The notes: generated from the sequence alone by a model not told the origin. Positions 1 through 64,000 are shown, counted from the stretch's first letter. The stretch: 64,000 nucleotides of DNA from an uncultured candidatus Porisulfidus sp. (GCA_965116025.1 OZ220480.1:1951447-2015446), one strand, 5' to 3'. Numbers and translations are program-made.

Positions 1-2
1 GA

Positions 3-1709
3 CTTATCTCTGCCGCAATCAGCCGATGTGCAACCCACTGGTCGTCTGGAACAATGTGGATACAGGACCTCGAAGCTGTAGCAAATATATTTGGCCGACA
101 AGCATTACCTATCGTTTGGGATTTTGCAGAAGCATGCGGTTTCGGCGACGGTGGAGCGACTTTAGATGGACAAGTTAGCTGGATTGCCAAAGTGGCGGGG
201 CAACTTCCCATTCGAAAAGCAGCAAACATACAAGCTTCAGATGCCGCTGACTACCCACTCCCGGATCAAAGCGCAACTATCTGGTTTACGGATCCACCTT
301 ATTACGATGCCGTTCCGTATGCCGACTTATCCGATTTTTTTATGGTTTGGCTAAAGCGCGGTCTGCCCAATCACCCTCTCTTGCGTGACCCCTACGATCC
401 AAACAACCCTCTTACGCCCAAGGACCGTGAAGCAGTACAGGACGAAACAAAGAAAAATGATGGTCGCTCCAAAGATCGTTCATGGTTCGAGGAAACTATG
501 GCGAAAGCGTTCACCGAGGGAAGGCGCGTTCTTACCAAGGATGGTGTTGGTTCTGTCGTATTCGCCCACAAGACCACCGAAGGATGGGAAGCACTGCTCT
601 CGGGCATGATCCAAGGCGGCTGGACCATCACAGGTTCTTGGCCAATTGCGACCGAACGAGCTGCCCGAATGCGTGCCCATGACTCGGCTGCCCTCGCTAC
701 CAGTATCCACCTCATTTGCCGCCCGCGCTCGAGTGATGCTCTAGTCGGTGAATGGGCTGAAGTGCTTCGCGAACTTCCCTTACGGGTTTCCAAATGGATG
801 GATCGACTTCAAGGGGAAGGTGTTCGTGGAGCAGACCTTGTCTTCGCATGTATCGGGCCTGCAATTGAGATTTTCAGTCGCTACCAGACTGTCGAGACCG
901 CGGACGGTCGGAGTGTCGGCCTCCCAGAATATTTAGAGAAAGTCTGGGAAGTCGTAGGGCGTGCAGCACTTGAACAAGTGCTTGGCGTGACTGAAGCTAC
1001 CGCCCGCAGCGGCATGGCTGGCGCGCTGGAGGAAGATGCTCGCTTGACCGCCTTGTTTCTATGGACTCTCCAGAGTACTGAAGAATTTCGAATGGGGAAT
1101 GATCGAGAGGGTTCCGTTGCCAGCCATCCAGCGGTAACCGAAAATGCTACGCCTAAGGAGTTAGATGGAAAAGATGAAGAAGCCGTCACCAAAGCAACAA
1201 TGAAAGGGTTTCACCTTCCCTTTGACGTAGTACGGCGTTTCTCTCAACCCATGGGCATTGATCTCGAACGTTGGACCGGAAGGATTATTAGCCAAGAAAA
1301 AGGCATTGTGTGGTTGCTTCCGATCACGGAACGGGTGAAATCACTCTTCGGAGACGAAGGTTCCGCAAGTGTTGCCGAATGGGTCGATAACCACCCGGCC
1401 GACGATACGCAAGCGGTCCTCTTTCCCGACCTTGATATACCTGCCTCGCCGGGACATCAACCAAGCAGAAATGCACAAGATACCGACCCTATTCTGCAAT
1501 CATCTGATGCCACAATACTTGACCGAATCCACGCTGCCATGTTGTTGCAAGTAGGCGGTTATGCAAATGCCTTGCGGACGTTGATCTTCCAAGAACAGGA
1601 ACGAGGACCAGATTTCTTGCATCTCGCAAACGCGCTTTCCGCGCTCTACCCACGCGGTAGCCGCGAGAAAAGAATCTTGGATGCCATGCTTCTAGCCGTA
1701 CCAAAGTGA
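3..1709 (+). CDS. DUF1156-family N6-adenine DNA methyltransferase, C-terminal part (5' end lies outside window)
   Basis: Reading frame is open from position 3 through the listed ATG at 54. DPPY methylase motif (FTDPPYYDAVPYADLSDFF) is present. Protein resembles the COG1743/DUF1156 methylases that pair with DUF499 ATPases. Lower GC than the rest of the window. Confidence 0.7.
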   Translation, partial: LISAAISRCATHWSSGTMWIQDLEAVANIFGRQALPIVWDFAEACGFGDGGATLDGQVSWIAKVAGQLPIRKAANIQASDAADYPLPDQSATIWFTDPPYYDAVPYADLSDFFMVWLKRGLPNHPLLRDPYDPNNPLTPKDREAVQDETKKNDGRSKDRSWFEETMAKAFTEGRRVLTKDGVGSVVFAHKTTEGWEALLSGMIQGGWTITGSWPIATERAARMRAHDSAALATSIHLICRPRSSDALVGEWAEVLRELPLRVSKWMDRLQGEGVRGADLVFACIGPAIEIFSRYQTVETADGRSVGLPEYLEKVWEVVGRAALEQVLGVTEATARSGMAGALEEDARLTALFLWTLQSTEEFRMGNDREGSVASHPAVTENATPKELDGKDEEAVTKATMKGFHLPFDVVRRFSQPMGIDLERWTGRIISQEKGIVWLLPITERVKSLFGDEGSASVAEWVDNHPADDTQAVLFPDLDIPASPGHQPSRNAQDTDPILQSSDATILDRIHAAMLLQVGGYANALRTLIFQEQERGPDFLHLANALSALYPRGSREKRILDAMLLAVPK

Positions 1710-1846
1710 CATCATGGAATCGAAAGCACGTCCGAAGGACAGAAAATCCTTGAATCTCTCTGGCTGGCAAGTCTTCCCTCGAACTAGCCATTTTCCGCTA
1801 CAGGTTTTACAATCTCACTCACGTTTTGAAACGCAAGGAGAACAAC

Positions 1847-2104
1847 ATGACGGAAGAAACCGAACTGCTGAGGCGAATCACTGTCCGGCCCGATATCTTT
1901 GGCGGCAAGCCGATCATACGCAATATGCGAATCGCGGTGGAACATGTCTTGGCCAATCTAGCGGCAGGAGAAACGGTTGAGGACCTGCTAGAAAACTATC
2001 CATTCCTTGAGCAGGAAGATATCCAAGCATGCTTGCTCTTCGCTCACCGCTCATTAGCTGGAGAACATGTACATGACCGCATCATCGATCAAAGAACTTC
2101 GTGA
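1847..2104 (+). CDS. DUF433-domain protein, antitoxin-like partner of DUF5615
   Basis: Sequence ...RPDIFGGKPIIRNMRIAVEHVLANLAAGETVEDLLENYPFLEQEDIQACLLF is typical of DUF433. An AAGGAG SD lies just upstream of the second in-frame ATG, so the start is placed at 1847 rather than 1826. Stop overlaps the start of the next gene (ATGA). Confidence 0.8.
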   Translation: MTEETELLRRITVRPDIFGGKPIIRNMRIAVEHVLANLAAGETVEDLLENYPFLEQEDIQACLLFAHRSLAGEHVHDRIIDQRTS

Positions 2105-2478
2105 AATTTCTCCTCGATATTTGCGCCACATCGCAAGTACTACGTTCATGCTTGGTAGAACTTGGGCATGATGTCTTATCCGCACGAGACTGTTTTTCCC
2201 ATGCATCAGACGAAGCGTTACTGGAATTCGCCTGCAGGGAAAGTCATGTGCTCATTACCGAGGACAAGGATTTCGGTGAGCTTGTCTTTCTGCATGGCTT
2301 GCCTCATCCATCTATTGTGCGGCTTGTCGGGATGACTCCGACAGAAAGGGCGGATGCTATGCGAAATCTGATTGAGTGCCATGCGGATGCCATACGCAAG
2401 AGCTCAATAATCGTGGTGACCAGAAAATGCGTGCGGATACGGTCGGCAAGAAACCTTGGGAGCGTCAACAATGGCTAG
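2101..2478 (+). CDS. DUF5615-domain protein, PIN-like toxin partner of DUF433
   Basis: MKFLLDICATSQVLRSCLVELGHDVLSARD...ITEDKDFGELVF matches the DUF5615 family consensus (MKFLLDENL...DKDFGELV). Translationally coupled to the upstream DUF433 gene. Confidence 0.8.
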   Translation: MKFLLDICATSQVLRSCLVELGHDVLSARDCFSHASDEALLEFACRESHVLITEDKDFGELVFLHGLPHPSIVRLVGMTPTERADAMRNLIECHADAIRKSSIIVVTRKCVRIRSARNLGSVNNG

Positions 2479-5239
2479 GAGCCCTTGGTACAAAGTCGTT
2501 ACGCCGCGATCAGAAGTGCGGGAAGGTCGCTCATTCAGCCCAGACGAGTTCGCGATTGCCCTTGAGCAGGTGGTCGCGGGAACCGCCCCCTTGGATTACC
2601 GTGACCCTGCGCAATTCTTCTCGCGAACATGTTTTACTCGCGCCTTCAAGGAACATGCTGGTATGGTGCTTCGCCGTCTTGCAGGCGAGACGCAAAACAC
2701 GTCCCCGGTGCTTACCCTCGTTACCCAGTTTGGCGGAGGAAAGACCCACACGCTCACTGCGCTCCACCATCTCGCCAATGCCGGCTCACGGGCCAAAAGC
2801 CTGCCCGGCGTATCTGATCTCCTGGCTGAAGCGGGAATCTCCAAGCCACCTGATGCGCGAGTTGGTGTCTTCGTAGGTAATGCGTGGGACCCCACCGAAG
2901 GGCGTGAAACACCATGGATTGACCTAGCCTACCAAATAGCTGGTAACAGAGGTGTCGCCGCGCTTGGATCGACCGCAAAAACAACTCCACCTGGAACCGA
3001 GTCGCTCGCCCGGGTCTTCGCTGCCGTGGATGCTCCCGTACTGCTGCTGTTTGACGAGGTTCTGAACTTCGTTAACCGGCATCGGGACAAGGCTGAAAGC
3101 TTCCATGCCTTCATACAGAACCTGGCGGTCGCCGTCACCGGAACCACTGAGACGGTCACCGTCATAAGCCTGCCACGAAGTCAGGTGGAGATGACCGATT
3201 GGGATCAGCAATGGCAAGATCGGATCACAAAAGTAGTGAGGCGCGTCGCGCGTGACCTCATCGCCAACGATGAAGCCGAAATTGGCGATGTCGTTCGCCG
3301 GCGCCTGTTTGAGAACCTCGGCGATGAGAAAATTCGAAAACAAGTCTCAAAAATCTATGCTGATTGGTGTTTTGAACGAACTGCTCGGCTTCCCTCTGAA
3401 TGGATGGCGACCGACAGTGCCCCGCCGGAAACCAAAGCGCGGGAGTTTCTGATGGGCCGTTTCGAAGCTTGCTATCCTTTCCATCCCTCGACTCTCTCAG
3501 TTTTCCGAAGAAAATGGAGTGCGCTCGCGCAATTCCAGCAAACCCGTGGTACGCTTGCGATGCTTGCCCAATGGGTATCTTGGGCCGCACGCCAACAATT
3601 TCAGCAAGCCCGAACGGAACAGCTGATCACGCTCGGGTCGGCACCACTGCATGTGCCCGAGTTTCGCGCTGTCGTGCTTGGGCAACTAGGTGAGCAACGG
3701 TTGGATGTGGCCATAGCCGCCGACCTAGCGAGTCCCACGGCGCATGCCCGAGCTCTAGATATCGATACTCGGGGACCAATCAGGGACATACATCAGCGGG
3801 TGGGAGCGGCCATTCTCTTCGAGTCTTCTGGAGGACAAGTAGACAAAGTGGCTCACTTGCCCGAACTGCGTTTCGCCCTTGGTGAACCCGAAATCGAAAC
3901 CACAACCATTGATAACGCTGCGGGGGCATTAGAAGCATCAGGGTTCTTCATCCGCAAAGTCGGAACGGATGGTTTCCGCATCCACCATCAAGCGACCTTG
4001 AAAAAAGTTGTTAACGACCGTCGTGCCACGCTTGACGAAGAAACAGAAATTCGGCCTGTAATTCGTAAATTAGTGGAAGAGGAATTCACCCGAGGTGCCA
4101 ATCTTCCGGTTATACCCTTCCCTGATGACGGCGCAACTATCCAAGATGCGCCACGTCTGATACTGGTCCTCGTCGACCCAGAAGCGGAATGGGAACTCGG
4201 TGGGAAAACAGCAAAAAAAATCGAACGATGGACCAAAGAGAGAGGAACTTCGCCAAGGCTGCATCCTGCGTCCTTGGTCTGGTGTGCCAAAAAACCAGGG
4301 CGGGAACTCAAGAATCGCGTCGAGATGTGGCTTGCTTGGCGACGAGTCTCTTTGGATGTCGCGGAAGGTGTGCTCGGGACGGAATTTGGTCGCGCTGATC
4401 AAAACGAATTGCAGTCCAAAGTCAGAGATGCCGAAAATGCCGCGAGAGACGAAGTATGGGCCAGCTATCGATTCGTCGCTCTCGCCGATGCCAGAGCCGA
4501 ATCCGGACTTAAAATGATTGATCTTGGAGCCGGGCATAGTAGCGCGAGTGAAACACTCTGCGGAAGGGTGTTAACCGCGCTCAAGACCGAAGCCCTGCTA
4601 AGTGAAACCATCGGTGCTGGTTACCTCGACCGGCATTGGCCACCAGCATTCAAGGAGACCGGCGCTTGGCCACTAACCAGCCTGCGGCAAAGCTTTCTCA
4701 ACGGCTCCCTGACTCGGCTCATTGATCCCGATACCGCCCTGCGGCAAAAGATCGTTGAATTCGTCGAGAAAGGAGATTTTGGGCTCGCTTCGGGAACACT
4801 GGCAAGCAGCCAATACGAACATCTATGGTACATGGAGCCAGTCGAGGCTGAGGAGGTCGCTTTCGAGAAAAATGTCTTCCTGTTAACCAAAGCACGAAGC
4901 GAGGAATTGCGAATGCCAGTAGCACCAGAGCCAAAGCCATATTCTGTAACGCCACCACCGTCCACACCTGATCCTGGCAGCGTGGATGAATTCGAATCAG
5001 AGACTAACATGTCTGATGAGCCTGTTCAATTACGTGTGCATGGAACCATACCCCCAGAACTGTGGAATCGCCTCGGCACAACGGTCATTCCAAAACTCCG
5101 CTCCGGTGATGAGCTGAAAACGCAAGTAGAAGTCAGCGTCAAAGTTGCCGCGCCCATGGCGGCAGCCTTACAGACGGATATCCAGCAAACCCTGACCGAG
5201 TTAAATCTTGATGGCCAAGTAAGTGTTGAGTGCTCTTGA
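2456..5239 (+). CDS. DUF499-family P-loop ATPase, BrxC/PglY-like defence ATPase
   Basis: 927-aa ORF with Walker A TQFGGGKTHTL. Large ATPase adjacent to the DUF1156 methylase, a conserved defence-island pairing (COG1483/COG1743). Lower-GC region. Confidence 0.75.
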   Translation: MGASTMARSPWYKVVTPRSEVREGRSFSPDEFAIALEQVVAGTAPLDYRDPAQFFSRTCFTRAFKEHAGMVLRRLAGETQNTSPVLTLVTQFGGGKTHTLTALHHLANAGSRAKSLPGVSDLLAEAGISKPPDARVGVFVGNAWDPTEGRETPWIDLAYQIAGNRGVAALGSTAKTTPPGTESLARVFAAVDAPVLLLFDEVLNFVNRHRDKAESFHAFIQNLAVAVTGTTETVTVISLPRSQVEMTDWDQQWQDRITKVVRRVARDLIANDEAEIGDVVRRRLFENLGDEKIRKQVSKIYADWCFERTARLPSEWMATDSAPPETKAREFLMGRFEACYPFHPSTLSVFRRKWSALAQFQQTRGTLAMLAQWVSWAARQQFQQARTEQLITLGSAPLHVPEFRAVVLGQLGEQRLDVAIAADLASPTAHARALDIDTRGPIRDIHQRVGAAILFESSGGQVDKVAHLPELRFALGEPEIETTTIDNAAGALEASGFFIRKVGTDGFRIHHQATLKKVVNDRRATLDEETEIRPVIRKLVEEEFTRGANLPVIPFPDDGATIQDAPRLILVLVDPEAEWELGGKTAKKIERWTKERGTSPRLHPASLVWCAKKPGRELKNRVEMWLAWRRVSLDVAEGVLGTEFGRADQNELQSKVRDAENAARDEVWASYRFVALADARAESGLKMIDLGAGHSSASETLCGRVLTALKTEALLSETIGAGYLDRHWPPAFKETGAWPLTSLRQSFLNGSLTRLIDPDTALRQKIVEFVEKGDFGLASGTLASSQYEHLWYMEPVEAEEVAFEKNVFLLTKARSEELRMPVAPEPKPYSVTPPPSTPDPGSVDEFESETNMSDEPVQLRVHGTIPPELWNRLGTTVIPKLRSGDELKTQVEVSVKVAAPMAAALQTDIQQTLTELNLDGQVSVECS

Positions 5240-5740
5240 TCCAAGTAGATCACATAGGAAAAGGCTTTGAGCCAATCAACTCCCTTGAAGCCAATCAGCC
5301 ATCAACGTCGTGGGAACGAGTCTGCGTATTGCCAACCATATCGATGAACTGGCTGAGGCCGTCGTTCCCTGCCAATTTTCCTTCTCGTAGAGAATCGCGT
5401 CAAGCCTCGTATTTTCCACTCCGCACCCGCATCTCTCGGCACGTACCGGGCCGCCAGATCAGCAAAGGTCTGCGCCATCCGACCAACCCTCGCCCGATGA
5501 CTGCCGGGCTAACAATCAATATCGCAATCGTCGCCGCCGAAGAGCCAAGCGAGACCGAAAACAATAGCGAGAAATTTCCACATAGCGAAAGCGTTTATCC
5601 AAATAGCCGAATCAGAAGCAATCACTTCGCGAAGCGCGCCTCGTCTCCCAATGCCAGACCGTTTTTGGGCCTAACGCACTTGCATTTTACCAAACGCTCA
5701 TAATCCTTGTCGCGGCCAGCCTACCGCCAAGGAAAGAAAC

Positions 5741-5974
5741 ATGACGGAAACCGAACTTCTGAGCCACGTCACCTCGCGGCCCGATATTTTCGGCGGCAAG
5801 CCGATCATACGCGGCATGCGAATCGCGGTGGAGCATGTCTTGGCCAATCTGGCGGCGGGAGAGACGGCCAAGGATTTGCTGAAAGACTATCCATTCCTTG
5901 AGGCGGAAGATATCCAGGCATGCTTGCTCTTCGCCCAGCGCTCGCCGGCGCCCTCTCATCGCGCGAAGACCTGA
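5741..5974 (+). CDS. DUF433-domain protein, second copy, orphan (no DUF5615 partner)
   Basis: Protein is ~85% identical to the 1847..2104 product (MTETELLSHVTSRPDIFGGKPIIRGMRIAVEHVLANLAAGE...). Nucleotide direct repeat with 1846-2045. Its C-terminus diverges where the GC content rises. Confidence 0.65.
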   Translation: MTETELLSHVTSRPDIFGGKPIIRGMRIAVEHVLANLAAGETAKDLLKDYPFLEAEDIQACLLFAQRSPAPSHRAKT

Positions 5975-6378
5975 TCTGGATCGCGGAACGCCTTGAACTC
6001 CAGCATGTTGCCAGACGGGTCGCGCGCGAACGCGGTCGCCTGCTCCCCAGTCTCTCCCTGAAAGCGGACGGTCGGCTCCAACTCGAAGGCCACGCCGCAG
6101 GCGCGCATGCGATCCACCAGCTCCTCCCACCGCTCCCATTCCAGAATCAGCCCGAAATGGGGCACGGCGATCTCCTCCCCATCGACCGAATTACGGATCT
6201 CATCCCGGGCCGCGTCACGCCGATGCGCCGTGATCTGGTGTCCCATCAAGTCGAAATCGATCCACGTCTCGGACGACCGTCCGATGCGACACTGCAGCAC
6301 CCCGGCGTAAAAGGCTTCCGCCGAGGACAGATCATCGACCGCGATCGCCAGATGAAACCGCGGATGTCCCGCGCTCAT
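5956..6378 (-). CDS. VOC family protein (glyoxalase/bleomycin resistance/dioxygenase fold)
   Basis: 140-aa ORF with VOC-like sequence (HLAIAVDDLSSAEAFYAGVL...). Start overlaps the tsaB stop (ATGA-type coupling). Confidence 0.7.
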   Translation of the reverse strand: MSAGHPRFHLAIAVDDLSSAEAFYAGVLQCRIGRSSETWIDFDLMGHQITAHRRDAARDEIRNSVDGEEIAVPHFGLILEWERWEELVDRMRACGVAFELEPTVRFQGETGEQATAFARDPSGNMLEFKAFRDPDQVFAR

Positions 6379-7040
6379 CCGCGCACCGGATGCCGCAGGT
6401 AGGCCGGCTGGGCCTCTCCGAAACTCGCCGTCCGCCCCGCCTGAAAATCCCGCGACGCGAGATCCAGGACCGAACGCGCGTCAGGTCGCATTCCGGGCGC
6501 GACGGCCCGTCCCGCTTTGGCGATCTCGCGCATGCCGGGCAGGTCCCAGCCGGACCCCGCGCCCAGCCAGCCTCCAGGCAACGAGGACAGTCGCGCGCGA
6601 AGTTCGGATGGCGGCGACAGCGATTCCGGATGCAGCTCTGAAATCTCGTCGTCGTCCACCTCGAACATCGCCCAGTAAACCTCGTCCAAACGCGCGTCCA
6701 CCGCCACCAGCGCCGGCGAGATCCGGCGATCGCGCCATGCTCCTTGGGCCAACGCCGCCAGCGAGGACACCGGCAGCAGAGGAAGGCCACGGGCGACCGC
6801 CATCCCCTGCGCCAGCGCGGTGGCGACGCGCACGCCGGTGAACGTCCCCGGGCCACGACCGAACGCCACCGCGTCCAGATCCTCCGCCGTCGCGTCCGCC
6901 TCGCGGAGCAACTCGTCCACCTGTCCCAAGATATGCCGGGTATGCTCCCGCGGCGTGATCCGGTCGCGCGCAACGACGCTCCCGCGCGCGGCCAAGGCCA
7001 CCGAGCACAACTCGGTGGACGTCTCCAACGCCAGCGTCAC
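6375..7040 (-). CDS. tsaB: tRNA threonylcarbamoyladenosine biosynthesis protein TsaB
   Basis: LALETSTELCSVAL...GPGTFTGVRV motif set of TsaB/YeaZ. The six-frame ORF extends to 7148, but the in-frame GTG at 7040 gives the canonical N-terminus (MTLALETSTE) and abuts the dinG stop. Confidence 0.8.
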   Translation of the reverse strand: MTLALETSTELCSVALAARGSVVARDRITPREHTRHILGQVDELLREADATAEDLDAVAFGRGPGTFTGVRVATALAQGMAVARGLPLLPVSSLAALAQGAWRDRRISPALVAVDARLDEVYWAMFEVDDDEISELHPESLSPPSELRARLSSLPGGWLGAGSGWDLPGMREIAKAGRAVAPGMRPDARSVLDLASRDFQAGRTASFGEAQPAYLRHPVRG

Positions 7041-7051
7041 CAGGCCGTCGC

Positions 7052-8977
7052 TCACGCGACCCGCTCCCGCAAAAACGCCAGCGTCTGGTCCAGATCGGAA
7101 CTGACCGGCATGTCCGGCAGACTGGCCCGGAGCTGGCGACCGTACCATTTGCTTCGCAGACGCGGGTCGGCGATCACGGCCACGCCCTGATCCGTCACGC
7201 TACGGATCAGCCGGCCCACGCCTTGCTGCAGCATCAGCGCGGCCCGCGGCAGCTGCAACTGGCGGAACGGGTCGCCACCCGCCGCGCGAACCGCGTTCTC
7301 GCGGGCCCGGTAGAGCAGGTCCGTGTGCGAGGTGAACGGAATCTTGTCGATGATCACGCAACTGAGCGCCGGGCCGCGGATGTCCACGCCCTCCCAGAAT
7401 CCGATCGATCCGAGCAGCACCGCGTCCGAGCGCTCCGCGAAACGCTCCAGCAGCTTCCGCCGCGGCGCCTCACCTTGCCGGAGCAGCGCGCAGTCGATTC
7501 GCCCTTCCAACCACCGTCCGGCCTCCTCAAGCGCGCGCAGACTAGTGAACAGCAAGAACGTCCGGCCGCGCAATTGCTCGATCAACGGGAGCACGCTCTC
7601 GAGCATGGCCTCGTTGTAACCAGGTTCGCGCGGGTCCGGCAGATCTGGAGGAAGGTACAGCCGCGTCCGCTCCCGGAAATCGAATGGACTGTCGAGCCGC
7701 AAGGTCTCGGTGTTCTCGTCCAGGCCCAGCTTGCGCAGGAAGTAGTCGAAGTCTCCCCCGACCGACAGGGTCGCGGAGGTGAGCACCCAGCGCGGCGCGT
7801 ACCGCGCCCGCGCCTGCGCGAACATGTCGCTGATGTCGACCGGCGTCTGGTGCAAGGAGAATCCCTGCCGGGTGAGCGTCAAGTATTCGCAGCAGTCCGC
7901 CTCTCCGCTCGGCCATCCGTCCAGGTCCTCCACCGCTCGCGCGCAACGCTCGGCGAGCTTCTCCATTTCCGGGTCGTCCGCGCTTCGGCTTTCGAGCTCT
8001 TCGCGCAAGGCTTTCAGTTCCGTCAGCAACGGCTTCGCCCATTCGGGAAAGTCCGGCGGCGGCGGAACGCGCTCGCCCAGCGCCTCGCCGCTCAGCCGGG
8101 CGCGGGTCCGGTCGATCACCTGCCGCGTGGCGCGCCGCGTGGCGCGCGCGCCCGAGACCAGCGCCGGGCCCTCCTCCGGCGCACGACGACCCGCCGCCTC
8201 CACGTCGCGGCACAATTGCTGGATCTTGGCGGTGCCCAACTGGTGGCTCCAGAAGACTTCCAGCGCCTCAGCCAGCCGATGCGCCTCATCGAACACCAGC
8301 ACGTCGAACTCCGGCAGCAGCTCGCCGAGCGAGTCCTCGCGCAACGCGAGGTCCGCCGCGAACAGGTGGTGGTTGGCCACCACCAGATCGGCCCGCCTCG
8401 CCCGCTCGCGGGCCCGAACCACGAAGCAGTCCTCGTAGTCTGGACACTTCTTCCCGAGGCAGTTCTCCAGCGTCGACGTGATGGCCGGGACGATCTCGTC
8501 GTCTTCCGGCAGGTCCATTTCCGCGAGATCGCCGTCGCGAGTCGTCTCCGTCCAGTTCCGCAGCGCTCGCGTTCGCTCGTCCTCGCCGCGTCCCAAAGTT
8601 CCGTCCACGTGAATTCGGTAGCGATGAAGGCACAGATAGTTGGCGCGACCTTTCAACAAGCATACCCTGGGGGCGGCGCCGTCGGCCGCCCGAAGCGCGA
8701 CCGGAAGATCCTTCTGAAACAACTGGTCTTGCAGGTGGCGGGTGCCCGTGGCGATCAAGGTCTTGCGCCCGAACGCCAGCGCGGGCATCAGATAGGCGAG
8801 CGTCTTGCCGACCCCGGTGCCGGCCTCCACGGCCAGCGCGCGCTCCCTGCGCATCGCTCCCCACACGGCCATGGCCATATCCTCCTGCTGCGCGCGCGGA
8901 TGGTAGTCGAGAATCTCCCGAGCCATCCGCCCATCCTCGCCGAAGCAAGCCTCCGCGTCGAACTCCCGCGTCGACAC
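7052..8977 (-). CDS. dinG: ATP-dependent DNA helicase DinG/YoaA family
   Basis: 641-aa ORF with helicase motifs (VEAGTGVGKTLAYL, DEAH-like VLVFDEAHRL) and a C-terminal helicase domain. Confidence 0.85.
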   Translation of the reverse strand: MSTREFDAEACFGEDGRMAREILDYHPRAQQEDMAMAVWGAMRRERALAVEAGTGVGKTLAYLMPALAFGRKTLIATGTRHLQDQLFQKDLPVALRAADGAAPRVCLLKGRANYLCLHRYRIHVDGTLGRGEDERTRALRNWTETTRDGDLAEMDLPEDDEIVPAITSTLENCLGKKCPDYEDCFVVRARERARRADLVVANHHLFAADLALREDSLGELLPEFDVLVFDEAHRLAEALEVFWSHQLGTAKIQQLCRDVEAAGRRAPEEGPALVSGARATRRATRQVIDRTRARLSGEALGERVPPPPDFPEWAKPLLTELKALREELESRSADDPEMEKLAERCARAVEDLDGWPSGEADCCEYLTLTRQGFSLHQTPVDISDMFAQARARYAPRWVLTSATLSVGGDFDYFLRKLGLDENTETLRLDSPFDFRERTRLYLPPDLPDPREPGYNEAMLESVLPLIEQLRGRTFLLFTSLRALEEAGRWLEGRIDCALLRQGEAPRRKLLERFAERSDAVLLGSIGFWEGVDIRGPALSCVIIDKIPFTSHTDLLYRARENAVRAAGGDPFRQLQLPRAALMLQQGVGRLIRSVTDQGVAVIADPRLRSKWYGRQLRASLPDMPVSSDLDQTLAFLRERVA

Positions 8978-8979
8978 GG

Positions 8980-9456
8980 TCAGTCGATGTCCTCGAGCAA
9001 CGCCACGGCATGCGCGGCGACGCCCTCGCCCCGACCCAGCGCGCCGAGGCCCTCATGCGTAGTCGCCTTGAGGTTGACCCGCTCCTCGTCGATCCGCAAC
9101 AGACGCGCCAAGGACCGGAGCATGGTCTCGCGGTGCGGAGCGAGACGCGGAGCCTGCGCGATCACCGTGACGTCGACGTTGGAGACGCGCAACCCGCGCG
9201 CGTGGATCTTCCGCAACACGTCGCGCAGCAAGTCGCCGCTGGCGGCATCGCGGTAGCGGGGATCGTGGTCTGGAAAGTGCTGGCCGATATCGCCAAGTCC
9301 AGCCGCCCCCAGCAAAGCGTCCATCAGCGCATGCAGCGCCACGTCGCCATCGGAGTGCGCCACCACCGCGCGGTCGTGCGCGACGCGCTCGCCACAGATC
9401 CAGAGACCGTCTCCGGCAGTCAGGGCATGAACGTCATAGCCGTGTCCAATACGCAT
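8980..9456 (-). CDS. ispF: 2-C-methyl-D-erythritol 2,4-cyclodiphosphate synthase
   Basis: MRIGHGYDVHAL...HSDGDVALHAL...DIG is the IspF signature. Confidence 0.9.
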   Translation of the reverse strand: MRIGHGYDVHALTAGDGLWICGERVAHDRAVVAHSDGDVALHALMDALLGAAGLGDIGQHFPDHDPRYRDAASGDLLRDVLRKIHARGLRVSNVDVTVIAQAPRLAPHRETMLRSLARLLRIDEERVNLKATTHEGLGALGRGEGVAAHAVALLEDID

Positions 9457-10147
9457 GATCCGGATCCTGTCGCAAAATCGCTTCCGCCCGGGCGAGGTCC
9501 CCGGGCCACGTCACCTTAATATTATCCTCGCGCCCGACGACCAACCGCGGGAAGCGGCCGCAATGCTCCATCGCCCGCGACTCGTCGGTGATCTCGACGC
9601 CATCGTCCAACGCCGCGCGCAGGCATCGACTCAGCTCCTCCATCTCGAACAGTTGCGGCGTCTGCGCTCGCCACAGGCCACGCCGATCCTCGCTCGCGGT
9701 GACCCTCCCCTCCTCGGCGCGCTTGAGGCTGTCCGTCACCGGAACCGCGAGCAGAGCTCCGGGCGCGTCGGCCTCGCGCAGCAATCTCTCGACGTCCGAG
9801 CGCCACACGCACGGGCGCGCGACGTCGTGCACCAGCGCCCAAGCCCGATTCCCGACGCGCTCGAGCATGGCTTCCAGCCCGCGCAACACGGTCTCCGCGC
9901 GGCTCGCGCCTCCAGACATCTCCCGGAACTCCACCTCCGGCGGCAATGGCGGAGGAGCGCCGCCGAGCGCGGACTCCGGGAGGAGCAGAGTAACGCTGCG
10001 CACCATCGGGGCGCACATCGCCAGCGGCCGGAGCGCGTAGTCCAGAATTCGCCGCGTCCCGAGCGGCGCGTTCCACTTGGCCCCGCCGAAGCGCTCGCCT
10101 CGACCGCCTCCCGCCAAGATCGCGTGCACCTCCCGCGCGTCGTCCAT
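9434..10147 (-). CDS. ispD: 2-C-methyl-D-erythritol 4-phosphate cytidylyltransferase
   Basis: The C-terminal 237 aa of the 669-aa track ORF (from MDDAREVHAILAGGGRGERFG) match IspD. An ATG at 10147 was verified in the sequence. The upstream extension of the ORF overlaps ftsB and eno in another frame and is an artefact. Confidence 0.85.
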   Translation of the reverse strand: MDDAREVHAILAGGGRGERFGGAKWNAPLGTRRILDYALRPLAMCAPMVRSVTLLLPESALGGAPPPLPPEVEFREMSGGASRAETVLRGLEAMLERVGNRAWALVHDVARPCVWRSDVERLLREADAPGALLAVPVTDSLKRAEEGRVTASEDRRGLWRAQTPQLFEMEELSRCLRAALDDGVEITDESRAMEHCGRFPRLVVGREDNIKVTWPGDLARAEAILRQDPDHAYWTRL

Positions 10148-10155
10148 CGGCGGGC

Positions 10156-10482
10156 TCACGGAGTCCCGGGCGCCGCGAGCGTGGACGACTCGGGCGGGCG
10201 CTCTTCCAGGTCGGGGCCGACTAATTGATAAAACGCCTCGTCCTCCCGGACCATGCCGAGGCGGTCGCGCGCCAGTCCCTCGATCCCTTCCAGCCCGGAA
10301 CGCAACTCTCGCAGTTCCGCCGACAAGACACGGTTGCGCTCGGCCAATTCGCCATTCTCCTCTTTCAGCCGCCGAACCTCGCCCATTTGGTCCCACAAGC
10401 TCAGCAAGCCGCCGTCGCCGGCCACCAGCAGATACAGCAGACCCGCGAGCGACGCCATCATCAGCCAGTTCCACGCGCGCAT
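10156..10482 (-). CDS. ftsB: Cell division protein FtsB (septum formation initiator)
   Basis: 108-aa ORF with an N-terminal TM segment and a coiled-coil (RRLKEENGELAERNRVLSAELRELR). Conserved eno-ftsB-ispD-ispF order. Confidence 0.75.
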   Translation of the reverse strand: MRAWNWLMMASLAGLLYLLVAGDGGLLSLWDQMGEVRRLKEENGELAERNRVLSAELRELRSGLEGIEGLARDRLGMVREDEAFYQLVGPDLEERPPESSTLAAPGTP

Positions 10483-10500
10483 CGCGGGAAGCCCGAGAGA

Positions 10501-11829
<1,329 letters not shown>

Positions 11830-11856
11830 TCATTGTACCGAAAGAGGAGCGGTCGC

Positions 11857-12174
11857 TCATGACCAGTCCGAGTCTCGAGCGCGGAGACGCCGCCACCAGC
11901 GCCCAATCCGCCGGCCGCGATCGCCCGCCTCGCGCTTCGCCCGGTCTAGCAACCGCTTGGCCCAAGGAAACTCTGTGGCTAGCGCCGCCAACCCGATCAG
12001 AATCACCGCCAGTCCTGGCCCCGGCGTGACCAGCATGATCATTCCTACCAGCGTCACTCCAGCGCCGACGACCAGCACGATCAAACGTCGCAGGCCAGCG
12101 ATCACCGGCTCCTCGCGATGGTCGGCGCCAGCGATCCGCGCGGCCAAGCGTCGCAGGGGAACCAGCAGCTTCAC
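11857..12174 (-). CDS. PGPGW-domain small transmembrane protein
   Basis: C-terminal LVTPGPGLAVILIGLAALATEFPWAKR matches the PGPGW family. The start is inferred at the in-frame GTG at 12174, immediately after the dcd stop. The longer ORF in the track (to 12501) overlaps dcd and was rejected. Confidence 0.45.
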   Translation of the reverse strand: MKLLVPLRRLAARIAGADHREEPVIAGLRRLIVLVVGAGVTLVGMIMLVTPGPGLAVILIGLAALATEFPWAKRLLDRAKREAGDRGRRIGRWWRRLRARDSDWS

Positions 12175-12176
12175 GC

Positions 12177-12743
12177 TCAGGCCCGCGGCAAGGTGACGCC
12201 GGTTTGCTTCTGGTACTTGCCTCCCCGATCCGCGTACGAGGTCTCGCAGAGCTCGTCCGTCTCGAAAAAAACCAGTTGCGCCACCCCCTCGTTGGCGTAA
12301 ATCTTGGCCGGCAGCGGCGTCGTGTTGGAGAACTCCAGGGTGATGTGGCCCTCCCACTCCGGCTCCAATGGAGTCACGTTGACGATGATCCCGCACCGGG
12401 CGTAGGTGGACTTTCCGAGGCAGATCGCCAGCACCGCGCGCGGCACCCGCAGGTACTCGACGGTGCTGGCCAGGGCGAAGGAATTCGGTGGGATTATGCA
12501 CACCTCGCCCTCGTAGTCCACGAAGCCGTCCTCCGCGAAGCGCTTCGGGTCCACCATCGCGGAATTAATGTTGGTGAATATCTTGAAATGCGTGGAGCAA
12601 CGGACGTCGTAGCCGTAGCTGGAGGTGCCGTAGGAGATGACCCGCCGGTCCCGGGAGCGACGCACCTGGGTCGGCTCGAACGGCTCGATCAGGCCCTCCC
12701 GCTCGGCCATGCGCCGGATCCAGCGGTCCGACTTGACTCCCAC
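12177..12743 (-). CDS. dcd: dCTP deaminase
   Basis: 188 aa with characteristic Dcd sequence (…[13 protein letters not shown]…[21 protein letters not shown]…). Confidence 0.9.
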
Positions 12744-12744
12744 G

Positions 12745-13833
12745 TCAGTCGTTCTGGATGACGATGCGCGGGAATTTGGCGCTGTAGTCTTTCGCCCGCT
12801 CCGCCAGCCGCGCGGCCGCGCGGCGCGCGATGTCCCGGTAGATCTGGCTGATCCGGGAGTCCGGATCCGCGATCACGGTCGGCTTCCCGCCGTCGGTCTC
12901 CTCCCGGATGCGCCGGTCCAGCGGCAACTGTCCGAGCAGCTCCACGTCGTTCTCGCGCGCCAGGCTCTCGCCGCCGCCGGAGCCGAAGATCGGCTCCTCG
13001 TGGCCGCACTGGTTGCAGATGTGCAGGCTCATGTTCTCCACCACGCCCAGCACCGGCACCTCGACCTTGCGGAACATCTTGAGTCCCTTGCGCGCGTCCA
13101 GCAACGCGATGTCCTGCGGCGTGGTCACGATGATCGCCCCGCTGACGGGAATTTTCTGCGCGAGCGTCAGTTGCGCGTCGCCCGTGCCTGGCGGCAGATC
13201 CACCACCAGGTAGTCCAGCCCGCGCCAGCGCGTGTCGCCGAGCATCTGCTCGAGCGCCTGGGTCACCATCGGGCCGCGCCAGATCATCGGCGTCTCCTCG
13301 TCGATCAGGAATCCGATCGACATGGCCTGCAGGCCGTGGCTCTCCATCGGCTCCAGGCTCTTTCCGTCTCTCGACTCCGGCTGCCCGGAGACGCCCAGCA
13401 TCCGCGGCTGGCTCGGTCCGTAGATGTCCGCGTCCAGCACGCCGACCTCGGCGCCCTCCTCGGAAAGCGCCAGCGCCAGATTGATCGCCGTGGTGGACTT
13501 GCCGACGCCGCCCTTGCCGGAGGCGACCGCCAGCACGTTCTTGACGCTCTCCATCGGCTTGAGGTTCTTCTGCACCGAATGCGACTCGATCTCCCACCTC
13601 ACGTCGACCTCGACGCGCTCGCCGCCATCCAGCCGCGCGAGGCGCGCCCGCGCGGCCCGCTCCAGCTCGTCGCGGACCCCCCGGGCTGGATAGCCGAGCC
13701 GGATCTCGACCCGGGCCGAGTCGCCGTCCACCACCACGTCCTTGAGCGCCCGCGCCGCCACCAGGTCCTTGCCGGTCCCGGGGTCCTTCACGTCCTTGAG
13801 CGCGCTCTCTATTCGCTCCTTGCTCAGCGCCAT
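12745..13833 (-). CDS. apbC: Iron-sulfur cluster carrier protein ApbC/Mrp
   Basis: P-loop [21 protein letters not shown] and CNQCGH motif. Divergent from metG as in many proteobacteria. Confidence 0.9.
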
Positions 13834-13898
13834 CGCGGTCTCTCCTCGCCTCGAAATTCTTCCCGTCCGCTTTCCATTATACGGGCGCGGCCGCTACA

Positions 13899-15926
13899 AT
13901 GGCGCGGCGAACCGCCTCTCGTCCAATGCCCTCTCCACGCCGCATCCTGGTCACCAGCGCCCTGCCCTACGCCAACGGGCCGATCCACCTGGGCCACCTG
14001 GTGGAGTATCTGCAGACCGACATCTGGGTTCGATTTCAGCGCTCGCGCGACGTGGAATGCTCCTACGTGTGCGCCGATGACGCGCACGGCACGCCGATCA
14101 TGCTGCTCGCGCGCGAGCGCGGGATCAGCCCCGAGCGACTGATCGAGGAGATCGGGCGACAGCACCGCGCCGACTTCTCCGATTTTCTGATCGAGTTCGA
14201 CCAGTATCACAGCACGCACAGCGAGGAGAATCGCCAGCTGGCGCGCAGCGTCTTCCAGACCCTGTCCGAGGCCGGGCACATCCGCCGCAAGACGATCTCG
14301 CGGTACTTCGACCCCAGCGCCGGGATGTTCCTTTCCGACCGCTACCTGCGCGGCACCTGCCCGCGCTGCGGCGCCGAGGAGCAGTACGGGGACGCCTGCG
14401 AGCGCTGCGGCGCGACGTACGACTCGAGCGAGCTGGTCAACCCGCGCTCGACGCTCAGCGACGCGCCCCCCGAGCTTCGGGAGACCGAGCATCTGTTCTT
14501 CCGCCTCGGCGACTTCGCCGAGACGCTCCGGAGCTGGGCCGAGCGCGGCGGCGTGCAACCGGAGATCAAGAACAAGCTCGACGAGTGGTTCGAGGCCGGG
14601 CTGCGCGACTGGGACATCAGTCGGGACGCGCCATACTTCGGCTTCGAGATCCCCGACGCGCCAGGGCAATATTTCTACGTCTGGCTCGACGCGCCGATCG
14701 GCTACATGGCCAGCCACCTGCGCCTATGCCGGGAGCGGGGCCTCGATTTCGACGACTACTGGCGCGCCGACAGCGAGACCGAGCTGTACCACTTCATCGG
14801 CAAGGACATCGCCTACTTCCACACCCTGTTCTGGCCCGCCCTGCTGCGCGGCGCCGGATACCGGTTGCCGACCGCGGTGTGGTGCCACGGCTTCCTCACC
14901 ATCAACGGCGAGAAGATGTCGAAGTCCACCGGCACCTTCATCGAGGCGCGCGCCTACCTGCGTCACCTCGACCCGGAGCACCTGCGCTACTACTTCGCCA
15001 CCAAGCTGTCGCCCGCCATCAGCGACATCAACCTGAACCTGGACGACTTCGTCGCGCGCGTCAACAGCGACCTGATCGGCAAGGTCGTGAACATCGCCAG
15101 CCGCTGCGCCGGCTTCATCGAGAAGCGGTTCGGCGGACGGCTCGCGAAGCGGCTTCCGGACCCCGCCCTGTTCTCGGAGTTCGCGGCGGCGGCGGACGGA
15201 TTGGCCGAGCGCTACGAGACGCGGAGCTTCTCCCAAGCCATGCGCGAGATCATGGCGCTGGCCGACCGCGCCAACCAGTACGTGACGCGGCAGAAACCCT
15301 GGGAGACGGCGCGCGCGGAGGCCACCCGCGAGCGGGCCTGGGAGGCATGCACCCAAGGCATCAACCTGTTCCGCACGCTGATCGTCTACCTGAAACCCGT
15401 GTTGCCCACGCTCGCCGCCAAAAGCGAGGCCTTCCTCGACTCCGGCCCGCTCGACTGGGAAGCCTGCCAAACGCCTCTTCTGGACCGCCCGATCCGACCG
15501 TTCGCCCCTCTCTCCACCCGAATCGATCCGAAAGACGTTCGCGCCATGGTCGAGGAAACCAAGGCCGCCAGCGCCCCTCCGAGGCCAGAAGCCGCGCGTC
15601 CCGACTCCATCCCGTATGAAGACTTCGCCAAGATTGATCTTCGGGTCGCCCGAATCGAGGAAGCGCGCGAGATCAAGGGCGCCGACCGACTGCTGGCGCT
15701 GACTCTGGACCTGGGCGACGGGCGCCGTCAGGTGATCGCCGGCATCCGCTCCTCCTACGCCCCGGAGCGCTTGCTCGGACGATTGGTCGTGGCGGTCGCC
15801 AACCTGGAACCGCGACGGATGCGCTTCGGCACGTCCGAAGGCATGATTCTGGCCGCTGGCGACAACGAGGGCATCTGGCTGCTGAGTCCAGACGAGGGCG
15901 CCCGTCCCGGCATGAAGATTCGGTGA
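13899..15926 (+). CDS. metG: Methionine--tRNA ligase
   Basis: 675 aa with HIGH-type motif ([15 protein letters not shown]), KMSKS, Zn knuckle cysteines and a C-terminal tRNA-binding domain. Confidence 0.95.
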
Positions 15927-16327
15927 GCGTCGCCCGAGTCGCCTGGATCGATCTTCCACGGTGCGTGGGCTGCGCCCTGTGCGTCGAGGCCTGTCCATTC
16001 GACGCCATCGCCGGGGTCGCCGAGCGAGCTCATCGCGTGATCCCGGGGTTGTGCACGGAATGCGGGCTGTGCCTTCCAGCCTGTCCGGTCGACTGCATCT
16101 CCCTGCGTCCGGACCCGGCGCACCCGACCCGCGACCGCGACTACCGCCGGCAGGCGCGCGACCGGGCGCGACGGCGCCTGCGGCGCCGGGCGGCGCTGCG
16201 CGAGACGCGAGAGAGCCAGCTACGGGAGGCTCACGCCGGATTCCGCGACGACGACGATGCCGCGCGGCGGGCCGCTATCCACGAGGCCGTCGCCCGAGCG
16301 CGCGGAAGCGCGGCATCCCCCAGCTGA
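15923..16327 (+). CDS. 4Fe-4S dicluster ferredoxin (RnfB C-terminal-like)
   Basis: Two CxxCxxCxxxCP motifs. Stop overlaps the nth start (TGATG), as in rsxB-nth arrangements. Confidence 0.7.
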
Positions 16328-16959
16328 TGGACGAGCGCCAAGTCGAGCGAATTTTCCAGCGCTTTCGCGATCTGCGCCCGCACCCGACCACCGAGCTGCG
16401 CTACCGCGACGAATTCGAGCTGCTCATCGCGGTCATCCTGTCCGCCCAGTGCACGGACGTCGCGGTCAACAAGGCGACGACGAAACTGTTCGCCCGCGCC
16501 CACGCGCCCGAGACCATCCTGGCGCTCGGAGTCGAGGGCCTCATCCCGTACATCCGCACCATCGGCCTGCACAACAGCAAAGCCGCGAACATCATCGCCA
16601 CCTGCCAAATCCTTCTCGAGCGGCATGGCGGAAAAGTGCCGCGCGACCGAGAATCCCTGCAGGCGCTGCCCGGAGTCGGGCGAAAAACCGCGAACGTCGT
16701 CCTGAACACCGCGTTCGGAGAGCCCGTCATCGCGGTGGACACTCATATCTTCCGGGTCGGCAACCGCGTCGGCCTCGCGCCGGGGCGCACCCCCCGCGAG
16801 GTGGAGGACGGCCTGACGCGCCTGGTGCCCGAGGCATTCCTCAAGAACGCTCATCACTGGCTGATCCTGCATGGGCGGCACACCTGCACGGCGCGCGCGC
16901 CGAAGTGCTCGGAGTGCGGAATCTCGGACCTGTGCGAATGGCCGGAGCGGAATCCGTGA
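16327..16959 (+). CDS. nth: Endonuclease III
   Basis: HhH-GPD motifs LPGVGRKTANVVL and a C-terminal 4Fe-4S Cys cluster (CTARAPKCSECGISDLC). The longer track ORF from 15961 was rejected as out of frame with the ferredoxin gene. Confidence 0.9.
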   Translation: MDERQVERIFQRFRDLRPHPTTELRYRDEFELLIAVILSAQCTDVAVNKATTKLFARAHAPETILALGVEGLIPYIRTIGLHNSKAANIIATCQILLERHGGKVPRDRESLQALPGVGRKTANVVLNTAFGEPVIAVDTHIFRVGNRVGLAPGRTPREVEDGLTRLVPEAFLKNAHHWLILHGRHTCTARAPKCSECGISDLCEWPERNP

Positions 16960-17075
16960 GAGGCGGCGCCGGGAAGGGAACCAACGAGCGGCGCGCGAGT
17001 CATAGCGTTTGCTACAATCCGAGCGACGACGCACGCGTCGTCTTTCATTAAATTTTTCAAGGAGCGCTTGACACC

Positions 17076-17405
17076 ATGAACCAGAAAGAACTCAATCCCA
17101 TCGCCCTGGCCCTGGGCCTCACGGGCGCGCTGGCCTGCTCCAGCGCCGTCGCCGCCGATAACCCGTTCAGCCTGACCGAGCTGTCTGGACAGACCTACGC
17201 CGGCTCGCACGGAGGCGAGGGCAAATGCGGCGAAGGCAAGTGTGGCGAGGATAAAGATGCCGGCGAGGGCAAGAAGAAAGAGAAATGCGAGGGCCGATGC
17301 GGCGAGGGAAAATGCGGCGAAGGCAAGTGTGGCGAGGATAAGGACGCCAGCGAGGGCAAATGCGGCGAAGGCAAATGCGGCGGAGACGCCGGCGAGGGCG
17401 AATAA
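17076..17405 (+). CDS. hvfA: HvfA/Buf2-family (EGKCG-repeat) secreted RiPP metallophore precursor
   Basis: Sec signal peptide (MNQKELNPIALALGLTGALACSSAVAA), then a low-complexity core with 9 Cys in (G)EGKCGE repeats. AAGGAG SD lies 11 nt upstream. Followed by DoxX, DUF692 and DUF2063 genes. Confidence 0.75.
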   Translation: MNQKELNPIALALGLTGALACSSAVAADNPFSLTELSGQTYAGSHGGEGKCGEGKCGEDKDAGEGKKKEKCEGRCGEGKCGEGKCGEDKDASEGKCGEGKCGGDAGEGE

Positions 17406-17513
17406 CGCCCGCCTCCCGATTCCCGAAGAGCCCGGCCTCGCTCGGGCCCTTCGGGAACCCCGCCCCCGGAGACGACGGGCTCCAGCCCTGTCCATGACCG
17501 AGACTCCGGCCTC

Positions 17514-18131
17514 ATGAACCTGACTCGATTCGCCTGCGCCGCCCACCGCTCCCTCGAGCGCGCGCGGCCCCTTGATTTCCTGCCATCGCTGGCGTTGCGC
17601 CTGTATCTCGCCCCGATCTTCATCGAGGCGGGAGCTCGCAAGCTGGACCTGCCGAGTCTGCTGCCGAAGGAGAGCGTCGCGCATTGGTTCGAGTACGGCC
17701 TGGAACTGCCGCTTCCGACCCTGATGGCCGCCTTGGCCGGCTGGGCCGAGCTGTTCGGCGGCGTTCTGCTGCTGATCGGCCTCGCCACCCGCTGGGCCAG
17801 CATTCCCCTGATGATCACCATGCTGGTCGCCGCCTTCGCCGCGCACTGGAAGAACGGCTGGCTCGCGATCGCCACCGACAGTGGGTTCTTCGCCACCGAG
17901 CGCACCATCGAGGCCACCGAGCGTCTGCAGGTCGCCCGATCCATCCTGCGCGAGGACGGCGACTACGCCTGGCTGACCGAGCACGGCAGCTTGGTCATGC
18001 TGAACAATGGCGTCGAGTTCGCGGTCACCTACCTCATCATGCTGCTGGCACTGTTCTTCCTAGGCGCGGGGCGCTACGTCAGCCTGGACCACTGGATCGC
18101 GCGGCGCTTCCAGCATGCCTGCTCGAGGTGA
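17514..18131 (+). CDS. DoxX-family membrane protein (HvfX/BufD-like RiPP-maturation partner)
   Basis: 205-aa polytopic membrane protein of the DoxX family. Sits between the precursor and the MNIO gene. Confidence 0.7.
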
Positions 18132-18957
18132 GACGCCCGGCCCGCGCGCCGCGGGCCTCGGCCTGCGCCGCGATATCCTCGACGAGGTCCTCCGCCTCGA
18201 GGACGGCGCGGTCGACTTCCTCGAGGTCGCGCCCGAGAACTGGATCGGCCTCGGCGGTCCGCTGAAGACCCGATTCGACGAGCTCGCCGAGCGCTACCCC
18301 ATCACCACGCACGGCCTGTCGCTGTCGCTCGGCGGACCGACTCCACTAGACCAGGATCTGCTTAAGAGCGTCCGCGGCTTTCTGGATGACTACGGCATCG
18401 GCCTCTACAGCGAGCATCTCAGCTACTGCTCGGACCACGCGCATCTCTATGACCTCGCGCCAATCCCATTCACGGAAGAGGCCGCGCGCTACGTCGGCGG
18501 ACGCATCCGCGAGACGCAACGGGCGCTGGACCGCCAGATTCTGGTCGAGAACGTCTCCTACTACGCCGCGCCAGGCAAGCGAATGGAGGAAATCGACTTC
18601 ATCCGGAACGCGCTTGAGGAGGCCGACTGCCTGATGCTGCTGGACGTCAACAACGTCTACGTCAACTCGGTGAACCATGGCTACGACGCGCGCGCCTACA
18701 TCGACGCGCTGCCCGCCGAGCGAGTGGCGTACTTTCACGTCGCCGGACACTACCACGAGGCCGAAGACCTGATCATCGACACGCACGGCTCCGACGTGAT
18801 CGAGTCGGTCTGGGATCTCCTAGAACATGCGTGCGCGAGGTTCGGCCCGCGGCCGACCCTGCTGGAACGCGACTTCAACTTCCCGCCGATCGACCGTCTG
18901 GTCAGGGAGGTCCGCCGCGTTCGCCGCTATCAGGCGAGCGCTTCGGGGTCCGCCTAA
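18115..18957 (+). CDS. hvfB: DUF692 / MNIO-family (MbnB-like) RiPP maturase
   Basis: 280 aa with DUF692 hallmarks ([13 protein letters not shown]…, HLSYCSDH, conserved metal-ligand His/Glu pattern). Confidence 0.8.
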
Positions 18958-18960
18958 CCG

Positions 18961-19740
18961 ATGCCCGCGCGGCCCGAGTTCCAGCGCGTTCAAGAAGAGT
19001 TCTGCGCGCACCTGCGCGACCCCCGCCGCGCCCCTCGCCCGAAAGACGTCTCGGAACGGCGCATGGCCGTCTACCGAAACCTTTTCTCTAAGAACATCCA
19101 AGGCTTGATCGAGCGCTCGTTCCCCCTGAGCGCCCACCTGCTCGGGACGGAGACGACGCGCGCGCTGTCCCGCGCCTTCTACTCGCGGCATGGCTGCCGC
19201 ACGCCCTACTTCCACAAAATCGGACAGGAGTTCGTGGACTACTTGGCCCGAGAGCACGACGGCGATCCGGAGTTGCCCCCCTTCCTGGCGGAGCTCGCCC
19301 GCCACGAGTGGACCGAGGTCCGGGTCCGGCTGAACGACGATCCGCCGCCATACCCTCCCGAGCGGATCGATCCAGACGGAGATCTGCTGGAGCGTCCCGT
19401 GGTCCTGTCCCCCGCTTCAGAGCTCTGCGTCCACGCCTACCCGGTGCACCGCGTCAAGCGGAATTCGCCACCGCCGCGCGAGAGCGAGACCCCGACGTTC
19501 CTGCTCGCGTTCCGCGATTCCACCGGAGCCGCCCGTTTCCTGGAGCTCAGCCCGGCCACCGCCCGGCTGATCGCCCTGCTGATGGATCAGCCGGAGATCC
19601 CCGCGCGATCACAGTTCGGAAGAATCGCCACCGAGCTCGGCCGCGACATGTCCGAGGCGCTGGTCGACGGGGGCCGGCAAGCGCTGGAAAGATTGCGCTC
19701 GCTCGGCGCCATCCTTGGCGCGCTCCGGCCCTCCGGCTGA
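18961..19740 (+). CDS. hvfC: DUF2063-family partner protein (HvfC/MbnC-like)
   Basis: 259-aa ORF 4 nt after the hvfB stop. Composition and motifs typical of DUF2063 partners of MNIO enzymes. Confidence 0.65.
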   Translation: MPARPEFQRVQEEFCAHLRDPRRAPRPKDVSERRMAVYRNLFSKNIQGLIERSFPLSAHLLGTETTRALSRAFYSRHGCRTPYFHKIGQEFVDYLAREHDGDPELPPFLAELARHEWTEVRVRLNDDPPPYPPERIDPDGDLLERPVVLSPASELCVHAYPVHRVKRNSPPPRESETPTFLLAFRDSTGAARFLELSPATARLIALLMDQPEIPARSQFGRIATELGRDMSEALVDGGRQALERLRSLGAILGALRPSG

Positions 19741-20603
19741 ATCGGCGCCGGATCGGCGTCTCCTTGAGCACGGCGAAGCTCCAGCCGCTCGCCGAGCCAG
19801 CGCTGCACCAGGATCCAGATCTCCCGCAACGAGACCCTTCTCCCGAGACTCTCGTGCAGCGCCAGGAAGAAGCCCGGCTGGCGCAACGGATCGACCCCTT
19901 GGTCGTAGCTCCGATACCGGCGCGTGAACTCCTCGTACAAGAGATACTGCAGATCGTCGGAAAGCGCCCGAGGGCGGCCGCGGCACTGTCGTCCATGCAT
20001 CTCGCGCGCCTCCGCGTACAACTGGCTGTTCATGCCGTAATAGCGCATCATCAGGTCCCGGGGCGCGTCGGCGCGAATCAACTCCGCGCACTGGCCGATC
20101 CAGCGCGCCGAGGCGATGGCCGTGTCGATCGACCGCTCCAGAAGCGGACCGTCGATCCGCACGGTCGTGAAGAACCAGAGATATCGCGCCAGCTTCTGGA
20201 GGTCCACCCAGGGACGCATGCTGATGAACTCGGCCTGCTCCGGCTCCAGGCCAAGCTCGCCGAGTGGCCGCTGGCGGTTCCGTCGGTACAGCGTGATGAC
20301 GTGGTTGAAGACGCTCAGGCACAAATCCACCTCCCGGGTCTTGGACTGGGCCCCGCTCATGGCGACCGGGTCCTCGAGCGCCAAGCGATAGCACTGCCTG
20401 AGGATCTCGAACTGCAGGTGGAAGACGGCGAAGCGTCCGCCGACTCCACTGAGGGTGTTGCTCTCGAACGCGGAAAGCTTGCTGACGCGCCCCGCCTGCC
20501 CGCGGTCGATGTTAAGGGTGGCCAGAACCGCCCAATCGTCGTCGTGGTAGCAACGCGAGATATAGCTGACCAGCGCGAAGTTCAAAAGGTTTTTTGTTCT
20601 CAT
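19587..20603 (-). CDS. Hypothetical protein (W/Y/F-rich, possibly helical oxygenase-like; unassigned)
   Basis: 338-aa ORF with protein-like composition, convergent with hvfC. Its last ~50 aa are S/P/R-rich and overlap the hvfC 3' end, so the C-terminus is probably wrong (frameshift or read-through). Confidence 0.45.
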   Translation of the reverse strand: MRTKNLLNFALVSYISRCYHDDDWAVLATLNIDRGQAGRVSKLSAFESNTLSGVGGRFAVFHLQFEILRQCYRLALEDPVAMSGAQSKTREVDLCLSVFNHVITLYRRNRQRPLGELGLEPEQAEFISMRPWVDLQKLARYLWFFTTVRIDGPLLERSIDTAIASARWIGQCAELIRADAPRDLMMRYYGMNSQLYAEAREMHGRQCRGRPRALSDDLQYLLYEEFTRRYRSYDQGVDPLRQPGFFLALHESLGRRVSLREIWILVQRWLGERLELRRAQGDADPAPIQPEGRSAPRMAPSERNLSSACRPPSTSASDMSRPSSVAILPNCDRAGISG

Positions 20604-20959
20604 TATCGGGTCTCCGTTCCTTGGCTTCGCCCGAACCCTCGCGTCGCCGGACGCGCGGGAAAGAATCCCGCCGAACGAGACCGGGGACCGGCGGGCGCCG
20701 GAACACTCGGGAAAGGGTCAGTCGGAGACGAGGGGAAGCCCCCGCTCCGGACTCGCCAGCATCGCTACTTCTTCGTCTTATTGAGCCGGCCACTACCGCA
20801 GACCACCGAGGCACTTCCGTGTGCAAAGGAGAACGCATAGTCACACCCTGATTAAAAGATTAGGCACCTCCCGATCCAATATACACCAAGCGGGGAGCGC
20901 TTTTCTATCGCCTTGATTCACATAGAAATCACATTGAAAATTAGGGGATTCGTCCCGCG

Positions 20960-21595
20960 CTACAGCCACCGCGCGACGCCGGTCATCACCCGGGCCGCGA
21001 CCGTCATGCCCAGCCGCGCGAGCGGCGGAACCCGCTCGGCGCCGGCGGCGGCCGCCCGCCGCCGATGCGCCTCCTCGTCCTCCCGCATCTGGGCCACGAT
21101 GGCGCGGCTGCGCGCGTCCCGCTCCGGCAAACGCTCCAAGTGGGACTCCAGATGCACCCCCACCCGCCGCTCGGTCTCTTCCACGAAGCCGAAGCTCCGG
21201 CGGTCTCCAGCCAGGCCAGCGGCCAAACCGATCGCCAGAGAGCCCAGTCCCCACGCCGGGGTGAGCCAGCTGATCCTCGAGTCCAGCTCGCCCAAGCGCC
21301 GCTCGCACCAGCGCAAGTGGTCCGTCTCCTCCCGGGCCGCCGCTCGCATGCTCGCGCGCGTGAACTCCTCGCGGGCCACCAAGGCCTGTCCGAGATAGAG
21401 GCCCTGCGCCGCGACCTCCCCGGCATGATTGACCCGCATGCAGGCGGCGGCTTCCCGCTTTCGCGGCTCATCCAGATCGTCCGCCGGCAACGACCGCGCC
21501 GGATACGCCCGCGCAGGCCCGGGCGGCGCGCGCAGATCGGAAAGCCACCGGCCCACCCCGCTCAGCAAAACGTCCGTCGGACTCATTCGGCGCAT
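20960..21595 (-). CDS. coq7: Demethoxyubiquinone hydroxylase Coq7 (2-nonaprenyl-3-methyl-6-methoxy-1,4-benzoquinol hydroxylase)
   Basis: Di-iron carboxylate motifs (EvxH repeats: NHAGEVAAQ, EETDHLRW, MREDEEAHRR). Start placed at MRRMSPTD (21595), giving 211 aa. The upstream extension in the track ORF was rejected. Confidence 0.8.
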   Translation of the reverse strand: MRRMSPTDVLLSGVGRWLSDLRAPPGPARAYPARSLPADDLDEPRKREAAACMRVNHAGEVAAQGLYLGQALVAREEFTRASMRAAAREETDHLRWCERRLGELDSRISWLTPAWGLGSLAIGLAAGLAGDRRSFGFVEETERRVGVHLESHLERLPERDARSRAIVAQMREDEEAHRRRAAAAGAERVPPLARLGMTVAARVMTGVARWL

Positions 21596-21597
21596 GA

Positions 21598-22770
21598 TCA
21601 GTCCCTCAATCGCTCCCGCAACAAGTTTACGGGATGCTGGACGGTCACGTCCAGCCCGGCCGCGCGGCAGGCCCCGCGCAGATGCAGCGCGCAGCCAATA
21701 TTGGAGGTCACCAGGATCCTCGCCGAAGCGCGCGTCGCCTCCTCGACGATCTCCCGAGCCAGCGCCACGGCCGTCCGGGGGAACCGGAACATGGCCACGC
21801 CAGCCGCCCCGCAGCATCCGGCGGCGCGGGACTCGACCACGCGCAGGTCCGGAACCTTCTCCAGCAAGCGAATCGTCGCGCTCGTCTCCCGGAGGACGTT
21901 GCGGGCGCTGCAGGGATGATGCAGCAACACGGTCGCGCGCAATGACCGAAACTCGAGCCGCTCCCGCCGCTCAGCCAGATACTCCATCACGTCGCGGTGC
22001 TTTTCCGCCCAGCGCGCCGCCTCGGCCCCGCCCAGCAAGCGCGGATACTCCCGAAACTCGGCCGCGCACGCGGTCGCGACCGAGACCACGCGGTCGAGCG
22101 CGCGCGCGTCGATTCTCTGGACGTTGCCGCGCGCGGTCGCGTCCGCCCGCGCGGCCTCTCCCTGGTGCCGGTCCAACGCCCCGCAACACCCTGCCCCTTC
22201 CGCCCACACCACCTCGGCGCCGCAACGCGCGAGCAGGCGCGCCGCGTCGTTGAGCGTGGCCCGGTCCACGGTATCCGAGACGCACCCCGGGAACAGCCCG
22301 ACCCGAGATCCACCGGTGGCGCGGACGCGCGCGCGCCGCGCCGCGATGGAGTCCGGCAGCAAGCCCAACAACGGTCCGCCAAGCCGAGCGAGTCCGCTGG
22401 AAACGGCCAGCCGCAACCCGAAGCGCGCCAGAGCGCGACCGGCTCTCGAGCCGAACAGCCGGGTCCACCACGGCCTCCGCCCCGGCCATCGCGCCCGGGC
22501 CTGATCCATCAGCCGCCCGAACGGGACTCGAGCGGGGCAGACCGTCTCGCAGGACCGGCACAGCAGGCAACCATCCAGACGCTCCTGGAGGACCGGGCTG
22601 ACGCGCGCGCGTCCGCTCGCCAAGGCCGCGATCAGCTCGACTCGTCCGCGTGGGGAATCCGCCTCTCGGCGGTGAACCCGCCAAGTCGGACAATGCGGCA
22701 GACAGAGACCGCACTTCACGCAACGGTCCGCGTCGGCCCGGATGCCGGATTCGGGGGGCGTCTCGTTCAT
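21598..22770 (-). CDS. (Fe-S)-binding protein, GlcF / heterodisulfide-reductase-like (two 4Fe-4S motifs plus CCG domains)
   Basis: CVKCGLCLPHCP and CLLCRSCETVCP ferredoxin motifs followed by Cys-rich CCG domains. Start taken at MNETPPES (22770). Confidence 0.7.
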   Translation of the reverse strand: MNETPPESGIRADADRCVKCGLCLPHCPTWRVHRREADSPRGRVELIAALASGRARVSPVLQERLDGCLLCRSCETVCPARVPFGRLMDQARARWPGRRPWWTRLFGSRAGRALARFGLRLAVSSGLARLGGPLLGLLPDSIAARRARVRATGGSRVGLFPGCVSDTVDRATLNDAARLLARCGAEVVWAEGAGCCGALDRHQGEAARADATARGNVQRIDARALDRVVSVATACAAEFREYPRLLGGAEAARWAEKHRDVMEYLAERRERLEFRSLRATVLLHHPCSARNVLRETSATIRLLEKVPDLRVVESRAAGCCGAAGVAMFRFPRTAVALAREIVEEATRASARILVTSNIGCALHLRGACRAAGLDVTVQHPVNLLRERLRD

Positions 22771-22991
22771 CGCGCGAACCTTTGCGTATCCTCGACGCCA
22801 TTCTACGGGGCGGCTGGTCGGAACCGCGCCTCGCGGCCAGAAGGCGCCCGACCGAGGTCGGCCCCCCACATGAAAATCCGAGCCGGAACAAGGACGGAGG
22901 AAGGACCCCACGCCGCTAGGCGCAGCCCTGCTTATGCACATGTTGTCCACCCGTTCTGCCCCACGAAACGCGCCGATTTAGTCCCCTTTTC

Positions 22992-23033
22992 CACATTTTG
23001 TAGCGTTGACATAGAGTGAGATATACTATATCT
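22992..23033 (+). promoter_or_regulatory. Candidate NrdR-box pair / promoter region upstream of nrdA
   Basis: AT-rich palindrome agATATAcTATATct (23019-23033) and a second partial box cacattttgtag (22992-23003) about 30 bp upstream. They overlap a TTGACA -35 element (23006-23011). Confidence 0.4.
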
Positions 23034-23121
23034 TGCGAGTCCGGCGGCGGTGGCCGTCGGCGCCCCGCGTCCGGGAAACCCCGGGCGCGGGAAACCATAA
23101 TGATAACAACGCGAAACTCAT

Positions 23122-26031
23122 ATGACCGCCACGCCCCCTGAACCCGGACCAGCCAAAACGCCCGCCCCCACCACGACCGACATCGCCACCGGCGCGCCGC
23201 GCCCCGACGAGCCCACCGAGGCCAGCCTTCGAGCCGCGGCTCCCGGAACCTACCGGGTGATTCGCCGCAACCGCCAACTGACGCCCTTCGACGAATCCAA
23301 GATCCAGGTCGCCATCACCAAGGCGTTCCTCGCCGTCGAAGGCGGCACGGGCGCCGCCTCCAGCCGCATCCATGAAGCGGTCGAGAAGCTGACTCGGCAG
23401 ACCGTTCGCGCGCTGACGCGCAGCCACCCGGAAAACGGAACGTTTCACATCGAGGACATTCAGGACCATGTGGAGCTGGCCCTGATGCGCGGCGGCCACC
23501 ACAAGGTCGCCCGGAAGTACGTCCTGTACCGGGAGGAGCGCGCCCGGGAGCGCGCCGAGATCGAGTCGAAAGAGCCGGGCGCCCGCCCGCCGGTGACATC
23601 CCTCCGGGTCAAGATGCCCGACGGCTCCCTGCGCCCGCTGGACGTGAAGCGCCTGCGCGCCCTCGCCGAGGAGGCCTGCCAAGGCGTCGAGGATGTCGAG
23701 CCCGGCCCCGTGGTCGAGGAGGCCTGCCGCAATCTGTACGACGGCGTTCCCGAATCCGAGGTCGACCGCCAGCTGACGATCAGCACCCGCAGCCTGATCG
23801 AGAAGGAGCCCAACTACACGTTCGTCGCGGCGCGCCTGTTGCTGCGCGACCTGCGCCAAGAGGCGACGGAGTTCGTCTACGACGCGCCCATGCGAACGCG
23901 GGATACGGACGCGGGGATCACGGTCGACTACGCCGACTACTTTCCCCGCTACCTCCGCCGCGGCGTCGCGCTCGAGCTGCTCAGCCCGCATCTGGCCCAA
24001 GAGTACGATCTGGAGCGACTGGCGACCGCCATCGAGCCGGAGCGCGACTTGCGATTCACCTATCTTGGCCTGCAGACGCTGTATGACCGCTACTTCATAC
24101 ATTCGGACCACACCCGTTTCGAGATGCCTCAGGCCTTTTTTATGCGCGTCGCCATGGGCCTGGCCGGACCCGAGGTTGACCGCGAGGACCGAGCCATCGA
24201 GTTCTACCACCTGCTGTCGACCTTCGATTTCATGAGCTCGACCCCCACTCTGTTCAACTCGGGAACCCTACGCCCGCAGCTGTCCTCCTGCTACCTGACC
24301 ACCGTGCCGGACGACCTGGACGGCATCTTCAGCTCCATCAAGGACGACGCCATGCTGTCGAAGTTCGCCGGCGGGCTCGGCAACGACTGGACGCGGATCC
24401 GCGCCATGGGCTCGCACATCAAGGGCACCAACGGACGCTCCCAAGGCGTGGTGCCGTTCCTGAAGGTCGCCAACGACACGGCCGTCGCCGTCAATCAAGG
24501 CGGCAAGCGCAAGGGCGCCATGTGCGCCTACCTCGAGACCTGGCACCTGGACATCGAGGAGTTTCTGGAGTTGCGCAAGAACACCGGCGACGACCGGCGG
24601 CGCACGCACGACATGAACACCGCCAACTGGGTCCCGGACCTGTTCATGAAGCGCGTCGCCGAGAACGCCGAGTGGACCCTGTTCAGCCCAAGCGACGTCC
24701 CTGACCTGCACGATCTGGTCGGCGAGGACTTCGAGACCCGGTACGCCGAGTACGAGGAGATGGCGGCGAGCGGGCGGATCCCGCGCTTCAAGAAAGTCCG
24801 AGCCAAGGATCTGTGGCGAAAGATGCTCGGCATGTTGTACGAGACCGGCCACCCCTGGATCACCTTCAAGGACGTCTGCAACCTTCGCTCCCCCCAGCGG
24901 CATCAAGGCGTGGTCCACTCGTCCAACCTGTGCACCGAGATCACGCTCAACACGTCCGACGACGAGATCGCGGTGTGCAACCTCGGCTCCATCAACCTCG
25001 CCTCCCATACCGACGAGAACGGGCTGATGATGGAGAAGCTCGAGCGCACCGTGCGCGTCGCCATGCGCATGCTCGACAACGTCATCGACTACAACTACTA
25101 CAGCGTGGCCAAGGCGCGCCGCTCCAACCTGCGCCACCGCCCAGTCGGCCTCGGCCTGATGGGCTTCCAGGACGCGCTGTACCGGCTGCGCCTCCCCTAC
25201 GCCAGCGACGAGGCGGTCGAGTTCGCCGACCGATCCATGGAGGCGATCAGCTACTTCGCCATCTCCGCGTCCATCGATCTGGCCCGAGAGCGGGGGGCCT
25301 ATCCCAGTTTCCAGGGATCGCTGTGGTCCCAAGGAATCCTGCCCATCGACTCGATCCGGAACGTGCGTCAGGCGCGCGGCGACGATCGGTTCTGCCAAAT
25401 CAACGCCGACTCCACGCTGGACTGGGACCGCCTGCGCGAGAAGGCGCGCGGCGGGATCCGGAACTCCAACACGATGGCCATCGCGCCGACCGCCACCATC
25501 TCCAACATCGCCGGCGTGACGCAAAGCATCGAGCCCATCTACCAAAACCTGTTCGTCAAGTCCAACCTGTCCGGCGAATTCACGGTCGTCAACCTGCATC
25601 TGGTGCGCGACCTCAAGAAGCTAGGACTGTGGGACGACGTGATGATCAACGACCTCAAGCATTACAACGGAGGCATCCAGAACATCGCCCGCATCCCGGA
25701 CGAGATCAAGCGCCTGTACACCACGGCCTTCGAGCTGGATCCGAGATGGCTGGTGGAGGCCGCCGCGCGCCGGCAAAAATGGATCGACCAAGCGCAGTCG
25801 CTGAACCTCTACATGGCCACGCCGTCGGGGCGCGACCTCGACAACCTGTACAAGCTCGCCTGGGTGCGCGGCCTGAAAACCACCTACTACCTGCGCTCGC
25901 TCGGCGCCACCCACGTCGAGAAGAGCACCGGCGACGCCCGCGGACAACTCAACGCGGTCGCCGCGAACGGCTCCTCCCCCGGCGCGCCCTCGTTCTGCTC
26001 CATGGACGAGGACTGCGAGGCCTGCCAGTGA
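23122..26031 (+). CDS. nrdA: Ribonucleoside-diphosphate reductase class Ia alpha subunit
   Basis: 969 aa with ATP-cone and catalytic motifs (…NLCTEI…, C-terminal CxxC tail …EDCEACQ). Confidence 0.95.
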   Translation: MTATPPEPGPAKTPAPTTTDIATGAPRPDEPTEASLRAAAPGTYRVIRRNRQLTPFDESKIQVAITKAFLAVEGGTGAASSRIHEAVEKLTRQTVRALTRSHPENGTFHIEDIQDHVELALMRGGHHKVARKYVLYREERARERAEIESKEPGARPPVTSLRVKMPDGSLRPLDVKRLRALAEEACQGVEDVEPGPVVEEACRNLYDGVPESEVDRQLTISTRSLIEKEPNYTFVAARLLLRDLRQEATEFVYDAPMRTRDTDAGITVDYADYFPRYLRRGVALELLSPHLAQEYDLERLATAIEPERDLRFTYLGLQTLYDRYFIHSDHTRFEMPQAFFMRVAMGLAGPEVDREDRAIEFYHLLSTFDFMSSTPTLFNSGTLRPQLSSCYLTTVPDDLDGIFSSIKDDAMLSKFAGGLGNDWTRIRAMGSHIKGTNGRSQGVVPFLKVANDTAVAVNQGGKRKGAMCAYLETWHLDIEEFLELRKNTGDDRRRTHDMNTANWVPDLFMKRVAENAEWTLFSPSDVPDLHDLVGEDFETRYAEYEEMAASGRIPRFKKVRAKDLWRKMLGMLYETGHPWITFKDVCNLRSPQRHQGVVHSSNLCTEITLNTSDDEIAVCNLGSINLASHTDENGLMMEKLERTVRVAMRMLDNVIDYNYYSVAKARRSNLRHRPVGLGLMGFQDALYRLRLPYASDEAVEFADRSMEAISYFAISASIDLARERGAYPSFQGSLWSQGILPIDSIRNVRQARGDDRFCQINADSTLDWDRLREKARGGIRNSNTMAIAPTATISNIAGVTQSIEPIYQNLFVKSNLSGEFTVVNLHLVRDLKKLGLWDDVMINDLKHYNGGIQNIARIPDEIKRLYTTAFELDPRWLVEAAARRQKWIDQAQSLNLYMATPSGRDLDNLYKLAWVRGLKTTYYLRSLGATHVEKSTGDARGQLNAVAANGSSPGAPSFCSMDEDCEACQ

Positions 26032-26067
26032 GCCTCCCGATCACAATCGCACCATAGGAGAACCTCC

Positions 26068-27252
26068 ATGACCGCCACCACGAACTCCTGGAACGACCCA
26101 CTGTCTCCGTCGGACTCCCCGCCTCCCGCGCGCCCCTTAGACCCGGAAGCCGGCTTGCCGCCCCCTCCGAGCGCCGACCGCGAAGATGCCTCCGGGGCCG
26201 GGGCCACCGGCCTGGAAGCCCTGGAGATGGGAGCGGCCCGCATCCAGGTCGACGACAAGCGGATCATCAACTGCCGCGCCGACCTGAACCAGCTGGTTCC
26301 CTTCAAGTACGCTTGGGCCTGGGAGAAATACCTGGCCGCCTGCAACAACCACTGGATGCCGCAGGAAATCAACATGAGCGCGGATATCGAGCTGTGGAAG
26401 AGCCCGGACGGCCTGACCGAGGACGAGCGCGTGATCGTCCAGCGCAACCTCGGGTTCTTCTCCACCGCCGACTCGCTAGTGGCGAACAATCTGGTGCTGG
26501 CCGTGTATCGGCACATCACCAACCCGGAATGCCGGCAGTACCTGCTCCGCCAAGCCTTCGAGGAGGCCATCCACACGCACGCCTACCAATACTGCGTGGA
26601 ATCGCTGGGACTGGACCAGGGCGAGGTCTTCAACATGTACCGCGAGCTTCCGTCCGTGGCCCGAAAGGCGGAATGGGCGCTGCCCTTCACCCAGAGCCTG
26701 GGAGACCCCCTCTTCCAGACCGGAACACACGAGAACGATCAGCGCCTGCTGCGCGACCTGATCGCGTTCTACGTCGTGTTCGAGGGAATCTTCTTCTACG
26801 TCGGCTTCTCGCAGATCCTGTCTATGGGCCGACGCAACAAGCTGACCGGCGTCGCCGAGCAGTTCCAGTACATCCTGCGCGACGAATCCATGCACATGAA
26901 TTTCGGGATCGACGTCATCAACCAGATCAAGATCGAGAACCCGAAGCTGTGGTCCGGAGCGTTCCAGCAGCGCATGATCGATCTGGTACTGGAAGGCGTG
27001 GATCTGGAGGTCGCCTACGCCTACGACACCATGCCGCGCGGCATTCTCGGGATGAACGCCCCCGTGTTCGAGGAGTACGTCAAGTTCATCGCCAACCGCA
27101 GACTGGCCCAGATCGGCCTGCCCGACCAGTTCCCCGGAGCGAAAAACCCGTTTCCATGGATGTCCGAGGCCTTGGATCTGAATAAGGAGAAGAACTTCTT
27201 CGAGACCCGGGTGACGGAATACCAGACCGGAGGCGCGCTGAACTGGGACTAG
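26068..27252 (+). CDS. nrdB: Ribonucleoside-diphosphate reductase class Ia beta subunit
   Basis: 394 aa with di-iron tyrosyl-radical motifs (…[10 protein letters not shown]…, …[10 protein letters not shown]…). Confidence 0.95.
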
Positions 27253-27308
27253 ATCTCAGTCACGCACCGCTCTGACGCGCGCGTCGCCGGCGCGCCAAAC
27301 CTCGGTCC

Positions 27309-28994
27309 ATGTTCGACCCGCCTACCTGGCGCGACGCCCAGCCCCTCACCCTCCGCAACCGGGTCGGCCTTTGGCTCGGGCCGCTGGCGTTCGTCCTGAT
27401 CCTCGCGTTCGCGGACATCGATCCCGGAAACCCGACGGTCACTCGCATGGTGGCCATCACCGCGTGGATGGCCATCTGGTGGATCAGCGAAGCCATCCCG
27501 ATCGCCGCCACCGCCTTGATGCCGCTGGCTCTGTTCCCGACCATGGGCGTCATGCATGGCCGCCATGTCGAGGTCTCCGGGAAAATCGACTTCGGGAGCG
27601 CCGCGCTCGGCGACGGACTGACCCCGGGGGATCTGAGCGTCAGCCTCCACAGCGTGGCCGGGCAGTACATGGGCTGGGTCACGTTTCTCCTGCTGGGAGG
27701 ATTCCTGGTCGCCATCGCGGTGCAGAAATGGAATCTGCACCGGCGCGTCGCGCTGGGCATTCTTCGGATCATGGGAAACCGACCCGACGCCCTCGTGCTC
27801 GGCTTCATGCTGTCGGCCGCCTTCCTCTCGATGTGGCTATCCAATACCGCCACCACCATGATGCTGCTCCCGATCGCGCTGTCCGTCTCCCTGCTCCGCG
27901 AGGAGTTTCGCGCAACCCAGCCCAGCGCCGGGGCTTCCGCGCATCCGCGCGAGAGAAATTTCTCCCTCGCCCTGCTGCTGGGACTCGCGTATTCGGCCTC
28001 TATCGGCGGCATGGCCACGCTGACCGGAACGCCGCCCAACGCCATTCTGGTCGCTCAGTTCGGGCTGCTGTACCCCGAAGCGCCACCCATCTCGTTCGCC
28101 TCCTGGTCGATGATGGCCATGCCTTTCTCGCTGCTGTTCCTGGGATGCGCCTGGTTGCTCCTGACCCGCGTGGTCTTTCCACTACCGCCATCGGACCAGT
28201 TCGGCGAACGCGACTCGATCCGCCGCCAATACCAAGATCTCGAGCCCATGAGCCCCGAGGAGAAAAAGGTTCTGGCGGTATTCGTCACCTTGGTCGTCCT
28301 GTGGTTCACTCGCAAAAAATTCCTGTTCGGTGGTGACTCGTCGGGAGGATGGAGCCATTATCTCGACGCGTTTCTAGCCCGGCTGGACATCTCCGCGATC
28401 GGCCCGATGCTCGACGATGGCACGGTTGCCATCGCCATGGCGCTTCTTCTGTTCGCGCTCCCCGCCCGCTCCGCGCGAGGCCGGCTTCTGGACGCGGACG
28501 ACCTGGCCAAAGTTCCTTGGGGCGTGCTGATTCTCTTCGGCGGCGGACTGGCTTTGGCCAAGGGCTTCGACGTGTCCGGGCTCTCCGCCTGGGTGGCCCA
28601 GGAATTCGAGACGCTTCTGCGCGACAGCAACCCGCTCGTCGTGGTGGCGAGCACGGCCGGCTTCATCACTGGTCTGACCGAGCTGACCTCCAACACGGCC
28701 ACCACCGCCACGGCCATTCCCATCATGGCGAGCCTAGCGCAAGGCATTGGCGCGCACCCTCTGCTATTGCTGATCCCAACGGCCTTGGCCGCTTCCTGCG
28801 CCTTCATGCTGCCAATCTCCACTCCGCCCAACGCCATCGTCTACGGATCGCGGAGAATTCCGATCATGAAGATGGTCGCCGCGGGGATCTGGCTTGACAT
28901 CCTTTCGGTCATCATCCTGACCGCGCTGGTCTTCAGTCTCGGCGATTGGGTCTTCGGATTGCTGGGCGAAGTTCCGAGCTGGTCCTCGCGGTGA
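27309..28994 (+). CDS. SLC13/DASS-family sodium-coupled anion symporter
   Basis: 561-aa polytopic membrane protein with the duplicated SNT-like motif regions of the DASS family. Confidence 0.8.
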   Translation: MFDPPTWRDAQPLTLRNRVGLWLGPLAFVLILAFADIDPGNPTVTRMVAITAWMAIWWISEAIPIAATALMPLALFPTMGVMHGRHVEVSGKIDFGSAALGDGLTPGDLSVSLHSVAGQYMGWVTFLLLGGFLVAIAVQKWNLHRRVALGILRIMGNRPDALVLGFMLSAAFLSMWLSNTATTMMLLPIALSVSLLREEFRATQPSAGASAHPRERNFSLALLLGLAYSASIGGMATLTGTPPNAILVAQFGLLYPEAPPISFASWSMMAMPFSLLFLGCAWLLLTRVVFPLPPSDQFGERDSIRRQYQDLEPMSPEEKKVLAVFVTLVVLWFTRKKFLFGGDSSGGWSHYLDAFLARLDISAIGPMLDDGTVAIAMALLLFALPARSARGRLLDADDLAKVPWGVLILFGGGLALAKGFDVSGLSAWVAQEFETLLRDSNPLVVVASTAGFITGLTELTSNTATTATAIPIMASLAQGIGAHPLLLLIPTALAASCAFMLPISTPPNAIVYGSRRIPIMKMVAAGIWLDILSVIILTALVFSLGDWVFGLLGEVPSWSSR

Positions 28995-29081
28995 ATCACC
29001 GAACCCGTTCCCTTCGCGCCTCGGAACCGTCGCGTGCGAAGTCGTTTTGCTGATTCGGCGATTCCGCGTATAGTGCCGCCC

Positions 29082-29774
29082 ATGCCCGCTTTGGCCAACC
29101 GAATCGCGATCGTCACCGGGGCCGCTGGCGCGCTAGGTCAGGCCACGGCTCGACGTTTTCAAGAACGTGGCGCGACCGTCGTGGCCGTGGACCGCGAAGC
29201 CCAACTACTGAAAGCAATAACGGCCGCCACGTCCCTCGTCTGCGACCTGACCGACGAGGAATCCACGCACGCGACCTTCGAACGGATCCACCAAGCCTAC
29301 GGGCGCGTTGATATTCTCGCGAACGTCGCCGGAGGTTTCGCCATGGGTCCGCGAGTCGAGGAAACATCTCTCGAAGACTGGACGAGCATGCTTCGGACCA
29401 ACGCCCTTACCGCCTGGCTGGCATGCAGGCACGCCTTGCCCATCATGCGGGCGGCGGATTTCGGGCGGATCGTCAACGTAGGCGCCCGCGCCGCGAGAAG
29501 GCCAGGTGCGCGAATGGCGCCCTACTGCGTCTCGAAAGCGGCGGTGATCACTCTGACCGAGGTTTTGGCCGCCGAATGCGCCGAGACCGGCATCACGGCC
29601 AACTGCGTCCTCCCCGGCACCATCGACACCCCCCGCAACCGAGCCGATATGCCGGACGCCGACCACTCGAAATGGGTGCCTCCCGAGGATATCGCCGCCG
29701 CTATCGTCCACTTGGCCGATCCATCCAGCCGCTCCATCAACGGCGCTATCGTTCCGGTCTACGGGCGTAGTTGA
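29082..29774 (+). CDS. SDR-family short-chain dehydrogenase/reductase
   Basis: IAIVTGAAGALGQA Rossmann motif and a YxxxK active site (YCVSK). Start taken at MPALANR. Confidence 0.85.
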   Translation: MPALANRIAIVTGAAGALGQATARRFQERGATVVAVDREAQLLKAITAATSLVCDLTDEESTHATFERIHQAYGRVDILANVAGGFAMGPRVEETSLEDWTSMLRTNALTAWLACRHALPIMRAADFGRIVNVGARAARRPGARMAPYCVSKAAVITLTEVLAAECAETGITANCVLPGTIDTPRNRADMPDADHSKWVPPEDIAAAIVHLADPSSRSINGAIVPVYGRS

Positions 29775-29833
29775 CGAAAGCGAGCCCCGAGACTCCTCAA
29801 GGAGAGCGCCATCCTCCACGGCGGAACGGATGG

Positions 29834-30790
29834 CTATCGAATCAGAATTCGCTTGACCGCGTACCCGCCGTAAAATTCCTGTCCAAGCAACGACAACACG
29901 CCATTCTTCCCATACAGATGCAAAGCTCCGATGGCGATGAACGAATTCCCCCTTTGGAGCGGCCCCTGCATGTAATGCGCCATCACGACGCTTCGAATGT
30001 CGATCGCATGCTTCAGATATGCCTCGCGGTGCTTCCGCTTGCTCGGATCCTTGTCGATAAAATCTGTCGAGAGATCCATCATGGCCTGCAAATCCTCTCG
30101 CCCATAAGCTTGCACGATCTCCTCCATGGTGTCGCGCATCTCTGGAAACGCGCGCAGCTTGTCCTTCAGCAAAGAGACTTGCGAGTCCATCGGCATCGCG
30201 TAGAACGCGGCCAGCAGTTCTTCCGGGCTTTCGATCTGATACAACTCCTTGTTCTGCAACACCGCGAGGTCCAGAAGCTTTTGGTCCACGATCGGCCCAT
30301 GGTGCTCCGACTTGATCGCGATGCTATGGATCGCGGCCCATGGCTTGACGCGACGGGCGAATTCCTCATCCACGTAGTTTCGCCGGAGGATCTCGTATAC
30401 TTCCCGCGCCAACTCCTTGCCCGCGACCTCAGCGAGCGTCTGCTCGTCCGGCAGCATCATGCGCCCGCGAATATTCTGAAGCCCATGGTAGGGATTCCAT
30501 AATTCGCTCCCTGGAAACGCCTCAATCGCGTAGCCCGAAGACTTAGCAAACACGTCCATAACCCGTTTCGGGACTCTCGTGACGCGCTCATCATTGCTGT
30601 GGATCGTGCCGAGAATGTGCCCGGCCACCCTGCCATCCTTGCTCACCTGCCAAAAAACGCCTTCCGAATATGGCGCCGGCCTCTGAGTCACATAGGCCGA
30701 TCCTGACAGCAAAACAAGCAACAGCGCGAACAGCGCGGCCGGAGTGAAACGGTCGGACATCTTGCTTAAGGCGCGAGAGGAAATTTCCAC
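29834..30790 (-). CDS. TraB/GumN-family protein (secreted)
   Basis: Signal peptide, GTIHSND motif, 318 aa. Noticeably lower GC than the flanks. Confidence 0.65.
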   Translation of the reverse strand: MEISSRALSKMSDRFTPAALFALLLVLLSGSAYVTQRPAPYSEGVFWQVSKDGRVAGHILGTIHSNDERVTRVPKRVMDVFAKSSGYAIEAFPGSELWNPYHGLQNIRGRMMLPDEQTLAEVAGKELAREVYEILRRNYVDEEFARRVKPWAAIHSIAIKSEHHGPIVDQKLLDLAVLQNKELYQIESPEELLAAFYAMPMDSQVSLLKDKLRAFPEMRDTMEEIVQAYGREDLQAMMDLSTDFIDKDPSKRKHREAYLKHAIDIRSVVMAHYMQGPLQRGNSFIAIGALHLYGKNGVLSLLGQEFYGGYAVKRILIR

Positions 30791-30911
30791 GAAAGTCTAT
30801 CACAGAGACTTCGCCTCTCTCCACTCAAGTTTCGCGCTCGCTCGAACTCGGAAGCGACTCCCTCGCTCCATAGCGAGTTATCTCTCACGCGCTATTTCTA
30901 TCCGCGCGCGC

Positions 30912-33900
30912 TCACCACTGGAGGGAGGCGCGCAAGGCGATCCGGCTCTCGTCGCCGGTCTCCGCCTCCAGCGCCAGCGCCAGCGTCTCGCCACGGCGGT
31001 AGCGCGTCCCCAGCCGCAGCAGCGCCAACCCGGACTCCTCCACCGACAGCCCCGCGTACGGCGTCGCCAGCCCCGCCCACGGCCCCGACAGCCCCTGACC
31101 CACCTCCGCCTCCAGCCGCGTCCGAGCCTCCGCCTCCCCCAGCCTCGCCGACGACCCCTCCCGCGCGAACAGCCGCGCCAGCCCGCTCCCCGCGTCGCCC
31201 CGACCCAGCGACAGCCGCAGCGACGGACCCCGACCGCTCGCCTCCGGCGTCACCGACATCCGCGCGCTCGCGCTCCACTCGTCGCGATCCGCCTCGTGCG
31301 CCACCAGCGCCCGCGTCCGAAGCTCCACCGACATCCGACCCGTCCCGTCCAAGTACGACACGCTCGCCCCCAGCTCCGCCCCGGCCCCGTCCGTCGCGTC
31401 GCCCCCGTCGTAGCGCGCCCCCGCCTCCAGCGCCGGCGTCAGCCTGCCCCCGTCCTCCAAGACCCGCTCCCGCGACCCCTCCAGCGCCAGCCGCACCCGG
31501 CTCGCGTCCACCGACAGCCCCTCCAGCCCGTCCTCCGCGTCCGTCCGCGCCCGCGCCAGCGAGCCCTCCCCCCGCAGCGCCAATCGCAGAACGTCTCCTC
31601 CCGCGCCCGAGCGCTCCGACAGCGTCCGCCAGCCCCCCGCCGACGCGCTCCGCGTCCGCAAGTCCGCCTCCCGCGTCGCCTGACCATCCTCCCGCACCCG
31701 AACCTTCCCGCGCCCGTAGCTCGCGCTCGCCCACAAGCTCGACCCGTCCTCCAAAAGCCACGCCATATACGGGCGCACCGACGCCAGCCGCGTCTCGTGC
31801 CGCCCCCGAACCCCGTCCGCCTCCGTGTCCAGATCGCCCTCCGCGTAGGACGCCGCCACCCCCGCCAGAACGTCCGGGCGCGCCCGGAAGTCCACCCCGG
31901 CGTGCGCCGACCACACCTCCCCGTCCCAGGACACCCCGTCCTCCGACCCGTCCAGCGACGACAGCGCCCCGCGAACCCAGACCGACGCCACCCGGCTCCC
32001 GTCCGCCCCGGTCAATCCCGTCGCCAGCGCCGTCCCGGACAACGCCGCCCGCCAGTCCAGCCCGGCCCCGTCCGCGCCCGCCCCCGACGCCAGCGCCGCG
32101 CCCAGGTCCAGCGCCTCCGGCTCCACCCCCGACGCCGCGAGCTCGATCCGCCGCGCGATCACCCCGGTCGCCTGCGCCACCGCCGCCGCCAGCGCCTGCG
32201 GCAGCGCCGCCGCGTTCACCCGGCTCGCCCGCGCCGCCGCCCCCAGCCGGTCGCTCACTATCCCGTCCGCCAGAGCGTCCGCCCCCACCGCGTAGCCCGT
32301 CCCCGACAGCAGCTCGACCCGGTACGCCTCCTCCCCCTCCGACCCCTGATCCCCTGCCGTCGGGATCAGCACGATCCCCGCCATCCCCGCCTCCGCCCCG
32401 AAGTCCGCCTGGAAGTCCCGCGGGCCCAGCCCGCCCTCGACGTCCTCCGCGTCGAAGCCGCTCTCCTCCCGCGCCGACAGCCTCAGGCGAACCGTCAGCA
32501 TGCCCGTCACCGCCTTGTCCGACGCCACCGTCAGCCGGATCGCCTCCCCCTCCGCCGTCACCGACGGGTCTGCCGATAATTGCAGGATCGGCGTCGTCTC
32601 CGACACCGACACCGACACGTCCGACAGCGTCGCGTCGTCGTAGCCCCCGCCCGCGGTCGCGTGCGTCAGCGTCACCGCCACCTCCGCTTCCGCGTCCTCA
32701 TCCGCCGCCGCCGACACCGTCACCGTCACCGGAACGTTCCAAGTCGCCGTCGTGAACGTCAGGCTCGATGGCGCCGCCGACACGTCCCCCGACGCCCCGC
32801 CCACCGTCACCGTCACGCTCGCCGACGGCTTCGTGTGCAGAACCACCGTGTACGAGCCGCTCCCGCCCTCCACGACCGTCAGCTCCGTCGGCGCCACCGT
32901 CCCCCCCGGATCGTCCTCCTTCACCGACACCTCCACCGTCCCGACCGACACCGAGCCGTAGCCCCTGCTCGTCGCCACATGCGTCAGCCGCGTCGGCGGG
33001 TCCGTCATCGTGTCGTCGTCCTCCTCCACCGCCGTCACCGTCACCGTCTGGGCTGTCGACCAGTCCGCCGTCGTGAACGTCAGACGCGACGGCGTCGCCG
33101 TCACCTCCGCCGTCGTCCCGCCCACCGACACCGTCACCGCCGCCAACGGCTTCGAGCTCAGAACCACCGTGTACGAGCCGCTATCCCCCTCCTCCAGCTC
33201 CAGCTCCATCGGCTTGAGGGTCACTCCCGGCAGCGGCATCGGCGTCGCCTTCACCTGGTCCGACCACGACGACTGCACCCCGGGACGGACCGCGGCGAAC
33301 AGGCGAAACGTGTATTTCGTGCCGTTCGTCAAACCCGTCACCTTGACGCTCGTCCGGCTCCCGCCCGTGAGCGTCGTGGTCGTGCTCCAGCCGCCCGAAC
33401 TCTTGTACTGGTAACCCCAGCTCGTTATCGGAATGCCCGACAAGGCGTTCCAGCTCAGGGTGGCCGAGGCGTCGCTCCCCGCCGCCGTCAGAACCGGCTT
33501 GGGAACAGTATTCGTCGGCGTCGCCTTCACCTGGTCCGACCACACCGACTGCGCGCCGCTGCCGGTGCGGGCGAACAGGCGGAACGTGTATTTCGTGCCG
33601 ACCGTCAGACCCGACACCGTGTGGCTCGTCGCGCTGCCGTCATCAATCGTCTTGGTCCCGCTCCAGGAGCCGCCATCCGGCTTGTACTGGTAGCCCCAGC
33701 TCGCGACCGTCACGCCCGACAAGGCGCTCCAGCTCAGGGTGACCGAGGCGTAACCCGCTTCGGCGCTCAGCTCCGGCTTGGGAACCGCCGCCGACGCCGA
33801 CGGCGTCGCCTCCACCACCGCCGACTGCCGCCCGTTGCCGCCACTGTTCCGCGCCCGAATGCGGAAGCGGTACTCCACATCGTTGTCCAGACCCGTCACC

Positions 33901-34610
33901 GTGTGCCGCACGGTGGCCGCGTCCGAACCGGAAATGGCGGTCCAGCCGCCCCAGCCGGCGGCGCCCTTCTTCCGCCGCACCTGATACCGCGTGATCGAAT
34001 CGTCGTCCGGATCGGTCCACGACAGCGTCACCCGCGTGTCGCCCGCCTCCGCCAACAACCCCGTCGGGGTGGCGGGGACGGCGGTGGTGCCGTCGTCGTT
34101 GTCAGTGATGGTGAGGATCAGCGTGTTGCTGTTCTGCGTCCAGCCATCCGAACGTGCCAGCGAGTTAGGGACAAGCCTTAAAGCGACGGTTTCCCCGGTC
34201 CCTTCATCAGCTGTGTCGCCCAGAATGCCAATCGCGAAACTTCCATTCGTCCCAATGTTAACATTTACGAATGCGTTGTCGCTGAAGACGCCGGGATAAC
34301 AGATATCCGCACCGCTGGACGGAGCGCTGCAAGAGGTCGTGCCAACATTGGTGTTGTCGGTTGCCGTGCTGCTGCCAGCAACAAACTCAACGTTAAACCC
34401 CACTCTAGTTGGCGTGCCCTCCCCGAGCTTGACGTTGATCGTCACATCCTTCTTGCCGGAATCGCCCTCGGTGATCGTGGTTGACGCGGTCGATATGGCG
34501 ACGGTCTTGGCGGCGCGGGCGTTTTCGGGCGCGGCGAGCGCCACCAGCGCGAAGAAGACGAAGGCGAGTCCCGCCGTCAGGCGGCGAGCGACTCTCCCGA
34601 GACCACCCAC
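30912..34610 (-). CDS. Large autotransporter adhesin-like protein with FN3 and Calx/cadherin-like repeats and a C-terminal beta-barrel
   Basis: Track ORF is 1279 aa (30912..34751). A signal peptide (GLGRVARRLTAGLAFVFFALVALAAPENARA) begins at the in-frame GTG at 34610. Repeated FN3-like modules (…YQVRRKKG…, …WGYQYKPDGG…, …WGYQYKSSGG…). C-terminal ~280 aa beta-domain ends in aromatic W (…RASLQW). The start is ambiguous because of the upstream poly-C tract. Confidence 0.75.
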   Translation of the reverse strand: MGGLGRVARRLTAGLAFVFFALVALAAPENARAAKTVAISTASTTITEGDSGKKDVTINVKLGEGTPTRVGFNVEFVAGSSTATDNTNVGTTSCSAPSSGADICYPGVFSDNAFVNVNIGTNGSFAIGILGDTADEGTGETVALRLVPNSLARSDGWTQNSNTLILTITDNDDGTTAVPATPTGLLAEAGDTRVTLSWTDPDDDSITRYQVRRKKGAAGWGGWTAISGSDAATVRHTVTGLDNDVEYRFRIRARNSGGNGRQSAVVEATPSASAAVPKPELSAEAGYASVTLSWSALSGVTVASWGYQYKPDGGSWSGTKTIDDGSATSHTVSGLTVGTKYTFRLFARTGSGAQSVWSDQVKATPTNTVPKPVLTAAGSDASATLSWNALSGIPITSWGYQYKSSGGWSTTTTLTGGSRTSVKVTGLTNGTKYTFRLFAAVRPGVQSSWSDQVKATPMPLPGVTLKPMELELEEGDSGSYTVVLSSKPLAAVTVSVGGTTAEVTATPSRLTFTTADWSTAQTVTVTAVEEDDDTMTDPPTRLTHVATSRGYGSVSVGTVEVSVKEDDPGGTVAPTELTVVEGGSGSYTVVLHTKPSASVTVTVGGASGDVSAAPSSLTFTTATWNVPVTVTVSAAADEDAEAEVAVTLTHATAGGGYDDATLSDVSVSVSETTPILQLSADPSVTAEGEAIRLTVASDKAVTGMLTVRLRLSAREESGFDAEDVEGGLGPRDFQADFGAEAGMAGIVLIPTAGDQGSEGEEAYRVELLSGTGYAVGADALADGIVSDRLGAAARASRVNAAALPQALAAAVAQATGVIARRIELAASGVEPEALDLGAALASGAGADGAGLDWRAALSGTALATGLTGADGSRVASVWVRGALSSLDGSEDGVSWDGEVWSAHAGVDFRARPDVLAGVAASYAEGDLDTEADGVRGRHETRLASVRPYMAWLLEDGSSLWASASYGRGKVRVREDGQATREADLRTRSASAGGWRTLSERSGAGGDVLRLALRGEGSLARARTDAEDGLEGLSVDASRVRLALEGSRERVLEDGGRLTPALEAGARYDGGDATDGAGAELGASVSYLDGTGRMSVELRTRALVAHEADRDEWSASARMSVTPEASGRGPSLRLSLGRGDAGSGLARLFAREGSSARLGEAEARTRLEAEVGQGLSGPWAGLATPYAGLSVEESGLALLRLGTRYRRGETLALALEAETGDESRIALRASLQW

Positions 34611-34630
34611 AGCCTCAGCACCCCATATAA

Positions 34631-34648
34631 GGGGGGGGGGGGGGGGGG
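34631..34648. repeat. Homopolymeric tract: 18 consecutive G (poly-C on the autotransporter coding strand)
   Basis: Directly read from the sequence: ataa + G18 + tatgag. Lies 20 nt upstream of the GTG start of the autotransporter, between TTGCCT (-35-like) and TTATAT (-10-like) hexamers. Confidence 0.9.
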
Positions 34649-34760
34649 TATGAGAGTTAGGCAAAGATTCCGCCTTAATCACAAACACTCGTCCGACCAA
34701 TCCAGTGCTGATCGCCGACATTATAGCCCAGCTCGTCAGGCGCGCCATCATTAACGAGAA

Positions 34761-37700
34761 TCACTTCGCATGATCAGGGAGGATAGCCCTCACAAGAGCG
34801 TCGATTTCCGTCAACGTCCCGTCCTCCGCGAGTCGTGCGCGAACGCGCCGGGAGGCGGCGACTTGACCAGCGGGCAGATCCATCGCCCCTACAATCTTTT
34901 CCGCCCTCGCCGCCAACGCGGCTAGCCGCTGATGAGCGCCATCACCCGCCTTCCAAGCCGGTATCGGTACCGCCCGCCACGGATTCTTGTGAAAGTCGCG
35001 ACCACTGGCGCGACAGGCTCGAAACGCTTCTTCGAGAGCGGGCGCGTTCAATACGGCCACTAGATAACGCGCTTCCGCGACGGTTCCCATAGAACGCCGA
35101 TATAGCTTTGAGTCCACTACGGCCATTCCCTCCGGGACACGCGCGGCGCGCATCACGTCTCCAGATGCCGGATAAACTACCAAATAGGCGCGACGAGCCT
35201 TCAGTGGCAACTGGGCTGACAACTTGCCGCCATAGTCGATTTGCTTGATCAGGGTGCTCGGGGTGTTGCTGCCAAGCCCTCTGCGCTCGCGGTAAAGATC
35301 ATCAAGCTCGGTCCAGAACGCTACCTTTCGAGCGACTTCCGTAGATAGCAACTTTCCGTCTTCGCCACGGGGAATTATGACCGTCTCCAGCCCTTCGGGC
35401 GAAAACCCGAACGGGAGCAACAGCTTTGATGTCAGCAACGGGGTCAGCCAGCGTTCCGGGACCTCGCCCTCGCGAGGCCGAACCATATCCCACGGGGGAT
35501 GGTCCGAACGCGCCATGGTCACGGTCCTAGCTTCGGACCGGGCCCCGGCCCCCACCATCGCCGTCTTCGTTAATACTTTTGGAACGACTGTGGCACCCTG
35601 CCGCCAGTGGTCGGCCGCATAGTCAGATGGTAATCGCGGGATCTGTCGGGGCGCGACCCAGCGCAACAAAGCCCAAGTCTCGTCCAACGACGAGGACGCG
35701 CCAGGCGTGGCACCGACGCTCTCCGCTTTCAGCGTTTTTCCGCCAACATCGCCACCGGGAATGCCAGACACCCGCCGAATCTCGAAAAGCGCGCAACAAC
35801 GCCTCGCATCACCCCCGCCAAAGACTTTCACGTCTGACAAATCAAGGGCCTGGGCTAAAAGACCGACGTGCCAATCGCGAAACTTCCTCCAGTTCCCGGC
35901 GCGAATGGCGGCCGCCTTGGTCACCCATGCGGCGGGATCGGAACCTGGGTCGTTCAGATACGCCATGCGGGCATGGCGTATGAACAGTTGCGCGATGTCG
36001 AAATGCGGAGCCTGCTTCCCGCCTGTCCAGAGATCAAGATGGCCCGCCTGTTCATCTTTGCCGGCCATGCGCTCCAACGCGCGTTTTCTCTCGGGAACCT
36101 GGATTTTCGCCAGCTTGACCCAAGGCGGATTGGCGACGATGCGATCAACCTTGCGCCGCGCCAGCCGATCCGGACCAAGAACGTTGTTGATATACCAAGT
36201 CCAGACCGAGTTACCTTCTCTCTCGATCGCCTCCACGAGATTCTTGTGGCATTCAGCCACCATTTCGCGATTCCCTTCGTTATCAACCGCCAGGCCGATA
36301 TCGGCCGGCAACGCGCCGCCGCGCGCGGCGGCATCCACCATGCGACGGAGCATGTCGGGAAAGTCCGCGTGTTCCGTGAACGTCCTTGGCAAAACGATTT
36401 CATGTCCATACGGAGTCCGTATCAGGATTTCCCCATTACGCGGCTCGAACAGGGTGCGCTCGTCGGTCTGCCGCAACATCAGCGCGTCGCCTTGATAGAT
36501 CGACAGCGCCATGCTCGCGGCGGGCGGCGTGGCCGGCAACGCCCGCAACAACGTGGCGCGACTGAACTCCACGGCCACCGGATGAATGTCGATGCCATGC
36601 ACGAGCAGGCAGACGACCTCGGCTCTTTGTCCCGGTTGCAGGTCTCTCGCCGCCTCACAGGCCAAGATGCGCCTCGCGCAGTGGTAGAGAAACGTCCCCG
36701 AGCCACAGGTCGGGTCCAGAACGCCAACGCCATCCATCCGGTCACGACCGCGCGCCGTGATGAGCGCGGCGGTGACCGCTCGCTCGCACCACTGCTCATC
36801 CAGGACCTCGCCCACCATCAATTCGGCGAGCCAGTCCGGAGTGTACACTTCCCCGAAGTCGCGGCGGTCACCGCGATCCACGAAACGCTCGTAGAGCGGG
36901 CGTAGCACATCGCCTGCCGTCCGCCGCCATTCATAGGCATGCGCGCGGTCGAGCAAGTCCTGCGCCCAGACTCGCCCGTCCTCAATCTCGACGATCCATG
37001 CCGGAAATCCATCGCCCAAAATCTCAACAGGATTGGGCCGGGCGTTTGGGTTGAACAGCGTATGCGCCACGCCTCGGGCGAGGGCGACCAAGAAACAGTG
37101 GGCGGTGAACAGCCGGATTCGGGCCGCGTCGGTTTCCGGAGCCATGCCTGACCCTCGGAGCATGTCCAACCATAGCCGCATCTTGGTATCGGTAGCCCGC
37201 CGAACGCGCTCGCCTACTAGACTCGCATGCACCTCCCGCAAGTCTTCCAGAGACCCCGCGAAGAGCGGAACCGGGTCAGAAGGAATCCATGGCCTGCCAA
37301 CGGGCTCCACGTCAAGAATCGGTCCGACGCGAAGCACTAATTCGTCGCTAGTGCTCGGCCGAAAACTGTCGAGCACAAGTTCTGGCACGGTCTGGCGAGC
37401 ATGCGGAAACCGCCACGCATGCCAGACGCGGCCATCCGTCACGATACCAGTCCAAAAGAGATCCGGTTGCTCCTCCAGCGGCGACCGGTCAAGCTCGTCC
37501 TCCATCTCCGCGGTCAGATAGCGCTTGAGTTGCTCGAACGGAGTCTCGCGGATTTGCGCTCGGTGCGGATCGTCCGCCAGACCGGCAGTCTTGGTCTCAA
37601 TAAATACCCGCCGGTTCGGTAGGAAAATATCGGCCAAACCACCCCTCGTCCTGAAGGTCAGGAGATTCTCGATACCCAAGCAATCCAGAAGCCGCCCGAT

Positions 37701-38189
37701 ATCCTGCCGGACACGATCCTCTGGACGGCTTGGATTCGCGTCCAGCAATCTTCGCGCGGCGCGAATCGAGTCTCCACCGAGGTCGCGCGGCACGGAACTC
37801 ACGCGACGCCGCCCCAGCGCGCCTGTCGTTCTGCCTGTCCGGTCGCGCCGTGCGCGAGCGGGAGCGGACCGATCTCTCGGACGTTCGAGCTCATGGATTA
37901 ACGCTCTCTTGATGAGTTCAGAGAAAGCCGGGGAAGTTCCTGTGGAATGATAGCAGAAGAAGCCCCAGAGAAGACGAAGACGAGCCCATGGCATAGTTCG
38001 CAAGGTGGAATCCCGGGAAGACACGGCTCCACAATCCTGTTCGCGCGAGACTGCCGCCATACGCCCTCGGCAAACGGAGGCGATCAAGAGCGCATTTGGA
38101 GCCCGCACCGAAATTCCGGCAAGTTGCGCCGGGACGCATGGCCATCCACCGCAAAGAGACGAGTCAGGACATACGCCATCCTCGGCCAA
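34761..38189 (-). CDS. Type IIG restriction-modification enzyme (MmeI-like fused PD-ExK endonuclease / gamma-class N6-adenine methyltransferase / TRD)
   Basis: PD-ExK-like segment near the N-terminus (…DIFLPNRRVFIETK…). SAM-binding motif I VLDPTCGSGTFL and motif IV IVANPPWVK. Large single polypeptide (~1100 aa). The true start may be an internal Met. Lower GC than the core genome. Confidence 0.65.
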   Translation of the reverse strand: MAEDGVCPDSSLCGGWPCVPAQLAGISVRAPNALLIASVCRGRMAAVSREQDCGAVSSRDSTLRTMPWARLRLLWGFFCYHSTGTSPAFSELIKRALIHELERPRDRSAPARARRDRTGRTTGALGRRRVSSVPRDLGGDSIRAARRLLDANPSRPEDRVRQDIGRLLDCLGIENLLTFRTRGGLADIFLPNRRVFIETKTAGLADDPHRAQIRETPFEQLKRYLTAEMEDELDRSPLEEQPDLFWTGIVTDGRVWHAWRFPHARQTVPELVLDSFRPSTSDELVLRVGPILDVEPVGRPWIPSDPVPLFAGSLEDLREVHASLVGERVRRATDTKMRLWLDMLRGSGMAPETDAARIRLFTAHCFLVALARGVAHTLFNPNARPNPVEILGDGFPAWIVEIEDGRVWAQDLLDRAHAYEWRRTAGDVLRPLYERFVDRGDRRDFGEVYTPDWLAELMVGEVLDEQWCERAVTAALITARGRDRMDGVGVLDPTCGSGTFLYHCARRILACEAARDLQPGQRAEVVCLLVHGIDIHPVAVEFSRATLLRALPATPPAASMALSIYQGDALMLRQTDERTLFEPRNGEILIRTPYGHEIVLPRTFTEHADFPDMLRRMVDAAARGGALPADIGLAVDNEGNREMVAECHKNLVEAIEREGNSVWTWYINNVLGPDRLARRKVDRIVANPPWVKLAKIQVPERKRALERMAGKDEQAGHLDLWTGGKQAPHFDIAQLFIRHARMAYLNDPGSDPAAWVTKAAAIRAGNWRKFRDWHVGLLAQALDLSDVKVFGGGDARRCCALFEIRRVSGIPGGDVGGKTLKAESVGATPGASSSLDETWALLRWVAPRQIPRLPSDYAADHWRQGATVVPKVLTKTAMVGAGARSEARTVTMARSDHPPWDMVRPREGEVPERWLTPLLTSKLLLPFGFSPEGLETVIIPRGEDGKLLSTEVARKVAFWTELDDLYRERRGLGSNTPSTLIKQIDYGGKLSAQLPLKARRAYLVVYPASGDVMRAARVPEGMAVVDSKLYRRSMGTVAEARYLVAVLNAPALEEAFRACRASGRDFHKNPWRAVPIPAWKAGDGAHQRLAALAARAEKIVGAMDLPAGQVAASRRVRARLAEDGTLTEIDALVRAILPDHAK

Positions 38190-38432
38190 CGCATGACGCG
38201 AGTGGAAGATCTTCTGGAAGGTCTCTGCACCCGGCGGTCGCGAGAGTTGAAAGCCTGACAGAGACGAATATCCTGGAAAACGCCCGATGCCGCCTTGGAA
38301 ATCAGCGTCAGTGCATAGCGGATCGATTCCTTGCCGAGAATGGCGAGAGGGCTCGTGGTCAAAGTGAAAGTGACCGCTTTCGTCACGCCAATACCCCCGT
38401 CACGGTCACTCGCCCAAGACGCCAGTGGAAAA

Positions 38433-38461
38433 TTGACAGCGCTCCGGGAGAGGGTTATAGT
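38433..38461 (+). promoter_or_regulatory. Near-consensus sigma70 promoter (TTGACA-N17-TATAGT) for the small NHLP-like ORF
   Basis: ttgaca at 38433-38438, 17-nt spacer, tatagt at 38456-38461. Strong SD AGAGGA lies 6 nt before the ATG at 38499. An upstream inverted repeat GTGAC-N7-GTCAC (about 38380-38400) could be an operator. Confidence 0.5.
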
Positions 38462-38498
38462 TCCAATGAGATCGTGAACCTTCCTAACGAGAGGATTT

Positions 38499-38774
38499 AT
38501 GGGATCATTCGCGGAGGCGGCCATGCAGCGCGCGGAGGACATGCGTCGCCATCTTACTGAGAAAGCACTTGAGGACATCGAGTTTCGCAAGAAGCTCGTG
38601 GAAAACCCCAAAGGCGCCATCGCCGATGAATTTGGCGTTGAGGTGCCGGACAACTTCGAAATCAAGGTGCATGAGAGTGACATGCACACTCTTCACATCG
38701 CCCTGCCAGTTGGCCCGGAACTTGATGAAGAGCAACTCGAGATGATCGCCGCTGGCCTGTGCTGTTGCCTCTGA
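38499..38774 (+). CDS. NHLP (nitrile-hydratase-leader-peptide)-family RiPP precursor-like small protein with a C-terminal LCCCL core
   Basis: 91 aa. LVENPKGAIADEFGVEVPDNFEIKVHESDMHTLHIALPVGPELDEEQLEMIAAG follows the conserved NHLP leader pattern (NPK…GV…P…E…V.E…H.VLP…EL.EE.LE.vAgG). Ends in the tri-cysteine LCCCL. Consensus promoter and strong RBS. Confidence 0.6.
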   Translation: MGSFAEAAMQRAEDMRRHLTEKALEDIEFRKKLVENPKGAIADEFGVEVPDNFEIKVHESDMHTLHIALPVGPELDEEQLEMIAAGLCCCL

Positions 38775-39232
38775 TCCCGAAACGCTCGCCTGTCCTTGAG
38801 GCAAACGGACCGACATGGACTTCATTCTGACGAGACCAGCTACGCGAAATCAACTCCGCAGCGACAAAAACCCCGAAAGAATTATCGCTTGATCGACCCA
38901 ATGGCCAAACCCTTGGCTTTTGAGGTGACCATCGTTCGAACAACTTTTCTGCGCGATAAGAACGTATCGATCACTCGCGCTCTCGTATCTGGAGCCATCG
39001 CCAAGACATGCTTGGCCAACCCACCGGCGTGTGGTCTCGGTCAATTCCCTGCCCCAGCCTCCCGCCATTCGCGCTCGCCACGCGACTCACCGCATGGAAA
39101 AGATCTGAGAAGTGACCTCACTCCCGTAACGGGAGAAAAATCCGACTGATTCTCGCCAGACTCTCGAATGGCCAATAGCATCTCGTCGATAGCGTCGTAG
39201 CGAGATTTTCTGGTAGCCAGACGTGGATCCGA

Positions 39233-40324
39233 CTACAGCAAGTCGCGTTGCGCCGGCTCTTCCGCATCGGAATGCGAGACCAGATTCGAGACCGTCACTC
39301 CGAGCAGCCGGACCGCTTGACCTGGCCTCGTGGCGCGACGCAACAAATCCGGCAGAACGTTCGCCATCTGCCGATACGACGCCAAAGGCCTGGCGAACGA
39401 GTGGCTTCTGGTCACTTGCGTGAAATCGCTGAATTTTACCTTGACCGTGACCGTCTTCCCGGTCAGCCGCCTCTCCTGCAAGTCCAGCGCCACCTCACGC
39501 GCTCGCAACCTGAGCGCGCGCGACATTTCTTCCAGATCCCGCAGATCCCGCTCAAACGTCGTCTCCGAACCCAGCGATTTTCGGGGACGGTCTGGCTCCA
39601 CCTCGCGGAAATCCATTCCCCTCGCCGCCTGATAATAGTATTCGGCATGCTTCCCGAACAGTGGCTGAAGTCGCTCCAGCGACCACTTTCTGAGGTCGGC
39701 ACCAGTCTCGATCCCGAGTTTCTTCATTCGCGCCGCCGTGACCGGTCCGATCCCAAAGAACTTTCGGATTGGCAGACGCGACGCCAGTTTCGGGCCCTCT
39801 TCTGGACGCACGACGGTCAGGCCATCGGGCTTGTTCATGTCCGAGGCGACCTTGGCGAGAAACTTGTTGTACGAGACTCCCGCCGAACCGGTCAGCCGGG
39901 TTCGTTCCAGGATGCGGCGCTTGACGTCTCGCGCGATATCCGTCGCTATGCCGCCGAACAGGCGGCAACCCGTCACGTCCAGATATGCCTCATCCAAGGA
40001 AAGGGGCTCGACCTTGTATGTGTAGCGACGAAAAATTTCCTGGATTTCCGCGGATACGCTCCGATACAGGTCAAATCGCGGCCGTAAGAAAACGACTTCC
40101 GGGCATCGTTTCTTGGCCGTTCGACTCGCCATCGCCGAATGAATGCCATACGCCCGAGCCTCGTAGTTGCATGTCGCCACCGTGCCGCGGCATTCCGGGT
40201 CGCCGCCAACGACCAAGGGGTGGCCACGTAGCGAGGGGTCTTCCCGCGTCTCGACAGCCGCGTAGAACGCGTCCATATCGATATGGATGATTCGGCGCGC
40301 GTGGGGATCGCTCGCGGAAGCCAT
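39233..40324 (-). CDS. dinB: DNA polymerase IV (Y-family, error-prone)
   Basis: IIHIDMDAFYAAVE…, …SLDEAYLDVT… and little-finger domain. 363 aa. Confidence 0.9.
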   Translation of the reverse strand: MASASDPHARRIIHIDMDAFYAAVETREDPSLRGHPLVVGGDPECRGTVATCNYEARAYGIHSAMASRTAKKRCPEVVFLRPRFDLYRSVSAEIQEIFRRYTYKVEPLSLDEAYLDVTGCRLFGGIATDIARDVKRRILERTRLTGSAGVSYNKFLAKVASDMNKPDGLTVVRPEEGPKLASRLPIRKFFGIGPVTAARMKKLGIETGADLRKWSLERLQPLFGKHAEYYYQAARGMDFREVEPDRPRKSLGSETTFERDLRDLEEMSRALRLRAREVALDLQERRLTGKTVTVKVKFSDFTQVTRSHSFARPLASYRQMANVLPDLLRRATRPGQAVRLLGVTVSNLVSHSDAEEPAQRDLL

Positions 40325-40345
40325 GACTCTCGCGCCAAACGAGAT

Positions 40346-41044
40346 TCACCCGGAAGAAAACCGGGCCCGCAGCGCTTCCCGGTCGAACCACCAGTCCGAC
40401 GTGACCGCGTCGAGGACGCGCGCCATGCGCTCCAGCAACACGTCCACGTCGTCCAATTCGTGCATCCGCACCCAAATCCCGATCTCCTCCTCGCTGGTAA
40501 TGCCCCGATGTCGCTTCGCCACTTCCGCCACTTGCTGCCGGGCTAGAAAGACCAACCGGTCGCGTTCCGCCCCAGCCGCTCGTTTATCCATCAGAAAATA
40601 CGCCAGCATCGCGACCACGGCCGCGCCATCCGACTGCGCTGGCGTCTCCTCCACCAAATGACGCGACATCCGCCAGGTCAGCTCTGGATCCACCGGACAG
40701 GCTAGCGCGAGCCAGAGGCCATGCCCCAAGGCCTGCGTGGATTCCGGACGTTCGCTCAGAAACATGATTTCACAGGCCGAGACCGCCGCCCCATAGCGTT
40801 CCAGCCGAACGCCTTCATCAAGACTTTCCCGGGCCATCCGGAACGCCGCCTCGAACTCGCCGAGATCCAGCGAGACTCGGGCGAGATCCAAGCGCGCGTC
40901 AAGCCGCTCCGACGCCTTGAGATCTGGCCGGCGCAACTCTTGCCCCAGCGTCAGCCGGCGTTGTTGCAGCGTCGCCTGCCCGGCTTCCGCGGCCGCGTCG
41001 ATCAGGCGGTCGCGCAACCGGCGAGTCTGCCCGGATTCGCTCAT
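40346..41044 (-). CDS. Hypothetical protein, co-oriented immediately upstream of dinB
   Basis: 232-aa ORF with protein-like composition and no recognisable family. A 21-nt gap to dinB suggests a two-gene operon. Confidence 0.5.
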   Translation of the reverse strand: MSESGQTRRLRDRLIDAAAEAGQATLQQRRLTLGQELRRPDLKASERLDARLDLARVSLDLGEFEAAFRMARESLDEGVRLERYGAAVSACEIMFLSERPESTQALGHGLWLALACPVDPELTWRMSRHLVEETPAQSDGAAVVAMLAYFLMDKRAAGAERDRLVFLARQQVAEVAKRHRGITSEEEIGIWVRMHELDDVDVLLERMARVLDAVTSDWWFDREALRARFSSG

Positions 41045-41072
41045 GCGCTAATTGTACGCGGAGCTCCCCGAT

Positions 41073-41110
41073 CAAAAAAGAAACGCCCCCTCGAGAGGGG
41101 GCGTTTCTTG
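41073..41110 (-). terminator. Rho-independent terminator downstream of alkB
   Basis: Perfect GC-rich hairpin gaaacgccccctc/gagggggcgtttc followed on the minus strand by TTTTTT. Confidence 0.6.
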
Positions 41111-41130
41111 ACGAAATGAAGGATCGACGC

Positions 41131-42315
41131 TTATGCGTAACCCGCCACCTTGTTGATCGCCCTGGAGACTTCCAACTCGCCCTCGGAGGCATCGTTATCA
41201 TCCCACTTCTTCAGCTCCATCTCCATGAACTTGTGGAACACCGGGGGAACCAGCGCCAGCGCGAACAGGGTGAAGTATCCCATGCCCGTGTTCGGCGCCC
41301 CAACCTCGTCGAGCTCCCAGAAGTGCGTCTCGCCACGATCATGGTGGTCCGCCTGGCGGCCAATCTCGATGAAAAACCAACTGGTGAACGCCGTGCTGTT
41401 GTCCCAGCTGTGGCGATAGTCGATGGGTTGGCCCTTCTCCCGGATCAAGCCGTAGTGCTCCAGATAGTTGAGCGCCTCCAACTCGAAATTCGAGATCATC
41501 CAGATCAGCAACATGGCGCAGATGCCGAGCCAGCCGCCCGCGAGCCAGAACAAAAAGATCGTCGGCAAGCTCATCGCGTAGCCTCGGATCCAGCGGTTCT
41601 GCCAAGACAGGAACGGCACGCCCAGACGCTCCAAGCGATGCTTCTCCATCGTGTACAGGAACTTGCTCTGGCCAAAATAGGATTTCGGCAAGTGGGCGTA
41701 GATGCTGCGCCCGCGCGGCGAAGTCGCTGGATCATCCTCGCAACCGAGCTCCAGGTGATGGTTGTACACATGCGCGTAGCAGAAGTGCGACGACCCGGAC
41801 AGCGCCATCATCCAGCGAGCGATCACGAAGCTGAAGCCCTTGGTGTGCGCCAGCTCGTGCCCGTAGATGATGCCGATCCCGGCGAAAATGCCGGTCGAGA
41901 CGACCGCGCCAATCAGCTGCATCCCGGTGATTCCCTCCTGGTAACTCAGCCCCAGGAACGTGCCGGTTCCGATCGGAACGCCGGTCACGTACTGGTAGAT
42001 CCGCCAGCAAATGGCCAGCTGCAGCAAGACGAAGACGCCCAGCATGCTGTACATGACGCCGTTCTGAAGAGCGGGCACACCGTAGGTGTCTCCTTCCTCG
42101 TCAAATCCCGCGCCCATGGTGCGTTGCGGCGTAGTGGTGTCGACCAGAATGCCGATGCCCATCAGGGCGACGCCAACCCAGACCCACGGGCCACCCGCCA
42201 CCACCCCGAACAGCGCCGACAGAATCAGCAGCGGCGCGAGGAAGTAGCGCACATTGATAAACAGCTTCTTCACAATTCCTCCATATGTAGTAAATATCGA
42301 ATATCGTGGGGTCAC
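41131..42315 (-). CDS. alkB: Alkane 1-monooxygenase (integral-membrane di-iron hydroxylase, AlkB family)
   Basis: All four His boxes are present: HELAHTK, NHHLELG, NYLEHYGL, and GRQADHHDRG (LQRHSDHH-like). 394 aa with the expected TM segments. Confidence 0.85.
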   Translation of the reverse strand: MTPRYSIFTTYGGIVKKLFINVRYFLAPLLILSALFGVVAGGPWVWVGVALMGIGILVDTTTPQRTMGAGFDEEGDTYGVPALQNGVMYSMLGVFVLLQLAICWRIYQYVTGVPIGTGTFLGLSYQEGITGMQLIGAVVSTGIFAGIGIIYGHELAHTKGFSFVIARWMMALSGSSHFCYAHVYNHHLELGCEDDPATSPRGRSIYAHLPKSYFGQSKFLYTMEKHRLERLGVPFLSWQNRWIRGYAMSLPTIFLFWLAGGWLGICAMLLIWMISNFELEALNYLEHYGLIREKGQPIDYRHSWDNSTAFTSWFFIEIGRQADHHDRGETHFWELDEVGAPNTGMGYFTLFALALVPPVFHKFMEMELKKWDDNDASEGELEVSRAINKVAGYA

Positions 42316-42381
42316 GATCTCTTGGCGGTAAATCTACCATAAACGCCACAGCGTCAAACTTGGAACGCCGCGACTAATCCA

Positions 42382-42396
42382 GTACAATAGTTGTAC
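42382..42396. promoter_or_regulatory. Inverted repeat GTACAA-TAG-TTGTAC in the alkB / merR-like divergent promoter region (candidate operator)
   Basis: Perfect 6-3-6 palindrome read directly, 38 bp upstream of the regulator start. TTGGAA -35-like element lies just upstream. Confidence 0.3.
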
Positions 42397-42433
42397 AAAA
42401 CGCCACGTTTTCCCGAATTTCTCTATACAAAAG

Positions 42434-43426
42434 GTGGATAGCCGAGCGATGCCCGATTCTCCTCTTCATCCTATTCAGGTCGCCGCGCGCCGCTCGGGGC
42501 TAAGCGCTGAGAGAATCCGCGCTTGGGAGCGACGCTACCGGGCGGTCACGCCGGCGCGCGCGGGAAACCAACGCCGATTGTACCGGGATGAGGAGATCGA
42601 GCGCCTGCGCCTGCTGGCGCGCGCCATTCAAGCGGGACGACGCATCGGGGATATCGCGCGATTGCCGTCCACCGAGATTCAAGCCATGGTGGAGGGAGAC
42701 GAGCGGGATATCGGTCCGCCGCCCGTCCTGATATCCTCGCGACCCCGCACCGATGCCGTCATGGAATACTTCGACCGATGCCTTGAGGCGGTCGACGCTA
42801 TGGATCCGGAACGGCTCGCCAAGGCCTTGAATGACGCGGAAGAGAATCTCGCCGAGCTGTTCGCGCAGGAAGATCTGATCGCGCCGCTGATCCAGCACAT
42901 GCGGGAGGAGTGCCGCGGCGGGACTCTGCGCGCTGCGCAAAAGCGAATGGCGGAAAACGTGATTCGCGGACATCTTCTGAGCTACGCCACGCGCTTAGGA
43001 GCGAGTTCCACCTTTCGCGTGGTCGTGGCGGGGCGGCAGCCCGGCATGGACGACCTTCCACTGTTGCGCCTCGCCGTCGCGGTTCGGGCCTACGGCTGGC
43101 AACCGATTTTCCTAGGCGCCGGACTGCCCTCCGACGAAATCGCCTACGCCGCCAAGCGCGGCCAAGCCCTGTGCACGGCCATCGCCGCCCACCCGGTCGA
43201 CGACGCCTTGCTGCCCAACGAGTTGCGCAAACTTCGCGGCGCCCTCCCCGAAAGCCATCCTCTCTTCCTGCACGGTCCTAACCTAAGTCTGTTCAAGGCG
43301 GTCCTCGACGAGACCCAGATCATTCCAATACGTACGTTCGGAGAATTGCGGCTCGCCCTGAACCGGATGCGGCTGGCCGCCCAAGACGGCGCCAAGTTCG
43401 CTGATCGACCTTCCTCTATAGAATAG
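42434..43426 (+). CDS. MerR-family transcriptional regulator with C-terminal B12-binding-like domain (CarH/LitR-like)
   Basis: N-terminal MerR HTH ([22 protein letters not shown]). C-terminal Rossmann-like B12-binding fold ([37 protein letters not shown]) lacks the canonical ExHxxG His. Confidence 0.65.
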
Positions 43427-43458
43427 TCAGGCGCGCTCGCCATTCGCCATTCGATACC

Positions 43459-43974
43459 ATGAACTCTCCCCACAGCTTTTCCTACGAGGAACTCCTCCGT
43501 TGCGCCCGTGGCGAGATGTTCGGCGAAGGGAACGCGCAGCTACCCAGCCCGAACATGCTGATGCTGGACCGCGTCACGCACATCAGCGAGCAAGGCGGAA
43601 CGTACGGGAAAGGCGAACTCATGGCCGAGCTCGACATTCGCCCGGACCTCTGGTTCTTCCAATGTCACTTCCCCGGAGACCCGGTAATGCCCGGTTGCCT
43701 AGGCTTGGACGCCCTGTGGCAGCTGCTCGGATTTTTCTTGGGGTGGCGGGGCCATCCTGGGCGAGGCCGCGCCCTAGGAGTCGGCCGAGTCAAGTTCTCC
43801 GGCCAAGTGACCCCCGAGAACCACGTCGTTCGCTACCACATCCATCTCAAGCGCCTGGTCACCCGATCGCTGGTGATGGGTATCGCCGATGGTCTGGTGC
43901 AGGTCGACGGACGCGACATCTACGCCGCGAAAGATCTTCGGGTTGGACTCTTCACCACGCTGGAGCAATTCTGA
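43459..43974 (+). CDS. fabA: 3-hydroxydecanoyl-ACP dehydratase/isomerase
   Basis: Active-site region [24 protein letters not shown] is diagnostic of FabA. 171 aa. Confidence 0.9.
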
Positions 43975-43975
43975 C

Positions 43976-44851
43976 ATGCCCGCCTCGCTGGCTGGCCACG
44001 AAATCGTGACCGTTTCCCGGCCTTTCATGGCCCGCCCGATACGACCGCGGCCTGACTGCGCGCACACCACGGCCTACCAGTTCCTGGATATCGAGGAAGA
44101 CGAGGCCCTGCGCCAAAGCCTGCTCGCGAACTGCAAGCGCCTACGATTGAGCGGTAACGTCACCTTGGCTACCGAAGGCATCAACCTGAGCCTGGCAGGA
44201 TCAAGAGACGCCGTGAGCCAAATCGAGAGATTTCTGCGGGAGGAAAGTCCTTTCCAGGATCTTCGGTTCCGTCGCAGCTATGCGTCCAAGGCCCCTTTCT
44301 CCCGGCTGATCGTCCGCTTCCGGCCATCCCTTCTGCCGATTCGCGCGGAGATGCCCGTCGCGAGCCGCAATCCAGGCGCCCATCTCCCGCCGGAACGCCT
44401 GCGCCAATGGCTTGACGAGGACCGTCCGATCCGGCTTCTGGACGCGCGCAACGACTACGAGACGCGGCTGGGCCGCTTCGCCACCGCCGAAGCCCTGCCC
44501 TTGCGGCAATTTCGCGATTTCCCGGAACGCGCGCGCGCGCTGGTTCCCGACGAGCGCCCGCTCGTGACCTACTGCACGGGCGGCATTCGCTGCGAATTGG
44601 CCAGCGCCTGGTTGCGCGAGCGGGGCCACTCGGAAGTCTGGCAACTGTCCGGCGGCATTCTCCACTACCTCGAGCGATGCGGAAACCGCCACTGGAGAGG
44701 AGAGTGTTTCGTGTTCGACGACCGCTTGGCCGTGGACGCCGATCTGTGCGCGACCTACCCCCGACTTTGCCGCGACTGCCAGAGACCCATTGAGGAGGCG
44801 AGACTCGGACGATGCGAGAACTGCGGAGACGCCCGGCTTGACGCTGACTGA
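43976..44851 (+). CDS. trhO: Rhodanese-domain tRNA U34 hydroxylase TrhO (YceA/UPF0176)
   Basis: Rhodanese active-site loop CTGGIRCE. Start at the ATG 1 nt after the fabA stop. The longer track ORF from 43889 was rejected. Confidence 0.75.
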   Translation: MPASLAGHEIVTVSRPFMARPIRPRPDCAHTTAYQFLDIEEDEALRQSLLANCKRLRLSGNVTLATEGINLSLAGSRDAVSQIERFLREESPFQDLRFRRSYASKAPFSRLIVRFRPSLLPIRAEMPVASRNPGAHLPPERLRQWLDEDRPIRLLDARNDYETRLGRFATAEALPLRQFRDFPERARALVPDERPLVTYCTGGIRCELASAWLRERGHSEVWQLSGGILHYLERCGNRHWRGECFVFDDRLAVDADLCATYPRLCRDCQRPIEEARLGRCENCGDARLDAD

Positions 44852-45626
44852 CATCTGCTGCAATCTGACTCACGAATCGTTCGCTGGCGATCAGGAAGCG
44901 ACGCTTCAACGAGCCCGTCAAGCCGGAGTGACCCGGTTCCTTCTGGCCGGCGCGGACCTTGCCGAGAGTCGAGAATGCGTCGCGCTCGCGCGTCGCCACC
45001 CGGATTGCTGGGCGACGGTCGGGGTGCACCCGCACCAAGCGCGGGAGTGGAACCCCGACGACGCGGAGGTCCTGCGCGAATTCCAGCGAGACCCGAAAGT
45101 CATCGCCATCGGCGAATGCGGTCTGGATTACCATCGGAACCTGTCACCCCGCGAGGCGCAACGAACCGCGTTCGCGAAGCAGCTGGAACTGGCGGGAGAG
45201 CTGGGCCTGCCCGCGCTCATGCACAATCGAGACGCGGATGAGGATTTCTTGCGTGTCTACGACCGCGCGGACCCGCGCCCGCCGCGCGCCGTCCTGCATT
45301 GCTTCACTGGAGACCGGCGCTTGCTGCATGCCTGTCTCGAGCGCGACATCCACATCGGCATCACCGGTTGGTTCTGCGACGAGCGCCGAGGACAGTCGCT
45401 AAGGGATTTGATCGACGAGATCCCGCCGGACCGGCTGATGATCGAGACGGACGCGCCTTATCTGCTGCCGCGCACGCTTCGTCCACGCCCCCGAACCCGC
45501 CGCAACGAACCGATGTGGTTGCCCCATATCGCCGAGAGAATCGCCACGGCGCGCGGCGCCAGCCTGCAAGAATTCGCCCACCAGACCCAAGCGTGCGCGC
45601 GGGCGTTCTTCGTGTTTCCCGATTAG
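44838..45626 (+). CDS. tatD: TatD-family metal-dependent hydrolase/DNase
   Basis: TatD motifs (…LTDICCNLTHESF…, …AIGECGLDY…, …LMIETDAPYL…). Start inferred at the in-frame TTG at 44838 (gives MTLTDICCNL). The alternative ATG at 44790 overlaps trhO. Confidence 0.75.
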   Translation: MTLTDICCNLTHESFAGDQEATLQRARQAGVTRFLLAGADLAESRECVALARRHPDCWATVGVHPHQAREWNPDDAEVLREFQRDPKVIAIGECGLDYHRNLSPREAQRTAFAKQLELAGELGLPALMHNRDADEDFLRVYDRADPRPPRAVLHCFTGDRRLLHACLERDIHIGITGWFCDERRGQSLRDLIDEIPPDRLMIETDAPYLLPRTLRPRPRTRRNEPMWLPHIAERIATARGASLQEFAHQTQACARAFFVFPD

Positions 45627-45872
45627 CCCGCGAGCGTTCGGGCATTCCGGCGATACGTCACGCCAGATAGAGGGTCGCGGGAAAATATCGTGAACGCTCC
45701 GATATCAACGATCAAGAGAACGCGCCCCTGAATCCCCTCTTCAGAGACAGGCGAACCGCATCTGACCGAAAACAGTCCGGATACGAAGACTCTGGATAAC
45801 GGGAAAGCTCGCCGCGACGCAAAGTCGAGCGGCGCGTCACGCATCCTATTGGAGCCCCATGTTGATTTCGGG

Positions 45873-46556
45873 CTAGACCTCAGCCCAACGGCGCACGAGG
45901 TTGTTGTACACTCCGGTCAGGCGAACCAGATCCGGGTCAGTTTGATCGCGACCCTTGGAAAGAGACTGAATCGATTGATCCAAATGGTAGAGCATGGCGC
46001 GCTCCCCCGCGTCTTGGACCATGCTCTGGATCCAGAAAAACGAGCAGGTCCGAACGCCTTTCGTGATCGGTAATACCTGATGCAGACTGCTCGACGGGTA
46101 AAGCACCATGTCGCCCGCTGGGAGCTTCACCCGTTGCGCGCCAAAATCACCTTCGATCATCAGTTCCCCACCTTCGTACTCGTCAGGCCCGCATAAAAAC
46201 AACGTGGCTGACAAATCGGAGCGCACGACCACGTTCGCGCCTTCGACCGACATCACGGCGCCATCCACATGAACGCCATAACGCTCTCCTCCAGAATAGC
46301 GATTGAATTTCGGCGGATAGATCTTGTTCGGAAGGGCGGCGGACACGAACTGGGGATGGTTTCCCAAAACCCGAAGAATATGATTTCCCAGCGAGGTCGC
46401 GACCGGGGACCGCTCCTCCAATTGCCGGTTGTTCTTCACCGTGGCTGAAAGCGACCCCGCGGTAGATCGGCCGCTGACCCAATCGGCGCGATCCAAATGC
46501 TTCCGGAATTGCCGGACCTCGTCCTTCGATAAAACGCTTCCGATGGTCAATAACAT
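45873..46556 (-). CDS. Fe(II)/2-oxoglutarate-dependent PKHD-type hydroxylase (PiuC/YbiX family)
   Basis: MLLTIGSVLSKDEV… N-terminus and HxD…H facial-triad pattern. Commonly paired with TonB-dependent receptors. Confidence 0.75.
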   Translation of the reverse strand: MLLTIGSVLSKDEVRQFRKHLDRADWVSGRSTAGSLSATVKNNRQLEERSPVATSLGNHILRVLGNHPQFVSAALPNKIYPPKFNRYSGGERYGVHVDGAVMSVEGANVVVRSDLSATLFLCGPDEYEGGELMIEGDFGAQRVKLPAGDMVLYPSSSLHQVLPITKGVRTCSFFWIQSMVQDAGERAMLYHLDQSIQSLSKGRDQTDPDLVRLTGVYNNLVRRWAEV

Positions 46557-46573
46557 CGCCGCTAGTCCTTCCC

Positions 46574-47776
46574 TCAAAGCGTCCAGAGCGTCTCTCTAGC
46601 GAAAAGACAACCGGCGTTAATGTCGCGCAAGCCGGAACAGCCCGCCAAGGCCATCGCCAGTTCCAGCTCGTCCCGCATCATTTTCAGCATGTGCGCCACT
46701 CCAAGGCTGCCCGCCACGGCCAAAGCGTAGATCTGCAAGCGACCGACCATCACCGCGTTCGCCCCCATCGCGATCGCCTTGAAAACGTCATAGCCGGAGC
46801 GAATGCCGCCATCAAGCAGCAATGGGTAACCTTTCCCGACCGCGCGACGAATCGTAGGCAGACAATGAACGCTCGCGGGCATGCCATCCAGGGCCCTGCC
46901 CCCATGATTGGAAACCACGATGGACTGAACGCCCATCTCCACCAAGCGCTTGGCGTCTTGGGGGTGCGATACGCCTTTCGCTACGATAGGCAAGGAAGTC
47001 CGTCGCCGTAACCACGCGAGGTCGTCCCAGGTCGGAGCCGACCTCATCACGCCCTGGAAGATCACGCTCGCTTCTGGATCAAGAGAAATTTTCGGTCCGG
47101 GAGGCAAGCTATCGAGATTAACTGGACGAACGTGATCCGGCATGGCGAATCCCTTCCTTAAAGCGCGGTAGCTTGGGGCTTGGGCCGGCGCGTCCAAGGT
47201 GACCACTACCGCCTGATAGCCCGCCTTTTCCGCTCGCTCAAGTAACGTTCGCGTAGCGGCGCGGTTATGCTGGAAATAGAGTTGGAACCATTTCGGCGCG
47301 GTCGTTCGATTGGCGATCTCCTCAAGGGGTTTCGAAGCCATGGAGCTCGCGACCAGACCGGTCCGCTGGGCATGGGCGGCCGTGGCCGTGGCCAGTTCGC
47401 CCTCGGCATGAACCAGAGTCTGGAATCCTATCGGGGCCAGCAGAATGGGATGGTGGAAAGACTGTCCCAGCAAAGTGGAGCATGTCGACGCGCCCTCGGG
47501 GCGCCAGAGAACGCGGCTGTGAATCTCGATCTCGGCCAGCGCTCGAGCGTTGGCCTGCAAGGTTCGCTCCGCGCCGCTCCCTCCCGCGACATGAGCGAAG
47601 GCGGACTCTTCCATGAACTCTGGAGCCAGTCGCTCGTAATCGGCTGGAGACGCCAAATCGCTCGCGAGGGTCGTCAGCGGCGCGCGCTTGGACCCGCGAG
47701 AGTTCGACCTTGTCCGCGGCGAGCGCGCGGGGAGAGCTCCGCGCCCCGCTTCGCTCCGACTCTCGGCTTCCCTCAT
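46574..47776 (-). CDS. FMN-dependent alpha-hydroxy-acid oxidase/dehydrogenase (LldD / glycolate-oxidase family)
   Basis: …SNHGGRALDG…, …DGGIRSGYDVFKA… motifs. The true start is probably the in-frame TTG at 47665 (MASPADYERLAPEF…). The track ORF start at 47776 adds a non-conserved extension. Confidence 0.75.
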   Translation of the reverse strand: MREAESRSEAGRGALPARSPRTRSNSRGSKRAPLTTLASDLASPADYERLAPEFMEESAFAHVAGGSGAERTLQANARALAEIEIHSRVLWRPEGASTCSTLLGQSFHHPILLAPIGFQTLVHAEGELATATAAHAQRTGLVASSMASKPLEEIANRTTAPKWFQLYFQHNRAATRTLLERAEKAGYQAVVVTLDAPAQAPSYRALRKGFAMPDHVRPVNLDSLPPGPKISLDPEASVIFQGVMRSAPTWDDLAWLRRRTSLPIVAKGVSHPQDAKRLVEMGVQSIVVSNHGGRALDGMPASVHCLPTIRRAVGKGYPLLLDGGIRSGYDVFKAIAMGANAVMVGRLQIYALAVAGSLGVAHMLKMMRDELELAMALAGCSGLRDINAGCLFARETLWTL

Positions 47777-47780
47777 CTCG

Positions 47781-50153
47781 TCAAAAATCGTACGCCAAGG
47801 TCACGTAGCCGTTCCGGCGTTCGCCAAGGTACACGAAGCTCCCGCTGCGGTACGCCGCGGTATAGATGTCCTCATCGAAAACGTTGTTGACGTTCAGCCG
47901 CACGCTGAAATGCCGGCCAATCTTGTAGCTGGCGAAGATATCGGTCGACATGTAGCTCGGGACCTTGTAAGTGTATCGGTAGGTGCCGTGCGCGTTACTC
48001 CGGTAGGATGCCGCGGCGTCGGGCTGTCCCACGTACATCTCGCCCTTGTAGGTGACGGAAACGCCCGCCGCGGCCTGTTCCGTTAGCGCGTAGCGCAACT
48101 GAAGGTTCGCGCTCTCGTCGGCGAAATTGCCGAGATCTTTCCCGATGTCGTTCGGCTTGGAGCAAGTCGTCTGCCCGGTTCTTCTGCTCGTGCTGCAGAC
48201 CTCGTTCACCCCATCGCGATAAGAGTCCCGAATTTCCGAATTCATGAGCGCGGCGCTGAGCTGGACGCTCAGGGCCTCGGTGACGTTGCCAACCAGAGAG
48301 AACTCCACTCCCCGCACCCGATTCTCTCCGGTGTTGTAGGAGCCCGAAGTCTCGTAGGCGTTCGCCGAGGCCGATTCCATAACGTCATCCTTCGTGATCT
48401 GGAACGCCGCCACGGAAGCGAGCAGCTTGCGGTCCATCAAGTCCCACTTCATGCCCAGCTCGAAGTTCTCGGTATCTTCCGGATCTCCCAGCCCAATCGT
48501 CTCCGAGTCTCCGCAAATGCCTCCATAGCCGCAATTCCCTCCGACATCCGACTCCCCGCCATTGATATTGCTGGAAGTGCTGTAGGTGACATACACCATG
48601 GCGTCATCGAGAAATTCGTAGCTCAGGCTACCGTGGTAATTCCAAAGCTCGTCCGAGTACCGGTACGTGACCGGCGTCTGGCTGCCGAAAGGCAGCACCG
48701 TGTTCTTGTAGTCGAAGTCATCGTAGCGAATTCCCGCGAAGACGGTCAGTCTGTCGGTCAGGTCGAACGTGTCCATCACGTAGGCGGAGACCGTCTCTAC
48801 GTCGAAGTCAGCGTTGGAATTTCCCTTGCGGATCGTGCCCGACCAAAGCCGGGTGGGATCCAAACCGTCCGCAGCCGCCTGCCGATACTGCAACGATGGA
48901 CCGAACGCGCCATCACGATCCACGTAGCATGGCTCGGAAATCGCCTCGTCCGCGTCCTCGTCCCAGCATGCCGTGTCGATGTCATATCTCCCGTTCAAGA
49001 CATCCTCGTTCGTGTATTCGACCCCGAAAACGAGGCGGTGCTCCCGGCCCGCGATCTCGGCATCGTGAAAAAGATTCAACTGGTTGCCGAAATAGTCGGC
49101 CTCCTGCCAGCCATTATGCGAGCTGGTGACGCCCCGCGTGGTCGCGTTGGAGTTCACGTAGCCGTTTTTGGTCTCGCCATAGCGCATTCCATTTTCCAGC
49201 CGCAACGCGTCGCTGAACTCATAATGCGCCTTCAGCGTGGCCGCGTTGACTTCGGTATCCAGAAAATCGCGATCCCGCTGCACGTAGGTCGGCGGATTCT
49301 TCTCAGGCGTTCCGTCCACGAAATACGTGCCCAAATCCGGGATATCCTCCGCATTGAGGTGGTAGTAATCCGCGATCAGCTTCAATCGGTCCGTCGGCAG
49401 CCAGGTCGCGGAGAGCAACGCGCCCAAGCGCTCCTCGTCCGCGGGCCCCCGGTCAGGGATCTCCTTGTAGCTGTGCAGGAAGTTCACGCGCGCCGCGAGC
49501 GAATCGCTGATCCGCTTGTTGCCGTCAACGGTCACCCGATGGTACTCGTCCGTGCCCAGCCCTCCTCTCACGTTGATGAAATCGTATTCCGAGCTCGCCT
49601 TCTTGGTGATGGAATTCACGGCTCCGCCCGTCGAGCCCCGGCCCGCGAACGTGGAACTCGGTCCCTTGGTGATCTCGATCTGTTCCGTCGCGAAAGTCTC
49701 GCGGGTCGTCATGCCCGGATCGCGCAGGCCATCGACGAAAACGTCGCTGCGCGCCTCATGCCCGCGAATGATGTAGCGGTCGCCGAAGGCGTTGCCGTTC
49801 TCGCCAGTACCGATGGTGATGCCAGGAATGAAGCTGAGCACGTCCCTCAGGTCGGATTTTCCGGACTCCTCGATGCGGGTCTGCGTCAGGACCTCGATGG
49901 TCTGAGGCGTTTCCGCCAGTGGCTTGACGTGGCGCGAATCTCCAGATGTCCTCGCCTTGTAGGGCGCGCCGGCTTCCGAATAGGGGTTGGTATCGATCGT
50001 GCGCTCCTCGATTCTTAGAGTGTCGAGAACCACCGCCTCCTCGTCTTGCGCCGCGGCGAAGCCGCCGAACGCCATAGAGAGGCTCAGCGCCAAGGTCGTC
50101 TTCGGCAGGATATCGAAATCTTCCGCGTTCCTGTTTTGGGGTTGATTCTTCAT
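47781..50153 (-). CDS. TonB-dependent outer-membrane receptor
   Basis: 790 aa with signal peptide, TonB box, plug domain (…TVDGNKRIS…) and a C-terminal beta-barrel ending …VTLAYDF. Confidence 0.85.
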   Translation of the reverse strand: MKNQPQNRNAEDFDILPKTTLALSLSMAFGGFAAAQDEEAVVLDTLRIEERTIDTNPYSEAGAPYKARTSGDSRHVKPLAETPQTIEVLTQTRIEESGKSDLRDVLSFIPGITIGTGENGNAFGDRYIIRGHEARSDVFVDGLRDPGMTTRETFATEQIEITKGPSSTFAGRGSTGGAVNSITKKASSEYDFINVRGGLGTDEYHRVTVDGNKRISDSLAARVNFLHSYKEIPDRGPADEERLGALLSATWLPTDRLKLIADYYHLNAEDIPDLGTYFVDGTPEKNPPTYVQRDRDFLDTEVNAATLKAHYEFSDALRLENGMRYGETKNGYVNSNATTRGVTSSHNGWQEADYFGNQLNLFHDAEIAGREHRLVFGVEYTNEDVLNGRYDIDTACWDEDADEAISEPCYVDRDGAFGPSLQYRQAAADGLDPTRLWSGTIRKGNSNADFDVETVSAYVMDTFDLTDRLTVFAGIRYDDFDYKNTVLPFGSQTPVTYRYSDELWNYHGSLSYEFLDDAMVYVTYSTSSNINGGESDVGGNCGYGGICGDSETIGLGDPEDTENFELGMKWDLMDRKLLASVAAFQITKDDVMESASANAYETSGSYNTGENRVRGVEFSLVGNVTEALSVQLSAALMNSEIRDSYRDGVNEVCSTSRRTGQTTCSKPNDIGKDLGNFADESANLQLRYALTEQAAAGVSVTYKGEMYVGQPDAAASYRSNAHGTYRYTYKVPSYMSTDIFASYKIGRHFSVRLNVNNVFDEDIYTAAYRSGSFVYLGERRNGYVTLAYDF

Positions 50154-50170
50154 GAATTATCCTCTTCAAG

Positions 50171-51025
50171 TTAATGGTTGGTGATCAGCGAATATTCCAC
50201 GGGAACCGAGATCGTCAGCTCGTCGCGATCCATGTCGGCGGGAATGCCCGGCAACGGAGCGGCCCGCGCCAATATGCCCAGCGCCGCTTGGTCCAAGGCC
50301 GGGAAGCCAGACCCTTTCAGGATCCTCGAATCCAGAATCTCCCCGCGTCGATTTATGGAGAACCGCAACGTGACCGTCCCCTGCTTCTTCGCTTTCTTCA
50401 GGGCCGCGGGGTATTCCTTGTGGCGGTTCAGCCACGTCATGAGCCGGCTGAAATAATCCTTCACGCTCCCGCTTCGAGAGCCTGCCCTCTCGCCATCCCG
50501 AACTCCACTGCCCCGAATCATGGCGGGGCGCGTCCTGGACGCGATCTTCGTCGGCGCCACTTCCTGGCGCCTTGGCGACGCTCGGGTCGCCAAGGGCTCA
50601 GGCGCGTCTTGAAGATTCCGCGAAAGAATCTTCCGCCGTTCGGGGAGGACGATGTTCGGAAGGCTCGGCGGAAGTCTCGGAATCTTGATGGCTGGGATAT
50701 CCAGCGGCTCGGGGGCGGGCCGAACGTTTTCCTTAACGACCTCTTTCCGAGGAGATGAGGGCTTGGCCCCAGTCACTCTCTCCGGAGGCGCGGGGGAAGC
50801 ATCCACGGGAGATTCCTCGACCGCCTCAGGCTCCTCTTCCGTCGCCTTCCTGAGCATATCGGCATAAGAGCCAAGCGTCCCCAGTCCCACTTCCACGCCC
50901 GAAGCCCCCTCTCCCATTCCGCCGAACCGATCAAGTGAGTCGCTGAAGCCGACCATCGCCATCGCGACGAGCAGATGCAGGCTCGCCGCCAGCAGAAACG
51001 CCACGAGCCAGAGATGCGCGCTCAT
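50171..51025 (-). CDS. tonB: Energy transducer TonB
   Basis: N-terminal TM segment, Pro/Lys-rich linker (…KIPRLPPSLPNIVLPERRK…) and a C-terminal TonB domain (…GTVTLRFSINRRGEI…). Confidence 0.75.
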   Translation of the reverse strand: MSAHLWLVAFLLAASLHLLVAMAMVGFSDSLDRFGGMGEGASGVEVGLGTLGSYADMLRKATEEEPEAVEESPVDASPAPPERVTGAKPSSPRKEVVKENVRPAPEPLDIPAIKIPRLPPSLPNIVLPERRKILSRNLQDAPEPLATRASPRRQEVAPTKIASRTRPAMIRGSGVRDGERAGSRSGSVKDYFSRLMTWLNRHKEYPAALKKAKKQGTVTLRFSINRRGEILDSRILKGSGFPALDQAALGILARAAPLPGIPADMDRDELTISVPVEYSLITNH

Positions 51026-51474
51026 ACGCCGGGCGCCGCATGCGCGGGTCTGCTGAACAAGGTGATGGTCGAGATGTCGCGCGCGCGCAGAGCCCGGAGC
51101 AGACGATCCAAGTCCGCCGCTTTCGCCCGACGGTCCGCTTTGACCAAAACGCGGTCCAGGCCACCGCCCACCGTCAGCGTCTCGGCATCCAGGGATTCGA
51201 TCTTGATCGGACGATCATTCAGACTGATGGCGCCGTTCGCCGCCAGCGCCAGCGTGACCGAAGCGTCCTCCAGAGCCTTCTCGCTATCGGAGGTCGGCGG
51301 CTCAATGTCGCCCCCATAGGTCCGCTCGATCTGTCCAGCGACGAGGTAGAACACCAATAGCAAGAACACGATGTTGATCATCGGGATCATGTTGTCGTCC
51401 TGATGGCGTCTGGAGCGAGACGAGCGCGCGGCTCCCTCGACGAGAGGGTTCGATAGCATCGACACGGAACTCAC
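51022..51474 (-). CDS. exbD: Biopolymer transport protein ExbD/TolR (copy 2)
   Basis: MIPMINIVFLLLVFYLV TM helix and periplasmic ExbD domain. Overlaps neighbours by 4 nt. Confidence 0.8.
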   Translation of the reverse strand: MSSVSMLSNPLVEGAARSSRSRRHQDDNMIPMINIVFLLLVFYLVAGQIERTYGGDIEPPTSDSEKALEDASVTLALAANGAISLNDRPIKIESLDAETLTVGGGLDRVLVKADRRAKAADLDRLLRALRARDISTITLFSRPAHAAPGV

Positions 51475-51887
51475 CGCTCCTCCGCCGGCAACGCGCCACC
51501 CAGAATCGGTTCCAGCCCAAGCCCCTGCAAGCGCTCGATCGCGGACACGATGGTCTGCACGCTCGCGCGCGGCTCGCTCAGCAACACGAGGGGCCTCCCC
51601 GCGTCGAGGCGCTCAACGTCGCGGGCCGTGAGCGTCGCGTAGCGCTCGACCAGGAGATCGTCGCCACGCAGTTTCAGGCTCCCAGACTCGCCCAGCACGA
51701 GGATCTGCGGATCCAAGCGGTCGCTTCGCGCGCTCACGTCGACGGCGGGGGAACGGAAATCGATCGCGCGCCATCGCTCGAACGTCGAGGAAAGCATGAA
51801 GAACAGCAGCAGAATGAAGACCACGTCCACCAGTGGAGTGAGGCCAATAGAACGGCCGCGCGAGCGACGGGGCTGGATCTCGCTCAT
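51471..51887 (-). CDS. exbD: Biopolymer transport protein ExbD/TolR (copy 1)
   Basis: LTPLVDVVFILLLFFML TM helix and ExbD fold. 138 aa. Confidence 0.8.
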   Translation of the reverse strand: MSEIQPRRSRGRSIGLTPLVDVVFILLLFFMLSSTFERWRAIDFRSPAVDVSARSDRLDPQILVLGESGSLKLRGDDLLVERYATLTARDVERLDAGRPLVLLSEPRASVQTIVSAIERLQGLGLEPILGGALPAEER

Positions 51888-52558
51888 GCGCGGCGAACCT
51901 GATCTTGGACGAGCGACCGGCCGCTCGCCGCGCGCAACGCCAGCGCCTGGTCCAGATCGTCACGCATTCCGTCGGCGCAAATCTCGACTTTCCGCTCGAA
52001 CCAGTTATGCGCCAGCATCACGGGAATCGCGACGGCCAGCCCGACCGCCGTGGTGAGCAAGGCCTTCCAGATACCGCCGGAGAGGGTTGACGGATCGACC
52101 CGAGATCCCGCGGCCTCCATGGCCTGGAACGCCTCGATCATGCCCAGCACGGTGCCGAACAGGCCCAGAAGCGGGGAAAGCGTGAAAATCACCTCGAGCA
52201 GGCGCAGATGGCCGCGCAACCCGTTGATCGCCTCGCGCGCGATTCGCGTCGCCTCGGACCTGATGTCGTCAGCGGACAGGCCGGGGCGCTCAAAAAGGTC
52301 CAGAGCCCTAACCAGAACGGAAGCGGACAGACTCCCGCCCCGTGCTCGCAGGCTTTGGATCGCCCGCGTCCAGACTCCTCCTTCCAGTAATTCCCGCGTC
52401 TCCGGCGACATCGCCCGGGTCGCGGGTCTCGCCCGGAAGAACTGCCAGAACTTGGCGAAGCAGACCGTGAGCGCGGCGATGGAGAAGACGCCGAGAAGCC
52501 ATACGACAGGACCTCCCAGCGACAAGAACCGGATCAAACCGTCAACTAGAACTTCCAC
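51884..52558 (-). CDS. exbB: MotA/TolQ/ExbB proton-channel protein
   Basis: 224 aa with three TM segments and conserved …GLFGTVLGMIEAF… motif. Confidence 0.85.
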   Translation of the reverse strand: MEVLVDGLIRFLSLGGPVVWLLGVFSIAALTVCFAKFWQFFRARPATRAMSPETRELLEGGVWTRAIQSLRARGGSLSASVLVRALDLFERPGLSADDIRSEATRIAREAINGLRGHLRLLEVIFTLSPLLGLFGTVLGMIEAFQAMEAAGSRVDPSTLSGGIWKALLTTAVGLAVAIPVMLAHNWFERKVEICADGMRDDLDQALALRAASGRSLVQDQVRRA

Positions 52559-52603
52559 GGACCCTTGCCCTCCCTGGGCGAAATCACGCGCGCACTATAC
52601 CAT

Positions 52604-52640
52604 AAATAATAATCATTATCATTTGCAATATCATTATCAG
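52604..52640. promoter_or_regulatory. Fur box(es) in the divergent promoter region between exbB and the ALDH gene
   Basis: aataataatcattatcatt and gcaatatcattatcag match the GATAATGATAATCATTATC Fur consensus (the AATCATTATC core is exact). 45-80 bp upstream of exbB. Confidence 0.6.
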
Positions 52641-52825
52641 ACTATTGAGCCTGGGCGGGAGCGCCCGACTCCACGCTACCTCCCGATCAAACGCGCCGCC
52701 GAAACGCTCCCGCGAACGCGCGTCCAGCTCGCGCCAGCCGAATCCTCGCCCGCGCCGAATTAGCGCCATCGCCCAGGACGCATTTGGTTTAAAATGGATT
52801 CCCCATTCCGCTTATATCCGCTCTC

Positions 52826-54262
52826 ATGGAACACCATCCCGTCATAGCCCCCGGCATCGGGGACCGCGCCAAGCGAGCGACCGTCTACGCCCCTTGGGAC
52901 CGCTCGCCCATCGCCACGGTGGACATCATCGATGCCGACCAAGCGGACAAGGCTCTGCAGACCGCCTTCGCCATCTATCAGGACAAATCGCGCTGGCTGC
53001 CCCCCGCGAAACGCATCGAGATTCTGGAAAAAACCGCGCGCCTCATGGAGGAGCGCGCCGAGGAGCTGGCCGTGGAGGCGGCCCGCGAGGGAGGCAAGCC
53101 CCTGCCGGACTCCCAGGTCGAGGTCGCTCGGGCGATCGACGGCATGCGCAGTTGCGTGGAGACGCTGCGCACCGAGGCGGGCCGGGAGATCCCGATGAAT
53201 CTGAACGCCGCCTCGGCCCACCACATGGCGCTGACCCGCAAGTATCCGATCGGCGTGGTCCTCGCGTTCTCCGCGTTCAACCATCCGCTCAACCTGATCG
53301 TGCACCAAGTCGGCCCGGCCCTCGCCACCGGTTGCCCGGTCATCGTCAAGCCCGCGCTCGACACGCCCCTGTCGTGCATGCGCTTCGTGGAAACGCTGCG
53401 CCAAGCCGGGTTACCCGATGGCTACGCGCAAGCCGTCAACCTGGGCGACCACGCGGTGGCCGAACGAATGGTCTCGGACCCCCGAGTCGCGTTCTTCAGC
53501 TTCATCGGAAGCGGCGAGGTCGGATGGACGCTCCGCTCGAAGCTGGCGCCCGGCGCGCGTTGCGCGCTGGAACATGGCGGCATCGCCCCGGTGATCGTGG
53601 CGGCGGACGCCGACATCGACGATGCCCTGCCCCTGATGGCCAAGGGCGGGTTCTATCACGCCGGGCAGGTCTGCGTGTCGGTGCAACGGGTCTACGCCGA
53701 CCGAAGCGTGGCCCGGCGCGTCGCCGAAGGACTGGCCAAACTCGGCGACGGCATGAAGGTCGGCGACCCCACCGAAGCCGACACGGAGGTCGGCCCCCTG
53801 ATCCGCCCGGCCGAAGTGGACCGGGTGGAGACCTGGGTTCAGGAGGCCGTGGACGCGGGGGCGGAACGAATCAGCGGCGGGCGACGACTCTCGGACACCG
53901 CCTACCAGCCGACCGTGCTGCTGAACCCTCCGGCCGACGCCAAGGTCAGCGCCCGCGAGGTGTTCGGGCCCGTGATCTGCGTGTACGACTTCGACGACAT
54001 CGACGACGCCATCGCGCGCGCCAACGCCGGACCGTACTCGTTTCAGGCCGCCGTGTTCAGCCAGAACATCGACACCGCGCTGCATTGCTATCACCAGCTG
54101 GAGGCCGCCGCCGTGATGGTCAACGACCATACCGCGTTCCGAGTCGACTGGATGCCGTTCGCGGGGCTCAAGCAGTCGGGCCACGGCGTGGGCGGCATCC
54201 CCTACACCTACGAGGACATGCAGGTCGACAAGCTGATGGTCGTCCGCTCGCCTTCCCTCTAG
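52826..54262 (+). CDS. NAD(P)-dependent aldehyde dehydrogenase family protein
   Basis: 478 aa with ALDH catalytic motifs (…LEHGGIAP… Glu, …GQVCVSVQR… Cys). Confidence 0.85.
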   Translation: MEHHPVIAPGIGDRAKRATVYAPWDRSPIATVDIIDADQADKALQTAFAIYQDKSRWLPPAKRIEILEKTARLMEERAEELAVEAAREGGKPLPDSQVEVARAIDGMRSCVETLRTEAGREIPMNLNAASAHHMALTRKYPIGVVLAFSAFNHPLNLIVHQVGPALATGCPVIVKPALDTPLSCMRFVETLRQAGLPDGYAQAVNLGDHAVAERMVSDPRVAFFSFIGSGEVGWTLRSKLAPGARCALEHGGIAPVIVAADADIDDALPLMAKGGFYHAGQVCVSVQRVYADRSVARRVAEGLAKLGDGMKVGDPTEADTEVGPLIRPAEVDRVETWVQEAVDAGAERISGGRRLSDTAYQPTVLLNPPADAKVSAREVFGPVICVYDFDDIDDAIARANAGPYSFQAAVFSQNIDTALHCYHQLEAAAVMVNDHTAFRVDWMPFAGLKQSGHGVGGIPYTYEDMQVDKLMVVRSPSL

Positions 54263-54289
54263 AGACCGGAACGCGGCCCGCTCCTCACC

Positions 54290-55135
54290 ATGCGCCTGAC
54301 CGCGGCCGAGTTCCGCGCCCTCCCGCACAAGGCCGTCACCCTGCTCGGCATGTCGGGCGTGGGCAAGACCCGGCTATCCGAGCGCCTCGACAAGACGCGG
54401 TGGTTCCACTATTCCGGTGACTATCGGATCGGCACGCGCTATCTCAGCGAGAACATTCTCGACAACCTCAAGGCGAAGATGATGGAGGTGCCGTTCTTGG
54501 CGGACCTGCTGCGCTCGGACTCCATCTATATCTCCAACAACATCACCGTCGGCAATCTGGAGCCGGTCTCGACGTTTCTCGGAAAGCCCGGGAACCCCGA
54601 CCTCGGAGGCCTGTCGCTGCGGGAATTCAAGAACCGACTGCGACTCCACCACGATGCCGAGATCGAGGCCATGCGCGACGTCCCGTCGTTTATTCGCAAA
54701 GGACAGGAGATCTACGGCTACCCGCACCTCGTGAACGACGCCGGCGGCAGCCTGTGCGAGCTGCGGCGCCCAGACGTGTTCGAGCTGCTGGCCCAACATA
54801 CCCTGATCCTCTACATCCATGCCGACGACCGACAAATCGAGGAGCTGTGCGAGCGCCAAGCGAAAAGCCCCAAGCCCCTCTACTACCCGGAAGCCTTTCT
54901 GGACCAGTCGATCAAGAGTTTTCTGGGCGAGCGCGGGTTACGAGATTTCCAGGAAATCGATCCCGACGACTTCACCCGCTGGGCCTTCCCGCGATTGTCA
55001 CGGGACCGCCTGGAACGCTACCGGAGCATCGCGGACCAGTACGGCTACGCCGTGAGCATGGACGAGATCGGGGACGTTCGGAATTCCGACGACTTCGTCG
55101 ATCTGATCGCCCGGGCCATCACGCGCGCGGACTAG
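54290..55135 (+). CDS. P-loop NTPase / small-molecule-kinase-like protein (function unknown)
   Basis: Walker A LLGMSGVGKTRLSERL near the N-terminus, 281 aa. Resembles shikimate/gluconate-kinase-type P-loops. No confident family assignment. Confidence 0.5.
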   Translation: MRLTAAEFRALPHKAVTLLGMSGVGKTRLSERLDKTRWFHYSGDYRIGTRYLSENILDNLKAKMMEVPFLADLLRSDSIYISNNITVGNLEPVSTFLGKPGNPDLGGLSLREFKNRLRLHHDAEIEAMRDVPSFIRKGQEIYGYPHLVNDAGGSLCELRRPDVFELLAQHTLILYIHADDRQIEELCERQAKSPKPLYYPEAFLDQSIKSFLGERGLRDFQEIDPDDFTRWAFPRLSRDRLERYRSIADQYGYAVSMDEIGDVRNSDDFVDLIARAITRAD

Positions 55136-55140
55136 TTTCC

Positions 55141-56148
55141 ATGCCCCTGCTTCGCCTGCAGGACGCGCCCAGCCTGGACCGAGTCTCCCGAGAGGGCGCC
55201 CAGGTGGTTGAGCGCGTTCCAGAGGACGCGATTCGTCTGGACATCGGCTTGCTCAACATGATGCCGGACCGCGCGCTGGCCGCGACCGAAAGGCAGTTCC
55301 TGCGACTTCTGGACAGCCATGAGCGACGTTGCTGCGCCATGCGCTTCTTCACTATCGAGGGGATTTCCCGGGGAGAGACGGGCCGCGACCATCTGCGGCG
55401 ACTCTATCGCGACCGCTCGGAGATCGGCGACGCGGGTCTGGACGCCCTGATCATCACGGGCGCCAACGTCACCGAGCCCGATCTGACGAGCGAGCCGTTC
55501 TGGGAGGATCTCGCCGACGCGCTGCGACTCGCCGACCGGCTTCAGATACCCGTCTTCTGCTCCTGCCTGGCCGCGCACGCGTCCGCGCTAATCTTTCACG
55601 GGATCGCCCGCCGCCACCTGCCACGCAAGCGCTGGGGAATCTTCGACCACTCCGTCCTCAAGCCCGACCATCCCTTGGTCGCGCGCCTGCCGAGCCGGTT
55701 CGAGATGCCGCACTCGCGCTTCAACGAGATCCCGGAATCGGATTTGCGCGCGCGGGGCGTGGACATCCTGGTCTCGAGCCCGGTCGCCGGCGCGCAAATG
55801 GCGGTGGAGCCAGACGGTCGCCGATTGTATTTTCAGGGGCACCCGGAATACGAGGCCATCAGCTTGCTGAAAGAGTACAAGCGCGAGATCCTGCGCTATC
55901 TTTCCAAAGAGCGTGGAGATTATCCTCCGATGCCCGATAACGCGCTCAACGAGACGGCGGCCGGTCTCGCCCGGGGATTTCGGGAACGAGTCCTGTCGCT
56001 CGGTGGCGGAGCGGAACGAATCGGGGAATTTCCGGAGGAAGAGCTGGCGACCGGGACGCGCCATACTTGGGAAGACGTTTCCCGTCAGCTATTTCGCAAC
56101 TGGCTCGACTCCCTTCCGACGACAAATCAGGCCATCAGTCCCCACTGA
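55141..56148 (+). CDS. Homoserine O-acyltransferase (MetA/HTS) family protein
   Basis: GLLNMMPD motif and a conserved Cys/His/Glu catalytic triad context (…IPVFCSCLAAHA…, …GHPEYE…). Start at the ATG at 55141, 6 nt after the previous stop. Confidence 0.75.
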   Translation: MPLLRLQDAPSLDRVSREGAQVVERVPEDAIRLDIGLLNMMPDRALAATERQFLRLLDSHERRCCAMRFFTIEGISRGETGRDHLRRLYRDRSEIGDAGLDALIITGANVTEPDLTSEPFWEDLADALRLADRLQIPVFCSCLAAHASALIFHGIARRHLPRKRWGIFDHSVLKPDHPLVARLPSRFEMPHSRFNEIPESDLRARGVDILVSSPVAGAQMAVEPDGRRLYFQGHPEYEAISLLKEYKREILRYLSKERGDYPPMPDNALNETAAGLARGFRERVLSLGGGAERIGEFPEEELATGTRHTWEDVSRQLFRNWLDSLPTTNQAISPH

Positions 56149-56669
56149 CCGATCCGGTACAGCCCGCTCTGCAGAAAATACACCCCGAACAGGGCCACCA
56201 TGGGCGATAGGTCCAGCATTCCGGTATCTGGAAGAACGCCGCGGATTCGCATCAGCATCGGGGTGGTCAGGCTACGCGCCAGACTCAGAAACGGGTCCGC
56301 GGCCGCGGAGAACCGGACCCAGCTGGCTATCACCACGACGATCAGGGCGACCAAGTAGACGTTTAACGCCATCCCGAGGACCCGGGTCAGGGCGTACAGC
56401 GCGATTCCTGGGTACGACGCCTCCAGCCGCGCGGCCCCGCCGACGTACATGCGAACCAGTTCCAGCGCCAGCGCGATGACGAGCAGGGCGAGGTCCCAGT
56501 CCCGGACCGGCGGCACCACGCGCCGGACCCAGCGGTGCGGCAGATCGGTCACCCGCGCCAGAGCCTGCGAGACCGGGTTGTAGAAATCCGCTTGGTGGTA
56601 GGTCAGTAGCAGCCGCGCCAGAAAAGCGTACAGGTACAAGGTCAGGGCGAGCTGGAGGATGGCTTCCAT
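56127..56669 (-). CDS. yggT: YggT-family membrane protein
   Basis: Two YGGT-type repeats in a 180-aa hydrophobic protein. Adjacent to proC as in Pseudomonas. Confidence 0.8.
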   Translation of the reverse strand: MEAILQLALTLYLYAFLARLLLTYHQADFYNPVSQALARVTDLPHRWVRRVVPPVRDWDLALLVIALALELVRMYVGGAARLEASYPGIALYALTRVLGMALNVYLVALIVVVIASWVRFSAAADPFLSLARSLTTPMLMRIRGVLPDTGMLDLSPMVALFGVYFLQSGLYRIGQWGLMA

Positions 56670-56670
56670 G

Positions 56671-57510
56671 TCAGGCCCGGGCGTGCTCGTCGCCCATCTC
56701 CGCGGCCCGATTCCGCGCCGCCTCCATCGCGTCCCGAACCAACTCCCGGAACCCCGCCATCTCCAAGACGTTCAAGGCGGCCTCGGTCGTCCCGCCTCTC
56801 GACGTCACCTTGCGGCACAGCTCGTCCAAGGAATCTTCCGAGGAGACCGCCAGTTCCCGCGCCCCGCGAGCCGTCTCCAGCACCAGCAGGCGAGACTGGT
56901 CCTCGTCCAGGCCCATGTGGCGGGCCGCCTCGACCATCGCGCGCAGGAACAGGAAGAAATAGGCGGGACCGCTGCCCGAGACCGCGGTGGCGACATCCAT
57001 CAGGGACTCGTCCTCGACCCAGAGGATCTTTCCCACTCCCTCCATGATCCGGCCCGCCAGCGTCCGTCGCGCGCCGTCGACATCCGCGCGCGCGTACAGG
57101 ACGCTCATCCCGGCCCCGACCAGAGCCGGCGTGTTCGGCATGGCGCGCGCCACCGGGCAATGCCCGCCCGTCCAGCGCGCCAGATCGTCCGCGCGCGCGC
57201 CCGCCGCGACGCTCACCAGCAAGGGCCGGTCCACCACCATCCAAGGCGCGAGCTCGGTGGCGGTCGTCGACAACCGGTCGGGCTTGGTCGCGAACAGCAC
57301 GACATCGGGAGACGACTTCGAGTACGCCAGCGAGTTCTCGTAGTACAGCCGCGTCAGCCCGAGGCCCGCGGCCAGCGCCTGATGCGCCCGCGGATCGGGA
57401 TCGGACACCGTGATATCGTCCGCCTTCCAGCCGGACCGGACCAGCCCGCCCGCCAGCGAGCGACCCATGTTGCCGCCCCCGATCAAAAGGATTCTTGGAT
57501 TCTCAGGCAT
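56671..57510 (-). CDS. proC: Pyrroline-5-carboxylate reductase
   Basis: ILLIGGGNMGRSLAGGL Rossmann motif and ProC C-terminal dimerisation domain. Start at MPENPRIL. The upstream 33-aa extension in the track was rejected. Confidence 0.9.
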   Translation of the reverse strand: MPENPRILLIGGGNMGRSLAGGLVRSGWKADDITVSDPDPRAHQALAAGLGLTRLYYENSLAYSKSSPDVVLFATKPDRLSTTATELAPWMVVDRPLLVSVAAGARADDLARWTGGHCPVARAMPNTPALVGAGMSVLYARADVDGARRTLAGRIMEGVGKILWVEDESLMDVATAVSGSGPAYFFLFLRAMVEAARHMGLDEDQSRLLVLETARGARELAVSSEDSLDELCRKVTSRGGTTEAALNVLEMAGFRELVRDAMEAARNRAAEMGDEHARA

Positions 57511-57553
57511 CCACCATTCCCGCCCGCCGCGGAGGCAAGCTCCGATTCTCGCA

Positions 57554-58441
57554 TTATAGAGGGCGAACGCGCGCGGGAAACGCCTCCCGCGCGTCGAACA
57601 CCGGACCATCGACGCATACCCGCTTCATGGCCACGCCATCTTCCTTCACGATCTTCACCGCGCACCCGGCGCACCCGCCGACCGCGCACGCCATGTATTC
57701 CTCCATGCATACTTGGCACGGCAGGGCGAACTCCTCGGCCAGCCGGGCCACCGCCTCCAGCATCGGCGTCGGCCCACAGGCGTAGACGGCCACCCGCCTG
57801 AGCGCGTCGGGAGGCTGAGACTCGAGCCATATCCGGGCGAACGCGTCCACATAGCCGTCGTGGCATCCAGCATAGCCCCGGGTGGAGCATAAGCGAGACG
57901 CGACTCCCCAGTCGTCGAGCAATCCCATGCAGGCGATCACGCCATCCGGCGCGCCCGGGACCAGAATGGTCGAGGGACGGCTTTCGAACGGAAACGGGAT
58001 CTCCGAGCCCATCACCACCAGCGGCGCGGAGCGATCCCGGATCTCGCGGGCGAGAAACAGAATCGGCGGAATCCCGACCCCGCCCCCGATCAGCAACGGC
58101 CGATCGCGCTCCGGATCGAACCGGAAGCCTCGTCCGATCGGGCCAAGCGTCGGCAAGGTCTCGCCTTCCCGGACTCGCGCCAGAGCCGCCGTCCCCGCTC
58201 CCACCACCTTGTACAGAAACTCGACCGTCCCGGCCTTCCGGTCGCTCCACAGGATGGAGAGCGGGCGGCGCGTCATGCGGCCGCCTCCAGGAACCTCCAG
58301 ATGCGCGAAGCTCCCCGGCGTCGCGAATTCGGCGATCACGGGAGCTTCCAGCGTCAGGGCGTGCTGGTTCGCCTCCAAGTGGCGCGCGCGAAGCGCGCGC
58401 GCGTCAACGCTGTGAATGGGAACGCGAGACGCCGCCGTCAC
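57554..58441 (-). CDS. PyrK-like ferredoxin-NAD(P) reductase-family protein (FAD/NAD-binding plus 2Fe-2S cysteine cluster)
   Basis: …YACGPTPM… and C-terminal Cys cluster CQVCMEEYMACAVGGCAGCAV as in the dihydroorotate dehydrogenase electron-transfer subunit. GTG start at 58441 overlaps the pyrC' stop (GTGA). Confidence 0.65.
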   Translation of the reverse strand: MTAASRVPIHSVDARALRARHLEANQHALTLEAPVIAEFATPGSFAHLEVPGGGRMTRRPLSILWSDRKAGTVEFLYKVVGAGTAALARVREGETLPTLGPIGRGFRFDPERDRPLLIGGGVGIPPILFLAREIRDRSAPLVVMGSEIPFPFESRPSTILVPGAPDGVIACMGLLDDWGVASRLCSTRGYAGCHDGYVDAFARIWLESQPPDALRRVAVYACGPTPMLEAVARLAEEFALPCQVCMEEYMACAVGGCAGCAVKIVKEDGVAMKRVCVDGPVFDAREAFPARVRPL

Positions 58442-59724
58442 GCCGCGCCTTCCCGTTGATAGACGACCGTTCCCCCGCGGACGGTGGCGCGCACCTGATC
58501 GTCGAAACGCCATCCGTCGAACGGCGTGTTCCGCCCCACGCTCAGCATCGAGTCGGCCTTGAAGGTCCAAGGCTCGCCCAAACGAACGACGCTGAGATCC
58601 GCGGCCGCGCCGACCGCCAGCGTGCCCGCGCCACGGCCCAGAATGGCGGCCGGGCCCGCCGTGAGCAGCTCCACCGCGCGCGCGCGGGAGAGAACCTCCT
58701 CGGACACCAGCTTCATGGTCAGCGGCAGCAGGGTCTCGATACCCGAGATCCCCGGACGGGCTTCGGGAAACGGCGCCATTTTCGAATCCGGGTCCAGAGG
58801 CTGGTGATCCGAGCAGATCGCCTGGATGACGCCGTCGCGCACGCCCTCGCGCAGGCGCTCGCGGTCGCGCTCGGCGCGCAGGGGCGGAACGACCAGCGCG
58901 TTGACGTCGAATCCGCTCACCGCCTCCTCCGTCAAAAACAGCTGATGCGCCGCGACGTCCGCGGTCACGGGAAGCCCGGCGCGCCGCCCGATCTCCAACA
59001 TGTCCACCGCTCGCGCGCAGGACAAGCGGCAGAAATGAACCCGCGCGCCAGTGTCCTGCACCAGCGCCGTCATCTGCGCGAGAGCGGCGGTCTCCGCCGC
59101 CGGCGGAATTCCCGGCAGTCCCAGCCGTGCCGCGAAGGCGCCCTCATGCGCGCAGCCTTGGCTCGCCAAGGCATGGTCTAGGGGATGGTAGAACAGGGTG
59201 AGGTCCTGGCTCGCCGCGTATTCCATGACCCGGCGCAACACCAGCAGGTTCGCGTAGGGGCGCCGCCCATTGCCGACCCCAACGCAACCCGCCTCGCGCA
59301 ACGCGCCCAGGCTGGCCAGCTGCGTGTCTCCTAGTTCCTGCATGGCGGCGCCGAGGACTTCCAAGCGCGCGAAGCCGGCCTGCCGCGCCTGCTTCATCAA
59401 CAGCCCCACCGCCGCCGGCGAATCCGGGATTGGCTGCGTCTCCGCCCCTGAGCAGACCGTGGTCACCCCGCCCGCCGCCGCGGCCCGCGTCTCGCTCCGC
59501 GCGCTAGCGCGCCGCTCGCCGATCGGGCTCAGGCAGACCGCGAGGTCCACCACGCCCGGCATCACCAGGCAACCCCGCGCGTCCACCACCCGGTCCGCCT
59601 CGAACTCCTCCATCGCCGACCCCATCCCGACGATCTTGCCGCGCGCGCAAAACACGTCGCGAACCGCGTCGACCCCGCTCGCGGGGTCGACGACGTAGCC
59701 CCCACGCACGGCCAGTCGCGTCAC
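58438..59724 (-). CDS. pyrC': Dihydroorotase-like protein (aspartate carbamoyltransferase non-catalytic chain PyrC')
   Basis: The C-terminal 428 aa of the 638-aa track ORF match the dihydroorotase-like fold (…[12 protein letters not shown]…, DHQP…). GTG start at 59724 overlaps the pyrB stop (GTGA). The upstream extension was rejected. Confidence 0.8.
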
Positions 59725-60716
59725 CACGCCCGACTCCGCATCACCATGGACAGGATGGCCATGCGCACCGCCACGCCATTGCGGACCTGCTCGAGAATCG
59801 TCGAGCGCGGGCCATCCACCACCGCCGAATCCGCCTCCACCCCGCGGTTGACCGGCCCCGGGTGCATCACGACTCCATCGTCCGCCAGCAAACCCACGCG
59901 CGCCCGGGTCAGTCCGTAGAGCCGGTAGTATTCGGTCTCGTTCGGCACGAAACTGCCATGCATGCGCTCTTTCTGCAAGCGTAGCAGGATCACGGCCTGC
60001 GCTCCCTTCAGTCCCTCTTCCATGGACCTCATCGGCACCACGCCTAAGCTGGCCGCCTCTCTTGGCAGCAAGGTCCTCGGCGCGACCACCCGGATCTCGC
60101 CCACGCCCAGGGTCCGCAGGGCCTGAATCTCGGACCGCGCCACTCGCGAGTGCAGGATATCCCCGACGATGACGACCGTGATCGCGCCGAAATCCGGAAA
60201 GCGCCGGCGCAGCGTGAACATGTCCAGCATGGCTTGGGTCGGGTGCGCGTGCCGACCGTCGCCGGCGTTGATGACGCTGACGCGCTCGGCGACATGGCGG
60301 GCGATGAAATGCGCCGCCCCGCTTTGGTGGTGGCGCACCACGAACATGTCGCAACGCATCGACTCGAGATTCCGCAACGTGTCCAGCAGACTCTCGCCTT
60401 TGGTCGTGGCCGCGGTGGCCAGATCCAGATTCAGAACGTCGGCGGACAGGCGCTTCGCCGCCAGCTCGAAGGTGGTGCGGGTGCGGGTGCTGGCCTCGAA
60501 AAACAGGTTGACGATGGTCTTGCCGCGGAGCAGCGGAACCTTCCGCGCCGCCTGATCCGAGGCCACGTGGAACGACTGAGCGGTGTCCAGAATCTCTTCC
60601 AGCAGGGACGCTGGCAGTCCCTCGACGCTCAGAAAATGGCGCAAGCGTCCCTGCTCATCGATCTGGCTCTGCGCCGCCGGCGGCGCGCGAAACAGGGGAG
60701 TCTGGACCGGGCTCAC
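59721..60716 (-). CDS. pyrB: Aspartate carbamoyltransferase catalytic subunit
   Basis: STRTR, HPTQ and other ATCase motifs. 331 aa. Confidence 0.9.
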
Positions 60717-61249
60717 CGAAGCGACTCTTCCAGCAATGAGCCGCTGGATCGCGTGATCACCAGTTCCAGAGGCTCCGGACCCCGCAGCTTGACTCGGTCT
60801 TCCGGTCCCAGATCCAAGCGCGTCCCGACCAGATCGGGCGCCACCGGGATTTCCCGACCCGGGCGCTCGACCAGCACCGCCAACGTCACCGAGGCCGGGC
60901 GGCCGTACTCGAACAACTCGTTGAGCGCGGCCCGCGTGGTGCGCCCGGTGAACAGCACGTCGTCGACCAGAAGGACGTGCCGGTCGTCCAGCGAGGCTGG
61001 CATGCGCGCTGGCTTCAGCGGGCGCGGCGCGGCGCGGCCCACGTCGTCACGGTGGTAGCTGACGTCCAGCGTTCCCAGCGGCTCAGCGACCGCGCAACGC
61101 GCCCGCAAAGCCTCGGCCACCCACACCCCCCCGGTATGGATGCCGACGAAGACCGGCAGGGCGATCCCCCGAGCGGTCAGGAAGGACTGAACGGAATCGC
61201 CCAAGCGGGCGAGCGCGGCGCCGACATCAACTCTCTCGCGCGACGACAT
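60713..61249 (-). CDS. pyrR: Bifunctional pyr operon regulator / uracil phosphoribosyltransferase PyrR
   Basis: PRTase motif [17 protein letters not shown]. Start at the second in-frame ATG (MSSRERV…). Confidence 0.85.
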
Positions 61250-61679
61250 GCTGCTCCGACAGCCAAGCATTCAGGATATAGGCGGCCGCCATCTTATCAA
61301 TCTCGCCCGAGACGAGCCTTCTCTGGAGGCCGGCCCGACGGCGCGCGCGCGAATCGGCGCGCGCGCACTCGGAGGTGTAGTCCTCGTTGACCCGCGCCAC
61401 CGGCAAGCCGTAGCGCGCGGCCAATCCGGCGCGAAAGCGGCGCAACGCGCGCGTCAGGTGCCCGTCGGCCCCGACCCGCGCCTCCGGCTCGCCCACCACC
61501 AAGACGCTCGGTCGCCACGTCCGAACCAAGCGGTCGATCCCCGACCAATCCACCGAGCCGCGGCGGTTGGCGACGACCTCCACCCCGCGCGCGGTCGCGA
61601 TCTTCAGCGAGCCGACCGCCACGCCAATCCGGGCGAGCCCGAAATCGAACGCCAGCGCGACTTGGTAGTCGTCAGGCAT
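61227..61679 (-). CDS. ruvX: Holliday-junction resolvase-like RuvX/YqgF
   Basis: …ALAFDFGLARIGVAVG… RNase H-like N-terminus. 150 aa from the verified ATG at 61679. The longer track ORF was rejected. Confidence 0.85.
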   Translation of the reverse strand: MPDDYQVALAFDFGLARIGVAVGSLKIATARGVEVVANRRGSVDWSGIDRLVRTWRPSVLVVGEPEARVGADGHLTRALRRFRAGLAARYGLPVARVNEDYTSECARADSRARRRAGLQRRLVSGEIDKMAAAYILNAWLSEQHVVARES

Positions 61680-62229
61680 GCCCGCGTCCGAAATACAGGG
61701 ACGATTCGTCCAGTCCCAGCTGCTTGAGCGCCTCTCCCCAGCGACGTTCCCAGGGCGTTCCGAACAGCAACTCCGGCGACGGCTCCGCCAGCCACCATGA
61801 ACCGATGTCCATCTCTCGCTCCAACTGTCCCGGGAACCAGCCGGAATAGCCCATCGCCACCAGCAGGTTCTTCGGTCCCTTCCCGACCGCGCAACGCTCC
61901 AGCAGAGCGCGAGACGCGGTGACCCGGATGCGGCCGTCGATCTTGGCGCTATCCGAAAGCTCGCGGCCCCCAGTGTACAGTCCAAACCCCAAGTTCGGCC
62001 GCACCGGCCCGCCCAGGAACACCGGCCGGCCGAGAGCTTCCGGATCTTCCGGCTTGATCTTCATGTCGAGCAGCAGATCCCGCAAGGTGATGTCCGACGG
62101 GTGATTCACGATGAACCCGATCGCGCCATTCTCCGCGTCATGCTCGCAGACCAGGATCAGGGCGCGCCGAAAAAATTCGTTCTGCAAGTCGGGAGTCGCC
62201 ACCAGCAGACGTCCGCGCAAGGTTTTCAC
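61672..62229 (-). CDS. YqgE/AlgH-family protein
   Basis: 185-aa C-terminal part of the track ORF matches UPF0301/AlgH (…LLVATPDLQNEFFRRALILVCEHD…GAIGFIVN…). GTG start at 62229. Confidence 0.8.
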   Translation of the reverse strand: MKTLRGRLLVATPDLQNEFFRRALILVCEHDAENGAIGFIVNHPSDITLRDLLLDMKIKPEDPEALGRPVFLGGPVRPNLGFGLYTGGRELSDSAKIDGRIRVTASRALLERCAVGKGPKNLLVAMGYSGWFPGQLEREMDIGSWWLAEPSPELLFGTPWERRWGEALKQLGLDESSLYFGRGHA

Positions 62230-62801
62230 GGGCGAAGCCGCTCCCTCGCGGGCTTTTTGGTCGGGGCCCCGAACACCCAGCGGCGACTGATTCGCAAACG
62301 GTCGCGATGGGCTCGAAGCTCTTCGGGGAACGGCGCGTGCGGCCGCATGCGAGTCACGACGTCCCGCGCGGCCGCGGCCAAGGGCTCCGGCCCCGGCTCG
62401 ATCTCGATCCGCCGAACTCCGCCGCGCGCGTCCATCGTCACATGCACCACCACCTCTCCCTCGAGATCCCGCGCCACGCTCTCCCCCAGACGCTCCGCGC
62501 GCGCCACCCACTGGCGCGCGTATTCTCGTTCCAAAGTATACGCCTCCGGCGCCCTCTCCGAGCCATGCGCGGCGCCCGGGGCGGAGCGAAGGGAAAAGGG
62601 CCATGGCGGAGCTTGGCCGGTCTCCGCCAGCCCCGGCCAGGCCGCGTCTCCCGCCCAAAGCGCCTCGAAATCCGGCGCCGTCCCGGGCGGTGGGGACGTG
62701 AGCGTCACGCCCAGAATCGCCATGCCGTGCGCGGCCAGCGCCAAGAACAGGCAGAACGCCAAGCGCTCGGAGTCGGGAATCGCGGGCGTCAGCGGCCGCA
62801 T
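62226..62801 (-). CDS. TonB-C-terminal-domain protein (TonB3-like)
   Basis: N-terminal TM segment, Pro-rich region and a C-terminal …EGEVVVHVTMDARGGVRRIEIEPG… TonB-like fold. Position between gshB and algH mirrors Pseudomonas tonB3. Confidence 0.5.
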   Translation of the reverse strand: MRPLTPAIPDSERLAFCLFLALAAHGMAILGVTLTSPPPGTAPDFEALWAGDAAWPGLAETGQAPPWPFSLRSAPGAAHGSERAPEAYTLEREYARQWVARAERLGESVARDLEGEVVVHVTMDARGGVRRIEIEPGPEPLAAAARDVVTRMRPHAPFPEELRAHRDRLRISRRWVFGAPTKKPARERLRP

Positions 62802-62804
62802 GGA

Positions 62805-63761
62805 TCAAGTCTCCAGCCAGCGATCGGCCACGGCGTCCCAGAAGCGCGCCGCCACCGCCCGCCCGGTCGCCCGCTCCACCTCGCGGACGCAAGTCGGAGA
62901 CGTGACGTTGATCTCGGTCAGCCACCCTCCGACCACGTCCACTCCCGCGAAGCACACCCCGGCGTCCCGCAAGGGCTTCCCCACGCGCTCCGCGATCTCG
63001 CGGTCGCGCTCGCTGGCCGGCTCCACCCGCAAGGTCCCGCCTTGAGAGAGGTTGGCGCGAAAATCCCCCTTCTTGGGGACGCGCACCGCGACGTCCGGGA
63101 TTAGCTCGCCGTCGATCAGCAACAGACGCCGGTCGCCCTCGACCACCTCAGGGAGAAAGCGTTGCGCCATCGCGGGCACGGAGCCTCGCCGCGTGACGGT
63201 CTCGATGGCCTGGGCCAGGGCGGGATCTCCCGGGCGCAAGCGGTACACCTGATCCCCTCCCATGCGGTCGAGCGGCTTGACGACGATCTCGCCATGCCGC
63301 GCCAGGAACCGTTCCAAGTCGTCGCGGCGCGCGCTCACCAGAAAAGGCGGCGCGAGATCCGCGAACCGCGCGATGGAGAGCTTCTCGTTGACATCGCGCA
63401 GCGCGTTCGGGGCGTTGAGAACGAGCGCGCCAGCGGCGCGGGCCTGGTCCAGCAACCAAGTGGCGGCGATGTACGCCAGATCGACGGGCGGGTCCTTGCG
63501 CATCAGCACCACATCGAACTCGGCCAGAGCCGCCTCGCGCTCCTCCTCGACCCGGCACCAGTCAGCCCGGTCGGAGACGAGAACCTTCCGGACGCGAGCG
63601 AGCGCGCCGTCGGGACCGCCGCTCAGGTCGGAAAGCGTCGCGACGTGCAGCTCTGCGCCACGCGCCTGGGCCGCCAGCATGAGCGCGACGGTCGAGTCTC
63701 GCTCTGGACGGATCCGCTCAGGCGGATCCATGACCACGGCGACGCGGCGCGGCGCGCTCAC
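62805..63761 (-). CDS. gshB: Glutathione synthetase
   Basis: ATP-grasp motifs and GshB N-terminal domain. 318 aa. Confidence 0.9.
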   Translation of the reverse strand: MSAPRRVAVVMDPPERIRPERDSTVALMLAAQARGAELHVATLSDLSGGPDGALARVRKVLVSDRADWCRVEEEREAALAEFDVVLMRKDPPVDLAYIAATWLLDQARAAGALVLNAPNALRDVNEKLSIARFADLAPPFLVSARRDDLERFLARHGEIVVKPLDRMGGDQVYRLRPGDPALAQAIETVTRRGSVPAMAQRFLPEVVEGDRRLLLIDGELIPDVAVRVPKKGDFRANLSQGGTLRVEPASERDREIAERVGKPLRDAGVCFAGVDVVGGWLTEINVTSPTCVREVERATGRAVAARFWDAVADRWLET

Positions 63762-63788
63762 GCGCCGTCCCCGCTCCCAAACGGACGA

Positions 63789-64000
63789 TCAGTAGCGATA
63801 ATGATCGGGCTTGTAGGGCCCGCGCGCGTCCACGCCCAAGTACTCCGCCTGCTCCGACGTCAGCTCGGTCAGATGGACGCCGAGCTTGTCCAAGTGCAGA
63901 CGCGCGACCTCCTCGTCCTTGTCCTTCGGCAAGGTGTGAACGCCGGGCCCGTAAGCGTCCGGCCGCCGCCACAACTCGATCTGGGCCAGCACCTGGTTGG
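63789..64000 (-). CDS. ahcY: Adenosylhomocysteinase, C-terminal fragment (gene continues beyond window end)
   Basis: The C-terminus …LAQIELW…[22 protein letters not shown]…[10 protein letters not shown] is diagnostic of SAH hydrolase. The reading frame stays open to the window end. Confidence 0.8.

What the first reader, a model, noticed from the sequence alone, without database searches (positions are those of the whole stretch)
34611..34760. 18-nt poly-G/C tract between the Type IIG gene and the autotransporter start: candidate phase-variation switch
Eighteen consecutive G (34631-34648) lie on the non-coding strand 20 nt upstream of the GTG that begins the autotransporter signal peptide. 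On the coding strand the tract separates a TTGCCT (-35-like) from a TTATAT (-10-like) hexamer by ~28 nt. Contraction to ~7 C would restore optimal 17-bp spacing, the classical slipped-strand promoter switch described for Bordetella fim and Neisseria surface-protein genes. If translation instead started at the upstream ATG (34751), the tract would be intragenic, encoding PPPPPP, and length changes would toggle the frame. Either way, a tract this long is hypermutable and sits in front of a surface adhesin-like gene. Long homopolymers are also a frequent assembly error source.
Basis: partly seen in the sequence, partly recalled or inferred. Interest (0 to 1): 0.7.

Follow-up and report, generated by a model that had tools for sequence, protein, structure and literature searches.

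The report
Hypermutable poly-C tract before surface-protein gene
An 18-base run of C sits 20 bases before the start of a large surface-protein gene, and the same unstable run (9 to 31 C) marks the start of related genes in sponge-associated bacteria of at least four phyla, so it is very probably a random on/off (or dimmer) switch for a host-facing protein.

Summary
G18 lies at 34631-34648 (C18 on the coding strand), 20 nt upstream of the GTG that opens a textbook signal peptide. It is the only homopolymer longer than 8 in the 64 kb window.

It is not an assembly accident. In 27 homologous loci from sponge-type MAGs, a pure C9-C31 tract sits 20-37 nt (63-66 nt where there is an insert) before the equivalent start codon. 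These MAGs span Alpha- and Gammaproteobacteria, Acidobacteriota, Thermodesulfobacteriota and Binatota.

Tract length differs between copies whose flanks are identical or nearly so (C21 vs C24; C15 vs C14). That is the signature of a contingency locus.

Promoter-like sites lie upstream of the tract: a perfect TATAAT 72-77 nt upstream in the window, and a conserved TTGAAA/TTGCAA-N17/18-TATAAA-like site about 150-180 nt upstream in the main homologue type. The tract is therefore probably in the transcribed leader.

In most homologues the tract lies inside a strongly initiated upstream ORF. An invariant stop codon sits 7 nt before the GTG.

My best reading is a reading-frame (translational) phase switch. 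Graded leader-RNA control is the main rival. No read-level or expression data could be examined.

The parts
34631..34648 (-). poly-C tract (C18 on the coding strand; G18 on +)
   Evidence: homologous tracts C9-C31 at the same place in 27 related loci
34608..34610 (-). GTG start codon of the surface-protein gene (start of the signal peptide)
   Evidence: same start (GTG, once ATG) and the same signal peptide G-x-x-G-R-T-A-R-R-L in homologues
34512..34610 (-). signal-peptide coding region (33 codons, ends ...PENARA|AK)
   Evidence: inference from n/h/c-region pattern; conserved in P0004, P0005, P0036
30912..34610 (-). FN3-repeat surface protein with C-terminal outer-membrane beta-barrel (autotransporter-like), 1232 aa
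   Evidence: Pfam fn3 6e-28; AF2 barrel model; Foldseek hits to FhaC, BrkA, TamA, EspP; PF03797 only on paralogues
34615..34617 (-). TGA stop in frame +2, exactly 7 nt before the GTG (TGA-N4-GTG)
   Evidence: a stop at this position in all 19 distinct 24-nt pre-start sequences (26 loci): TGA in 18, TAG in L034
34577..34579 (-). TGA stop in frame +1, 31 nt after the GTG
   Evidence: stop at +31 in 18 of the 20 loci evaluated; it also follows from the codons for R-L-K/S/T, so it is weak evidence on its own
34720..34725 (-). perfect TATAAT, probable -10 element of the gene's promoter (predicted transcription start near 34713)
   Evidence: one of only 3 TATAAT in 64 kb, inside the 112-nt intergenic region and on the coding strand; the -35 is poor
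34649..34760 (-). leader/intergenic region between the Type IIG stop codon and the tract. One reading frame is open throughout, with ATG 34751, 34748 and 34721 and TTG 34664, and runs into the tract
   Evidence: frame 0 is open for 112 nt, the other frames for 30 and 8 nt; only TTG 34664 has a moderate SD (-7.6 kcal/mol)
34625..34630 (-).
34761..38189 (-). Type IIG restriction-modification gene (start codon uncertain); neighbour, not part of the switch
   Evidence: PADLOC REase_MTase_IIG E 3e-30; weak Pfam MTase hits

Best explanation
The C18 run is a slippage-prone 'contingency' tract in the transcribed 5' leader of a gene for a secreted, outer-membrane-anchored FN3-repeat protein.

Shown:
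- The tract is real.
- It is a conserved and pure feature of this gene family in many unrelated bacteria.
- Its length changes faster than its flanks.
- Promoter-like elements lie upstream of it.

Inferred:
- Replication slippage changes the number of C.
- Poly-C reads as poly-proline in every frame. The number of C therefore sets the frame in which ribosomes that started upstream arrive at the true start.
- In most homologues those ribosomes start at a strong SD+ATG upstream ORF. In the window they would start at weaker in-frame starts.
- One frame ends at the invariant TGA 7 nt before the GTG (TGA-N4-GTG). That spacing is ideal for termination-reinitiation, so the native signal peptide would be made. 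I take this as the likely ON state.
- A second frame fuses a 40-90 residue proline-containing extension onto the signal peptide.
- The third frame reads across the start and stops 31 nt inside the gene, blocking initiation.

The result would be stochastic, heritable and reversible variation in whether each cell displays this protein. Several paralogues per genome would switch independently.

Family-wide conservation:
- P0001 (100% identical) and the paralogues P0002, P0003 and P0121 on the same 2.02-Mb contig all read poly-Pro just before the signal peptide. So do at least 13 homologues from other contigs.
- In the DNA of 27 related loci, a C9-C31 tract lies 20-37 nt (63-66 nt with a 38-nt insert) before the start.
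- Every member with the GRTARRL-type start whose 5' end was in the fetched locus has the tract. Distant relatives with other N-termini have none.

Hypermutability:
- L017 vs L018: 100% identical for 100 nt either side, but C21 vs C24.
- L036 vs L038: 99-100% identical flanks, C15 vs C14.
- L085 vs L006: C12 vs C13. L086 vs L001: 99.5% over 4.8 kb, C15 vs C31.

Leader location:
- A -35/-10 pair is conserved about 150-180 nt upstream, and homology starts at the -35.
- Independent flank types have 9-10/12 promoter matches 55-183 nt upstream.
- The window has a perfect TATAAT 72-77 nt upstream.
- No promoter-like site spans the tract.

Upstream ORF:
- SD duplex of -10 kcal/mol plus ATG lies 84-115 nt upstream in the main type.
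- Every start with a -10 kcal/mol SD opens an ORF that runs through the tract, while the other two frames are mostly closed.
- A gene caller independently called the 44-aa uORF ending 4 nt before the main start in L086.
- A stop at -7 is invariant, with a TGA-to-TAG replacement in L034.

Gene product:
- Signal peptide, FN3 repeats and a beta-barrel.
Against: - No reads, transcripts or proteins were available. Switching, the transcription start and the use of the upstream ORF are all inferred.
- HiFi consensus lengths of long homopolymers can be off by 1-2 nt, so frame assignments are unreliable. This includes 'C18 = in-frame fusion' in the window and the roughly even 8:6:6 split of homologues.
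- The window, and the L022, L024, L026 and L055 types, lack a strong SD+start upstream of the tract. L016/L017 have only a short SD-core match. The uORF is therefore not universal.
- The uORF peptide is not conserved as protein: substitutions fall at all codon positions, and indels are not multiples of 3.
- The region around the -7 stop is conserved as a whole, so the stop's invariance is only modestly informative.
- Tracts of 25-31 C are far longer than a frame switch needs. They would also provoke transcriptional slippage that blurs frames.
Confidence: 0.5

Rival explanations
1. Frame-independent, graded control by the poly-C stretch in the leader RNA. The run could act as a Rho loading (rut) site, as the target of a G-rich small RNA, or as a poly-proline stalling segment in a leader peptide. 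It could equally form a G-quadruplex on the template strand. Length would then tune expression like a dimmer rather than toggle it.
For: - The tract lies in the probable leader.
- Lengths spread widely over 9-31 with no sign of a preferred frame.
- The window and several flank types have no convincing upstream ORF start.
- From my own knowledge, not tested here: poly(C) is the classical activator of the Rho ATPase, and proline-codon leaders control mgtA/mgtCBR in Salmonella.
Against: - No partner sRNA, Rho dependence or stalling could be tested.
- Leader folding shows no structure better than shuffles (z -0.99 and +2.51).
- This reading does not explain the invariant stop 7 nt before the start, nor the conserved strong SD+ATG upstream.
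Confidence: 0.22
2. Promoter-spacer switch. The tract separates a -35 (TTGCCT) from a -10 (TTATAT), and only a particular length gives a working promoter. Bordetella fim, N. meningitidis opc/porA and Mycoplasma hyorhinis vlp work this way.
For: - A/T- or purine-rich hexamers follow the tract in many loci: 19/41 have a loose -10-like match against 9% background.
- Other tracts in the same MAG loci do have textbook flanks: L059 TTGACA-N5-C13-N1-TAAAAT, L010 TTGACT-N3-C15-N2-TATTGT and L070 TTTACA-N1-C10-N3-TATATT.
- The tract-to-start distance (20-37 nt) would allow a short 5' UTR.
- The fim 'C-stretch' precedent is described in PMC1891110.
Against: - No sigma-70-like pair spans the tract in the window.
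- TTATAT lacks the A2 position, and TATATG lacks T6.
- The -10 enrichment is matched by the control on the other side and strand (13/41), so it reflects AT-richer intergenic DNA.
- Conserved or strong promoters lie upstream of the tract in seven flank types, including the window.
- The window would need about C7 to give 17-nt spacing, but no family tract is below C9, and lengths up to C31 are far outside any spacer range.
Confidence: 0.08
3. The tract is mainly a recombination junction. A run of identical bases shared by all paralogues lets 5' control modules and gene bodies be swapped within and between genomes. Any expression effect is secondary.
For: - Homology often starts exactly at the tract. 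L086 vs L001 are 99.5% identical from the tract to 29 nt past the stop, with nothing shared upstream. L010 vs L017 are 92% identical for 156 nt from the tract.
- L033/L043 show all four combinations of two upstream and two downstream modules.
- Cross-phylum mosaics of 86-92% nucleotide identity occur.
- IS transposases lie next to family genes.
Against: - 9-31 bp of homopolymer is a poor substrate for RecA-type recombination.
- In other pairs homology runs straight through the tract for 200-430 nt upstream (L003/L030 and L031/L029).
- This reading does not explain why the tract stays pure and long at a fixed distance from the start codon.
- It is compatible with the switch models rather than exclusive of them.
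Confidence: 0.15
4. Sequencing or assembly artefact: the tract does not exist or is short.
For: Long homopolymers are the main error mode of long-read consensus. The exact length here cannot be verified.
Against: The same feature recurs at the same position in 27 other loci from 14 named MAG assemblies plus one metagenome assembly. It also recurs in four paralogues of the window's own genome. It is specific to one gene family.
Confidence: 0.02

Closest known systems
Bordetella fim2/fim3/fimX promoter 'C-stretch' (PMC1891110)
   Same: A family of paralogous surface-structure genes, each carrying a long poly-C run (up to C19) within a conserved 5' control block. Length polymorphism alters expression of each gene independently.
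   Different: [quoted passage not shown] Here the promoter-like elements are upstream and the run is in the leader. The tracts here reach C31, and the block is shared between phyla.
Helicobacter pylori tlpB-hp0102 leader G-repeat targeted by the sRNA RepG (PMC8295292)
   Same: A length-variable homopolymer in the 5' leader of an mRNA, upstream of the start codon, acting after transcription initiation.
   Different: That system needs a complementary sRNA and gives graded control. No sRNA is known here. Here the run is usually inside an upstream ORF, and an invariant stop codon precedes the main start.
Intragenic homopolymer frameshift switches (Neisseria pilC, hmbR/hpuAB; Campylobacter poly-G genes; B. 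pertussis tcfA, bapC; PMC3786947, PMC8355987 and PMC1891110 as listed)
   Same: Slippage in a G/C run near the 5' end of a surface-protein reading frame changes the frame.
   Different: In those genes the run lies after the functional start, so an out-of-frame length truncates the protein. Here the canonical signal peptide begins after the run, so the frame effect would act through an upstream ORF (coupling or occlusion) or an N-terminal extension.
Mycoplasma hyorhinis vlp and Treponema pallidum tpr homopolymer-controlled surface gene families (own knowledge, not checked here)
   Same: Multigene families of variable surface proteins share a highly conserved 5' block (promoter, leader, signal peptide) that holds a homopolymer, giving combinatorial ON/OFF display.
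   Different: Those tracts (poly-A, poly-G) sit in or just upstream of the promoter, and the families are confined to one species.

Membership tests
Simple-sequence (homopolymer) contingency locus | Homopolymer much longer than composition predicts | tested here: met
   C18; 1.2e-5 expected; next longest G run is 6
Simple-sequence (homopolymer) contingency locus | Placed where a length change can alter expression (promoter, leader or 5' coding region) | tested here: met
   20 nt before the GTG start and 72 nt after a TATAAT; same placement in 27 homologous loci
Simple-sequence (homopolymer) contingency locus | Tract length differs between copies whose flanks are (nearly) identical | tested here: met
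   L017/L018 C21 vs C24 with 100% identical flanks; L036/L038 C15 vs C14; L085/L006 C12 vs C13. Shown for homologues, not for the window's own population
Simple-sequence (homopolymer) contingency locus | Length heterogeneity within one population, and reversible ON/OFF expression | not testable with these tools
   No reads, transcripts or cultures; the window's proteins are not in the contig index
Simple-sequence (homopolymer) contingency locus | Controlled gene encodes a surface or host-interaction product | tested here: met
   Signal peptide, FN3 repeats, C-terminal OM beta-barrel
Promoter-spacer homopolymer switch (fim / opc / vlp type) | Tract lies between the -35 (or activator site) and the -10 of the gene's promoter | tested here: not met
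   No site spans the tract; promoter-like sites lie 55-183 nt upstream in seven flank types including the window
Intragenic frameshift switch | Tract lies downstream of the functional start codon, inside the protein-coding frame | tested here: inconclusive
   The frame is open from ATG 34751/34721 through the tract and is annotated that way (P0001). But the canonical signal peptide begins at the GTG after the tract, the upstream peptide is not conserved, and the window's upstream starts lack a good SD
Leader repeat targeted by an sRNA (tlpB/RepG type) | Repeat lies in the 5' UTR | tested here: inconclusive
   Inferred from promoter-like sites only; no transcript data
Leader repeat targeted by an sRNA (tlpB/RepG type) | A complementary (here G-rich) sRNA pairs with the repeat | not tested
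   No Rfam family in the window; no search for G-rich sRNAs was possible
Type Va (classical) autotransporter | N-terminal Sec signal peptide and a passenger domain | tested here: met
Type Va (classical) autotransporter | C-terminal 12-stranded beta-barrel with a pore-spanning helix (Pfam PF03797) | tested here: inconclusive
   No PF03797 hit for the window protein; hit in 2 of 12 family members at E 0.01 and on some paralogues. The AF2 model is a barrel of about 15 predicted strands with no helix in the modelled 290 aa. Foldseek hits to BrkA/EspP/AIDA-I have low TM scores and sit among FhaC, TamA and porins
Type IIG restriction-modification enzyme (upstream neighbour) | Fused REase-MTase profile match | tested here: met
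   PADLOC PDLC03630 E 3e-30 over residues 423-800

The most novel reading that the evidence does not exclude
Sponge symbionts from several phyla share, by horizontal transfer, a self-contained expression cassette for mosaic FN3 surface proteins. The cassette order is: promoter, strong SD+ATG upstream ORF, hypermutable poly-C (= poly-proline), TGA-N4-GTG, signal peptide. The tract would act as a three-state translational gate (terminate-and-reinitiate, fuse, or override). It would also be the junction at which control modules and gene bodies are exchanged. This would be a contingency-locus design not described before, and the first in non-pathogenic animal symbionts.
Probability: 0.25. Interest if true: 0.8.

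Novelty: new variant of a known kind. Interest (0 to 1): 0.65.

Why it matters
Phase variation by simple repeats is known almost entirely from pathogens. Here the same principle appears as a conserved, cross-phylum hallmark of a very large family of eukaryote-like (FN3) surface proteins in uncultured sponge symbionts.

It would give these symbionts a way to vary what they show to the host's phagocytic cells or to phages. It would also explain why these genes are badly or inconsistently annotated, with start codons flipping between an upstream ATG and the GTG.

The idea is directly testable with data that already exist, namely the HiFi reads of the sponge metagenomes. The leader/uORF architecture would add a new way in which a homopolymer can gate translation.

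I found no paper linking homopolymer tracts or phase variation with sponge symbionts in the searchable library.

Tried and rejected
- **Exact flank search.** I searched the window's flanks with a variable gap in genome contigs and got no hit. The source genome is not among the species representatives.
- **Conserved 22-mer.** A search for the 22-mer of the signal-peptide region in JGI metagenomes gave two chance matches in unrelated genes.
- **Exact-protein look-ups.** The window protein (three start variants) and its paralogue P0002 are not on record. No second assembly of the same locus could be compared.
- **Rfam scan of the window.** Nothing was found.
- **RNA structure in which poly-C masks the G-rich ribosome-binding region.** Folding is no better than shuffles (z -0.99 for the window, +2.51 for L010). 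Rejected as unsupported.
- **-10-like hexamer right after the tract.** It is enriched against the whole-locus background. A control on the other side and strand is enriched almost as much, so it reflects intergenic composition.
- **ECF-sigma reading of the upstream GAAC motifs.** I considered this by eye only; the spacing is inconsistent between loci, so I dropped it.
- **PDB sequence search with the barrel profile.** Nothing significant.
- **Codon-position test of the upstream ORF.** Substitutions fall at all three positions, so the peptide itself is not conserved.
- **Conserved 3' boundary motif of the exchanged gene unit.** None was seen.

Full report
**1. The observation**

The + strand carries 18 consecutive G at 34631-34648. 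On the - strand this is C18. It lies 20 nt upstream of a GTG (34610-34608) that opens VGGLGRVARRLTAGLAFVFFALVALAAPENARA|AK, a typical Sec signal peptide.

The tract is the only homopolymer longer than 8 in the 64-kb window. The next longest G run is 6, and composition predicts about 1e-5 such runs.

- TTGCCT at 34664-34659 and TTATAT at 34630-34625, 28 nt apart.
- ATG at 34751. The ORF 30912-34751 reads straight through the tract as T-PPPPP-L.

The two neighbouring genes were checked:
- Upstream (34761-38189, -): a Type IIG restriction-modification enzyme (PADLOC E 3e-30).
- Downstream: three or more FN3 repeats (Pfam 6e-28), ending in ...LRASLQW. Its last 290 residues model as an outer-membrane beta-barrel (pLDDT 78). 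Foldseek matches include FhaC, BrkA, TamA and EspP.
- Sequence support for the autotransporter barrel family is weak. I therefore call it autotransporter-like.

**2. The tract is a family hallmark, not an accident**

A protein search returned the window's own product (P0001, 100% identical). It is annotated from ATG 34721, so it carries the poly-Pro stretch.
- Three paralogues on the same 2.02-Mb contig (P0002, P0003, P0121) read P5-P7 just before the same signal peptide.
- So do at least 13 homologues from other contigs, with P4-P10.

I fetched DNA for two of these. I then fetched 80 loci from species-representative genomes, using a profile of the barrel domain, and two further metagenome contigs.
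- Every member whose 5' end was in the locus and which has the conserved G-x-x-G-R-T-A-R-R-L start carries a pure poly-C run on the coding strand.
- The run is C9 to C31. It lies 20-37 nt before the start, or 63-66 nt in four loci with a 38-nt insert.
- More distant relatives with other N-termini have none.

The carriers are metagenome-assembled chromosomes from at least four phyla:
- Pseudomonadota: Alphaproteobacteria, Pseudohongiella, Arenicellales/Poriferihabitaceae and other Gammaproteobacteria.
- Acidobacteriota: Vicinamibacteria, Thermoanaerobaculia/Multivorans and Marinacidobacterium.
- Thermodesulfobacteriota.
- Candidatus Binatota.

The names and the one genome note I found (PMC12859430) point to sponge-associated metagenomes. 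The existence of the tract is therefore not an assembly artefact. Its exact length may still be off by a base or two.

**3. The tract mutates faster than its surroundings**

- L017 and L018 are two paralogues in one Vicinamibacteria chromosome. They are identical for 100 nt on each side of the tract but carry C21 and C24. The rest of the genes is 94-97% identical.
- L036/L038 have 99-100% identical flanks with C15 vs C14.
- L085/L006 have C12 vs C13.
- L086/L001 are 99.5% identical over 4.8 kb with C15 vs C31.

The runs are almost always uninterrupted. That implies continuing slippage and/or selection for purity.

**4. Where the tract sits relative to the promoter**

- No sigma-70-like pair spans the tract in the window.
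- Aligning the upstream regions of the commonest flank type shows that homology between loci begins at a conserved TTGAAA/TTGCAA-N17/18-TATAAA/TATAGT pair. This pair lies about 150-180 nt upstream of the tract (L010 scores 10/12).
- Unrelated flank types have their own strong matches upstream: L002 at -159, L004 at -93, L024 at -55, L055 at -183 and L033 at -102.
- In the window a perfect TATAAT lies at 34725-34720, 72-77 nt upstream of the tract on the coding strand. Only three TATAAT exist in the whole window.

The A/T- or purine-rich bases that follow most tracts (TTATAT in the window) look like -10 boxes. A control on the opposite side and strand is enriched almost as much. Tracts of 20-31 C also cannot be promoter spacers. 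I conclude that the tract lies in the transcribed leader. This is inferred, with no transcript data.

**5. What the leader contains**

In the commonest flank type a strong Shine-Dalgarno sequence (GGGACGGGAGGA, duplex -10 kcal/mol) and an ATG lie 84-115 nt upstream of the tract.
- Every start with a -10 kcal/mol SD opens a reading frame that runs through the tract. The other two frames are mostly closed.
- One gene caller annotated this 44-codon ORF in L086, ending 4 nt before the main start.
- The peptide itself is not conserved. Substitutions fall at all codon positions, and indels are not multiples of three. If it matters, what matters is the act of translation.

Poly-C is poly-proline in every frame, so the tract length only decides the frame downstream. 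The three outcomes are fixed by conserved sequence:
- Frame +2 stops at a TGA exactly 7 nt before the GTG (34617-34615 in the window).
- Frame 0 fuses to the main ORF.
- Frame +1 stops 31 nt inside the gene (34579-34577).

The stop at -7 is present in all 19 distinct 24-nt pre-start sequences. In L034 it is TAG at the same position.

The main GTG has only a weak SD. The signal peptide is canonical only if translation begins at that GTG. Together these suggest a switch in which one frame in three delivers ribosomes to a stop-restart site (TGA-N4-GTG). The other two frames give a fused or blocked product.

Homologues with a strong uORF are spread roughly evenly over the three frames (8:6:6 by my count). 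A stochastic switch would give this pattern, but so would no constraint, and consensus length errors blur it.

**6. Weak points**

- The window itself has no convincing upstream start. ATG 34751, 34748 and 34721 lack an SD, and only TTG 34664 has a moderate one (-7.6 kcal/mol). With C18 these starts are all in the fusion frame.
- Several other flank types also lack a uORF with a strong SD. A frame-independent role of the poly-C RNA therefore remains a serious rival. Candidates are a Rho loading site, an sRNA target as in H. pylori tlpB/RepG (PMC8295292), poly-proline stalling, or a template-strand G-quadruplex.
- Leader folding gives no support for a simple masking hairpin.

**7. A second role?**

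Homology between copies often begins exactly at the tract.
- L086 and L001 are 99.5% identical from the tract to 29 nt past the stop and unrelated upstream.
- L010 (Alphaproteobacteria) and L017 (Vicinamibacteria) share 92% identity for 156 nt starting at the tract, and only 66-77% elsewhere.
- L033 and L043 show all four combinations of two upstream and two downstream modules.

Cross-phylum pairs are 88-92% identical over 1.3-5.3 kb. This indicates recent horizontal exchange and mosaicism. The tract may also be a preferred junction, which is compatible with the switch models.

**8. Comparison with known systems**

The closest analogue in logic is the Bordetella fim 'C-stretch': paralogous surface genes, a conserved 5' block and poly-C up to C19 (PMC1891110). 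That tract is a promoter element, and this defining feature is not met here.
- Intragenic frameshift switches share the frame logic, but their tract lies after the functional start.
- The tlpB/RepG system shares the leader location but needs an sRNA.

I file the finding as a homopolymer contingency locus of a new variant: leader/uORF placement, within a cross-phylum shared cassette. I found no paper that links homopolymer tracts or phase variation with sponge symbionts. The library is incomplete, so this is not proof of novelty.

**9. Verdict**

- Observation: confirmed.
- Interpretation: partly supported. It is a switch, but not a promoter spacer.
- Best mechanism: reading-frame gating in the leader (confidence about 0.5).
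- Interest: 0.65.

Noticed in passing
L003-L038, L085, L086 versus one another (e.g. L003 1891-7139 vs L030 614-5838): The FN3/beta-barrel gene family is shared between bacteria of different phyla at 86-92% nucleotide identity over kilobases, and it is mosaic. This indicates recent cross-phylum horizontal exchange among sponge symbionts. At least 501 relatives were detected in species-representative genomes.
   Followed up: partly
L086 2958-7790 vs L001 1508-6340; L033 9997 and 12813; L043 1731 and 5220: Homology between copies often starts exactly at the poly-C tract. Two upstream and two downstream modules occur in all four combinations within one Gammaproteobacteria chromosome. The tract behaves as a recombination junction.
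   Followed up: partly
L059 1265-1277; L010 9057-9071; L070 12423-12432: Other poly-C tracts in these MAG loci are flanked by textbook promoter hexamers: TTGACA-N5-C13-N1-TAAAAT, TTGACT-N3-C15-N2-TATTGT and TTTACA-N1-C10-N3-TATATT. They are probably true promoter-spacer switches of other genes, which I did not identify.
   Followed up: no
L040 4387-4398; L041 4409-4418: In an Arenicellales MAG the family genes instead have G12/G10 on the coding strand, 2 nt before the ATG. The tract there occupies the ribosome-binding region.
   Followed up: no
all tract flanks: A 'TA' dinucleotide directly precedes the tract (A at -1 in 32 of 45 distinct flanks, T at -2 in 25 of 45). An A/purine-rich patch directly follows it. 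Both hold even in unrelated flank types and are unexplained.
   Followed up: partly
window 39233-40324 (-): A DinB / DNA polymerase IV gene (IMS family, Pfam E 1e-50) lies about 4.6 kb upstream of the tract. It is an error-prone polymerase, and no link to the tract was shown.
   Followed up: no
window 34761-34763 and 34749-34751 (-): The Type IIG gene's TGA stop is in the same reading frame as the open leader frame, and lies 9 nt before ATG 34751. Read-through or coupling from the restriction gene into the leader is conceivable.
   Followed up: no
window 31001-33000 and 1-6000: The 3' two-thirds of the surface-protein gene is 75-77% GC against a window mean of 64%. The first 6 kb of the window is only 51-56% GC and encodes a DUF499 protein. 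Both suggest foreign DNA.
   Followed up: no
L085 1-2656; L086 1444-2742: IS-type transposase genes (DDE_Tnp_1, Transposase_mut) lie directly upstream of family genes in two metagenome contigs.
   Followed up: no
P0001 vs P0004/P0006: Public annotations of this family start at an upstream ATG (with a poly-Pro extension) or at the GTG, depending on tract length. Family members therefore differ artificially in length and N-terminus.
   Followed up: partly

Follow-up and report, generated by a model that had tools for sequence, protein, structure and literature searches.

The window, by which we mean the whole stretch of 64,000 nucleotides that was analysed, derives from an uncultured candidatus Porisulfidus sp. 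and carries, at 38499-38774 on the plus strand, a small open reading frame with a product of 91 residues, MGSFAEAAMQRAEDMRRHLTEKALEDIEFRKKLVENPKGAIADEFGVEVPDNFEIKVHESDMHTLHIALPVGPELDEEQLEMIAAG-LCCCL (Table 1). In the first-pass annotation this product was described as an NHLP-type leader with a short LCCCL end, and the sequence is indeed as quoted there. The NCBIfam profile for NHLP leaders, TIGR03793, which had been proposed as a check, matches the peptide with 72.5 bits against a cutoff of 50.9 (E 1.9e-20), and the match spans residues 13-86 of the peptide and positions 3-77 of the 77 positions of the profile. The leader ends in ...IAAG86 directly before the core, a sequence motif of the Gly-Gly type that predicts cleavage at this junction, and its best relative in the PDB is the NMR structure of the NHLP protein MprE7 (8tb1_A). 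A sequence-level entry, P0001, contains the same peptide begun at M9, and thus with 83 residues. As a GAGGAGG or GAGG is kept before the start of the 91-residue form in the loci L006, L089 and L090, which belong to the 90 genomic neighbourhoods of relatives carrying the peptide and/or a YcaO protein (L001-L090), the longer form is favoured.

The leader also resembles the alpha subunit of nitrile hydratase, which is a protein of about 190-200 residues. Pfam NHase_alpha is matched with 33.1 bits (cutoff 27.2), and the full-length equivalog model TIGR01323 yields 31.4 bits, far below its cutoff of 249.85. This weak similarity is what speaks for regarding the reading frame as a truncated nitrile hydratase fragment, or else as a chance reading frame, and the annotation had accepted that orthologs revealing a longer alpha-like gene would overturn its view. 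No such orthologs were seen: a search of 5.8 billion proteins returned 62 homologs, all of them 83-92 residues long, and this uniform length refutes a fragment. Furthermore, the similarity does not extend beyond the part by which NHLP leaders are defined, and the frame appears to be under purifying selection, which leaves this explanation a negligible probability.

The alignment of the 63 sequences shows how strongly the end of the peptide is constrained. G86, L87, C88 and C89 are invariant, as are Q79 and L80 further upstream, and C90 is found in at least 90% of the sequences. The tri-cysteine end, which had been called unusual, is instead the invariant hallmark of the family, as all homologs possess G-L-C-C. 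Behind the three cysteines the peptides either end or continue with one or two variable residues (L, I, T, M, V, W or GI), and among the 90 loci the core variants include LCCCW, LCCCL, LCCCG(I/L/V), LSCCL and RCCC(C). Such a varying tail is incompatible with a CaaX-type signal, and the earlier idea of a lipidated, CaaX-like signalling peptide thereby lost its basis. Pairwise dN/dS values between the window gene and its relatives are about 0.04-0.12, values that are rough as dS is saturated, and they are no higher than those among genomes with intact clusters. They support the coding frame and purifying selection on it; together with the uniform length they also speak against the degenerate remnant that had been considered.

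Upstream of the reading frame, the consensus promoter and the AGAGGA SD reported in the annotation could both be confirmed. Between 38000 and 39400 three promoter-like sites are found where shuffled sequences give an expectation of 0.3, and in the closest relatives (L006, L089, L090 and L009) a near-consensus -35/-10 pair is likewise situated 64-71 nt before the ATG, compared with 66 nt in the window. Disproportionately high transcription across phyla has been described for the precursor genes of the sponge-derived srp family discussed below (bioRxiv 10.1101/2023.06.09.544420). The window promoter agrees with this description, and the peptide gene is probably highly expressed.

Table 1. Features of the window around the peptide gene and of the Hvf operon. 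Bit scores are followed by the cutoff of the respective model.
Feature	Position	Strand	Basis
HvfA precursor, signal peptide and EGKCGEGKCGE repeats	17076-17405	+	NF050137, 49.3 bits vs 19.5
HvfX	17514-18131	+	205.7 bits vs 80
HvfB (MNIO, DUF692)	18115-18957	+	407.8 bits vs 360
HvfC	18961-19740	+	232 bits vs 142
TraB/PrgY/GumN-like gene, left synteny anchor	29834-30790	-	78-80% nucleotide identity to relatives
Replacement segment in the place of the exporter block	30791-38432	-	gap in the alignment with L089, L090, L014, L011
fn3-repeat giant protein, 1279 aa	30912-34751	-	Pfam/NCBIfam
Type IIG-like N6-methyltransferase/restriction protein, 1142 aa	34761-38189	-	weak Pfam/NCBIfam matches
Sigma-70-type promoter: -35 TTGACA (38433-38438), 17-nt spacer, -10 TATAGT (38456-38461)	38433-38461	+	11 of 12 consensus positions
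SD AGAGGA, ATG 3 nt further	38490-38495	+	direct sequence reading
NHLP (proteusin) leader, residues 1-86, ...AAG double-Gly-type end	38499-38756	+	TIGR03793, SrpE identity, 8tb1_A
L(X)4L recognition motif, L75-D-E-E-Q-L80	38721-38738	+	aligns with SrpE NLTEEQL
Core L87-C88-C89-C90-L91 and stop codon	38757-38774	+	G-L-C-C invariance across the family
458-bp spacer where relatives hold a 9.8-10.7 kb biosynthetic block	38775-39232	.	blastn vs L006, L009, L014
dinB (Y-family polymerase), right synteny anchor, convergent with the peptide gene	39233-40324	-	PF00817 in syntenic loci

The peptide had been regarded as an orphan, but it belongs to a published family. With the leader of SrpE, as given in PMC10858898, it shares 52% of 82 aligned residues (E 5e-33), LDEEQL of the window peptide aligns with LTEEQL of SrpE, and the junction AGLCCC is the same in both. 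From the sequence the reading frame is an SrpE-type proteusin precursor with an NHLP leader, that is, a member of the sponge-derived RiPP proteusin (srp) family. The gene thus adds a member to a family that is already described, and the LCCC motif has been reported before: sponge proteusin clusters are known to contain two transporters, a YcaO, a precursor and genes of unknown role, with the LCCC motif conserved (PMC11832590). For SrpE itself, PMC10858898 and PMC10286304 describe the conversion of the LCCCW core to three thiazolines by the YcaO enzyme SrpC. SrpC showed little activity and a strict selectivity, and LCCCW is the sole core that was assayed with it, points that count against extending this chemistry to LCCCL. 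The L(X)4L motif of SrpE was shown experimentally to mediate engagement of the leader with SrpI, and this motif is described as the recognition motif of RRE domains and of C39 proteases (PMC10858898).

The similarity to the srp system (Nguyen et al. JACS 2021, as cited in PMC10858898 and PMC10286304) comprises the same length class of the NHLP leader, the L(X)4L motif, the AG|LCCC junction and, in the relatives of the window peptide, the pairing with an SrpC-type fused YcaO and an NHLM exporter. The two also resemble each other in their spread over sponge-symbiont MAGs of many phyla, and strong expression of the precursor would be a further common trait, as far as it can be predicted for the window from the promoter. 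There are also differences. The core of the window peptide ends with Leu91 and not with tryptophan, so that it is not a substrate of the brominase SrpI; a C-terminal tryptophan is likewise missing from many published and surveyed members, which makes this a difference between subtypes. In contrast to the W-type clusters, those of the L-type have no halogenase and instead contain FAD_binding_4 proteins, CMAS-type methyltransferases and an HpnN-like MMPL transporter. Finally, the window precursor is physically unlinked from all of its partner genes.

Two further systems invite comparison. NHLP/TOMM systems are reportedly made up, following Haft, Basu and Mitchell in 2010, of a TIGR03793 leader, a TIGR03882 plus TIGR03604 cyclodehydratase and a TIGR03794/6/7 NHLM exporter. 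These models match the window peptide and the cluster proteins of its relatives at or near their cutoffs, whereas the srp subgroup is distinguished from generic NHLP/TOMM systems by a core of 4-6 residues and by extra conserved genes of unassigned role. The MprE/MprC/MprD proteusins from Methylovulum (PMC10286304; PDB 8tb1) are likewise precursors with NHLP leaders whose YcaO converts Cys/Ser to azol(in)es, and the Mpr leader fold is the closest solved structure to the window leader. However, in the Mpr system the dehydrogenase (MprD) is a separate protein, there are several precursors, and the cores are longer and differ among each other; the sequence similarity to the window peptide amounts to only 32 bits.

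None of the enzymes that such a precursor would need is encoded nearby. The annotation had noted that maturases and a peptidase-ABC exporter are missing from the neighbourhood of the peptide, and this holds for the entire 64-kb window, in which Pfam maps and tblastn with cluster proteins revealed no YcaO, radical SAM, LanB/M or C39 ABC gene. Exporter, MMPL, CMAS and Trp_halogenase genes are equally missing from these 64 kb by Pfam and, for the cluster genes, by tblastn, and the co-localisation of the precursor with an SrpC-type YcaO is therefore not observed here. Three reading frames of the window were considered as cluster genes and rejected. With the cluster desaturases, the FA_desaturase at 41131-42315 shares only 26-28% identity, and its ortholog also occurs beside intact clusters (L043, L009 and L014), which makes it a paralog rather than a retained part; the 790-aa reading frame at 47781-50153 encodes a TonB-dependent receptor and not a YcaO, and the one at 23122-26031 (969 aa) encodes the RNR large subunit and not a second ABC protein. 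The first part of the window (1-6000) has a GC content of 52-55%, compared with 60-70% elsewhere, and contains long open reading frames at 54-1709 and 2456-5239.

A RiPP system that does have its enzymes in the window is an Hvf operon with an MNIO (DUF692) protein at 17-19.7 kb, and it had been suggested that the NHLP peptide could be an alternative substrate of this system. The sole point in favour of the suggestion is that both cysteine-rich peptide systems share the same 64 kb. Hvf and bufferin-type systems are also RiPP systems that modify cysteines, but they employ another enzyme family, a Sec-dependent precursor and another motif. All four components of the operon score above their cutoffs, one of them being a precursor of its own (HvfA), and judged by sequence the locus 17076-19740 is a complete, self-contained Hvf-type RiPP metallophore operon. 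As it is complete with its own precursor, nothing points to a cross-use of the NHLP peptide, which does not match the HvfA models and has neither a signal peptide nor a KCG motif. The relatives of the peptide occur together with YcaO, and no MNIO is contained in the gene tables of the surveyed loci or in the top shared families. We therefore think that maturation by the MNIO system is extremely improbable.

In the relatives, the situation is different. In every relative with readable context (L001-L008, L089 and L090) the precursor is situated inside one cluster together with a YcaO of 775-787 residues, an abutting protein of about 370 residues without a Pfam match, an FA_desaturase that is often fused to a GlnE-like domain, CMAS-type methyltransferases, an MMPL/sterol-sensing RND transporter, an FAD_binding_4 protein, an HlyD-like protein, a C39-peptidase ABC transporter (740 aa) and a second ABC protein (about 971 aa). 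The YcaO is a fused TOMM cyclodehydratase, with 138.7 bits for the leader-binding domain TIGR03882 (cutoff 36.9) and 272.5 bits for the SagD-type model TIGR03604 (cutoff 219), and the transporters form an NHLM set (TIGR03796, 876 bits vs 853; TIGR03797, 707.6 vs 709.4; TIGR03794 weak). When species-representative genomes were scanned with the cyclodehydratase P0066 as query, 80 loci with 60-77% identity were obtained (best 77%), which derive from MAGs of Gamma- and Alphaproteobacteria, Nitrospirales, Binatia, Acidobacteriota, Gemmatimonadota, Acidimicrobiia and Thermodesulfobacteriota, many of them with names of sponge symbionts. In a published survey, co-location with a YcaO was seen for only 116 of 343 precursors (bioRxiv 10.1101/2023.06.09.544420). 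In the loci considered here a family precursor lies within 10 kb of the orthologous YcaO in about 77 of 88. A Trp_halogenase never occurs in the L-type loci and was found only in W-type loci or in loci without a precursor in range.

Some components of these clusters deserve mention in their own right. The protein of about 370 residues abuts the cyclodehydratase in 87 of the 90 srp-type loci (for example L006:12876-13982 and L090:12943-14064, both on the minus strand) and possesses an invariant G-x-H-H-x-K motif near the C-terminus (alignment A2); sequence searches found no relative of it in Pfam, NCBIfam or the PDB. The fusion of FA_desaturase with a GlnE-like nucleotidyltransferase is a membrane protein of about 806 residues (L006:16541-18961 and L089:16659-19085, both minus strand) and is kept in 76 of the 90 loci, with all core types. 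At L058:18043-19509 on the plus strand, a protein of 458 residues combines an NHLP-like N-terminal domain, seen as a weak NHase_alpha match, with a weakly squalene-hopene-cyclase-like region, and proteins of this kind are almost confined to loci with an LCCCW core. In the Ca. Foliamicus loci an ArsS-type arsenosugar radical SAM gene (L007:313-1284, minus strand; TIGR04167, 431 bits) adjoins the srp exporter genes, which is probably a coincidental adjacency.

What the window lacks of this context can be seen by comparison with collinear chromosomes. The genus Ca. Porisulfidus is called a known sponge symbiont in PMC12988363. Four chromosomes designated 'uncultured candidatus Porisulfidus' (L009, L014, L011 and L043), and likewise L006, L089 and L090, are collinear with the window and share about 80% of its nucleotides. 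In the relatives a biosynthetic block of MMPL, the ~370-aa partner, YcaO, the FA_desaturase-GlnE fusion and a CMAS methyltransferase lies between the peptide and dinB. By blastn, L006 9978-10277 corresponds to window 38477-38775 and L006 20082-20276 to window 39233-39427, and L009 and L014 repeat this pattern; only the short spacer is left in the window, and this spacer has no similarity to any of the retrieved loci. On the other side, the relatives carry an exporter block (ABC2, C39-ABC and HlyD-like) between the TraB-like gene and the peptide, and L089, L090, L014 and L011 align with the window up to about 30764, in the TraB-like gene, and again only from about 38477. No remnant of a cluster gene was detected in the spacer or in the sequence 5' of the promoter. 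The counterparts of the TraB-like gene are L089 2780-3703 (a homolog with PF01963), L090 934-1856, L014 21421-22334 and L011 20699-21618, while dinB is collinear with L009, L014, L010 and L043, and its 3' end is 77% identical in nucleotides and 80% in amino acids to that of the L006 dinB.

The segment that stands in the place of the exporter block has a GC content of 68-72% and a skew of about -0.25, which is strong in the 30-34 kb region, whereas the flanks have about 60% GC. It is not marked by flanking direct or inverted repeats, a tRNA, an Rfam family or an integrase. As neighbours of the peptide the annotation had named a Type IIG enzyme and dinB. The latter is confirmed as the downstream neighbour; the identity of the 1142-aa protein as a Type IIG enzyme is plausible and weakly supported, as only weak N6-MTase, MmeI_Mtase, Eco57I and PglX-like matches were obtained.

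On one of the collinear Ca. Porisulfidus chromosomes, the locus L043:9884-13047 has kept only dinB, an intact YcaO and a precursor with a VLFCT core that possesses a single cysteine; the partner protein, the desaturase fusion, MMPL and the exporter are all missing from its surroundings. It represents a reduced state of the cluster and shows that the srp system can erode in Ca. Porisulfidus.

Of the options that had been put forward for the window peptide, maturation by enzymes encoded elsewhere is the best supported. One contig of 2,018,984 bp in NCBI and ENA is matched exactly by four further products of the window, namely HvfB, HvfC, a Na/sulfate symporter and the small subunit of RNR. The search for a distal maturase and a C39-peptidase ABC transporter, which had been proposed together with this option, led to P0066, a full-length cyclodehydratase of 780 residues with 79.5% identity to the YcaO of L006, and to P0199, a C39-peptidase ABC exporter of 716 residues with 81% identity to the exporter of L090. 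Each is a unique sequence whose contig again measures 2,018,984 bp and comes from the same sources, and it is this agreement, not a set of coordinates, that gives the placement. Consequently P0066 and P0199 appear to be located on the window's own chromosome, at least 25 kb from the peptide. With these values they have diverged as far as the peptide (81%) and dinB (80%), and they therefore appear to be vertical orthologs that were relocated. With orthologs of cyclodehydratase and exporter on the same contig, the peptide is unlinked and not orphaned.

This bears on the proposal that the peptide is a true orphan, either a minimal RiPP or a signal peptide, in which the three cysteines stay unmodified for metal binding or are lipidated or thio-modified by enzymes other than YcaO. 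That no maturase is found within 64 kb fits such novel chemistry, and the literature gives neither a final product nor a role for srp peptides (bioRxiv 10.1101/2023.06.09.544420; PMC11832590). Against it stand the cognate YcaO and exporter on the same contig, the proximity of precursor and orthologous YcaO in most loci, the varying residues after CCC, unlike a CaaX-type signal, and the experimental demonstration of thiazolines on an LCCC core (PMC10286304, PMC10858898). We consider an orphan chemistry quite improbable.

In our view it is likely that the window, as part of the chromosome of a gammaproteobacterial sponge symbiont resembling Ca. Porisulfidus, encodes an SrpE-type precursor with a tryptophan-less LCCCL core, and that this precursor is matured in trans by P0066 and P0199. 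The precursor gene would have stayed in its ancestral place and lost the blocks on both sides, the exporter block being replaced by the fn3 protein and the Type IIG-like gene and the biosynthetic block shrinking to the 458-bp spacer. As both partner blocks are missing from the locus, maturation must then run in trans, with genes at least 25 kb away. The peptide gene would be transcribed from its own conserved strong promoter, and the folded leader of 86 residues, with L75xxxxL80, would be bound by the leader-binding (RRE-like) domain of P0066, the SrpC ortholog. By analogy to SrpC and LCCCW, P0066 would then use ATP to turn Cys88, Cys89 and Cys90 into three adjacent thiazolines. P0199 would cut after Gly86 and export a Leu-(thiazoline)3-Leu of about 0.5 kDa, as suggested by the AAG|L junction and by the LahT-type precedent (PMC10286304). 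Other conserved cluster enzymes could tailor this product further, but bromination is ruled out, because the core has no tryptophan and L-type clusters have no halogenase. We infer the action of both enzymes on the window peptide, the cleavage site and the final product from these relationships.

A less favoured alternative sees the window gene as stranded or redundant, a copy left behind when cluster and precursor were duplicated or moved and the ancestral locus eroded. Such a copy may at best add gene dosage and may be heading to loss. The disappearance of both cluster flanks would be in line with it, and so would the multiple precursor copies in other loci (L038, L054, L068 and L073) and the erosion seen with L043 in the same genus, which counts against maturation in trans. 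Also, P0001 is a sequence-level entry, in which a second copy of identical sequence on the contig would not show up, and the saturated synonymous sites prevent the dN/dS values from showing that selection continued after the split. On the other hand, the reading frame is intact with every family-invariant residue, promoter and SD are retained at conserved positions, the dN/dS values do not exceed those between genomes with intact clusters, and among the 62 homologs there is no second, different precursor from the 2,018,984-bp contig. On this evidence we regard a stranded copy as unlikely, and we prefer a functional precursor that is served by P0066 and P0199 in trans.

A more speculative extension concerns the product, as the tryptophan-less L-type systems may be more than SrpE analogues without bromine. 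Together, the near-universal ~370-aa partner, the CMAS-type methyltransferases, the membrane-bound desaturase-GlnE-like fusion and the HpnN-like MMPL exporter of L-type srp clusters could yield a lipid-tailored or metal-chelating Leu-(thiazoline)3-Leu, which would be a ribosomal counterpart of the thiazoline siderophores made by NRPS. The split architecture would in that case represent a natural example of leader-directed maturation in trans, in which a reduced symbiont genome regulates the precursor apart from its enzymes. We think that the odds are clearly against this idea.

The split states and the unlinked precursor leave the known chemistry of the family unchanged. In sponge microbiomes the srp cluster occurs widely and is strongly transcribed, and a peptide that appeared to be an orphan is now explained as a member of this system. 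Full, reduced and split states of the system occur within one symbiont genus, and in the split state of the window genome a cluster-based mining tool would miss or mislabel the precursor. As the unlinked precursor keeps its promoter, the invariant residues and a low dN/dS, its sequence suggests that maturation in trans is tolerated.
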